A DNA stretch of 64,000 bases from Lingula anatina (lineage: Eukaryota; Animalia; Brachiopoda): assembly GCA_051362555.1 (NCBI GenBank), contig CM120649.1, positions 15,266,567 through 15,330,566 on the forward strand, in the 5' to 3' direction. A program made the position numbers and the translations under genes. The notes beneath the pieces are model-generated. The model made no database searches. It was given only the letters and a program-made list of their open reading frames with translations, and was not told the origin of the DNA. Every line of letters starts with the position of its first letter. Within the stretch, counting starts at the first letter, position 1. This document shows, one piece after another, positions 1 to 64,000 of this stretch.

Positions 1-930
1 TAATCCCAACTGGTAGGGCCTTTGATGGGGTGTGAGCTTAATTCTTCCTCAAAATAATTCTAAATTAAGATGCTTTTGTCATTTTTTCTTAAGACTTTTG
101 ATAAGCTATGCATGTGAAGCAGGGAATCCAAATTATTTTTTTTTACATAGGCCATTCATGTCGTCTATACATGCTCTAATAATAAAAATCTGAAAACAAT
201 GACAGTCTATTATTCTAATATGGAGTCCAAAAGACAGTTGTATGGTTGCCTGGCTGTTGCCCAGTTTTAGGGTCCACACCATAAATTAATATCAACTGTC
301 ATTTCATACACAGTGAATACTACAACTGCATCCTCATAAGCTACGTCAAATATGGTTAAATGATTAATTCATACCACTGGAAGATGGTATACATGTGATC
401 AATACTTTTTACAGCATTACAAGCCATGTCTGTGATTTAATTAATAATGCAGGTAGTAGACTGCACCCAAAATAATTAAATGTGTAAAACTGTGTAGTAT
501 AAAAACTTAAAAGAGGGGGGGGGGGGGGGGGGGTGGGGGGGGGGGGGGGCGGGCGGGAGGCAAGAGTCCCAGCCAAGAGTCTTGGCAAGACTACTACTAA
601 ATTTCTCTGAATTTCTTCGATCATTATCAGAGTATTAGAGAGTTATAACCGGTTGGTCTGTTTTATATCAATTTTTGAATATATACTTTACATATCTTTT
701 ACATACAAACATTTATTAGTAATATTTAATTATATCTTCTTAAATTGCGAAAACCACCTGCAAATACAATATATGTAATTCAACAAGAACCTCTATCTGC
801 CGTTTTTAACAAATCACACTCTTACAATGGGAATCCTGAAATAATTTTTTAAAATCTGCCATATAAAGAGTACAAATATAAAATCTAAAGAGAAAAGAAA
901 AGCAATTTAACGTGACACAGACCAGCTTAC

Positions 931-997
931 CGGTAACTGATGCTCTTCGCTTGGATGAATGAACGAAGAGAGAATCGAGCAGACCATCCCTCTTCAT
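931..997 (-). CDS. Possible first coding exon of an unidentified gene continuing off the left edge (MKRDGLLDSLFVHSSKRRASVT)
   Basis: ATG at 997, GTAAG donor at 930-926, a second GTAAG donor near 1059 and YY1-like GCCAT motifs near 1171-1185. No recognisable homology. Confidence 0.3.
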
Positions 998-3273
998 GAA
1001 TGAGTCATTTCAATCGAAATTTTCGCACAAACCTGGTCTTTCTTTGCTGAAAACTTACCTTTTTCTTATTCTCTGGTAATTAATTTCACTATTTTGGCCT
1101 CAAAAAGTCTGAGATCGGTCAGAATACAACAATAAAGCGGCTCTTGACAACGTTATCAAGATAACTGTACAATGGCAGCCATATTTATGATAGAGGCTAT
1201 AAATATCAGCCAATCAAATGCCGTTCCTGTGACCTTTATTTAGTAAAAGGGGGGTGTGCATCATTTCTATTTAGGTTGGCATATATAAACAGAAAACTGA
1301 AAACTTGACGGAAATTCCACTTTAAACCTTTACTATTAACAAAATAAGAGAAAGAGAGAGAGGTAATTTAAAACACCAATTCGAATAAAAAAATTATTAT
1401 TATTGTTCTTAAAACACATCACATTTGTTTATAAGTAGAATGTAATTACAGTATCTGTGACTCAAATTATGCCTGAAATAAATTAAAACACCAACAATAT
1501 TTGTTTTCATATCGTAAGACAACTATAAAATGCATTCTAAAATAATGAGATACAAAACCAAACAGCTGAAAACAGAAACTGTCACAAATCTGTGTTTCAA
1601 ATGGTCAAACTTGTCAATATCATCCAAACAGTTTTAAGATAGCAGAAACCATGCCCCCCGCCCCCCCCAAAAAAAAAAAAAAAAAAAAAAAAAACTGAGG
1701 CACTTCAAAATGACACAGTGACAAATTAAACAAGAAGGAAAATGCGGCATGATCTCAATAAATAAATAAATAAATATAAAAAACGCCCACCAAATCCTTT
1801 GCTTAAATATACACTACAAATATCTTTACATATTCTCTTCGTCTGTGTTTACATCTGAACCAACTTGGATCTTTAGATTAACTTATTCCTTAAAACCATT
1901 ATTTAAACGGGAAAGAACTTTCATTTATTCTAATAAAATAAATAACATCAAATATGTCATTCTTTGCATATGAACGTAAATAAAAACAAGATCACTGAAC
2001 TCTAAAAGAAGTCATCAGTCAAGGCAACAATTATTATAAATATATGCGATTTCTACTAAACTGAAAATAAACAACATTTTAGTTTACTAATAAGTCTCGC
2101 AAACTCTTCTCCTTCAAATCTACATAGCCATTAGGATTATTTGTGTTCTTGAATATTAAAATGATTGTTAGGACATATTCAAACTGCCATGAAGTCTTTC
2201 TGAAAACTATAGATAAGAGGCATGTAACAGCATATTTTCAAGGTATTTTCTTACACACTGAGGCAGTGTTTTGTTGTATTTGTGATAAATCAAGACTCAT
2301 CATCAGGAGATATACAAATAAAAGTCACTATGGACAATTTTTTTCACTACTATAACATCAGATCACTGAACATTGCATGAAAACCCAAACACCATTTTTC
2401 CTTAACAATCCACATTTTCCTTTTCCTTTAAATTGGTCAATCACCTTATCTAGTCATCTTCACAAAGTTATTTGTATTCAATGCATAACAAAAAAGAACC
2501 CAGACCTTAGCAACCTGAATTTCTTGGATGACTGAAAACTCACTTCTATTTCCAGCATTAGTTAAATGAGTCTCTGTTAACATGCAAAACTCAGGGAGGT
2601 TCTCAAAGAAATTGTCTCCTGACAGCTGATTAAGGTTTGAGATTTCTTAAACATAGAAACCAATCAAAGAACCTTTTTAAAATTCTATACATGCATGGTT
2701 AACTCCCTTCTTGGGTTAAGCCTGGATCCATATTCACAAAAGAGCTTTAGGCCAAAAGTTAATCTGAACTTTTACCACTAAATTTTGGTCTAGTTCACTT
2801 TTGAGTTAATGTGCAGTAGTCCACTATTAAAGGAGTAAATGTTTGTCTAAATTAGCAACCATTTCTTTCTTGGCATAAAATGGGTGAAATATTTCTTTTT
2901 TTGCAATATTTCAATATTTCTACTTTCCATCTAAATTTCTATTGTGACCCAGGTCCCTAAGGCCACCTTCAGAAGAGCCGACTAGCAGATCCGTGGATCA
3001 AAAATGGCTGACTCACTTGAATGCTTGTTGCGTCACCCCTGCAGGGAATCTACTCAGTGTCTGATCAGGAATTAAGCTGAAAGCTTTTAAGTGGTCGCAA
3101 TATTTTATCCAAAGATCTGTTAGTTGGCTATGCTGAATGTCTCTAATCCTACTGCACAAAGTCACAGTTCTAGATTATATATCTAGCCCCTTCACAAACA
3201 TCTACTATCACATCAAAACACATAGGCAGAATTCTTGAGCATCTACGTCCCAGTCAGCATCAGGAATCTTTCG

Positions 3274-5831
<2,558 letters not shown>

Positions 5832-5977
5832 CTATCACACCTGTCACTCATCAAGCCTCCACTACTGGTTTATCTGAATGTGTATGGAAATGTTAATTGT
5901 GGATGAATATATATCTGTGATTGCTGTGTTTATAATTAAATATTTATGGGCTTGTAGTGCCAGGGGCAGGTAGAACC

Positions 5978-6051
5978 GGCCGGGTAGCTCAGTAGGTAAG
6001 AGCACTCGCCCTGTAAGCGAGGGGTCCCGGGTTCGATTCCTGGTCTGGTCG
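5978..6051 (+). tRNA. tRNA-like sequence (Thr-TGT-like) inside the 5' LTR; probably not a translational tRNA
   Basis: Cloverleaf: GGCCGGG/TCTGGTC acceptor stem, GCTC/GAGC D arm, CTCGC-CCTGTAA-GCGAG anticodon arm, CCGGG-TTCGATT-CCTGG T arm. A and B boxes present and a T5 run follows. Position 33 is C rather than U, and the acceptor stem has three G-U pairs. Confidence 0.7.
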
Positions 6052-6168
6052 GTGATTTTTCTGCACTCACCCCAAATCGCTACAATGGTGGCAGCGGTGT
6101 TGCGAGATAGGGCTCGCGTCTTTCGGCATTTGGGGGGGAGGAGTGTAGTGCCAGGGGCAGGTAGAACC

Positions 6169-6242
6169 GGCCGGGTAGCTCAGTAGGTAAGAGCACTCGC
6201 CCTGTAAGCGAGGGGTCCCGGGTTCGATTCCTGGTCTGGTCG
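6169..6242 (+). tRNA. tRNA-like sequence (Thr-TGT-like) inside the 3' LTR
   Basis: Identical copy of 5978-6051. Confidence 0.7.
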
Positions 6243-6758
6243 GTGATTTTTCTGCACTCACCCCAAATCGCTACAGGCTGAACTTACAAATACACAAAAT
6301 GAGTAGTGCTAATATCTCTCACATACAGTACTAGTACCAACTAAAAATATTTTTGAACTGCCAGGAAGAAAGTTTGTTCTTTGGTTATTATTATTATCAA
6401 AATGTGCAGAGGCCACTCCCTGTACACAAAATGAACTGAAGAAAATTACAATTCTCTACAGTGCACGGAATCAGTGAATATTCAACAATCACATCGGCTT
6501 TGGTAATCAATGAATACATTTTCATCAGTCTGTTAAGTCTCAAAGGATGATTCAACATTAACATAACGGCTAGTGGCTACATAACCGTTCAAGTTAAGTT
6601 TATTGCGCTGCATTTTCTTTTTACATTTTTTGACATTTAACCTGTAGTTCTGACCTCACGGGGTCTCCTGCCAAATATTTTGACAGGGTAATTTATGGAA
6701 ATTCATGACACAAATTATTGAATTTTCGGAATCAAAATGGCTATGTTAAAGTACTTAC

Positions 6759-6941
6759 CGTTGTGTGCGTCTTCGGGCTGTGCTCTATTCCAAATAAAAC
6801 GGAATGTTTAGTTTCAGAGTGACGCATAAATTGATAAACGTAAGTTTAAATCGTGTGCGTATTGTTATTGTTATTATTCTGGTTGTGTGAACTACGTCAT
6901 CAAAATTTGTGCTCTCGTAGGAAACGAGAACTCACAAAAAC
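6759..6941. promoter_or_regulatory. Compact bidirectional promoter region shared by MOSPD1 and ZRSR2
   Basis: The MOSPD1 exon-1 donor (-, 6759) and the ZRSR2 ATG (+, 6942) are less than 200 bp apart. CpG is locally enriched and CRE-like TGACG/ACGTCA motifs occur near 6820 and 6895. Confidence 0.65.
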
Positions 6942-13541
<6,600 letters not shown>

Positions 13542-16500
13542 ATTTAAATGATGTTTATTTACTTGACAAAAACAATAATGATTTCATTAGGAAAACATCC
13601 CCATTACAGCTGGGACATCACTTTATTTATTTATTTTTTTTTTTTGTAATGCATTCTTATTTACCTTATATACTGACTAATTTTTACCTTAGTTACAAAT
13701 AAGAACATACTTTTCTTCAGTTATTTTTTAAGTCAAGAAGAAACTGAAAGGCGGTCTGTGCCATTGGTCTGACTATTGTTTTGAAACATTTGGAAATAAA
13801 AGCTGAAACATCCACGTATCTTTCTTGGAATTATCATTAAAATCTACCACAAAGTGGGGGTTAAAACCTTTTTTCAGTGGGTAGCATTTCTAGAGGATAT
13901 TTTATTTTGACAGGTAAAAACCGGATAGAGTACCCTTAACCATATTCTAAAATGGTATAAACAATAGCTCTTACTTAACTGTTTGGCCTTAATTGCAGGA
14001 TGACATAGGATTATTTTGTCAGCATAACATCAACTTCTTCTCCCCTTAACTTTTAACGCATCGTTTAATAAATTAATTTTTTTTTCTATTTTGTCCATTT
14101 TGATGTTAGTAGGACTTGGGGAAACAAGTTATTGAAAATCTCTAAATTTAAAACATTGAGATTAAGAACAAAAGCTCCACACAAAAGATAATATCTCGAC
14201 TGAGTTTATTCCAATCTTCTACTACTGTACACAAATGTTCAACACCAGATACAGCCAATCTGTATGTGTTGAATGCAAGCAGGCATCTTCCCTTACACAA
14301 AACAGTCTTCAATCAAGTATTAATTGATGTTCGTTATAATTATCATCATCACTGCCGTCTTCTTCCTGAACAATGGCAAAGAAATACAGATACATTCCCT
14401 TCCAGTATTTTACTCGTTTCACAGAAGAAACCAATTTTTTTTTTTCAGATAACCAGGAAATGAAGATGCCTCTTTCAAATATTATAATCATCATCACCTT
14501 GGCCTCCCTGACTGTAGGCATGAAAAACCCCACACATTTAATTCATTTCAAACTTTTTTTTTACTATATTACAAAAAAAAAAAAAAATGGTCACCATTTA
14601 TGTGATAAAAATCCAGTAGCCTCACTGCTACCTAATATAACCATACCCATGTTAAACACGCTAGGTCTGGTTTACATTCACTGCTGTACAATTAAAATAA
14701 AATTTTGATAATTTAATTATTATAATAATAATAGCAATGCCAATTAAATATTCACAATAAAATAAGTGAGATGATTCTGCCCAGAAGAGTAAATGGGAAA
14801 ACTGTTGGAATAAGGCGCTCAGGGGAGGACTGCTGTAGACCAAGATAGCCTTCAAACCACACATCAAGGTTTTACCGTGGATCTCCCACATATTACGACT
14901 CTAAAAAACAAATAGTGCCAAACCTACATCATGAGTAATTCACTATCACGAAGATTCTGACTCCACAGCATGCCTTCTTTACTTCATGGTTGTTATATTC
15001 ACATTATATAACATTTTCAACTCATCCTCATAGTTGTAATTCACATCACAACAGCTTCAGCTCGCATCATTACGGTTTGAACTCACTAACTTGCGTAATC
15101 ATGGTTATCTATCACATCACCAACGTTCCTAACAAATTATGAACCTTGAGGCATTTTGAATTGGTAGTTAGGTGTTGTGTGTGGTGGCCATTTTGGTCTA
15201 AAGTACTCCCCCCACGCTGAGCAGGCATTATGCAAAAGCAACACAGAATAAACCTTGAGAATGCGCATCCAAAAAGCACTTGACAAGTCCTGTATGCCAA
15301 ACAACAATGCACTACATCATTTGCTATACAATGTTTGACCTCTCTAACATGACACAATTTTTGTTGTTATCCAGTTATAGTAACAATGGTTCTTTAATTT
15401 AGGAGGCAATACAGTTCACATTTGTCTTTAATTAAAAGGCAATGATAGAGGCAACTGTAATATTAATACAACAGACTGAGATGGGCCGAAAATTATTCTG
15501 TATCAGAGCTAATAAGTCTTGGTTGAAGTTTCCTGTTATAAAATGAGGTCAAATTCACAGATCACTTACTATGTCATCTTAACTATACCCCAACTTATTT
15601 ATAATAATGGAAATGAAGTAACCTCATTTTCCACCAGTCATGCCATATAACAAACTCTCTTATAAGAACATGAAACGCCCTGTGAGAATTCGATTCCGCA
15701 TGCTCGTATTGGTCACTCTCACATGCACATGACAAAACATGTAATCTGAACTCGTACATGGTAATCAACTGCACACATTTTATGTAGACAAGGTTGGTTA
15801 AAAGATGTAAAATGCTCTCCGCTCCATGGCAATCTCAATGGATAAAATGAAACACTGTGCTTCAGAACACTGAATGCACAACTTGTACTTTCTTTTTCTG
15901 AACATTATGTACTTAATAAAAGAAACGACACAAAAACATACACTATGGGGAGTCAATTAAGCCTCTTAACTAAACCCATACTTCACCATTCTTTGATATG
16001 AAATCTTTAACTTCCAGTCAATTAAAGAATGTCCCCAAAATAGTCAAAAAGAATTATTAATTATAATAAATATATGTAAAAATTTTGGCTTCCCTTTATA
16101 ATAGTTTCACCCAAATCAATTTATCAACTGAATTAATGCCAAATCAGCATTCTTAATTTCATCTTATGACAACAAATCCAAGTTAACTTCAAGCATAAAT
16201 GAATATTGTCAAGGAAGGCCAGATTTCCTTTGAGCTTCATCAACCCTAAAGGTACATGTGCTGCTCTCACCTAATTTTATTAATACAAGCCTCAAACCTC
16301 AGAAGAAAAAATAAACACTAGGCAATAATAAATAGAAATCACATCAAAATACACGACTAAAAGCTAAACACAATTTGATACAAATTCAATAAGCCCTTGT
16401 GTATTCAACACCAATGTATAATTGAACTACTCTGTCAGCCAATGTCGTCTTCACTGTAACTCATTATTTAACATTTTCCCACTTACCTGGTAAGAATTAC

Positions 16501-17578
16501 TAAGTGTATATAAAATACCGGTTGTGAATTAATGTTTTTAATATCTGGTACAGCATCACATTTTCTAAACCTAGGACCAAAGAAAGCAAGCACAGGGTTC
16601 AAAGCTTGTATTATGGACAAAGCTACTTTTTCCCCATACCTCAACTAAGTCCTTTTTGACTTGTTCTAAATTTTTTAAAAACAATTTCCATGACGATCTT
16701 CACTTCTTACAAGGTCAATTTTTAATTTCTTTTAATGCTGCCAAATCAGTTTCTTTTTTACTATCTTTCACAATTCAAAACTGGCAATTTACTAAGCAGA
16801 GGTTACGGTAGGAAAAGAGAACAGTAAATTTTCATATTGAATTTGATACAAAAGGAAATTTCAAATTTTTACAAGAGGGAAGAATTATAGGGAAAGGGAC
16901 GTAGGGAGAAAATTTAAACACAGGCAATAGGGCAAATGTGATATTAAGAATCTATACATAACATGCACACGTTTGTATATAATAGAAATAATAGTAGTTA
17001 TAGAGCAGGTGGCTTAAGTCAGTCTATAAAATAATATGTATACATACAAAAGACCCATGTTGCACGTGTCCTGCACTACAAGTTATGTTATATGGCTCTG
17101 AGGCTTTGTTTTCTCTCTTGTTAAAGTACCACCAGCTGACACATATAATGTACAGTCATAATGGTTAGAAACTGTGAGTTTTCCCACTTCTTTTTTTTTT
17201 TTCTAGCTCGTTCTTTTGTTTGTGCTTTTACTGTAATAAACAACATTCACTTAAAATAATAATTCACAGTAAATGCTTTTTCCTGCTTCCCGTTATCTTC
17301 ATAGTGTAAGATCTGTATTTTGTACTGAACAGCAATCTTTATAAAATCTTAAATAGTTTCTTTTATTTATTCCTTTCAAAAATTCAATCTGCTGCCTTTA
17401 TCTCTGCAATGTCAACAGTCACTTCTATGCTCTCACTCCGCTGTCGTCGTCGTCACCACCGCAAATCAACAGTGACAAAAACACCACCACTGCTGTTGTT
17501 GTGAGAAACCCGTGAACAAACGACTGCTGTGAATTAAGTATATCAAGTATACATGTCCTTGTATCACCACGTCCGCCA

Positions 17579-20500
17579 TCAGTTGATATCCACCGGGCTT
17601 GATCGCTCAGACTCATCCTCGTCATCGTCCGAGAAGCATTCCGACGGAGTCTCCGTGGCCCCTCTAGATGGCGCCACGTCTGAATAAGAGCCGAGGCTGG
17701 ACTGGCGGGACATGTGACTGGTTGCCAGGGCAACTTCTGCATCCGTGCTGTCTCCGGAAGTGAGGAAGTATGGCTGATTGGTCAGACTGCTGCAGATGAA
17801 AAAAAATAATAAAAAAAAATTTTTTAAACGCAGAGGGGAGGTATGCTCATAAATTGTACGGACACGGCTGAAACCCCCACCCCTCTTCAAGTCTAAAACC
17901 ATATAATTTCATACATGAAGACGATTAGAAAAGACATTTCAAAATATTCTTCAGCAGGACAACTATATTTAGCACTAAAACCGAGACATTCAACTCCCCA
18001 TTTATACACCACAGAAAATGCAGAAACATGACCACTTGATTGAAAATAAAATATCAAGTGTGTACAAAAAATAATTATGCTTTTCTGCTGTTCAATTTCT
18101 CATGTTTTGTTCACTGACAAAGCTTGTATTCTAAATATAACAAAGGTTGTATTTTCAATATTATAAAACATGCCAAGTTATATCGTACTATATTACCCAT
18201 CATACCTTGCTGCTGCAGACGCCTCCACTTTAATACCACTGGGCCCAGCCACGCCAGGGACATTGGCCAGTTCTGAAACCAGAAGTCAACCACGCTCTAA
18301 ATAAAAATTGTTCAAACTAAAATGTATACAAATTACTACACTTAGTTCAGTACAGTACTGCTGCCATTTATTGTCAATTTATGCTGGAATTCTTCGGAGC
18401 CAGTCATGGTGTGTTTATTTGAAAACAATCTTTGTCAAGCTCACAACATAAAAGACGTCATATCTCTTCCATGTAAAGAATATGCACTTTGGGGCCATTT
18501 TCACGACTAAGACTATACTTACGTAGGACATATGGTTCTAAAGACTTTGGGACCATTTTCATGGCTTTACTGAGATGCTCGTCTGATATACTACTCTTCT
18601 CCAACCCGAATGCCATCCCCATTCTTTTGAGGACTTCGATGTCGTCATGAATCTCAAATGTGTTGTCAAAATTGAATAAATATTCATACCTGAAAGGAAA
18701 TAAAACCGCTTTGAATGTTTAAATGTGTCTCATATTTTACATTATTTATTTATTTCAAATTATTCTTTTATTACATTCTTCATATTAAATCCTTATATTT
18801 GACTGTGTTCTTTATTATAAAATATTCATTAGGGTTTGATATGAATACTCACTTGTCGTTTGATATGCTGCAGTCTATGACAGTCTTTTTGCTTGTGTTC
18901 ACTATGATAAAAGGAAGCTGAATGGCTGAATTAGCAGTTGGCGGACCTTGGGTTTTTTCAAGATCACGATTTCTGTTAACCAGGTTCTTGAATGCTATTT
19001 GCTGTAATGAACATGGTTTTAAATTTCAGCTAAACTGTTAAGTTGGCAAAAAGATGGACTTAAAACAAAAGGAATTATGAAAGAATTGATTTTCACATCA
19101 TCGTCTAAAATCAATTGAATAAATTTACACAAAATCTTCCCAATACTATTCAGATTATAGCGAGCAGCTACATAAAAGTTTCAATTAGGAAAATATACAT
19201 AAGATATTGCTTTGGTCTATAAACATTACTACAGCTATCTCACCTGTAAAATGAGTTCCTGTAACTGTTGAGTTTTGTGCCGTATCCTTTCCAACCGCCT
19301 CTGTTTCTCTAACTAGAATACCAGACATAAAAAGATATTAACCACTTGATGATTAAGAAATCTATTTCTGTCTCTAACTAATTACATTTTCCAACCACCT
19401 CAGGTTTTTCTAGACGGAAACACCAGACAGAAACAAAGAAAGTAACTTCCTAATATAGAAATTAATTTCCGTCTCTGCCCAGTAGTTTTTAATATGACAG
19501 ATTGGCGGTATCCTCCCTAGGAAGGTGAGAACATCTACAACCAGTCTGTTTCAGTACCAAATAAATATCCAGGCATTTTGTCATCCAATGTAAACCACAC
19601 TGAGATGCACGTGCAGTGTGGTTTACAAAAACCAAAATTCTCCTTTACGTTTACTTTTTTTTTTCTCTACTGGCCGAGGGGCCCCATTCTTACCTCTAGA
19701 TTTTGACACTCTTGTGCGGAATTTGTGGGCAGGCCTATCCACCTGATCTCTTTCTTCTCTTTAGATATGATGTTCATGGCCATCAACACATTCAGCGCAT
19801 CGTACACGCGCCTTCGGATGTTCTTCTGATCGTATTGCTGGATGGAAAATGGTGGAAACATTAGGCTAAGATAGACAGCAGTAAAAGCTGTACTGGTGCA
19901 ATATAATACAATGCTCAATGCAATCTTCATAAAATTCTAAACAATATTTTCTACAGATCACATTTCTGTCACTAGATTCAATTTAATTCAATTGCAAGTA
20001 CACATAAATCTGTATTGTTTTAAAGAAGCCATCTTTAAATTTCAAACAAACACCATTTTCTAAAGACCCAGTTTTCAGCCACTGACCTGATCTGTGGGGG
20101 TCATATGTCTGGGGTCACTGAACTCCGCCACCAGTTCGTCTGCCACCTCGTTGTACGATGTCACCCCCTTCTTCTGGACCTTCTCACACACCTTCATGGA
20201 GAAATGACGTAGTCCCTTGCCGCCTTTCTCTCCTTTCCTTCTTTTACTGAAAATTTCAGATGACACATTAAAAGAATCTAAAAAGTTTAGATTTGTAGTT
20301 TTTCTTTTTTAATTGTATTTTTGCTTTCGAAGATTACTGCTTCTAAACAACAACTGAAAATGCATTTCCACATCTGCAAGTTTCTGCATGAAAAAACATA
20401 TTTCACAGAGTCTTTTTTTATGCCTAAGGCAACAATGTATTCAAATAAATTAATAAGATTCCAATTAATATCATCCTTGGAATGAAAAAAACTGTATAAT

Positions 20501-21439
20501 CCCAAACTTACAGTAAACGGTGAAATGAAAATGGCCTAAATTTACAAAATGTCAGAGAAAAAATTAAATCTATGTCCTATAGACCTGCTTGGCTGCACTG
20601 AGAGTAAAAACACAGTCATCTTTAAAATAATAATTTTAAATCATTCCGCCTTTCTTGAGGTACTTCAACACTTACTCATACCTGTCACCAAAGTCTATTT
20701 CAATATCACCTCCCCGCTTTCTGATTGCTCCCAGAATTCCCGGCGAGTCGAGCATCATGGGAACATTAGTGCCCCGCGCATTGCTGGATATAATCTGGGG
20801 GAGAGTGAGGCGCTGAGACGGAGAACTGCTTAAAATCTGAAATATTGGGGAATGTGTTAAAATAAAGTCATGTATAATTACAGCATGGATACAGGCATAG
20901 TACCCATGCAACAACAGTACAGATAGAGTGACAGCACTTATACAATGACAGTACAGATACCTTGACACTACCAATGCAACGACAGTTACAATTATTATGA
21001 CAGTACCAATAGTAACCAATGCAGTGACAGCACAAATTCAGCAATACTACCAATACAATGATCAGTGCAAGCATAATGACAGTCATAATGGAAATACCAG
21101 CAGATGATGTACTGATATAGTCTTCGGCAAGAATGTGGGCTGACAGCTAAATTACCATAACTGACCCAATTATAGTATACACACAAAAGTACAGATACAA
21201 TAACAGTAACAGCAGTGATACGTACCATTGGAGATTGTACTGTTGTAGTCTTCGGCAGGATTGTAGGCTGTGAATTTGACACAAGGAACTTATTTGGAGA
21301 ACTAATCGGGACAGCCACAAAATGAACTGGAAAAGAATGAATAAATGAATGCCATGATATTGATGTCGTCTTCAAATGATTTGTTTGAGAAATGTGAATC
21401 AATACAGTTTGAGAAACAGACATTGAACTGAATGTGCAT

Positions 21440-21470
<31 letters not shown>

Positions 21471-24039
21471 ATACAGCAGAATTACAGATTTGCTGACCAT
21501 CAATTTTAGTTCATCTTTTCTATTACTATTTATTATTATTTCATTTCACACCAAACTGACAGCCATTAAAAGCTCTATATGTATCTCTAACATCCGTGTT
21601 GAAACAAAAAACAATTAAAACTTTTTTCAACACTTACTAGGCTGTTTGGGCTGTGCCTGGTCCTTGAACCCTGTCAACTCACCATTGGCATCATAGAGGC
21701 CCGCCTGGAAACAACAGAATATACTTTTTATTTAATATCTCATAAACTACTTATTCAATTATCCATAATGTAAAAAAATATTAATCTAATTTCAAAATCA
21801 TAATTCATATATTGATCAGAAGTTCAACATGACTGTAATGAAAAGATATGCATGAATTTCACCTCAATTTCTACTAAGTCATTTATAAGGCAAGTCTTCT
21901 TTTTCATGTCTTTCTTTCTCTTTTTTCTTTGACCACCCCTCTCTCTCTATCTCTCTCTCTCTCTCTCTCTCATAACACATAATGAAATGAACAACTTAAA
22001 ACAGTCCAACAAGTCAATTAATAGTGGAAAAAACTCCCTTACATCAATAAGCAACAATAATATATAATAATATTAGCTGGTGTGAACAAAACAATTCATC
22101 AGTTCTGACAGCTGGAAAACTCCCCAGGCAGGTTGTACCCTTGATGATCATTACAAGGATACACATAAATTACATTAACTTAATAAACCTGTTCTACCAT
22201 AACAGTGAAGATGGGCCTCTGGGGGGGAAATGAAGGCTACCGAATGATTAAAAAAACTTCACAAGGAAGTAAATTCCAACAGGAAGAAGTGTCAGATTTT
22301 GTAATACTACGTTTAGCAGCAGAAATAAAACTCAACATTCTTCATATCAAACTGTTCACTAAAGACCTACATCTAGCCCTTTCTGAATCCAATCTTCATA
22401 TCAAGCGTGTAAACACGGCCTCTTTGCAACCCCACAAATGAAAATATGTGCACTATTTTTTTTTATATTTATTTTTATGCTATACCAGTACATAATTTTA
22501 ATTAACTGAACATTATCTGATGCTATATAATAACTAACACCATTCTTTACCTTTCAATAAAAGCGGTCGCTATTGGCAAAATTTCGAATGACTTTATATC
22601 CACTCTTTACCTCAACCATCTGAGCACAGCCATAGATGGCCTACATCTAGCTCTTTCTTCTATATCCTCTCTTCATATGAACATAGTGAACACACTATGT
22701 CCCAATATCAACTTCGAAAAATCTACACATGCAGAATTTGCCAAACTGTCTGTCTCCACACAGTAGACAGTGATCTGTATTGAGTTATTGCAAGGAAGGG
22801 CTGGGAAATGTTCCTTCTCAGCATGCATTGCTGGTTACTTGCATGTGTTGAAATGCTACAAGGGGAGAAATCTTCCTGCTAAGTCAAGGTGGCTTAACAA
22901 ATTAATTTAGGCTCAAGGAAACTATGCAGGTTTTTTTTTCTTATCATTTTGTGGGAAGCAACATGCATTGCCTTCATTCTTGTGGCTTTGCAAAATCATC
23001 ATTTTCAACTGCCTTAAATTTCTTCATAGGCCTTTAGGCAGAAAACAATAAAGAAGACAACTTGTGCCTAAAATGAAAATTTTTCATCATTTTCAGTCAT
23101 TTTCTTCACATTTTGCCACTACAGGAGTTATTAACCGAATATTGTCCTCATGCACTTGGTGCTTAGCACATCCTGCTGTTAAAAACACTACACCCTTTGC
23201 CAGACTTTGAAATCTACCAAAAAAAATTTTTTTAAGCCAGTTTCTTTCTAGAGCAAAAACAGACACATGAAGTAGCTTCGAACCTACATGAGAGCATGTC
23301 GTGCGACTACACCTCAGTTTCCATTAGGGCCATTATTCATTGTTGATTGCCTAAAAGGCATCATAATTCCACAATGGGGAGACCTCCCTGTTGGATAATC
23401 ACACACTTCTGTCCACCAAAACTGATTAATTACATTTCCCAAAACAATGTGACCAATATAAGCAGAAAATTAAGGGGTATCGATATGAAGTGAGTGGGCC
23501 CGTGTTTATGTCAGCGAAAATAAACAAGAAATCTTGTAAAATTGTCCATTGGAATAAGTGAAGGTTTTTGAAAGCTTTCAGTAATCACCCTTCTCTAGTG
23601 AGTTGACAGTTCTACTAAATCGGTATTAAAGAGTACGGCCAGTAATCCAGCTAAGGAAGATGGATTGGGGGGGGGGAGAGTGCCTTTGTTTCCATCAATA
23701 ATATATATATTCTGATTGTTAAGTGTTAATGTCGCAGGAAGCACTTTTTTGCAGGGATATGGGCTGAAACACAAAAGCACAGCAAATCATGTTACCATTT
23801 TATAATCATTTTAAATGAAACTTATTTTATATACCACATTCTATGCTAGGAACGAGATGCATGCCAAAATTGAGTAATAGAGGATTTACAGGTTGAGTTT
23901 TTATTTGCCCATCTATAAACAAACAGAACAGAGCACCCCCCCCCCCCACCTTGCTCTCAATTAATTGCAACACCACATGAACCAGGAACTTTTTAAATAG
24001 AGAACAGTTGGCTCTAGATCGCTGTCAATTTTTTCAAGC

Positions 24040-24070
<31 letters not shown>

Positions 24071-24377
24071 ATCCATGAGAAATGGTCCAAAAAAAAAAAT
24101 TGAGTTTCTTTTTTTCTACATCACCCACCTCACAAATCATATCTGACATCTGTTGAATTATCACATGCCAGAATGAGTCCAATAACCGTCTAACCACAAA
24201 GCAAACCAATGCCAATAGATACCTCCACTAACACACACAACATGAGGCAGTGCAAAGTCAAGTAGTACACGTGCTGGCATTAATGTGTACTCCACAAGTG
24301 CACGATCACCTGCAGAAATGAAAGCACCTTGTTCTGTTTTTCTCCAACGCTTTATTTGTATACACCCATGCCTACTC

Positions 24378-24440
<63 letters not shown>

Positions 24441-25131
24441 TATACCTGTGTAATAATTCAGTACCTGTCAATGTAGCAGGGTTATATAACCTTGATATTA
24501 AAGCTAGGTCCTGTCATGCAGGCACTGGCAATTAAGTTACTAGTACACAATTTCATTTTGTAGGTGAAACTTATATGCTGACTCAGGCTTTGAAAAAAAT
24601 GTTACACTTGGTACAATTTTCAAAGACAGTTTTTCTTTCTTTTCTGTTCTTTTTTTTTTTTTTTTTTCATCATCAACAGGTTATTATGCTAACAAAATAA
24701 GGGGCGTAGAAAAATCATTTAATGACCTCCAAGTGACCTCTGCATACAGGTGGCCTCAACTCACCTTCATCAAACCAACCACTAATTAGGAGATGGACGT
24801 TAATAGGATAATTGCCATCGGCTATATCTTCTCCTACAATTCAATAGCAGCTGTTCCACAACCCTCCCCCTGCACATTAACTGGCCTATTACCTCTGATC
24901 TAATCTAACACATCCTCTGTAAGTAAGCAGGTGGCCCGCTATCTAACTCAAGCACATCATCCTGTGCTTCACCAACCAGCAAGGGATGATATAGTGTTTG
25001 AGTAACTCCTTCTTGCCTTACAGTGTATTCTTTCGATGCCCCCCCCCCCCCCCCCAAAGCAAAGAAATCTATTGCCTTCAGATGCAAAGAATCTACCAAG
25101 GATGCTCATTAATGCATGAGTATGTAACTAA

Positions 25132-25189
<58 letters not shown>

Positions 25190-28100
25190 CAGTCTCCCTC
25201 TCTCTCTCTCTCTCCCCCCCCCCCTCTCTCTCTCTCCCTCCCTCCCTCTCTCTCTCTCTCTCCCTCCCTCTCTCTCTCTCTCCCCCCCCCCTCTCTCTCT
25301 CTCTCTCTCTCCCCTCCTCTCTCTCTCTCTCTCTCTCACTACTTTGCATTCCAACACAGCCGCCGCCGTCCATTCAAACAGCCACCACCTGTATGGTAAT
25401 TTGTCCTGATACCTGTCAACTGTATGCTGGCCACTCTTTGTGTTAATGGCGGCCCTCAAGCTGATTATATAGCCCAAACACAGTCAGCCTGGGTTTGTAC
25501 ATGAATGTGTGATAATAGTACTAGGTACTTGAGCAAACTTGGCTGGCCCCTGTGTATCAAGGTGATAATAGTATTATGTATATATATATATATCTAAGTG
25601 GTCTGTTTACACTTGGGCAAATGGTGCTGCATTTCCACAGCCCAATGTGCTGCATTTCCACAGCCCTGGTTTTACAATGGGGAGAGACAGTTACCTTTGT
25701 GTAAACCTTACTCTTCTTTTCTCGAACATTCTTTAAAATATCCGAATGATCATTGTACAGTACAAACATTTCCTTTTTTTTTATTATTGCTGATTTAGTG
25801 AAAATCAGTTTCTAGTCCCTGAAAGACAGGCAGAAGCAATCCCAATCTTCTGGCACAGTGAAGCAACTTAACAATCAGGAAATCCCACAAAGAATGCACT
25901 GAGATAGTTCACTCTACAAGGGAATATGAAAATCCCAATTTCCCCTGAGCTTCATTATATTATGTTTACAGGTGGATAAAATATGAGACCGTGAGGTGCC
26001 CTTGTTGTTGCAAGGAAATTTATCTGCACCGACAACTTGGAATGCATACAAAGCTCACTGGTGTGAAAACGCCTGATTAATGTCTTTCATAAAACCCCGA
26101 CGCGGCTTGTTTTTGAAACTCTGGAATCTCTCACATCGGTGTTTTAACTTGAAAAAGACCTCGTAAAATGTTTCACGTCTTTCTGTGGGTGCAGATGAAT
26201 TTTTGCCACCTCAGTAACAAGGCTTCAGAGATGAGTGTAAGGAATACATATGGAGGAAACAAAATGTTTACTTTTAGCAAATATCATAAAATTACCACAA
26301 ATCCTCACCCTCTTCTCAGCAGTCAACAGAAAAAAGTTTCAAAATTCCCAAGTCTACACCAGCATGTGATTTTTTCAGTAAATTGTTATGGAAAATATAC
26401 ATAGTCACAAGAAAATAATTTTTTACCATCTATTTTTCACTGTTTTAACTCAGTACTTGGCTTAAAAAGGGGAGGATGAGGGCACTCCTTTGCTTTATAC
26501 TTATCAAGTAGGGTCTTAACAACTTTAAACAACAGAGGTCGTCTCAGGTGACAAAAACTCCCATTTATAATTCATGTCATTCCACAATAACACAGTAACC
26601 GTTGGAGTCAATACCACGCTGTACTCTTGGCAAAACACAATTTATGTAGGCCAAAAACTTCAACCCAATCTACATTTTAAACCAAATCAATGACGATCTT
26701 GCTCAAAAACATCGCACTATTTTCACGTGGCAAAGTTAGAATTATGTAGCGCAAGTAGCATTTTGCGCAAATCTGACAGAGAGCACCTAAACATGGTTAC
26801 ACCACCATCATATTATTAAAATGCACTCGACAACCTGAGATGCAGGTGAAATTGGAGTGAAAACCTTGCCGCGTCACGAACAGTACCCGCTGCCTCTGAC
26901 TAGCAAATACTGCCGAGAATGTCGTACATCTATTACACATATTGTTGGATATTATGCAGTCACTTCCTGATGACGTCTACAAAAACCCAGTATTGGGCGA
27001 GACCCTAGCCGAATCATGTTACTGAATTTTTTTCATGCACCACATACTAACCATTCTGTATGGCTGAGCTCTAACATGTATGACCATACCAGTCATAGAG
27101 ACTAATCAGGACTATGAGCTCCGACTTTTAAGCACAGCCCGACCACTGTCCCCACCCCAATTTTCTCTGACATCTGACTGAAATAACCAGGGTTAGGCAG
27201 GGGCTGCTGGTGTAGAGTTCTAGGTAGTGTGAGGGTGTGGAAAGATACCTTCCTATTGGTCACCAAAGACCTGGTCTAAACCAAAACTTGATCTAGGTTC
27301 TAAGGAAATTTTCTCAAAATAAGTCAATTACTGGTGAGGGGTGCCAAGGACCACTATTCAGCAAGGACAATGGATTCAGCACATATTGACTTTAAATGGT
27401 ATGCTAGTACATGGGCACTGTAGGCATGGTTTCATACCCACAAGCCGATGATGGTACTCCTAAAAAATTTTCTTCTCAGTATTTTTGGATCCTTTGGCTA
27501 GATCTCCTACAACCTTGTCAAATCATTATTCTCTGCAAACCATTTTAATTCCTTAATTCAAATTTGCCCACTCCCCCATTTTAGCAACATTTCAGTGGTT
27601 TGAATGCTTGATGCACTAATGATATAGGGTATTTTCATGAGCTCTTAAAATCTTTTTCATCAAACTTTCATTTTGACTTGAAATATTTCTTCTATATGTT
27701 TTATCCTTTAACTTCTAGTTGTTATAGATTCCAAGTCTTTTATTTCACTTTAAAATAAAAATATTTCAAGTTATATAAAAAATAAATATTATGCTTTCAT
27801 ACAAACAGCCCAGCAGCTGCGGAGCTCTATCACTTTCAAAAACTTCACATGTGAGTCATATTCCACCCCGGCAGCAGCCATTTTTAAATACCTGAGAACA
27901 AGTGCTTAGCCTATATAACTCCCCAATGGTCGTCAGTCTGGGCAAAGTTGAGACCCCAGCGAGCAGCCATTGTCTGCAACTTCCGTCGAGTTTTACTTTC
28001 ACACAAAGCAAGTAACGGGACGTGTATAATATTATAATATTGTTGCTCTACATATATGAAACTTGATCTGTGGCTGCGTATGCCCTAGTTTTCCCCCCAA

Positions 28101-29878
28101 GTCCTTTCTCTTTTCTCCTCGGACATTTTGTTTGTGTGTGTGTTTGGAGCATAGGTATAGGACACGGTCTGGAACAAAAGGCCAGGTATGCCTATATGGG
28201 CATCATTAAGACCAGCCCATGTTTTCTTACCAAAAACCAACTTCATTTCTGCTTAATATTGGGCATAGACTTCTGCACAAAGACCTCCCATACCGTGGTA
28301 ATTCACTTATTCACATAGGCTTGACTGGGCTTTGTTTTCTTAAATATAATGCACAGTGAGACACAAAACAGAGTTTTTTTTTTAAACCTCTGGTACACCA
28401 CAAGGTTTTAAAATGAGTCCATTATTAAAACATTTCACAAGGTCAGGTAAACTATTCTTTATTCAATATACAAGGACTTAATAATTTCCTTGTTTTCACA
28501 GTTTTAAATTGTTGAAAATATTAAGTCATTTGCTTCCCTCAACCAAACCTAAAACCGAGATGTTTTCACACCATAGGGCTATCCAGGTCTAAGTTGGCTT
28601 TCGAAGGTCGGCAGTTCGAAGGTTGGCAGGTCGAAGTAAAAAAAAAAAAACAAAAAAAAAAACAAAAAACTCCCTTCCAAAGTTACCAACACAAAGCTAA
28701 GAGTAGAAATGCCTTCAATTTATCACAGGCCAGGATTGAAAGAAACACAAACCACTGTTTCTTCTCCTTGATCACAGGTATACTCCTAGAAGTGCACGTG
28801 CCCCTTGTGGCCCCATTAGTTATGAAGAGTAGAAAAATTTGGCAGTTCCCTTGAAACCCACCAACGCTTTCACTGAGGTGCCAGCAAAAAGTCACATTTT
28901 TCGAGACCTGCATGAGCTGTTTGAAAGCTTCTGTGGCTTTCGACATGTACAAAATAGTGAAATTCCTCCCCAACTCACATTTCTCCTGATCTATGTGATA
29001 CGTTTCACAGACTGTAGCTTTCCAAATGCACAAAAAGAGTGAAACTCATCACGTAGAGAAACAAATACAAAATATCAAGCAGCATATTTTTTTCAGTGCT
29101 GCTGGTATTACAAGACTGCTCCTTCCAAGTTGGAACACAGTCTAGACACAACACATCAATTCATGTCTCTCATTAAAAAATTGTCACAAATCTCACCTGT
29201 GTGAGTCATCATTCATTAAGTATATCATCATATTAATTTTGCAAAGGCATTAATCCTGTTGCCATTCAAATTCAACCCTCTCAATGCAGACTAATTAGAC
29301 AGGTGACATCTAAATCTATAAGTAAGGTAAGAACTATTCAGCTTTCTAAGTTCTATGGGTTTGTTCACCCTCTCCCCCCCCCCCCCCCCACACATATGAA
29401 GTGATCAATCAAAAAGAAAAAAATCTTTGTAGAATGTTCAAAACTGTGCTGAATTACAAATACATTATGCTAGTTTTTCTTCTTTTTTTTTTTTTTTCGT
29501 ATGCTAAATAATCTTAAAGATATCATCCTAGTATTCACAATAACATGAAACACCTTAGGAATTTATACACATCCTCAGTGCTACACTGCAGAATACCTTG
29601 ACCAGCTCTCAGTATTTAGCACACCTCTCATAACATTAACCCAGTAGAGTCTAGAGAGAATAAATGACTTGGTTTTTATAGCACTTCAACCAAAAAGTGT
29701 ATAAAATACACCCCAAACATTGAACAACGCCACACCAAAGGTCACCAGTAGCCTGGGAGAATGGTTGAACCTTGGTAGACTCAACATCTCTCCTTTCTGT
29801 TCTTTATGTGCCTAGCTCTGGTTATTCTCCTCCCATTTGTTGTTCCATTGGCAATCTGTTGTATAGCACCAGTTGGCC

Positions 29879-29949
<71 letters not shown>

Positions 29950-30917
29950 GGAGAGAGAGGAAGGGGGAGGCATACCTTTATCCAGACAAGCCAGTGTCTT
30001 CAAGCCAAAACTGGACACACTTTCAGGTAGCACCAAGCAGATTTGTTTCAAGTAAACAACATTGTGCATTTGCCCAGCAGTACATAACACTAATCTTTGT
30101 AGTGCCTCATGCATATTGCAATGTAAACATGCATACTGCCATGCACATACAAACACATACGCACGCACACACACACATACACACACACACACACACAGAA
30201 CCAGCAAAACATTTACTAAGAAACTGAAGATGAAACCAGGGATGTGAGTCATGGTGAAGTAATGGTGATATTTTTCTCACTCCCACCCTGCAGCATGCTG
30301 TTATGGTCTATTGTTACACTTCCATCAGCCTGCAGCATTTGCTTGGACCCAATTTCATCAACACTGGATATATCTATCCTACGGCTTACTCTCAGAGTCT
30401 GTCCACTGGATAAAACTGTCACCTTCTGCACAGTTATTCTGAGGATAGCAGGCATCTTTAATTACTGGGTAGCAATATATGCGATCAAATAATAGTATCC
30501 AGCATTTGTATTTTAAATTGCTTTATTCATGTGATAACTGTCAAAAAGACATCAGGTGTGAAATCACTAGCTCAATCAAACCAGAGACAATCGCAGTGAT
30601 TTTAATAGATTATTTTCCATTATTCACAACCTGTCTGCCACCAAGCCACTCTAAACTCTGATCAACATGGAGTGCTCATCAAGTTGCATTCAGTGACAGT
30701 TCTTAATATAAAGTATCATGGTACTTTAATAATACATGAAGTCATACATATCAAAAGCACAAAAATTTATTGGCAATTCTTCCTCACACATCAATGAGGG
30801 TATGTATTCTGAATAAGGAATGATGAATCTATGTGATATAATGCACAGATTATGAGATATACAAACAATTGACTTGGAAAACTGAATCAGTTACAAAATT
30901 ATCATACATGTATACAA

Positions 30918-30961
<44 letters not shown>

Positions 30962-33081
30962 AACAAGAGCTCCAAGACTTCATTATCTCCAAGATCATAA
31001 ATAGATTAACTCGTTAAATGCAATGATAAAGAAGCCCTTCAGCATGACCCATTTAGAAACTAGGTCAACATGACCTACTTACCTCTTTCGCCATTGGTTC
31101 CAGGCCGGAGTCCCTGAAGTAGCGAGTGAGATCTTCTCTCAACTCGGAGCTGATCTGAACTTTGGATGGAGTGCTAGGGGCACTAGCATTACCTAGAAAG
31201 AGAGAGAACATCCATTTCATCAGAGAAAAAGTTCAATTTTTAAAAAAGTGCGTTATTTTTTTTTGTGAAAAAAGGCACATGCAGTATTACAAACTGTGCA
31301 GTATGAAATCTATACATGACTTGATTTAGAACAAATGATGCTAGATGACATTTTGTTATATCATCAATTACATAATGCAAGGAACAATTAAATTTTACCA
31401 GAGAGTGAGAGAGAGAGAGAGAGAGAGAGTGAGATAGAGTCATAGTTTGAAGGAACAAGTGGAAAGGAGAAAACCCCAACAGAACTGTTCACCTTTCAAT
31501 ATCTGCTTACTGAAATTGTTTGTATTTATTAGCTGAACTGTATTGACAACACATGTTTATTGAACCAGTACCTATGACTGGCTTGGAACAAAAAAAAACT
31601 TGAAAACCAGCAATATAAAAATGTGCTGGATTGAGATATATCAGTTAAGTTCTATCAACTGTGTAACCATATCTATACATAAACCAGGACTGTGCCATTT
31701 GTCTATTGTTGTACTCTGTGACTCATCTCTTATGAATCTTGTTTCTTCACAAATCACCATTTCCTGGTACCAGTTTGAAAATGAAACTAGATAAGTCCCT
31801 GGTTTACACAAGGAACATGACAATACCCTTCCAATAGCACAGCAAGCAAACATAAAAATCCATTCAAATTTCCTTTTTCATGTAATATGTAATGATGTCT
31901 TTCAGTATTTCTCTTACTTATACTAGTTAAAACTATGTGGTGACATTTGACCTACTTACAAAAAAAAAATTGAGTTCAAATGCGTCCTTAAGAGGAAATT
32001 CTGACCCAGGATGTTCAGTGGGCTATAAATCTCAGATTGTAGAAAAGTATTACATAACCCAGTACAGCCACACTAATCAGTATGTTAGCTGAAACCACCA
32101 TTATCAAACAAGGGCCAGGGGGGTGGTGTTGCCTGCCCTAGTTCTTCTGACAAGACTTAAACAGAGCATGGTTTGTGTATTAAAGGTGTCACCTGTCAGG
32201 AGAATCATAAGTACTTCACTCTGAAACAACTTGAGGCCACATTCACAACCCACTGATCCCTGAACTAAACGAATTCCCACCTCCCACATGTGCCATCTCT
32301 GTATGGGGAAAACATTAAAACTTCAACACCCCTTCAAGTGGGAAGCGCCATATTTGATCCGTGGAATAGTTTGTCCACAGGTCAACTGGTTCTGAGTCCT
32401 CCCCAAAGTCAAGGCCATCTTTAGGTAACTGTTAAACTGTTAACTGACTGCTGCAATATCTTGCCCCCCCCCCCCCCCAAGACAGCCTTTAAGTGGAATC
32501 ATTTGAAGGACACAGTCACATGTACAGATAAGATGTAAGCATCTACGATTCACCTCTGTGGATAAAAATATTTAGAAAAAAAAACAAAGATACCATGTGC
32601 AAATCACATACATAAAATCAATACAAAAAGGTAAACATCTCATTCACAAACACGTATGTAAACATATAAACTTAGCCTTGCGCAATAAGTTGAGGTTTTG
32701 GGTCTTGTTATGGATCTTTCCTGGTTATAGTAATAATGGGTACATGTGCAAAAATACTCCATGATGTATATATTAACATTTCAACATTGAGAAGCACACT
32801 TTAGTAGTGTCTGTCACCAATGATTCAAACACCTGCAGTTAAATTATCAAAGGCTCTACATCAGTTTCTTTGCATGCCCTGTGTGACAGGAAACCACAGA
32901 TAAGTTGCATCAATATTTAGAGCGATCACCGGCGGATCTCGACCATGTCTTGATGACCTTACCTTTCAAAAGGAGAAAAGAACTCGACTCGATCTTCAAA
33001 AGAGAGAAAATATTCCTAGAATAAAAGATGCTCACCTTCATCTTGCCATAGACTCGTCAACGTGGTGTTGGCTGTGGTCAT
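17579..33081 (-). CDS. TFDP1: Transcription factor Dp (E2F dimerisation partner)
   Basis: Exons 33081-33036, 31192-31083, 21704-21638, 21326-21226, 20836-20682, 20246-20087, 19837-19694, 19312-19244, 19001-18853, 18689-18523, 18272-18206 and 17789-17579. Motifs [87 protein letters not shown] and an acidic C-terminus. The start could instead be the conserved MAKE ATG at 31094. Confidence 0.95.
24379..24438. repeat. (TA)n microsatellite
   Basis: Pure dinucleotide run. Confidence 0.95.
25132..25340. repeat. Compound (CT)n/(CA)n polypyrimidine microsatellite
   Basis: Low-complexity tract that explains several spurious ORFs. Confidence 0.9.
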
Positions 33082-34468
33082 ATTCCAGTCTTGACGGAAG
33101 GATCGCAGCCTCGAGGTTAAAAATCCTGCGGTTTTTGGTCAGTCGATCAAGTTTAAATACCAAGTAAATTTATCAAAATGGCGTCCATTCAACAACACGA
33201 GTTTCAGTCGCTACCGGCCACTTTCAAAGGCTCGATCGTCTTCAGTATTTCCCTGGCAACGGCAACACTTTGCAGTTTCAAGCTTCATTGGATACACTCA
33301 TGCCGTGAATCGTGGTTAACTTGCAACGATGTCTAATAACGACGAATCTTTTGTTTAAATGTGAAGAATAATCGACCGAGAGAGGCCGAAAACGAGCTTG
33401 GCGGTGACAATGTGTTCACTGTATTCATTGGCTGATGCGAGTCACATGGCTTTCATGTGAGCATGCGTACATGCCTGCATGCCTCACTTTTGTTTATTTA
33501 TTTACACTGCGCTAAGAAACCCGTTTTTCTGGGAAATATGCGAGTAACAATATCTTTGAGATGCAATGTATGCAAAGTATTGTTGCAAGTTTGGCCTTAA
33601 CATACGATAGCATTTTTTAAAAAATTCGAAGTGTCTTTTAACTGTTCTCAAGAAGAGCACGAGACCCCCAGGTCCCTGGGAGAGGTCACCCACCTGGCCG
33701 CGATTTTTCCACCCAATCCTTATATTAAATTAAATTTTTACTGTATTATAAATTTGAAATCGAGAAGGTCAAAAGGTGTGCTCATACTAATTTCATTGGA
33801 AAATTTTCTCTAAATATATATATATATTTTTTTTCATATTTTTATTTTGAGGCGAATTGAAATCCAAAACGTGTCCCAGAGAGGCCTACCAGGCTATCCT
33901 GTGAAAGGAATTACATAAATCAAGTTACTTGCATAGGCTTAAATTCTTTAATGTTGGGGATATGACTTGAACAATTAGTTACGTCTATACTTGAATATTA
34001 AAAAAAAAACAAAACCTATCGATGAATTTTTTCTAAATAGTATAGGGGCCTACGTGTTTGCATTAAATCTTTTAGGCCTACCAATCCAAGCAAAATAGCC
34101 AATGTCAACAGCCTTGAAATGTCCAAAGGTCTACTGGTAAGCAGACGTAATTCAGTTTTTGACGGAATTCCTCTGAAACTAATGCTTTTTTTTTCAGTGT
34201 ACCACGAGTTTCAGAATACTGAAGACGCTTTATTTCTTCCTAGCAAAGTGACTGATAGGGCCTACTTCTCGTCACCGTCTCAGCACTGGATGCACAGGCT
34301 ATTTTTTTTTTCTTAATATATAGGTGAATTTCCACGAGACATCAAACCAAAGGTGATTGGGCAGAGAGCAGCTAAGATCGTGAGCCCTGTAATGTTTTTG
34401 AAACACCTTATAACCTCGTGGTCTTGTAGGCTTTATAAAATGATTATGTTTTTCCATGGTTATCTTAA

Positions 34469-34703
34469 AGGGTAAACAACTCTTCGTATGAGATCTATAT
34501 TTCACAATAAATACACTGTAAACAACGTACAGAAATATAATAAATTCCATTTTACCACCAAACGGCGGTCATCGCAATTATTCTGGAATTTCTGCATTAA
34601 CTTAGAATATCGGAACGAATATATTTACCTTTGGTAAGTATGGGGAAATTGCCGTTTACCCCTGGAAAATACATTTTGCCTATAATGAACAATTGTTATC
34701 CCT
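34469..34703. mobile_element. Non-autonomous TTAA-targeting DNA transposon (Kolobok/piggyBac-like MITE), copy 1
   Basis: TTAA|AGGGTAAAC...GTTATCCCT|TTAA. The internal sequence is homologous to 50307-50621. Confidence 0.65.
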
Positions 34704-36017
34704 TTAATTACATTAACAATGATTTTCTAAATAAGCCGAATCAAAAATAGCCTTATCTATTGCGGAAATGGGTTCGGCCTGCAAAATGTGTTTTTTTTAA
34801 ATGAAATATATGCCCTGGTTGCTCCTCAAATAAAAACGCTTCAAATCAGAGATAAAATGCGTTAGGTGAGAATTGGCCGGGGTGCAACAAACACATCTTA
34901 ATTTTTTTTAGACAGTAAATACATAGAATCAAAGACGGCCTCTTTATTTCGGAAACCGTAAAGAAACAAATATGTTTGGGCTCTAACAGATCCTTGGATA
35001 AAATAACAGCAATGTCAATTTATACCCTTATGGACTCCCGGCCTCCCACACGTGCATACAGCAAATATTTGAAAGAGCAAATGTCATTGAAGGGGTCTCT
35101 GCAGGGGCACAGCAAGAAAATCTCGGTTCCACTTTGAGATAGTTATATTATTTTAAAAATAATAAATTTATTGGGAGGAAAGGAGGATCCGTGGTGGCCG
35201 CGCATACGCGGTTGCTAGTAGACCTTAATCACGTACGCACAAGTGCTAGTATGCTCCCTAGGGGTCATCTATGGTCCACTAATTTTTCGCGATACGGCCA
35301 CGTGAACATATGAACCGACTACTGATCAGTGTCCAGTCGAAGCTACGACCAGCGAAGACGACAGGTAAAAGAGAACCTTGTTGGTAAGTACGAAAACGCC
35401 TCCCACCACCCAACCCCTTGACACCAGAACCGAGAATGGGTAAGCATCATTTATTATACAACAAATTAATAACTGTCAATTAAATATGAATAAGAATGGC
35501 GTTTCACATACAACCCACCTTATGCCATTATTATTATCAGTTTACCGTAAAGGAATGCACAGATATATGTATGTATATATGTATATATAGGCATAGTATG
35601 ATAACAATTTAAAAATTCTGGCGCGGCCGGCTCACGACTCCTATCCTCCAATACTTAAAGGATATTCGTAAACATCCTATAAACTGATAATTGGCATAAC
35701 CGAGCTATTTCGAACAATAAAAACCTGTTGATGGAGGCGTGGAAATGAATTTAACAACTGCACTCAATAATCTCAGAAAGTTATCTATATAGCAATAGCT
35801 GATTAGCCGAAGTCTTCATTGCACGTTTTTCTCCAACGATCTGTATTACAACGAACTGTTGACAACTGAAGATAGTGGCCGTAATTTGCATTTGATTAAA
35901 CTGTTAAAAGTATATTTCGAAGGCATTTCTAGCCCTTCACAGGTATCGTATGGCATACACGAGTGCGAAGCACGAGTGGATGTCACATAACCCTCGCTGA
36001 CGAGGGGTCTATCTTAT

Positions 36018-36125
36018 TTAGACCACGGGTCTATTAGCGGGTTATAACGCATTCATGCGAGAAGTGTGGTTACGCGAGTTACACCACGTCTGAGTCTTTT
36101 GTTCTTTACTTCCACCGTGGTCTAA
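36018..36125. mobile_element. Short MITE-like element
   Basis: 11-bp perfect inverted repeat TTAGACCACGG...CCGTGGTCTAA. Confidence 0.35.
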
Positions 36126-36402
36126 TCCCTGTTGACAAGTAGGCCCTGAGCCGATCTCATAAAAAGCTTTGGTATAGACGGGGGAAAATATTGGGTGGAG
36201 GACTTTTTATACTTTTTTCAGATTCAACCAAACTAGATACCTGTCACATCAATCATTTAACCATGATAAGAGATTAGATTAACTCATGGCCTATGTTTCA
36301 ATATATACCGGTATATATATCTTTTCTTTTTGAGTTTGTCCTTTGTTTAGTTATTATTCACGCGAAGTGCATTTTCCGTTCTTTCTCTTTTGCCCTCCTT
36401 TG

Positions 36403-36456
<54 letters not shown>

Positions 36457-36557
36457 ATAATAACGTTACAGGCCACCGCACTTACCTAACCGCACCGTCA
36501 CATGCCTGTACCACACCCTGCACTGAACAGTTCTCATTTCACAGTATATATATATAT

Positions 36558-36722
36558 CAGGGGCGGATCCAGATATATATTTTGACAGTCTTCCAAATTA
36601 TCCGTGTTGATATATCCTCCATTTTTGACCGTCTTCCGACAGTAAAAATTAGATACCCGTCAATGTAAACTTGAAAATCTGACCGTCTTCCGGAAGACCC
36701 AGAAGACGGCCTAAATCCGCCC

Positions 36723-36725
<3 letters not shown>
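36558..36725. mobile_element. MITE inserted in a (TA)n microsatellite
   Basis: TIR CAGGGGCGGAT...ATCCGCCCCTG flanked on both sides by TA runs. Confidence 0.7.
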
Positions 36726-36774
<49 letters not shown>

Positions 36775-37171
36775 CCTTCATTCTATTTCTTTTTGTTCAC
36801 TTCACTTTCTTGTACGGAACGGGACAAGGAAACCTCGAACGACGCAGTGTATTAGCTCACTTAGTCGGAGGACAAGGTAAATTATTTCGACACTAACGTA
36901 AGCTTCTTCGGCTTTGGGTCTTTACAATGTTTCTGTCTTTCCATTTATAACGACATTAGCACATAAAGTCGGGGGCAAGGTAAACTTTTTTAACGTTACC
37001 GTAAACTTCTCCTGCTTTATGTCATTTCAACGTTTCTGTCTAGCCTTTTTCTATCGTTTTTCTATCTTTGTCTTTCGTGTGTACTTCGTGTATTTTAAGT
37101 ATAATTTTTATGTTATTTTTCTTGTATTTTAATTTGGTTGTCTTTACATTTTACGTTACACTTTGTTACTA

Positions 37172-37350
37172 AACTCGGAAACAGAAATGGAAGACGTCGA
37201 GAGAGTGGATGATCTCGGACTGACATACTTTTGTCACTTTATAGAATGTTAACAGAAAGCGGATGTTGTTTGCCTCACATGTGCAGATAGGAAACCTCAC
37301 CCTATGGTTTTGTACTGTAGTAAATGTCACGCCATCAAACACGGCCAACA
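37172..37350 (+). pseudogene. Orphan fragment of the B-box family gene (fifth zinc finger) with an in-frame stop
   Basis: NSETEMEDVERVDDLGLTYFCHFIEC*QKADVVCLTCADRKPHPMVLYCSKCHAIKHG, with TAA at 37250-37252. Homologous to about 48537-48710, and its first 25 nt match the last bases of the window. Confidence 0.8.
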
Positions 37351-37357
37351 GGTACCC

Positions 37358-37543
37358 CAGGCCCGTAGCCAGGGGGGGGGGGGGGTTCGGGGGGTTCGAA
37401 AGAACCCCCCTTTTTGCTGGAAAAAGGTCCACTCTGGGTAAAATTTGACCTAGGTACATGGGGATTATATGGTAAAAGGTCCACTTTTTCAGAAAAAGAA
37501 CCCCCCCCCCCCCCCCCCTTTGAAATTGCTGGCTACAGGCCTG
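37358..37543. mobile_element. MITE with CAGG...CCTG termini
   Basis: TIR CAGGCCCGTAGCCAG / CTGGCTACAGGCCTG, apparent 5-bp TSD TACCC on both sides, G/C runs inside. Confidence 0.75.
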
Positions 37544-37774
37544 TACCCTCTACCAGGGCGACTGATAGATTTTTACGGATATTCACAGATATGTCTCTAG
37601 CTAGATAGATTGTCATTTTCAACTGAAGTCACACTTAATATTTCTCAGGTAGCTTCCGCATGGCGTACGTTTTTAGTCAGAATCACATTGGACATGCTTA
37701 TCTGATGCGGGCTACAAGAATTAATAAAAGCCCATAGACTATTGAGCTATCATCTTCCATTAAATATTGTATGC

Positions 37775-37825
<51 letters not shown>

Positions 37826-37935
37826 GGGGTCCCCAATACCTGGGTCGAAGAGTCTTTGGACCGTTCTTTTTAATCAAAATAATTTCAAATTTGATGTTAA
37901 GTAGGTGCATTACACATTAACTTCTTTAATTTCAG

Positions 37936-38868
37936 GATACGTGTTCCTTGGGAAACTGCAACTCTGCCACAGAGATATTATGCCTCGACTGCTCATACAG
38001 CCTAATCCCAAAGCTTTGCGACATTTGTTTACAAAATCTGCACAAGAATTTGGTCCAAATTAATTCCATACCTTTAGAGGCATTCTATGCATCGCTCCGA
38101 CAATATCGATCAACTTGGAATTGGTAAATGCAAAATTCCAGTGCCGGTGTGTTGTGCCCTCCTGTGAAAGATTTGCTTGAATAATGTGCACTGAATGCGT
38201 AACACGTTGCATTCTACTGCTGTGCAACACATGTAACAAGCAAGTGCACATAGGTGACAGGGCTGGTCACCACAGGATTGACCTCTCTCACCTGATGGGC
38301 AATCAGACAGCAGTGTCAGACGAGCTGCATCAAGAAAAAGACAAAAATATAAAAGATTATTGTGGAATATGCTATTCCAAAGCAGTTAACGTATGTTTGG
38401 ATTGTGAGCATAAACTGTGCTCAAAATTTTGTGTAGAACACTATAAAAAAACACATTCACAATCAACATGCCACCAGAAGGTAAACATTTCAGAAGGAAC
38501 AATAGAACTAAACAAAGTTAAAGAACCCAAAAAAATACACCTGCCAGTGTAGGTTAATTGACCATTGTAAAGCCAATGCAGCTGCCGTTTGCCAGGATTG
38601 TTATCCTTCATTTGCTTTGCTGTATTGTGAAACGTGTGATGATTTAATACACAGCTTGGTTAAATCATCTACACACAGAACCATCCCACTGCAACAAGGG
38701 ACATTTGACTCTGACCAAGGTGACGATGATATTATACTTCCTATTGACGAAGACGACCACGGTGCATCAAGCAGCGAGGAAGCGCAATTAACGAAGCACG
38801 CTGTTGACGACACGGACAGAGAAACAGAAGAAGAAGAGGGGGAGCTACGTGGTCACGTGGTCCGATGA
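37936..38868 (+). pseudogene. Disrupted multi-B-box gene copy A (exon 2 equivalent, four fingers, no C-terminal domain)
   Basis: Acceptor TTTCAG|GAT as in copy B. DTCSLGNCNSATEILCLDC... is followed by a frameshift, an in-frame TGA just before 38184, and a second frameshift near the A run at about 38530 (TCQCRLIDHCKANAAAVCQDC in the shifted frame). No exon 1 seen. Confidence 0.75.
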
Positions 38869-38924
38869 CGACAATCGTGCAACCGGCGGAGCTGTCAAAC
38901 TCAGCTGCATTGTATACCTCTTGT

Positions 38925-39074
38925 GCCGTACAGGGGACTTTCCTAGTTCGGCGTGTGACTGCATAGATATAACCAGGACTGGAGGGAAATAAAATGGTAA
39001 AATATGTTACATATGAGGCTGTATCGGACACTCACTCATGACTGGAGTCAATTATTTTCATTGTCCGCGTGTGT

Positions 39075-39139
<65 letters not shown>

Positions 39140-40060
39140 TAAAAGGTGCACTTAAGATTGAAATCGATTTCACAAAGCTACAGGTTTACAATATTTGAGA
39201 TATAACAGCAGTACGTTTTGAGACAGGAACAGTCACAAATTGTGTGAACGCTTTTCTACATGAAGTCCAACCATCAACCGATAATCTGTATGTTTGATAA
39301 TTGCAAACCATATCGTCACAGGCCTGTTCAACAGTAGTTAAAAGAAATAGGGCATTCCCACTTTCATGTACAATGATAAGCACGATCGGGTCATATAGTA
39401 AAGATTTGAGAGGTTTTCCCTCTTGACATGGTAAAGCGGCCCAGCGCCCGATCGGGCCAAACCATAGAAAGCTATAAAAGCGCGTGCACGAGGCAGGTAA
39501 CCGTACAGTATCTGTTTTAAGCACGTGGCGGTAACTTTCACTCAGTCGGGATAGCAATAACATGAATGACAGCCAGACAGTGTGTTCCATGAAAAGCCGT
39601 ATGTATTACTATTAATTCCATGTTAATTATTTTTTATTGGCAAAGAAATATAACGTGATTATACATGTATTAACTAAGAAAATGTCCTACTTTAAACAAC
39701 GGTCACATTTCTTGAAATATTACCAAGCTATTGTCGTGTGTAAGTCGATCGTTAATATTAGCGTTCGTTCCTGCGTGTGATTGGAATGTGCATGCGCGTG
39801 CTTGTGTATGTGTAGTTCTGTATCCGTGTATAAGCATGTTTGTATTTATCTGCTTCTACATGTGTTTGTTAACTTAGGTGTGTGTGTATGTGTGTGTGTG
39901 TGCACGACTGCGTGTGTGTGTTTGATTGTGAACGGGTATGCTTGAGTGTGAGAGAGGGGGGAGGTGTAAAAGTGTTAACATTCAGCAGATCGTTGTCACA
40001 AACGTACAGATACACATTTAACTGGAAACAATCTTATGAAGTACTGTTTTAATCGACTAT
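38925..40060 (+). repeat. Segmental duplication block, paralogous to about 54345-55450 and partly to about 55775-56270
   Basis: Long near-identical direct repeats, e.g. GTGCCGTACAGGGGACTTTCCTAGTTCG...AAGGTGCACTTAAGATTGAAATCG... Confidence 0.9.
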
Positions 40061-40690
40061 ATCATAGAACATTCGCCATGAATACCGTTAGTGACAGATT
40101 AAATGAGTTCCCTAAAAACTCATCCAATTTAAATGGTATTTTAGCTTTCAATGATTTAGTCCGATCGGACTTACGTCTCTCGTATTGTACAGGTGGAATT
40201 CCCAATACGCTTTGATTAGTGATAGATCCATAAGCTATCATAGACTTCAATATAAATATGCACTCTCCCCATACCGATTGTCCCCTGTCGGGTGTTAACA
40301 ATGCGACACCCTAGATACACCCCTTTCTCTTTGGAATGCTTCACTCTAGATAAACCCACTTTGTCTTCGGAATGATTCTAAAGAGAAAAGGTAGTAGCCT
40401 GACTCGTGCCTTTAAAGTGTATTTGGGATTCCCCCCGGCTACTATGTACGATCGGACCAAATCACCGAAAGCTTTAAAGGCATGAGTCAGGCTACCTTAC
40501 CAGTTTATTGGTGGAAGTGCATGGAGGTAACATATACTATCAGCCGGTGTTGTGACAGCGTTGTTATAACATGACAGACAGTCAGACAGCGTGTTCCATA
40601 TAAAAGCCCTAAAATACTGAACTAAACAAACAGGAGTACCATATATCATACGGAGTTAGATACTTCACTTTGTGAATATATCTTTTCCAG

Positions 40691-41394
40691 AGAACACCAA
40701 CCAGATGGGTCAGACTGACCACCAAGAGACCACCACCAGACGGTCAGGAATCATCGCATACAGAGATGTGGGCACGGATATGACCAGGACTGGAGGTAGA
40801 TATGGGGCGGTGGGCATATACTGATTCTGATGGATGTGGTGATTTTCTTCTGATTACCTGTTTAAATTTATCATTTATCCAGTGTTTAACTATCAAGATA
40901 AAAAACACTAGCTTTCACCCTATCTTCCCGTTTTTGTCGTCTGCAGTCCTTCAGCACAAAAATACAAACTTTTTCACACCGTTGTATTATACTTGCAGGT
41001 CCCACAAGGCTGAGAAGACTGATAGCTACCATGGCTGTCGGCACGCAGACAGATGACTGTAAGTGTTAATTTATTGTCTCTTTTTAAATTTTATAAGAAT
41101 ATGCACACTTTTCCAATCTCTCACTTTTATTTTATTTTATTTTTTCACTTTCTGTTTCACTTATTGTGTGTCTGTTTGTCTGTCTGTCTGTTTGTTGTGT
41201 TGGCTCACGGTTAAAACTAAAATACTCTCAATCAAATCTAATACAGTTGAAGTATGTCAGCGCTATTCTCCTTAATTCACCGAGTCATGACAGTTTCAGA
41301 GAATTCTGGACAGAGGGGTCAGGCTGACCAACCAATCCACGCAAGACGTTGTAACAGAGGCGGGACGCCCTGTGGTGACCCTGGTCCCATGTGA
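40691..41394 (+). CDS. Putative chain of three small exons of an unidentified gene
   Basis: 40691-40795, 40999-41058 and 41294-41394 have AG/GT boundaries and join in phase 1: NTNQMGQTDHQETTTRRSGIIAYRDVGTDMTRTG-GPTRLRRLIATMAVGTQTDD-FSENSGQRGQADQPIHARRCNRGGTPCGDPGPM*. No start exon found. Confidence 0.35.
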
Positions 41395-42660
41395 CCCCAC
41401 TGACCAGTGTGACCATAGACTGGACACGGGTGACAACACCAGAAAGATAAATAGAGCACCTGCTGTCTGTAAATTGCGGTTATACTGCGGACCTCTGCTG
41501 CTTGATGTTTGGACAGTGCGTGATTCTTTCGTCAAATTCTTCTAGCAAGGGCTGCACATTTACGGGACGTCTCCTAGTAATAAAGAATAGCTTAATAATG
41601 TCTCTGTTATATGGATTAGAAAGTAAAAGGAAAACCAGAATAGATTATGTTACTTAATTTCTTTATTTTTTTAGTAAATAAAATTTGATATTCTAGTTTG
41701 TTCTTGACATTTTTACCCAAAAGCTGCCAATAACCCAAATGCCATTTCCAGGCATTTTTTGTATTATTTTATTTTAGTTTTATTATTTATTAATAGTTTG
41801 CATTAAATTAAAATTTTTGGTGGGTGGGTTGGGTCGGTAGCTTATTTGTCATGTTTAGTAGCTACTGGCAATTGTAAGAAAATTACACCTTTCTTAAAGC
41901 GTTTTTCTTTTTTAATTTTTTTTTCAATCCATTAAAATCCATCTAATTCGAAAACGACCACAGTTCTTCATTATAGAAAGCTATAAGCTCTCTGCATCCA
42001 ACGTAAAATATTCGTAACCATCGATGCTAGTGATTTAGTCACATGCATGTACTAAGTAGGCTACATACAATAGTGCAATACATTCACCAACTTTTTTTCC
42101 ATCACTCGGGCATCAGTTCCTGTCTTTATTACAATTAAGGACCCAACTTGACCGGTAAAGCGGAATGAACTTTAACTGTTTGCCAAAGTCTGATCGAGCC
42201 TATTCTACGCCTTAGAGGTCCGATCGTGCTTTATTGATTTCAGTACTAGTAGTCTATAGGGACCTACCTTGTATGCTTTGTCACCATGTAAAAGGGGATT
42301 CCCCCAAGTCCGATCGGACATGCTCAGTTCGACCGTGCCGGATGGGGATTTTTCTACGTCATTTTAATATCGACGCGAGATTCCAAAGGCATAAATAAAT
42401 TGGTAAATCATGTTATGTATGATGTTGCGTCGGACGCTCCTGGATTTAATGAGGTCTATTCAATAGTGCGTAAGATTTGAAACATATTCGTTTACAAATT
42501 GTTTACCTAGACTACGTCAATCAGCAGAAACTGTTCAAAATTCGGCCCATTTCACAATGGCAGATGAGGACAGTTACAGTCCGCTGGACTTGTCTCCCCC
42601 TGAGACAGGCGCTAGCCCTCAAAGTCAGCAAAACATGTCTGAAATTCGTCAAGCAACTCA
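41220..42660 (+). repeat. Segmental duplication block, paralogous to about 56400-58464 plus 61666-62020
   Basis: Collinear homologous sequence including the promoter and exon 1 of the B-box genes. The second copy is interrupted by the 58465-61665 element. Confidence 0.88.
42294..42354 (+). promoter_or_regulatory. Paired NF-kappaB-type sites plus GTCCGATCGGAC palindrome upstream of B-box gene B
   Basis: GGGGATTCCCC at 42294-42304, GTCCGATCGGAC at 42308-42319 and GGGGATTTTTC at 42344-42354, about 200-260 bp before the ATG at 42557. Confidence 0.5.
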
Positions 42661-42925
42661 TCCAGGATTCGGTCAGGAAGAAGCCCAACAAGAAAACAGC
42701 TATGGCTACAGTTTTTCACCAAATATTCAAACATCCAAAGCAGCCAGTCTTCCAATGTCCGGCATCAGTGCATTTGCACATGTGGTGAGTAGGCCAATTT
42801 TGCATTCATTCACAGATTTGCGTAAATTAAACTATAGTATCAAATAACCTAAATTGAATCTATTTAGGTTATTGATTTGAAATGGTGACCGGTTGTAATT
42901 AAAAAAAAGGGCACTCTGGAGAATG

Positions 42926-42970
<45 letters not shown>

Positions 42971-43211
42971 GGAGGGGGGGGGGGCTCGTAACTCCGTCGT
43001 GCCAGCCTGTTGTGAAGAATTGGATCATTCCGGATTCGAATGGCGGGTTTTTTTTCAGCTATCATTTGCCATTTTAAGTTAAAACTTTTGTATGCAACGA
43101 GGGAGAGAGGGCCGGGGTTCCCAAAATCTGGATCAAGGGAGCCTTGGGCCGTTTTTTTCTTTTCTTTTTTTTTTTTTAATATAAGTTTGGTGTTAAAAGT
43201 AAATCGAGATT

Positions 43212-43252
<41 letters not shown>

Positions 43253-46200
43253 GTAGGGGGGATCGCCGTCGTGATCAACCTGTTGGGTGAAAATGGATCA
43301 TTTCATATTCAAAACACACCGATCGCGTTTTCTTTAAGCTTTCCCTGCTCTTTATTTTACTTTGTGACAGGAGAAGGGTCCCCGTGCAAGTCTGTCGTTT
43401 TCTAATTCAAAATGGTGATTTTTAATTAGGTACGGGATAAACATTGAGACGAAACGTTGTTATAATAAAAATGCATTGGGGCCTACCTTTGGTTGTGTTT
43501 ATATGTAATTAAATTGAAATGGCTGGGAAAACGTTGAATTTATGTTTGAAAACGGACGTTTGTGTCAACGTTGAATCAACGTTGGCAATTCAACGTTGAA
43601 TCATGATTGATAGTTCAATGTTGTTTCAACATTAGAAATCTCAATCAACGTTGATTATATATGTTGATTTAGCATTGATTATATCTTGATTTAACATTAA
43701 ATAAAAGTTGAGACAAAGCATTTTCAATGTCTTTATTTTGTCCCTGCATAAAAGGAAAAATGCTGCTAATTTAAGTAGTTAAAATATACATAGTTTACAA
43801 CATAGCAATAATAAATAAAAAACTAAGAACAACACTTTTTTTTTACAAAACAAAGCTGCACATCGAATCTGAACTAACACAAAAATTGTCATTAATTATG
43901 CATGTGCATGGTGGGGGGGGAGAGATTTTTGCACACTTTAACCTAAATTATACTATACATTGTCATTTTTAAAGTAAATTATAATTCAAACATATCATTA
44001 ATAATCATAATCACTAGTTCTGTAATAAATAAATCTTGAATAATGAATGAAAAAACATTGTTTTTTAGATGACAGAGAGTTCATTATAACAAAATTATAA
44101 ATAACCATGCAGTAACTGTTTCAATTAAACTTGCATGCTGTCTACATACATGCAAACTCTGAAAAAAGAATGATGTATACCCCATAGATACAGATGTACA
44201 ATGAAAAGACAATTACATGTGCACAAACACAAACCCCAGTATATTGCTGATGCTTTTGAATAAAATTACATCATGAATAAAATCACTCAATGAGTTGAAC
44301 CAGTTTGGAACACTTGTGCTTTTTTCATATCCATATCACTAAGAAATGATACATCAGGCTCCTTGACAAGCTAATAATAATTAAAGGAATTAACAATGCA
44401 ACAAGTACATCTACCAAATTAACAACAGCTCATTTAAATGTCAGGTAAAAACACAACATCCCTTCCTTTGTCAAAGAGAATTAAACTGTCCTTTCAAATA
44501 TATGCTAATTGACAGTTCAGTCTTTAAATTGTCTTTTCAAACATCTGCAGAATAACATATGAACTCCAACTATAATTATTCTAACCACATTGAAAATTCT
44601 CAAATCTAATAAACTCATATCAAACCCCATGTCCCTTTCACTACTACAAATTCCACATGGTCTCTTTCTTTGCCTGCCTTTAAGTCACATTCAAATGCTC
44701 CCTTCACTTGAAAGGTTTCTCAGACGTGTCTGAATACTGTTTGTTTTGTGGTCCTCCACAAGAGCCTGAGACGCATTTTTTTTCTTGGATTGCAGCATTC
44801 CCCATGTATTTTCATCAATGTTATTACAATATGCGCCTGAATCTGGTTATACAGCTAGTACACTGAGATTAATGCCGCCTATCTCTATTTCCACCAAGTC
44901 TCAGTGTATATTGCATTGGTTACCCCACACCAAATGTATATGCACTCCTGGATTATCATGTTCATAACTGTCATATACATGAATATTAGTTTCAGTTTTG
45001 CAGACTTGTTGCACGTTCCATGTTTTCTCAGTCGGGTGGTTTCTACTTCGTTTTTTCATGTCTGAACTCGTGGTGTTTAGACTGAGTTGGTTTGTCAAAT
45101 GACTTCGGTTTTTAACATACTCACAGTTTCTGGAGTTGCACTTTCATTTAAAGCGTTAACAGTCTATGTGTATCCATGTTTCACACCTGCAGAATGTTCG
45201 GGAGAGTCATGAAAATATCTTGTACACATGTCCCCCTGAATGCTACATCAGCGCGCGTCTCTTCTGACATGTATTTTTTAATTTTCTGTCTTTGTTCATT
45301 ATTTCTTTTCGTCCGTTGGTTCTGAAACGATCAAACCTTTTCCGTCAGCAAATGATTTATCTCTCTCTTTCTCATCCTGCAAACTGTCTAGCCAGCGTGG
45401 CCCGTATTTCTCCGGTGTCACGTGAAGAAACCGTCGTCGTGAATAAACCGTTCTGACGGATTATTCACGCGGGGTTAGCAGTCTGTTGACTTACAGTGAG
45501 TAGCTGCACATGCATTTCCAACATTTTCCCGTAGAGAAAGTTGTAGTATTATCAAACACACAATTTCTTTTTAATGAAAATTAATGACTGAACTCTGAAT
45601 TGAAAGAACATTGTAGAGTGAAAGCATTTAAACTACGAGTCTTAGATCTACCACGTTTTTCACACAGAGCAAAACAGTTCAGTCACGATCAAAAGCTCAC
45701 TTCCAACATTCCCCTGTATACTGTACATGTAGTAATACGTTTATCAAATACATACTCTCTCATGACGAAAACCACTGAATTATGAATTGAAAGATCATAG
45801 TTCAGTGCAAATATAGCGCCTACTTAGGACGACATTGTCATACCGGAAGTTACTTCTTTCAAACTACCCTCACTGCGCATGTGCAGAACGGTTTCGTCAC
45901 GGCACGGGTCTATCACGCCACACCTGACTTCTGTACGCTTCGAATTTCGTAATTTCACGTTTTCCTCCATTTTCTCAAAGAAAGTTGGCTCGCAGTTTTG
46001 CACTAAAGTTAATCCTCGTCTCCAGTGTTATTGCCTTCGAATTATATCGCATCACGAATCGAATCAATCAACGAATTGTATCAGTTTGATACGCCTGTGC
46101 TTCTTCGTATCCACAACTCTAAAAACGCTACATCCGGGTACTTGACCGGCTTGTCATAAAAAGCGGAATTTAAAAATAGCGGAACGAGTACTTAGCTCTA

Positions 46201-46445
46201 AAAAGTTAACAGTTCATTCAAATGTCAAGTCCAATTTATATCAAATAGTGCAAATATGATGAGGGGACTTTGAAGTTTGAAGAAAAGAGAGAAAGAGAGA
46301 GATAAATCAAAATTGATCAAATGACGTTAGTTCAATGCATTCAGCTCACTTGTCAATAAAAAAAAATAGACAAAAATTAAATAATTAAAATAATAAAATA
46401 AATAAAAAATAAAATAAATGACATCACCAAATATTGGCTTGATGG

Positions 46446-46492
<47 letters not shown>

Positions 46493-49250
46493 GACACAGA
46501 TTTGTCTGTATAGGGTTCAAATAACTGTCACCTGCGGTCTGTCGTCGCGGTTGGCATGCATACTGTCTCAAGTTGAAATGCAAAAACTGAATCCATGTTG
46601 AATTAACATCTTTAACTAATTATAAGTTACCTCCTGAATAGTCATTATGTTAACTTGAAATGCCAAAGTTGAATCAATGTTAAAACCTGACCAGAAAATC
46701 AATGTTGGGAGGAATAATTGAATCAATGTGAAAAATTTACTCAAACATCAACATTCAAAAATGCAAGTTGAATAAGGTTGAAATAATGTAGGTTTATCAA
46801 CTCAATCTTACTTCAAAGTTGAATCAATGTTGAAATGCCAACGTTGAATTTGTTGTCGTTGAATCAAAGTTGAATCAATGTTGATATGCCAATGTTGAAT
46901 TTGTTGTCGTTGAATCAACGTTGAATCAATGTTGAAATGTCAACGTTGAATTTGTTGTCGTTGAATCAAAGTTGAATCAATGTTGAAATGCCAACATTGA
47001 ATTTGTTGTCGTTGAATCAAAGTTGAATCAACATTGAAATGCCAACGTTGAATTTGTTGTCGTTGAATCAATGTTGAATCAACGTTGAAATGCCAACGTT
47101 GAATTTGTTGTCGTTGAATCAAAGTTGAATCAACGTTGAAATGCCAACGTTGAATTTGTTGTAGTTGAATCAACGTTGAATCAACGTTGAAATGCCAACG
47201 TTGAATAATGGTCGTTGAATCAACGTTGTTTCAACGTTTATCAACGTCTCAACATAAATTCAACGTTGAATCAACGTTGTGTGCCTGCTGGGAAGTTCAC
47301 GCTTATATTAGCAATTTATTATACACAAAAATATAAAAGTATAATTGTGTAAACGTGTTCCTTTCTTTTCCATTAAGAAAATTGAGCCTTTCTAAAATTG
47401 AGCCTTTGATTCAACTTCGACGGATGATGTCTACTGTAATAATGTGATGTCTACTGTAATAATGTCTGACACGGGTATTACCGTACTCATCAACTCCACA
47501 ATTTCAGGATAGGTGCTCAAAAGAAAGTTGTCCATCGCCAGCAGAAGAAGTCTGCCTGGACTGCTACTACAGTGTTATACCCAAATTTTGTGATAAATGT
47601 TTCAGCCGACAGCACCAAAAACACGTTAAACACAGAACATTTCCAATCAACGCATTCTGTCACATCGCCCAGCTAACTACAGGGGAAAGAAATGCAGCTA
47701 CAACACGAATGCCACGTTCATACCCTGTCTCATCAACGGCTGCGACACGTGATAATAACATGGGGACGAGAACAGAAACTACTACAGTATGTAAATACAC
47801 GTGCTTTAAAGCAGTCTTGACTCCTTTCTGCGAAGGAGTTGCCACAGTGATGTGCATCGAATGCACACACCGTTTGGCTCTACTGCTGTGCCACAAATGT
47901 GACCATGATATTCACACGAATGAACGTTCTGGCCATATTAGGGTTCCCCTAAGTCATCTCAAAGCCGATCTGACTCAAACAGTGTCTCCAAAAGAGCTGC
48001 TTGTAGACAATAAAACTGTACTGCAAAATAATACATTCCATATGTGTTTTGACTGCAAAGCCCTTGCAGTGTCTCTGATGTGTCTCGATTGTGAACAAAA
48101 AGATTACCCAAAAATGTGTCGCACGCATGCTGCCGACCATCATAGAAACAGTTGGTCAACATGCCACAATAGGATCAAGTTGTCAGACGGAACAAGAATA
48201 CCGATACACATTTGTCAGTGGAGATGGAAAGGAAGATGTAAAAACGTAGCTACACTGGTGTGTGTAGATTGTCGTCCGTTGAGTGGTTTGTTATTTTGTC
48301 AGACCTGTGATAATAATTTACACCGTTTACTCATTTCAAACCACCGAAGACTTCCAATACAACAAAGGGCACCAGAAGAAAAGAGCTTGCCATCTCATGG
48401 TAACTCTCGCCAAAATGACTTCTTTATACGTGTTCAAAACGAGGAGGACAGCAGCCCTGCAACATTACCGACACACAGCGTGGACGCACACACTATGACG
48501 GCTGCTGTTGATGGCACAAACTTTGCCATCGACACCAACTCAGAAACAGAAATGGAGGGTGAAAGTGCGGACGAAGTTGAATCAACATACATTTGTTACT
48601 TTAAAGGATGTAAGGAAAAAGCCGATGTTTTTTGCCCCACATGTGCAAATAAGAAACCTCCACCTATTGTTTACTATTGTAGTAAATGTTACGCCAATAA
48701 ACACGGTCTGAAGAAACAGGAGTCCATTCAAATAAATGAAAAAGTCAACGAGCCAGGGGTTCAGACAGGTGCAGAAGTTGCAGCCATACCTTCATATAAG
48801 TTCACAGAAAACGTCGAAAAAGATATGGCTTCTGGTGCAGACGACCTCGCAACACCCCCTGTTCAGCAACCTGAACAAACTCCGCAGAAATCAACTATCA
48901 AACGTCGGGCGAGCGCAGCTTCCATGAATTCCCTACATATCATCCACGATCGATACGCTGAGGTGAAAAAGAGAGTGATTGACCACGGGGACAAGCTGGA
49001 GTCAGCTTTCGATAACGCAAGGGTCGCAAAGTCAACTTTTTGGGGCAAGATCGGAATAGCAGAACTTAATTTAATAGATCCCCAAAAATACCAGAAATTA
49101 CAAGTGGAACACAGCAAGTCTAAAACAACGACTTTGCAAAAGTTTGAAAATCTGTGCCGTGAAGAAATAAAAAACAATTGTCAAGAAAAAGTGAGTAAGG
49201 CTAGAGAAGATGGTACACTTATCAAACTGCAAACTAAGGCCTATGACTAA
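42557..49250 (+). CDS. Multi-B-box zinc-finger protein with a C-terminal CCDC106-like domain (copy B, about 656 aa)
   Basis: Exon 1 42557-42784 (GTGAG donor, phase 0) joins exon 2 47508-49250 (TTTCAG acceptor), in frame with the 513-aa ORF. Five C..C..CxxC..CxxC/H..H..H B-box-like units. The C-terminal RY...AF...RV...T...IAEL...P.K...L..F...C...KV pattern resembles CCDC106. Confidence 0.85.
43530..47292. mobile_element. Non-autonomous CACTA/EnSpm-like DNA transposon in intron 1 of gene B
   Basis: Right terminus ...GTGTGCCTGCTGGG (CCCAGCAGGCAC on the - strand). Dense AACGTTGAATC subterminal repeats at both ends in inverted orientation. The left outermost TIR appears lost, and the element is absent from the paralogous intron of gene C. 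Confidence 0.65.
46816..47230. repeat. 51-bp minisatellite (about 7-8 copies) made of subterminal repeats
   Basis: Unit AAAGTTGAATCAA(C/T)GTTGAAATGCCAACGTTGAATTTGTTGTCGTTGAATC. It gives the 17-aa periodicity seen in ORF 46940-47173. Confidence 0.9.
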
Positions 49251-50306
49251 TATGCATACACAAGTGTGCTACCATGTGGTATATACAGACTAACAGTTAT
49301 AGCTTTGTTGATGAATATTGCTACACAAGTTAATTAATGATCTTTTTTAACGATTGACTTATTATCCATTTCGTAAAATACAGGCATTAACAATTTTAGT
49401 CAAAATCGGATCGCTTAACATATGCCTCTTATTTGTTGTCTAATCATATATTTACAGTCGATATTACAAATGTATATAAATTACAACTGTGTATAATATT
49501 AGTGTGTGTACTAATATATTACTTCATTTATTGTCATAACAGAATGATTCACAATTTTTTTTCCTATTTATTGAGAAGGGTGTTACTCATGAGTATTAGT
49601 TTTACAAGATAAACAACCTCCACTGTATATGATGGATTGCAGTAAAGCAGTTATGTCCACGATTTATTCAACAGCATGGAAAAATTATATGGGCCATTAA
49701 AAAAAGTGGCTTATATTTTCTTCTTTGTTTTCTGTGGGGATGGGAACGCCCCCTAAGCTTTATATATATAGATAGAGTCGTTAGAGTATTATTTGTGGAC
49801 AAGGAGAATTGGATTCCAAGCAAATAAGGAGGGTACAGGAGGACATGTGAATTTCACTTTCAGCCTTCAATTGCGTAAGGTAGGGATTATAGTGATAATA
49901 ATTAAGACTCTATATTTTGTTGTCAGGTCAAGAGGGCAGATAGTTATTTTCTTGATTAAGATGTTGAATTGTTATGCACTTTTTGCTTTGGGATCGATAG
50001 TATAATACCCTGATACGAAGCAAGAAAGTGACACATGATAGCGGCAAAAGTTTTTTTTCACAATAACAAGGAAGCACTTTAATTTTTTTTACAACCTGGC
50101 GTTTATTTTAAATGCATTGTGCACAACAGTTTAGGGATGCTTTATTCAGTTTTGTAAATTATCTAAAGGAGAATTGGTTTACTCATATTTTGTATTTTAT
50201 GTATGAATTGTTTTGCCACGTGTTTGAATTTTAACGCTTTTTATGTGCAGTGACTTTTTGTTTGCAGGTCTATCAATGTGTATTGTCTTGATTCATGTAA
50301 GTTTAA

Positions 50307-50621
50307 AGGGATAATAACTGTTTGTATGAGATCTATATTTCACAATAAAAACATTGTGAATAATTCGTAGAAAATATAATATATTCTATTTTACCACAAA
50401 AACGGCAGTTATAGCTATTATTCTGATGTCTGAGCTTGTCTTTAGACCACGTGACCTCCATTTCTTAAGGGATTTTAACAAAAAACCAAACTTTTTAGAA
50501 AAAAAACAGGGACTAACTTTGAATGTAAAAATGGGTTCATTAACCATTGGTTAGTATGGGAAAATTGTTGTTTACTCCAGAAAAATTCATTTTTTGGCCA
50601 AAACGAAGAGTTATTATCCCT
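50307..50621. mobile_element. TTAA-targeting MITE, copy 2
   Basis: TTAA|AGGGATAATAACT...AGTTATTATCCCT|TTTA. Homologous to 34469-34703 and absent at the paralogous position near 52960. Confidence 0.65.
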
Positions 50622-51552
50622 TTTATGTAAAGCAACTTTTCCTCAAAGAAAAATCCACTTCATTAAGTCATAAGCAATAAGTGGTTTCATATTACAATAT
50701 TTTGATTTTTAATGTAATCAGAAGATTTGGTAGGGGAGTAATGTGAGAGAGTAAAGTTTCTGGGTGTAAGTTGAGTTACTGTGGAGATGATTTCCTCACG
50801 TACTTACACAGAAACATCACCGCTACAAATGTTTTTATTCGAATGTGTGGTAGGGTTACCTACCGATGTTTCTCACGAAATTATGGTTATACTTCACTTT
50901 TTTATGTATATCCAATTTCAAATTTCAATATGACAGACAGTCATTGTTTTCTCACGTACATACACTGGACAATGGAAGTGTAAATCAGAGTAATCAAAGT
51001 TATTAACCTGAAGAGGTGGAATATAAGCAATGTCAGAATATCGATACAGTTGAATTGTTCTGTCAGAACCGTTTCTTTTGTGAAATTTGATGTTAATAAA
51101 ATGATACCAGGAGCATATCATTCCACAGTCATTTATCTCCCCCAAAGTATTGATTCAGTAGGGGTGACACTTCTATTGTCCAGTGTGTGTACACCGAACC
51201 AGTGATAAAATGACGGTAATACTGTGGACCTCTGCTACTTGATGGTTTGGCAGTGCGTGCTTCTTTTGTCATATTTCTTTAGAACATTTTGCAAAGACTG
51301 CACAATTAGATAGATAGCATTTCTACGGGACTTTTACTTGTAATTTAGAATGGCTTCATACTGCCTCTGTTCTATGGATTAGAAAGTAAAAGGAATATCA
51401 GCATAGCTTATGTTATAAATTGCTCTTTAATTATATAAAGTCTGATATTCTTGTACCGCTCATGTCATTTTAACACACAAGCTGTCAGTAACCCTAGTGT
51501 TAAATTTGTTTTCTTTTATTCCTCCTTTATCTATTCATGATTTTTTACATTC

Positions 51553-51906
51553 ATCAAACGCCGGGCGAGCGCAGATTCCTTAGATTCCCTGGAGAGCATT
51601 CACGAACGTTACGCTAAAGTATCTAAAAGAGTTTTTACAGACAAGGTAAATTTAAAGTCAGCATGTGAGGAGACGGGAGTCGCAAAACAGACGTTTATGG
51701 ACAGGGTCGGAATTGCAGAACTTAAAATAATAGACCTCCACAAATACCAGGAATTAGAGGAAGAATATCGCAAGTCATCAAGGCCGACTGTGAAAGGGTT
51801 CGAAACTCGGTGTCGTGAAGCCATAAAAACAATGTTTTTGGAACAAGTGAGGGAGGCTAGAAAAGATGGTAAACTTCTCAACCTGAAAACTAAGGCCTAT
51901 GACTAA
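51553..51906 (+). pseudogene. Orphan open-frame copy of the CCDC106-like C-terminal domain
   Basis: IKRRASADSLDSLESIHERYAKVSKRVF...GIAELKIIDLHKYQEL...NLKTKAYD*, homologous to about 48897-49250 and followed by the same 3' flank. No ATG or splice acceptor at its 5' junction. Confidence 0.75.
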
Positions 51907-52228
51907 TATTCATGCACATACACTGTATATACCATTTGATAATTGCAGACTAGCAATTGTATCTCTGTTGATGTATATTGCCTACTGTAGTTAATTTAAT
52001 GTTTTAACGGTTGACTTATTAACCATTTCTTTAAAATACCGGCGTTTACAATTAATTGGATCGCTTAACATATGCCTCTTATTTTGTCTGATCATATATT
52101 TACAATTGATATTACGAATGTATATAAATTACAACTGTGTATTATATTTGTGTGTGTTCTTATATATTACTTCATTTATTGTCATAACAGAATGCTTAAC
52201 AGTTTTTTTACGTAATAGGCCTACGCCA

Positions 52229-52282
<54 letters not shown>

Positions 52283-54286
52283 GAGCTGGTTGTATATACA
52301 CAGTCTTAATTCGTGAAAGGAATTGATTATGGTGATAATGGTTGAGACTTTTGTTGCCAAGTTAAGAGGACAGACAGTTATTTTCTTGATTAAGATGTTG
52401 AATTGTGCAATTTTTAATGTTTAGTTATCAGGGATAGATTTTATAGTTGCTTTATGAAAGAAGAGAAAGAAGTTATTTGCTGGGTTCAATAATGGTTGAT
52501 GTTGGTGGCGAGAGCGTGAGTCACCCTGTGTTGCTGGAGCAGGAACACCTTGACGACCGAGCGGCGCGATAAATTGTTAAAATACTGAGATGGATACTTG
52601 AGCGAGGTTGGCAATTATTGAAGATGGGGTCAATAAAGACGCCATGGAAGGACGCATGTATGGGCGGACTCCCCCCCCCCCCCCCAACCCCAACCAAATA
52701 ACGTGGCAAGAAAGTTTCACAGTCAGAAGGATGCACTTCTTTTGATTTAAACAAAACATTTATTTTTTTCATAACCTCGCGTATATTTTCAATGCATTGT
52801 GCACAACAGTTTAGGAATACTTTATTCAATTTTGTAAATTATCAAACAGGATTGGTTTACTCATGATATTTTGACCTGTATGAATTGTTTTACCACGTAT
52901 TTTAATTTTTATGTTGTGTGCAGGTCTATTAATGTGCATTGTCTTAATATATGTAGTTTAATAAAGTTTTATTCTATTATTGTGTCTTTTCTTATTTTTA
53001 TTTTGATGCTTAATGTAATGCAACTTTACCTTAAAGAAAATGTTAACTTCATTAAGTCGTTAGCAGTTGGTGGTTTCAAATTACAATATTTTGATTTTTA
53101 ATATAATAAGATCTTAAATTTTGATTTTGAAAATTTTGACAAGTTTTGAGCACAAAAACTTGATAAGACTAAAGTTTTGAGGTGTAAGATGAGTTACTGT
53201 GGAGATTTCCTCACATACAACTATTGGAAATATTACAAATTTTCCATGAAAATTAAGGGGCTGACTTGCCTGATTTTATAAGTAAAAGATTCAATTGAAT
53301 TGATTTAATAGAGTTAAATTGTTCAGTCAGAACCGTTTCTTTTGTGAAATTTGATGTTAATAAAATGATACCAGGAGCATATTATTCCACAGTCATTTAT
53401 CTCCCCCAAAGTATTGGTTCAGTAGGGGTGACACCTCTATTGTCCAGTGTGTGTACACCGAACCAGTGATAAAATGACGGTAATACTGCGGACCTCTGCT
53501 GCTTGATGGTTTGACAGTGCGTGATTCTTTCGTCAGATTTCTTTAGAACATTTTGCAAAGGCTTCACAATTAGATAAATAGTATTTCTACGGGACTAGTC
53601 ACTTTTACTTGTAATTTAGAATGGGTTCATAATGCCTGTGTTCTATGGATTAGAAAGTAAAAGGAATACCAGCATAGCTTATGTTATTAATTGCTTTTTA
53701 ATTAAATAAAGTCTGATATTCTTGTACCGCTCAAGTCATTTTTAACACACAAGTTGTCAATAACCCTAGTGTTAAATTTGTTTTCTTTTATTCCTCCTTT
53801 ATCTATTTATGATTTTTTATATTCAGTTAATGGGATGGGTGGTAGCTTATTTTTCATATTTAGTAGCGACTGCATTTGTAAGAAAATTCCACCTTTCTTC
53901 TCAAGGTGATTTTCCATTCGAGAGTTTTAATCCATCCTACTTAAAACTGACCCCTAGAGCGTCAGAACTCTATTAGCTGTCTGCATTCAAGAAGAATTTG
54001 TTAGCACCGATGGTATTGAATTGGGCACATTTACCAAGTCCATACAATAGTACAAGGCATTCACCAACTTTTGCTAAGCTCAGTTATTCCATTTATTTAT
54101 ATATTCATTACAATAGAGGACCAAACTTGACCGGTCAGAGCGGAATTAACTATGATTTTATTTTATAACTCTTTTAACAGTTAAAACATTGCCCAAGTCA
54201 GATCGTTCATCGAGTTGATTCGACACTTAAGAAGGTCTGATCGTGCTTATTGATTTCAGTATCACCTTGTAGGTAAGTTATTAAAA

Positions 54287-54365
54287 GGGGATTCCCCAAG
54301 GCCGATCGGACTGAGTCTACGCAGTATATATACAAGGTTCGCATGTGCCGTACAGGGGACTTTCC
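54287..54365 (+). promoter_or_regulatory. Paired NF-kappaB-type sites (paralogous upstream module)
   Basis: GGGGATTCCCC at 54287-54297, CCGATCGG at about 54302-54309 and GGGGACTTTCC at 54355-54365. Confidence 0.45.
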
Positions 54366-54526
54366 TAGTTCGACGTGTGACTGCATAGATATAACCAGGA
54401 CTGGAGGGAAATAAAATGGTAAAATATGTTACATATGAGACTGTATCGGACACTCACTCATGACTGGAGTCAATTATTTTCATTGTCCACGTGTGTGTGC
54501 GGGTGTGTGTGTGTGTGTGTGTGTGT

Positions 54527-54571
<45 letters not shown>

Positions 54572-55256
54572 AAAGGTGCACTTAAGATTGAAATCGATCC
54601 ACAAAGCTACAGGTTTACAATATTTGAGACATAACAGCCGTACGTTTTGAGACAGGAACTGTCACAAGTTGTGTGAACGCTTTTCTACGTGAATTCCAAC
54701 CCTCAACCGATAATCTGTATGTTTGATAATTGCAAACGAAAGCGTCACATGCCTGTTCAACAGTAGTTAAAGCAAATAGGGGATTCCCCCTTTCATGTAT
54801 AATGATAAGCACGATCGGGTCATAGGGGGCTTATAGTAAAGATTTGATAAGTTTTCGCGGCCTTTAAAACGAGGCAGGTAACCTTATAGTATCTGTTTTA
54901 AGCGTGTCGCGGTAACATTCACTCAGTCGGGATAGCAATAACATGAATGACAGCCAGACAGTGTGTTCAATGGAAAGTCGTATGTATTACTATCTATTCC
55001 ATGTTTACTATTTTTTTATTGACAAAGAAATATAATGTGATTATACATGTATTTACTAAGAAAATGTCCTACTTTAAACAACGATCACATTTCTTGAAAT
55101 ATTACCAAGCTGTTGTCATGTGTAAGTCGATCGTTAATATTAGCGTTCGTTCCTGCGTGTGATTGGAAGGTGTATGCGCGTGCTTGTGCATGTGTACTTC
55201 TGTATCCGCGAATAAGCATGTTTGTATTTATCTGCTTCTACATGTGTTTGTTAACT

Positions 55257-55294
<38 letters not shown>

Positions 55295-56494
55295 TGCACG
55301 ACTGCGTGCGTGTGTTTGATTGTGAACGGGTATGCTTGAGTGTGAGAGAGGGGGGAGATGCAAAAGTGTTAAAATTCAGCAGATCGTTGTCACAAAAGTA
55401 CAGATACACATAACTGGAAACAATATTATGAAGTACTGTGTTAATTATCTATATAATAGAGCATGCACCATGAGCCGATAATGACACTATTAAAGGGGCA
55501 AAGTAAAGGATTTCACTAAAAAAAACTCATTTAATTTATGCGGTTTAAATGGTAATTTAGGTAAATTTCTCGGACAATGTCGGACAATCCAACCTCTTAT
55601 TATCGTTTATAGACATTGAGGCAGGTAACAGCCGTTTGTCGCCCCCCCCCCCCCCCCCCCACCACCACCACCGTGCCTTAAGAATCCCACGTCCCATTTG
55701 TAAACTCATTGTAAACTCCGTGCGAGTGGAGCAAGTTACCCTTGCAGCCTCAATGTTCTCATCAACGAAGAGGCCCGATCCGACTAAACCATAGAAAGCT
55801 ATAAAAGCGCGTGCACGAGGCAGGTAACCTTACAGTATCTGTTTTAAGAGCGTCGCGGTAACATTCACTCAGTCGGGATAGCAATAACATAAATGACAGC
55901 CAGACAGTGTGTTCAATGGAAAGTCGTATGTATTACTATTAATAAATTCCATGTTTACTATATATTTTTTTATTGATAGAGTAATATAACGGGTTACGTG
56001 ATTATATGTTTACTAAAATAATGTCCTATTTAAAACAACGATCACATTTCTTGAAATATTACCAAGCTGTTGTCATGTGTAAGTCAATCGTTAATATTAG
56101 CGTTCGTTCCTGCGTGTGATTGGAATATGCATGTACCGTGCTTGAGCATGTGTGCTCTTGTATCTGTGTATATAAGCATGTTTGTATTTATCTGCTTCTA
56201 CATGTGTTTGTTTACTTAGGTGTGTGTGTGTGTGTGTTTAATTGTGAACGGGTATGTTTGAGTGTGAGAGAGTGTGGTTGTCACAGTAGTACAGATACAC
56301 CATAACTACATGAAAACAATAATCTTTTTTTCTGCTTTTTTTAAACTGATTTCTTGCATATATTTCCATCTACATCTGACTGTCTAGCTCCACATAAAAT
56401 ATAACACACTCAATCAAATCTAAGGCAGTTGAGGTATGTCAGCAGTTTTTCCATTACTCATTAAGTCACGACAGTTTCAGAGAATTCTGGTAAG

Positions 56495-56925
56495 TGGGGT
56501 CAGCCTGACCACCAAGAGACCAGCACCACGCAGAGGGGTCAGACTGACCACCAAAAGACCACCACCACCCAGAGAGGTCAGACTTTCCAACAAGAGACCA
56601 ACACCACCACTCAGAGAGGTCAGAGTGTCCAACAAGAGACCACCACCACCACTCAGAGAGGTCAAACTGTCCAACAAGAGACCAACACCACCACTCAGAG
56701 AGGTCATAATGTCCAACAAGAGACCAACACCAACACCCAGAGAGGTCAGACTGTCCAACAAGAGACCACCACCACCACTCAGAGAAGTCAGACTGTCCAA
56801 CAAGAGACCAACACCACTACTCAGAGAGGTCATAATGTCCAACAAGAGACCAACACCACCACCCAGAGAGGTCATAATATCCAACAAGAGACCACCACCA
56901 CCACCCAGAAGGGTCAGACAGACCA
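56495..56925. repeat. 39/42-bp minisatellite (about 10 units) expanded inside an exon-like segment
   Basis: Unit similar to GGTCAGACTGTCCAACAAGAGACCAACACCACCACTCAGAGA. The paralog at about 41310-41340 has only one partial unit. Confidence 0.9.
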
Positions 56926-59639
56926 ACCAGTCCACGCCAGACATTGTAACAGAAGCCGGACGCCCTGTGGTGACCCTCGTCCCGTGTGGCCCCACTGACC
57001 AGTGTGACCATACACAGGAAGATATAGAGAGCACCGACTCTCTGTAATTTGCCATAGCGAACAACTCGATTATATAGAAACAGCTTCTAAACAGTACTTC
57101 AAATTATGACACAAAGTTGATGTCATTTATTATTCTTAAATATTCTGTAATATCCAATATATTCTGGATTATAGCTGTTATTGTAAAGTGATTCATGAAT
57201 CGTCGTATTCTAACATACACTGGACTAGCAATAAAATGACGGTTATACTGCGGACCTCTGCTGCTTGATGTTTTTACAATGCGTGATTCTTTCGTCAAAT
57301 TTCTTTGGAGAATCCGTAAGGGATGCACGATTAGATAAATAGTATTTCTACGAGACGTCTCCTAGTAGTTAAGAATTGTTTAATTATGTCTCTGTTATGA
57401 TTTAAAAAGTACAAGGAAATATGTTACTTTTAAGTAAACTTGATGTAATTTATTTTTCTTAAACATTCTGTAATATCCAAGGTATTCTGGATTATAGCTG
57501 TTATTGTAAAGTGATTCATGAATCATTGTTTTTTCTCACATACAGCGAATCAGTGATAAAATGCGGACGTCTGCTGCTTGATGTTTTGACAATGAGTGAT
57601 TCTTTCGTCAAATTTCTTTAGGAAAGTTTGCAAGGGCTGCACATTTAGATAAATAGTATTTCAACGGGACGTCTCCTGGTAATTAAAAACAGTTTAATTA
57701 CGTCTCTGTTATATGGTTTAAAAAGTAAAAGGAACTATGTTACTTTTGAGTAAATTTCTTTTTTTTAAGTAAATTAAGTTATTAATATATTCTATTTTAG
57801 ATATTCTAGTTTGCTCTTGTCATTTTTACCCAAAAGCTGTCAACAACCCAAATGCCATTTCTAGGCATTTTTTTGTATTATTTTATTTTAGTTTTATTAT
57901 TTATTAATAGGTTGCATTTAATTAAAAATATTGGTGGGTGGGTTGGGGTGGTAGCTTGTTTGTCGTGTTTATTACCTGCTGGCAATTGTAAGAAAATTAC
58001 ACCTTTCTTAAGGCGTTTTCATTTTTTTATTTTCTTAAAATCCATTAAAATCCATCTTATTCGAAAACGACCCACAGATCTTCATAATAGAACGTTATAA
58101 GCTTTCTGCATCCAACGTAAAATATTCGTAACCACCGATGCCAGTGATTTAGTCACATGCATGTACTAAGTAGGCTACATACAATAGTGCAATACATTCA
58201 TCAACTTTTTTCCATCACTCGGGCATCAGTTCCTGTCTTTATTACAATTAAGGACCCAACATGACCGGTAAAGCGGAATTAACTATAACTGTTTGCCCAA
58301 GTCGATCATCGAGCCTATCCGATGCCTAAGAAGGTCCGATCGTACTTATTGATTCATGAGTAGTACACATGTACCTTGTATCAAGCTGTATGCTATGTCA
58401 CCATGTAAAAGGGGATTCCCCAAGTCCGATCGGACTAAGTCGCGCACGCTCAGTTCGACCCTGCTAGTCTAGTGGGATTTCCACAAAAGATGAATAGTAG
58501 GGGCATTTTGGGGTAAAAGTTGGGAACCAGGCTTATTAGCATAACTTTGGGATGCTGATTCCGATTTACCCGGTTCCCAAGCGAAATTTTGCGTTTTTAC
58601 CGGTCTAATTTGCAAAAAAACAAAATGGCCGCCAGATTTCCTATTTTCTGCAATATCTCTGGGACTAGACAGGCAAATGTGACAAATGAAGTGTCTTTAC
58701 CTATATTTTCAGGGTCGAGGAACATTATTAAGATGTTTCTGTTAGAATTAGATTTACGCAATTTTCCTAAATATGTAAATTAGGATCGCCATTACTGAAA
58801 AACTGTTTTACTTCTGTATCTCTGTAACTAGGCAAGCAAACATGACAAATGAAGTGTCTACACCTATGTTCTCAGGGTCAGGGAATGTGATAAATCAGAT
58901 GACTTGTCTGATGGGTAGCACTGACTTTGTGAATCGTGTCCGAGTAGCATCTTTTATTGTTTCTTCCCTGTATCTGTCAAACACAAGTCAATCTGCTGAT
59001 AGTTAGAACTTCAGAACTGCTTTTACGTTAACTAGGCAAGCAAACATGACATATGAAGTGCCCACACCCATGTTTTCAGCGTTAGGGAAAGTGATTAAGA
59101 CATTTTCACTATAATCAAATCAGCAATGAGTGCTACACTGTCACACTGTAGCAATTATTCGAATCTGAATTGAATTTTGCAATTAAATACTGCGCTGCCA
59201 TTGGGATGTAAACATATTGGATCACACAACTGCCCCTTTTACCTAGATTTAAAAAAGATTACCTTATTAATGCAATAGAGGGATTTGCTGAATCAAGTAA
59301 TTCATGTGATGCAATGTACAGACTTCACATTTAAAATGGATTTTTTTCAAACATATTTTCTTTGAATTTTTCCCATATATTAGTAATGGATGAAAATACA
59401 CTTGTTATCGTGTTCGATATGGCTTTAATAAATCAACCCGGGTGAATACATCATCAAAAATTTAATTTAAATAATAATTTAATATTCAAATCAGCGTTAT
59501 AAACAGCGCATGGATAATTTTATAGCTGATAACGAGGTATTACATTCTTATGAACTCGATATTATCAAGAATATCAGTTGGTAAGGATTTTCTCTCACAC
59601 AAAAGAATCATCAATACAAATGTGAAAAATGGAAACTGA

Positions 59640-60610
59640 TAACAACGCGTGCAGCCTCTTCTAGCTGCAACCAGAGCCCTCATTCCATGCAAAGAGGTTT
59701 CCGAGAGTATGATCCAGTATTGTGTTACACGCATTAGTCATAGCTTGCCTAAGCTTGTGCCGATTTGTAGGGTGGACGGGTAAGCTCTTGATTCTGCTAG
59801 CGATTTATGCCCACAGGTTTTCTATAGAATTCATGTCAGGGGAATTTCGTCGGCCAAGGCAACTGGTTTACCTCCTGGTTTTGCAGAAAAGCAGTTATTG
59901 CATGGGCATGGTGTGGTCGGGCATTGTCATCTTGCAGGATGAAGTTGTCCTGGAAGTACCTTCTTGCAAATTGCAAGCAAGTATTCTCTATAATGTCCCT
60001 GTATTTTATCTGGTTGAGGTTTCCGTCAATTGCCACCAATAGTGTTTTGGCTCCAGAGTGGAAACCGGCCCATACACAGATACTGCCACGGCCACAAGTC
60101 ACTGTAGTGTGACACAATCCCCGTGCAGTAACTCGTCTGGAAACCTACTGACTCTGATTCAGCCATCGCGGTGGTGGAACTCAAACCCTGCCTCATCTGT
60201 AAAAATCTACATGAAACCAGTGCTGTGCCTGGAACCGCAAATGGCGTCTAGCCCACCATGTTGCTCTGTTCATAGAGTTAACCAGCTAAAAGTAGCCTTG
60301 CATTCACTAGAGTTCTAGAAACATGCTTTTGAATGGTAATTTGCCACTCATTTTGTACAGCAAGAGTTGTCTTTGTCCGGTTGTTGCGACATAACCGCAG
60401 AAGCAAGCGGTCTTTCCTTCTGGTGGTGACTTTAGGACATCCTGGCCATGGTCTCTGTGTTAATGCACCAGTCTGGGCGTGTTTCTGTAAGACGTTAGAA
60501 ACTGCTCCCTGGGACACATTCAGCTGTCTGGTAATAGCAGTTTGCTTCTGTCCATTCTGGCATAATGCAACAATAGTGTGGCAAGTTGCTGCCGTTAGTT
60601 CACATACCGT
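59640..60610 (-). pseudogene. Decayed Tc1-family (DD34E-type) transposase nested in the Academ-like element
   Basis: HTH region ITRQLNVSQGAVSNVL...GCPKVTTRRKDRLL, ICVWAGF, FILQDDNARPH and frameshifted PDMNSIENLW, with multiple stops and frameshifts. Confidence 0.85.
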
Positions 60611-61002
60611 AAGGTCAGCTAAGAGTCTGCAAAATATCAAACTCTTCTGACTGGACGTTGTCGAAATATAGAGACCTATTCTGCAGAACTGCTGCCCTTT
60701 TATACGCATTCTGTAACCAGCCAAAGAGGACTGCTCAGAGAAACTGCCACATATTACGTAAGGCGGGCCCTGACCCCCCCCCCCCCCTTCGAATTCTGGT
60801 CCTCCCTTGAAATTATAATTTTGACTAGCTGAATCATAGTTGTAAACCATACCAAATGGCACCGTTCGCCCTCTTTAATACCAAAATTTTGTGTGGCCCT
60901 TCAACAGGCCCCTTACCCGTTGCCAAGTGGGGGGGAGGGGGGGGGGGCTTTGCATCCGCGGACTCCCCCTTCAAATAATCCTGGATCCGCCTCTGCTCAC
61001 CT

Positions 61003-61223
61003 TGCCTTATAATTGATGGGCAAGCACTGACAATTTCACTGGGAAAGCCTGACAATGCAGTGACCTTTGGTAGTTTGGCTGACACGTACGTAAGAGCGGT
61101 TCTGAAGGCAGGTTTTAACTATCAGCAGATTGACTTGTGTTTGACAGATACAGGGAAGAAACAATAAAAGGTGCTACTCGGACACGATTCACAAAGTCAG
61201 TGCTACCCATCAGACAAGAAATC
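61003..61223 (+). pseudogene. Remnant of an Academ-type PIN/XPG-like nuclease coding sequence
   Basis: CLIIDGQALTISLGKPDNAVTFGSLADTYVRAVLKAGFNYQQID(frameshift)VFDRYREETIKGATRTR carries the IDG...TFG...VFDRY...IK..TR pattern. Confidence 0.6.
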
Positions 61224-61904
61224 TGATTTATCACATTCCCTGACCCTGAGAACATAAGTGTAGACACTTCATTTGTCATGTTTGCTTGCCTAGTTACAGA
61301 GATACAGAAGTAAAACGGTTTTTCAGTAATGGCGATCCTAATTTGCATATTTAGGAAAATTGCGTAAATCTAATTCTAACAGAAACATCTTAATAATGTT
61401 CCTCGACCCTGAAAATATAGGTAAAGACACTTCATTTGTCACATTTGCCTGTCTAGTTCCAGAGGTATTGCAGAAAATAGGACATCTGGCGGCCATTTTG
61501 TTTTTTTGCAAATTAGACCGGTAAAAACGCAAAATTTCGCTTGGGAACCGGGTAAATCGGATTCAGCATCCCAAAATTATGCTAATAAGCCTGGTTCCCA
61601 ACTTTTACCCCAAAATGCCCCTTGCCTCTTATGCAGAGCCTTTTTTCAAAAATCTCACTAGACTATGCTGTTTGGCGATTTTTCCAAATCCTTTCAATAT
61701 CGGCGTGTGACAATACAGACATGACTAGAACTGGACGGAAATTAAATGGTTAATTATGTTATGTCTGATGTTGTGTCGGAGGCTCCTGGATTTAATGAGG
61801 TCCATCCAATAGTGCATAAGATTTGAAACATATTCTGTAAAATACATTGTTTACGTAGCCTACGTCAATGAATAGAAACTGTTTATAACTCGTGTCATTC
61901 CAAA

Positions 61905-62584
61905 ATGGCAGAAAACGACGATCAGAGTCCGTTAGACTTGTCTCCCCCTGAGACAAGCGCTAGCCCTCAAAGTGAGCCCAACATGTCTGAAAGTCGTCAA
62001 TTAACAGATTCAGGATTCGATCAGGCAGATTTCCAACAAGGAAATAAGGGCGATGACTTTCCCTCACGAGAGGATTTAGCGTTTGTATATAAGGATTTGT
62101 CACCTTTTACGAACATACACCGTGCAACGCCAAGTGATCCCGAAAAGATTCATATGACAGGCACGCATATGGTGAGTAAGCCAATTAATTGTGACAGGAG
62201 TGGGAGAAGGGTCCCCTAACACCTCGGTTGTTTTCTAATTGAAAATGGTGGTTTTAAGTTTGGTACGCGATATACTGTACATTGACACGAAACGTTGATG
62301 TAATAGAAATCCATTGCCTTTGGTTGTGTTTGTGTGAAATTAAAAGTTTTTCTGGTCCGAAGTAATCGTGATTTGCTGGGGAACACAGCTGGTCCCGAGG
62401 ACAAGACTGAGCGTCCGTGTATCAGGGAGTCCACCCTTCATTTAATGACATGGATTAAGGCTTACCTGTGCAAATGAATGGGGACCCCGAACTGTCTATC
62501 ATGGGGACTCTCTGTCGCGTCACACCGGGTGACAAAACCTGTTCAATTTATTTGTGGTAATCATTATGGTTATTATCATAATTG

Positions 62585-62618
<34 letters not shown>

Positions 62619-64000
62619 TATTATTATTATTATTATTTATTTATTTATTTTTTATCTGCATGCTTCTCCCCTACTAAAGTTTTATACAGTATACGTGTAG
62701 GTGTGCCTTTCTGATCCTGAAAGATTTTCATGTATAATGAATAACTATAATCCATGTCTGTGTCGAAACAGGCCACACCTTAACCGAAATACATGTAAGC
62801 CTTTCGTAACGCTGCGTCCAAGTTTACCCTTTAAATGTAAACTCCAAAGCTTACAGCAGCATTTCAATATACAACAAAAAGTATACAGATATAAAAGGGA
62901 AAATTAAAAAAAATCAATTGATCCCTCGATTAGACATTGACGGAAAGTTTCCATTGTTGTATACATACAGATGCATTACTCATGAATTCCTCAGTTACAG
63001 GGTATGTGTGCCGCGGAAAAGTGCTTTTCAACAGCAGAAGAAGTCTGCCTGGACTGCTACGCCAGTTTTATTCCCAAACTTTGCAATAAGTGTTTCAGAC
63101 AGCGGCACCCAATACACGCCAAAAACAGTACGCTATCAATCAACGCGTTCTTTAACATCGCCCAGAAAACTGCAAAGGAAAGAAATGCAGTGGATACGAG
63201 ATCAGAGGCTGCTGAAGTATATGAATACATTTGCTACAAAGCAGTTGTCTTTATTTCCTTCTGTGAAAGAGTTGCCACAGTGATGTGTACTCAATGCTTT
63301 GATGCCGCCGCTCTACTCTTGTGCTACAGATGTGACCAGAGGATGCACACAAGTGACAGTTCTGGTCATATTAGGGTTCCCTTGAGTCATCTGAACCAGG
63401 CAGGGTCACCAGAAGAGCTGGCTGTACACACAGACATTGCATTGCAAAATAAATGTGTTGGCTGTAATTCCCTGGCGGATATGATGTGTCTTGGTTGTGA
63501 ACAGAAGTTTTGCTTCAAACTTTGTAGCAGACATGTTGGCACATTTCATAGAAACATGCGATCATCATTTCACTATAGGATCAAGTTGTCAGACGGGACA
63601 AGAATACAGTCACGTGTAAACTGTCACCCCGAAACACGCATTTGTCAGTGCAGGGAGAGAGGACGCTGTAAAGCTGTGGCTTCATTGGTGTGTTTAGATT
63701 GCTCTTTCCCTCACGGTTTATTAGTTTGTCAGACCTGTGATGATTTTGTGCACGGTGCTAGGTTGTCCAAGTTGCCATGCCACAAAAGAATTCCAGTACA
63801 ACAAGGGACAACAGAAGAGCAAAATGTGTCATTTCATAGTAACCTTCACCAAGGTGACTTTGGTATACTTGTTAACAACGAGGAGGACAACAGCGGTGCA
63901 ACGCTATCAGCACGCAGCGTTGATGCACATACGATGACGGACGCTGTTGACAGCACATACTTTGACACCGACGCGAACTCGGAAACAGAAATGGAAGACG
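61905..64000 (+). CDS. Multi-B-box zinc-finger protein, copy C (runs off the right edge)
   Basis: Exon 1 61905-62171 (MAENDDQSPLDLSPPET..., GTGAG donor, phase 0). Exon 2 starts at 63001 after TTACAG and stays open to 64000 with four B-box-like units. It is missing from the ORF track because no stop codon lies in the window. Confidence 0.85.

What the first reader, a model, noticed from the sequence alone, without database searches (positions are those of the whole stretch)
42557..49250. Unusual architecture: five B-box-like fingers fused to a CCDC106-like domain, with no RING or coiled-coil
Seen: a two-exon gene of about 656 aa with an acidic N-terminus containing SPLDLS, five zinc-finger units and a roughly 115-aa helical C-terminus. 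Recalled alignment: human CCDC106 RYKKIL...SRAFEHHRVDRNT...PIAELLIVAPEKL...SKERLLEYSRRC...KKV against this protein's RYAEVK...SAFDNARVAKST...GIAELNLIDPQKY...SKTTTLQKFENLC...EKV. Known: PLDLS is the CtBP-binding motif (conserved in copies B and C), human CCDC106 is reported to bind p53, and B-boxes normally occur one or two per TRIM protein. Inference: a lineage-specific, possibly NF-kappaB-responsive family of CtBP-recruiting nuclear regulators. I do not recognise this combination. It is the best candidate here for an undescribed system.
Basis: partly seen in the sequence, partly recalled or inferred. Interest (0 to 1): 0.8.

Follow-up and report, generated by a model that had tools for sequence, protein, structure and literature searches.

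The report
Five B-boxes fused to CCDC106 domain
An invertebrate gene, weakly transcribed and tandemly duplicated, joins five B-box-type zinc fingers to the end domain of human CCDC106 in one reading frame, a pairing absent from the databases searched, and it likely acts as an immune-inducible repressor of gene activity in the nucleus.

Summary
The architecture is real. One stop-free 580-codon exon (47508-49250) holds five Cys/His fingers and a C-terminal domain. Scanned alone, that domain passes Pfam's CCDC106 cut-off (31.6 bits vs 30.2, E 1.9e-7), but only on model positions 128-217 of 220; the N-terminal part is unmatched. The fingers are divergent type-1 B-boxes, all below Pfam cut-offs; their profile's best PDB hits are CONSTANS B-boxes (E 0.0015). 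Finger 5 lacks its last ligand. No RING. Paralog comparisons show purifying selection (dN/dS about 0.5). A few sense RNA reads cover exon 2; the exon 1-2 junction was not observed, though splice sites and phase are kept in the paralogs. No homolog turned up in four protein searches, and this scan has not noted it on other DNA. PLDLS and a kappa-B site are present, but PLDLS conservation is weak evidence because the 5' ends of the two copies are unusually alike. CtBP, p53 or DNA binding and inducibility are untested. Verdict: a new domain combination from known parts in a lineage-specific tandem family (earlier notes call the genome Lingula; unchecked). Best guess: inducible nuclear co-repressor.

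The parts
42294..42304 (+). kappa-B consensus site GGGGATTCCCC, 263 bp upstream of the ATG
   Evidence: block 42289-42319 is 93.5% identical to 54282-54311 while the flank 41471-42171 is 68% identical to its counterpart
42557..42784 (+). Gene A coding exon 1, 76 aa, acidic, phase-0 GT donor
   Evidence: homologous exon and donor in copy B; no RNA laid on it
42581..42595 (+). PLDLS motif (CtBP-binding consensus)
   Evidence: exact motif in 17 of 20000 shuffles of the protein, PxDLS in 192 of 20000
42785..47507 (+). Predicted intron with GT microsatellites and a 51-bp minisatellite (46813-47238)
   Evidence: splicing inferred, not seen in reads
47508..49250 (+). Gene A exon 2, 580 codons plus stop, holding all five fingers and the CCDC106-like domain
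   Evidence: sense RNA reads in run X4
47514..47633 (+). B-box-like finger 1 (8 ligands)
47802..47936 (+). B-box-like finger 2 (8 ligands)
   Evidence: 14.7 bits against a profile of 11 Pfam-positive B-boxes
48045..48167 (+). B-box-like finger 3 (8 ligands, most divergent)
   Evidence: no B-box hit on its own
48213..48344 (+). B-box-like finger 4 (8 ligands)
   Evidence: Pfam zf-B_box 18.8 bits, E 0.0019, cut-off 24.1; 17.3 bits
48366..48587 (+). Acidic Ser/Thr-rich linker (16 D/E, 17 S/T in 74 aa)
48594..48704 (+). B-box-like finger 5 (7 ligands, last His absent)
   Evidence: ANCHR-like_BBOX 17.5 bits, cut-off 27
48885..49247 (+). CCDC106-like helical C-terminal domain (Pfam stretch 48948-49226), opening with a basic patch
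   Evidence: PF15794 31.6 bits, E 1.9e-7, model 128-217/220; AlphaFold2 model pLDDT 62
51553..51906 (+). Orphan fragment D: second CCDC106-like domain and stop, joined upstream to duplicated non-coding DNA
   Evidence: PF15794 29.6 bits; 53% identical to A; junction
37936..38868 (+). Copy C: pseudogene of exon 2, fingers 1-4 with frameshifts and a stop, no C-terminal domain; displaced finger-5 fragment at 37157-37345
58411..58421 (+). kappa-B site of copy B, separated from its exon 1 by a 3.1-kb inserted element (58499-61622)
61905..62171 (+). Copy B exon 1 (89 aa, PLDLS at 61929, phase-0 donor)
63001..64000 (+). Copy B exon 2, 333 codons open to the window end, fingers 1-4

Best explanation
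Gene A is an intact member of a tandem gene family in which five B-box-type zinc fingers and a CCDC106-type end domain share one exon, and its product likely works as an NF-kappaB-inducible nuclear co-repressor adaptor. Shown: the fusion in one reading frame, the domain matches, purifying selection and low sense transcription. Inferred steps: (1) Rel/NF-kappaB would switch the gene on through the upstream kappa-B site; (2) exon 1 would be spliced on, adding a PLDLS motif that would dock CtBP; (3) the CCDC106-type domain would bind the activation domain of a transcription factor, as the human domain binds p53 residues 15-29; (4) the B-box array would replace CCDC106's coiled coil as the self-association and partner-binding part. 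The predicted net effect is feedback damping of a stress or immune transcription programme.
For: Pfam CCDC106 in two paralogs, 31.6 and 29.6 bits, next-best families at or below 14 bits. The human C-terminal domain, not the N-terminal one, binds the p53 activation domain, Kd 0.32 uM (PMC10713525, parts 1-2 of 4 read). Human CCDC106 is nuclear, with its NLS at 151-164 (PMC6423756 passages); a basic patch opens the domain here (sequence). The finger profile finds CONSTANS B-boxes first (E 0.0015-0.009), then weaker ZFYVE19, PML and MID1 among other zinc fingers. dN/dS is 0.47 (0.32-0.69) on fingers 1-4 and 0.52 (0.30-0.92) on the C-terminal domain. Exact PLDLS occurs in 17 of 20000 shuffles, and CtBP binds PLDLS proteins (PMC9907507 passages). 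kappa-B consensus occurs at 8 places, about 5 independent, all between 37.8 and 58.5 kb, and is selectively conserved in one diverged unit. Acceptor position and phase are kept in three copies.
Against: The exon 1-2 junction was not seen and no read covers 47280-48104. Of 7 runs laid, only X4 covered gene A's coding exon in several bins; X6 and X8 gave one thin bin each, and X1, X5, X7 and X9 none. The CCDC106 score falls to 28.4 bits, under the cut-off, on the whole open frame. All fingers are below Pfam cut-offs. Exon 1 shows no purifying selection (dN/dS 0.89, 0.49-1.68), and the A and B 5' regions are unusually alike (91% upstream; pS 0.13 in codons 1-45). PLDLS and kappa-B were picked after the fact. 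Two of the four copies in the window are broken.
Confidence: 0.38

Rival explanations
1. The C-terminal domain is a helix-turn-helix that binds DNA directly, making the protein a sequence-specific repressor laid out like plant CONSTANS (B-boxes plus a DNA-binding end), perhaps with a domain of mobile-element origin.
For: The model has two short helices (38-44, 49-55) joined by a turn. Weak Pfam HTH_10 hit on copy D, E 0.057. By my count 25 of the 44 weak PDB Foldseek rows shown are HTH-type regulators, several family labels recalled. The top viral row is a virophage putative transposase, E 0.33. The domain is basic (24 K/R vs 16 D/E).
Against: No Foldseek hit at E <= 0.001; many rows are the same protein (QacR). 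Re-alignment gives Z 3.4 or less for HTH proteins. The model is modest (pTM 0.47). The human domain is reported to bind protein.
Confidence: 0.2
2. It is a RING-less, TRIM-like immune scaffold or decoy: the B-box array polymerises on or sequesters targets, and PLDLS is incidental.
For: Fast divergence (53-57% identity between paralogs), tandem birth and death, kappa-B sites. TRIMs with B-boxes are innate-immunity proteins (PMC3503706 passages).
Against: No RING pattern and no TRIM C-terminal family in Pfam. The fingers' closest solved relatives are CONSTANS B-boxes rather than TRIM ones. The partner domain is that of a nuclear protein.
Confidence: 0.2
3. It is a decaying duplication cluster whose copies have little present function; gene A is intact by recency and its reads are background transcription.
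For: Copy C is a pseudogene, D is a fragment, and B's promoter is split by an inserted element. Gene A has very few reads. No database gene model was found.
Against: dN/dS is significantly below 1 on the fingers and on the C-terminal domain at dS near 0.55-0.6. A and B keep 580 and 333 codons open. A D-type paralog is transcribed at depth 4.6-8.6 in X6.
Confidence: 0.15

Closest known systems
CCDC106 (Pfam PF15794; human nuclear p53-binding protein)
   Same: Shares the C-terminal part of the family model (128-217 of 220), predicted helical, at the protein's end and behind a basic patch.
   Different: The N-terminal, coiled-coil-bearing part of the model is unmatched; five B-box fingers and a PLDLS exon stand in its place; 656 vs 280 aa. 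The relation is remote: no CCDC106 protein was retrieved by single-sequence search.
Plant BBX / CONSTANS proteins (PDB 7vsp, 7vsq, 7wsj)
   Same: Tandem B-boxes without RING in a likely transcriptional regulator; best PDB hits of the finger profile.
   Different: Five fingers instead of one or two, a longer loop between ligands 4 and 5 (8-11 residues), no CCT hit in Pfam. That CONSTANS ends in a DNA-binding CCT domain is recalled. Likely convergent.
TRIM/RBCC proteins
   Same: B-box-type fingers; local expansion.
   Different: No RING; five B-boxes rather than one or two after a RING (definition in PMC3503706); a different C-terminal domain.
Amorphochlora B-box-array protein (P0001 / P0002, GAB5358450.1)
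   Same: RING-less array of B-boxes (5 in P0001, 11 in P0002); the only hit of the full-library search, E 3e-4.
   Different: Fused to EML beta-propellers, no CCDC106 hit; shorter ligand 4-5 loop; unrelated lineage.

Membership tests
CCDC106 (PF15794) | Score above Pfam gathering cut-off (30.2 bits) | tested here: met
   31.6 bits for the isolated domain; 28.4 on the whole open frame and 29.6 for copy D, both just under
CCDC106 (PF15794) | N-terminal coiled-coil region (model positions 1-127) | tested here: not met
   only positions 128-217 matched; exon 1 has no Pfam hit
CCDC106 (PF15794) | C-terminal domain binds the p53 activation domain | not testable with these tools
   shown for human only (PMC10713525)
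B-box type 1 zinc finger | Eight Cys/His ligands in B-box order with H-x-R-x-P-type tail | tested here: met
   fingers 1-4 have eight ligands, finger 5 seven; tail clearest in fingers 2 and 4
B-box type 1 zinc finger | Pfam zf-B_box or ANCHR-like_BBOX above cut-off | tested here: not met
   single fingers: best 18.8 of 24.1 and 17.5 of 27 bits; whole frame 21.1 of 27
B-box type 1 zinc finger | Profile or fold similarity to solved B-boxes | tested here: inconclusive
   profile hits CONSTANS B-boxes at E 0.0015-0.009; 22.0 bits vs best of 1000 shuffles 10.1; the fold model of exon 2 was unusable, pLDDT 34.5
TRIM/RBCC | N-terminal RING followed by one or two B-boxes | tested here: not met
   no RING pattern, no RING Pfam hit
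TRIM/RBCC | Coiled coil after the B-boxes | tested here: inconclusive
   no such Pfam hit; no dedicated predictor was run
CONSTANS-like BBX | CCT domain (recalled definition) | tested here: not met
   no CCT hit at E <= 10 on the C-terminal domain
CtBP-recruiting repressors | PLDLS motif in an unstructured region | tested here: met
   depends on exon 1 being spliced on
CtBP-recruiting repressors | Physical binding to CtBP | not testable with these tools
   no CtBP sequence was available to the complex predictor
Helix-turn-helix DNA-binding domains | HTH fold in the C-terminal domain | tested here: inconclusive
   weak hints only

The most novel reading that the evidence does not exclude
An animal lineage has independently built a CONSTANS-like regulator family: an NF-kappaB-induced, CtBP-recruiting repressor in which a five-B-box polymerising array drives a CCDC106 end domain that is a hidden helix-turn-helix. 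This would show that the CCDC106 domain is a free, shuffled module and would recast human CCDC106 as a DNA- or chromatin-binding protein.
Probability: 0.15. Interest if true: 0.72.

Novelty: new variant of a known kind. Interest (0 to 1): 0.47.

Why it matters
CCDC106 is known almost only from human cancer-cell work, and no solved structure matched this domain. A natural fusion that keeps only its end domain marks that domain as the independent functional unit and gives a divergent pair of sequences for finding its binding surface. The locus is also an expressed, selected gene family missing from the protein collections searched, and a candidate feedback regulator of invertebrate immunity. The parts are all known kinds and the mechanism is untested, so the interest is moderate.

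Tried and rejected
Homolog searches. Word-seeded: 0 of 88 candidates at E <= 0.001 (319-1015 aa), 0 of 122 at E <= 0.1, 0 of 4395 at E <= 10; the last two covered 213-2000 aa, so shorter proteins were not covered by these three. phmmer over 1.84 billion representatives: 1 hit, an unrelated B-box array. ESM Atlas: no usable hit twice, which shows nothing either way. Viral contigs 0 of 193 and 0 of 3 stretches; metagenome contigs 0 of 317 and 0 of 38, so no support for a viral origin. PDB by sequence: none for exon 2, two chance-level hits for the C-terminal alignment. Fold searches: nothing significant, best Z 5.0 on generic helices. The single-sequence model of exon 2 was unusable. No RNA holder was listed by the index; same-species raw reads were laid instead. 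How well these collections cover this animal's proteins was not controlled.

Fragment D as an alternative last exon of gene A (lead from earlier notes on this genome): disfavoured. The nearest AG dinucleotides (ending 51569 and 51574) are out of phase with exon 1's phase-0 donor. Reads on D carry many differences and, by bin depth, stop at about 51553, so they likely come from intact paralogs. No coding joint between A and D was among the joints shown; 16 rows were not shown.

High read depth at 50250-50744 and 50910-51239 comes from dispersed repeats (both strands, loose ends), not from the gene. The 21 vs 2.7 kappa-B count was not taken at face value, because it counts strands, overlaps and duplicates.

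Literature: ten searches listed no paper whose title or abstract describes a B-box/CCDC106 fusion or an invertebrate CCDC106 family. One search showed 40 of 143 papers, the library lacks most subscription journals, and no supplements were read.
Full report
Setting. The window is AT-rich animal DNA with microsatellites; no whole genome is held. Earlier notes on the same genome call it the brachiopod Lingula; I did not test that.

Gene model. The ATG at 42557 opens 76 codons ending at a GT donor after 42784. An AG acceptor before 47508 opens 580 codons to the stop at 49250. Copy B has a donor in the same phase and context (after 62171) and an acceptor in the same phase (63001); copy C has the same acceptor at 37936. 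All fingers and the C-terminal domain lie in the single exon 2, so the fusion does not depend on the splice model; only the PLDLS leader does.

Fingers. Five units lie at 47514, 47802, 48045, 48213 and 48594; the pattern, fitted to these units, never arose in 5000 shuffles. An alignment of 12 fingers from copies A, B and C keeps five Cys and one His invariant. Fingers 1-4 of A have eight ligands and finger 5 has seven. Pfam scores are below cut-off: zf-B_box 18.8 of 24.1 for finger 4, ANCHR-like 17.5 of 27 for finger 5, nothing B-box-like for finger 3. A profile built from 11 Pfam-positive B-boxes of P0002 scored exon 2 at 22.0 bits, against a best of 10.1 in 1000 shuffles; only fingers 2 and 4 carried that score. 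The 12-finger profile hit CONSTANS B-boxes first in the PDB (E 0.0015-0.009), followed by PHD, ZZ, ZFYVE19, PML and MID1 fingers at E 0.1 or worse. 'Divergent type-1 B-box' is the best label. RING-less B-box arrays are not unique: the one hit of the full-library search is an Amorphochlora protein with 5 B-boxes, whose full-length cluster member has 11 behind EML propellers.

C-terminal domain. Scanned alone it gives Pfam CCDC106 at 31.6 bits, E 1.9e-7, above the 30.2 cut-off, on model positions 128-217 of 220. The second copy at 51553 (53% identical) gives 29.6 bits; the next-best families score 14 bits or less. On the whole open frame the score is 28.4. The homology is credible but remote and limited to the last 90 positions. 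I infer that this is the compact helical C-terminal domain which, in PMC10713525 (parts 1 and 2 of 4 read), binds p53 residues 15-29 while the N-terminal domain does not. Human CCDC106 is nuclear (PMC6423756, passages) and is also reported to bind ATF4 (PMC9208459, abstract). AlphaFold2 on a two-sequence alignment gave an all-helical model (pLDDT 62, pTM 0.47) with a helix-turn-helix-like pair. Four fold searches found nothing significant; the weak Foldseek rows lean towards HTH proteins, which is only a hint.

Is it a working gene? Nei-Gojobori dN/dS with bootstrap intervals: A vs B exon 2, 0.55 (0.40-0.77); fingers 1-4, 0.47 (0.32-0.69); non-finger parts, 0.73 (0.40-1.35); A vs D C-terminal domain, 0.52 (0.30-0.92); exon 1, 0.89 (0.49-1.68). 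The two domain types have been under purifying selection but evolve fast. Seven of the nine listed RNA runs were laid, each read in part (6-30%). At 95% likeness X4 gave 6 reads on exon 2 and the start of the 3' flank, all in the orientation expected for sense RNA; X7 gave 3 partial reads in the 3' flank; X1 and X9 gave none. At 88% likeness X4 again covered 48270-49424 thinly, X6 and X8 touched one coding bin each, and X5 none. X6 (depth 4.6-8.6) and X8 covered the D-type domain with many differences, pointing to other transcribed paralogs. Expression is therefore shown at a low level, and the junction is open.

Cluster. From 37.9 kb to the window end there are four related pieces: pseudogene C (frameshifts, a stop, no end domain), intact A, orphan domain D behind a duplication junction, and B, open to the window edge. 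An element with 535-bp inverted ends and a Tc1-like transposase remnant separates B's kappa-B site from its first exon. This is birth-and-death evolution by tandem duplication.

Regulatory motifs. Exact PLDLS is rare by chance (17 of 20000 shuffles; PxDLS 192) and is the CtBP docking motif (PMC9907507, passages). Its sharing by A and B says little, because their first 45 codons and upstream DNA are far more alike than exon 2, as gene conversion or recombination would give. The kappa-B consensus (recalled pattern) occurs at 8 places, about 5 independent, all between 37.8 and 58.5 kb and none in the first 37.8 kb. The site at 42294 sits in a 31-bp block 93.5% identical to the diverged unit at 54282, whose flank is only 68% identical. 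That is the best evidence that the site is functional.

Mechanism. I commit, at about 0.38, to an inducible nuclear co-repressor adaptor: kappa-B-driven expression, CtBP docking through PLDLS, capture of a transcription factor's activation domain by the CCDC106-type domain, and multivalency from the B-box array. Every binding step is inferred. The rivals are a direct DNA-binding repressor (0.2), a RING-less immune scaffold (0.2) and a decaying cluster (0.15).

Comparison and novelty. It is not a TRIM: no RING, against the definition in PMC3503706 (passages). It is not a full CCDC106, since the N-terminal part is unmatched, and not a CONSTANS-like protein, since there is no CCT hit. It carries a CCDC106-family domain and in layout resembles plant BBX regulators. 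No homolog was found, and ten paper searches listed no description. An InterPro architecture query and a search of animal genomes could not be run, so 'undescribed' holds only within these limits. I rate it a new variant of known kinds, interest 0.47.

Noticed in passing
window 38922-41470 and 54344-57047: A second duplicated unit alternates with the B-box genes. It shares a promoter-like block with them (about 38948-39033, 54370-54455, 42393-42439, 61700-61780), has its own kappa-B site (38934, 54356) and a conserved open stretch (41300-41470 vs 56900-57047) that may be a small coding exon. A short exon-like piece with ATG at 41031 contains a TQT motif resembling a dynein light chain LC8 site (recalled).
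   Followed up: partly
window 56498-56927: 42-bp tandem repeat, 10.4 copies, open in two + frames, expanded inside the second unit's putative exon.
   Followed up: no
window 58499-61622: Element with 535-bp terminal inverted repeats (96% alike) and a minus-strand Tc1/PAX-like transposase remnant, inserted in copy B's promoter.
   Followed up: partly
window 50303-50623, also 34465-34708; second element about 50980-51190: Short dispersed repeats with inverted ends, abundant in RNA on both strands.
   Followed up: partly
window 41486-42690 vs 57562-58464 and 61739-62040: Upstream DNA (91% in aligned columns) and the first 45 codons of copies A and B are much more alike than their second exons (62% at synonymous sites), suggesting gene conversion of the promoter and 5' end.
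   Followed up: partly
window 11134-12932: Exons of a CCCH-finger, RS-rich splicing-factor gene; the U2AF35-related ZRSR2 label is recalled, and Pfam gave only weak CCCH hits.
   Followed up: no
window 46813-47279 and 43565-43711: 51-bp partly palindromic minisatellite in gene A's intron, with related shorter copies at the other end of the intron.
   Followed up: no
P0002 (GAB5358450.1): Amorphochlora protein of 2563 aa joining EML beta-propellers to 11 B-boxes, itself an unusual architecture.
   Followed up: no
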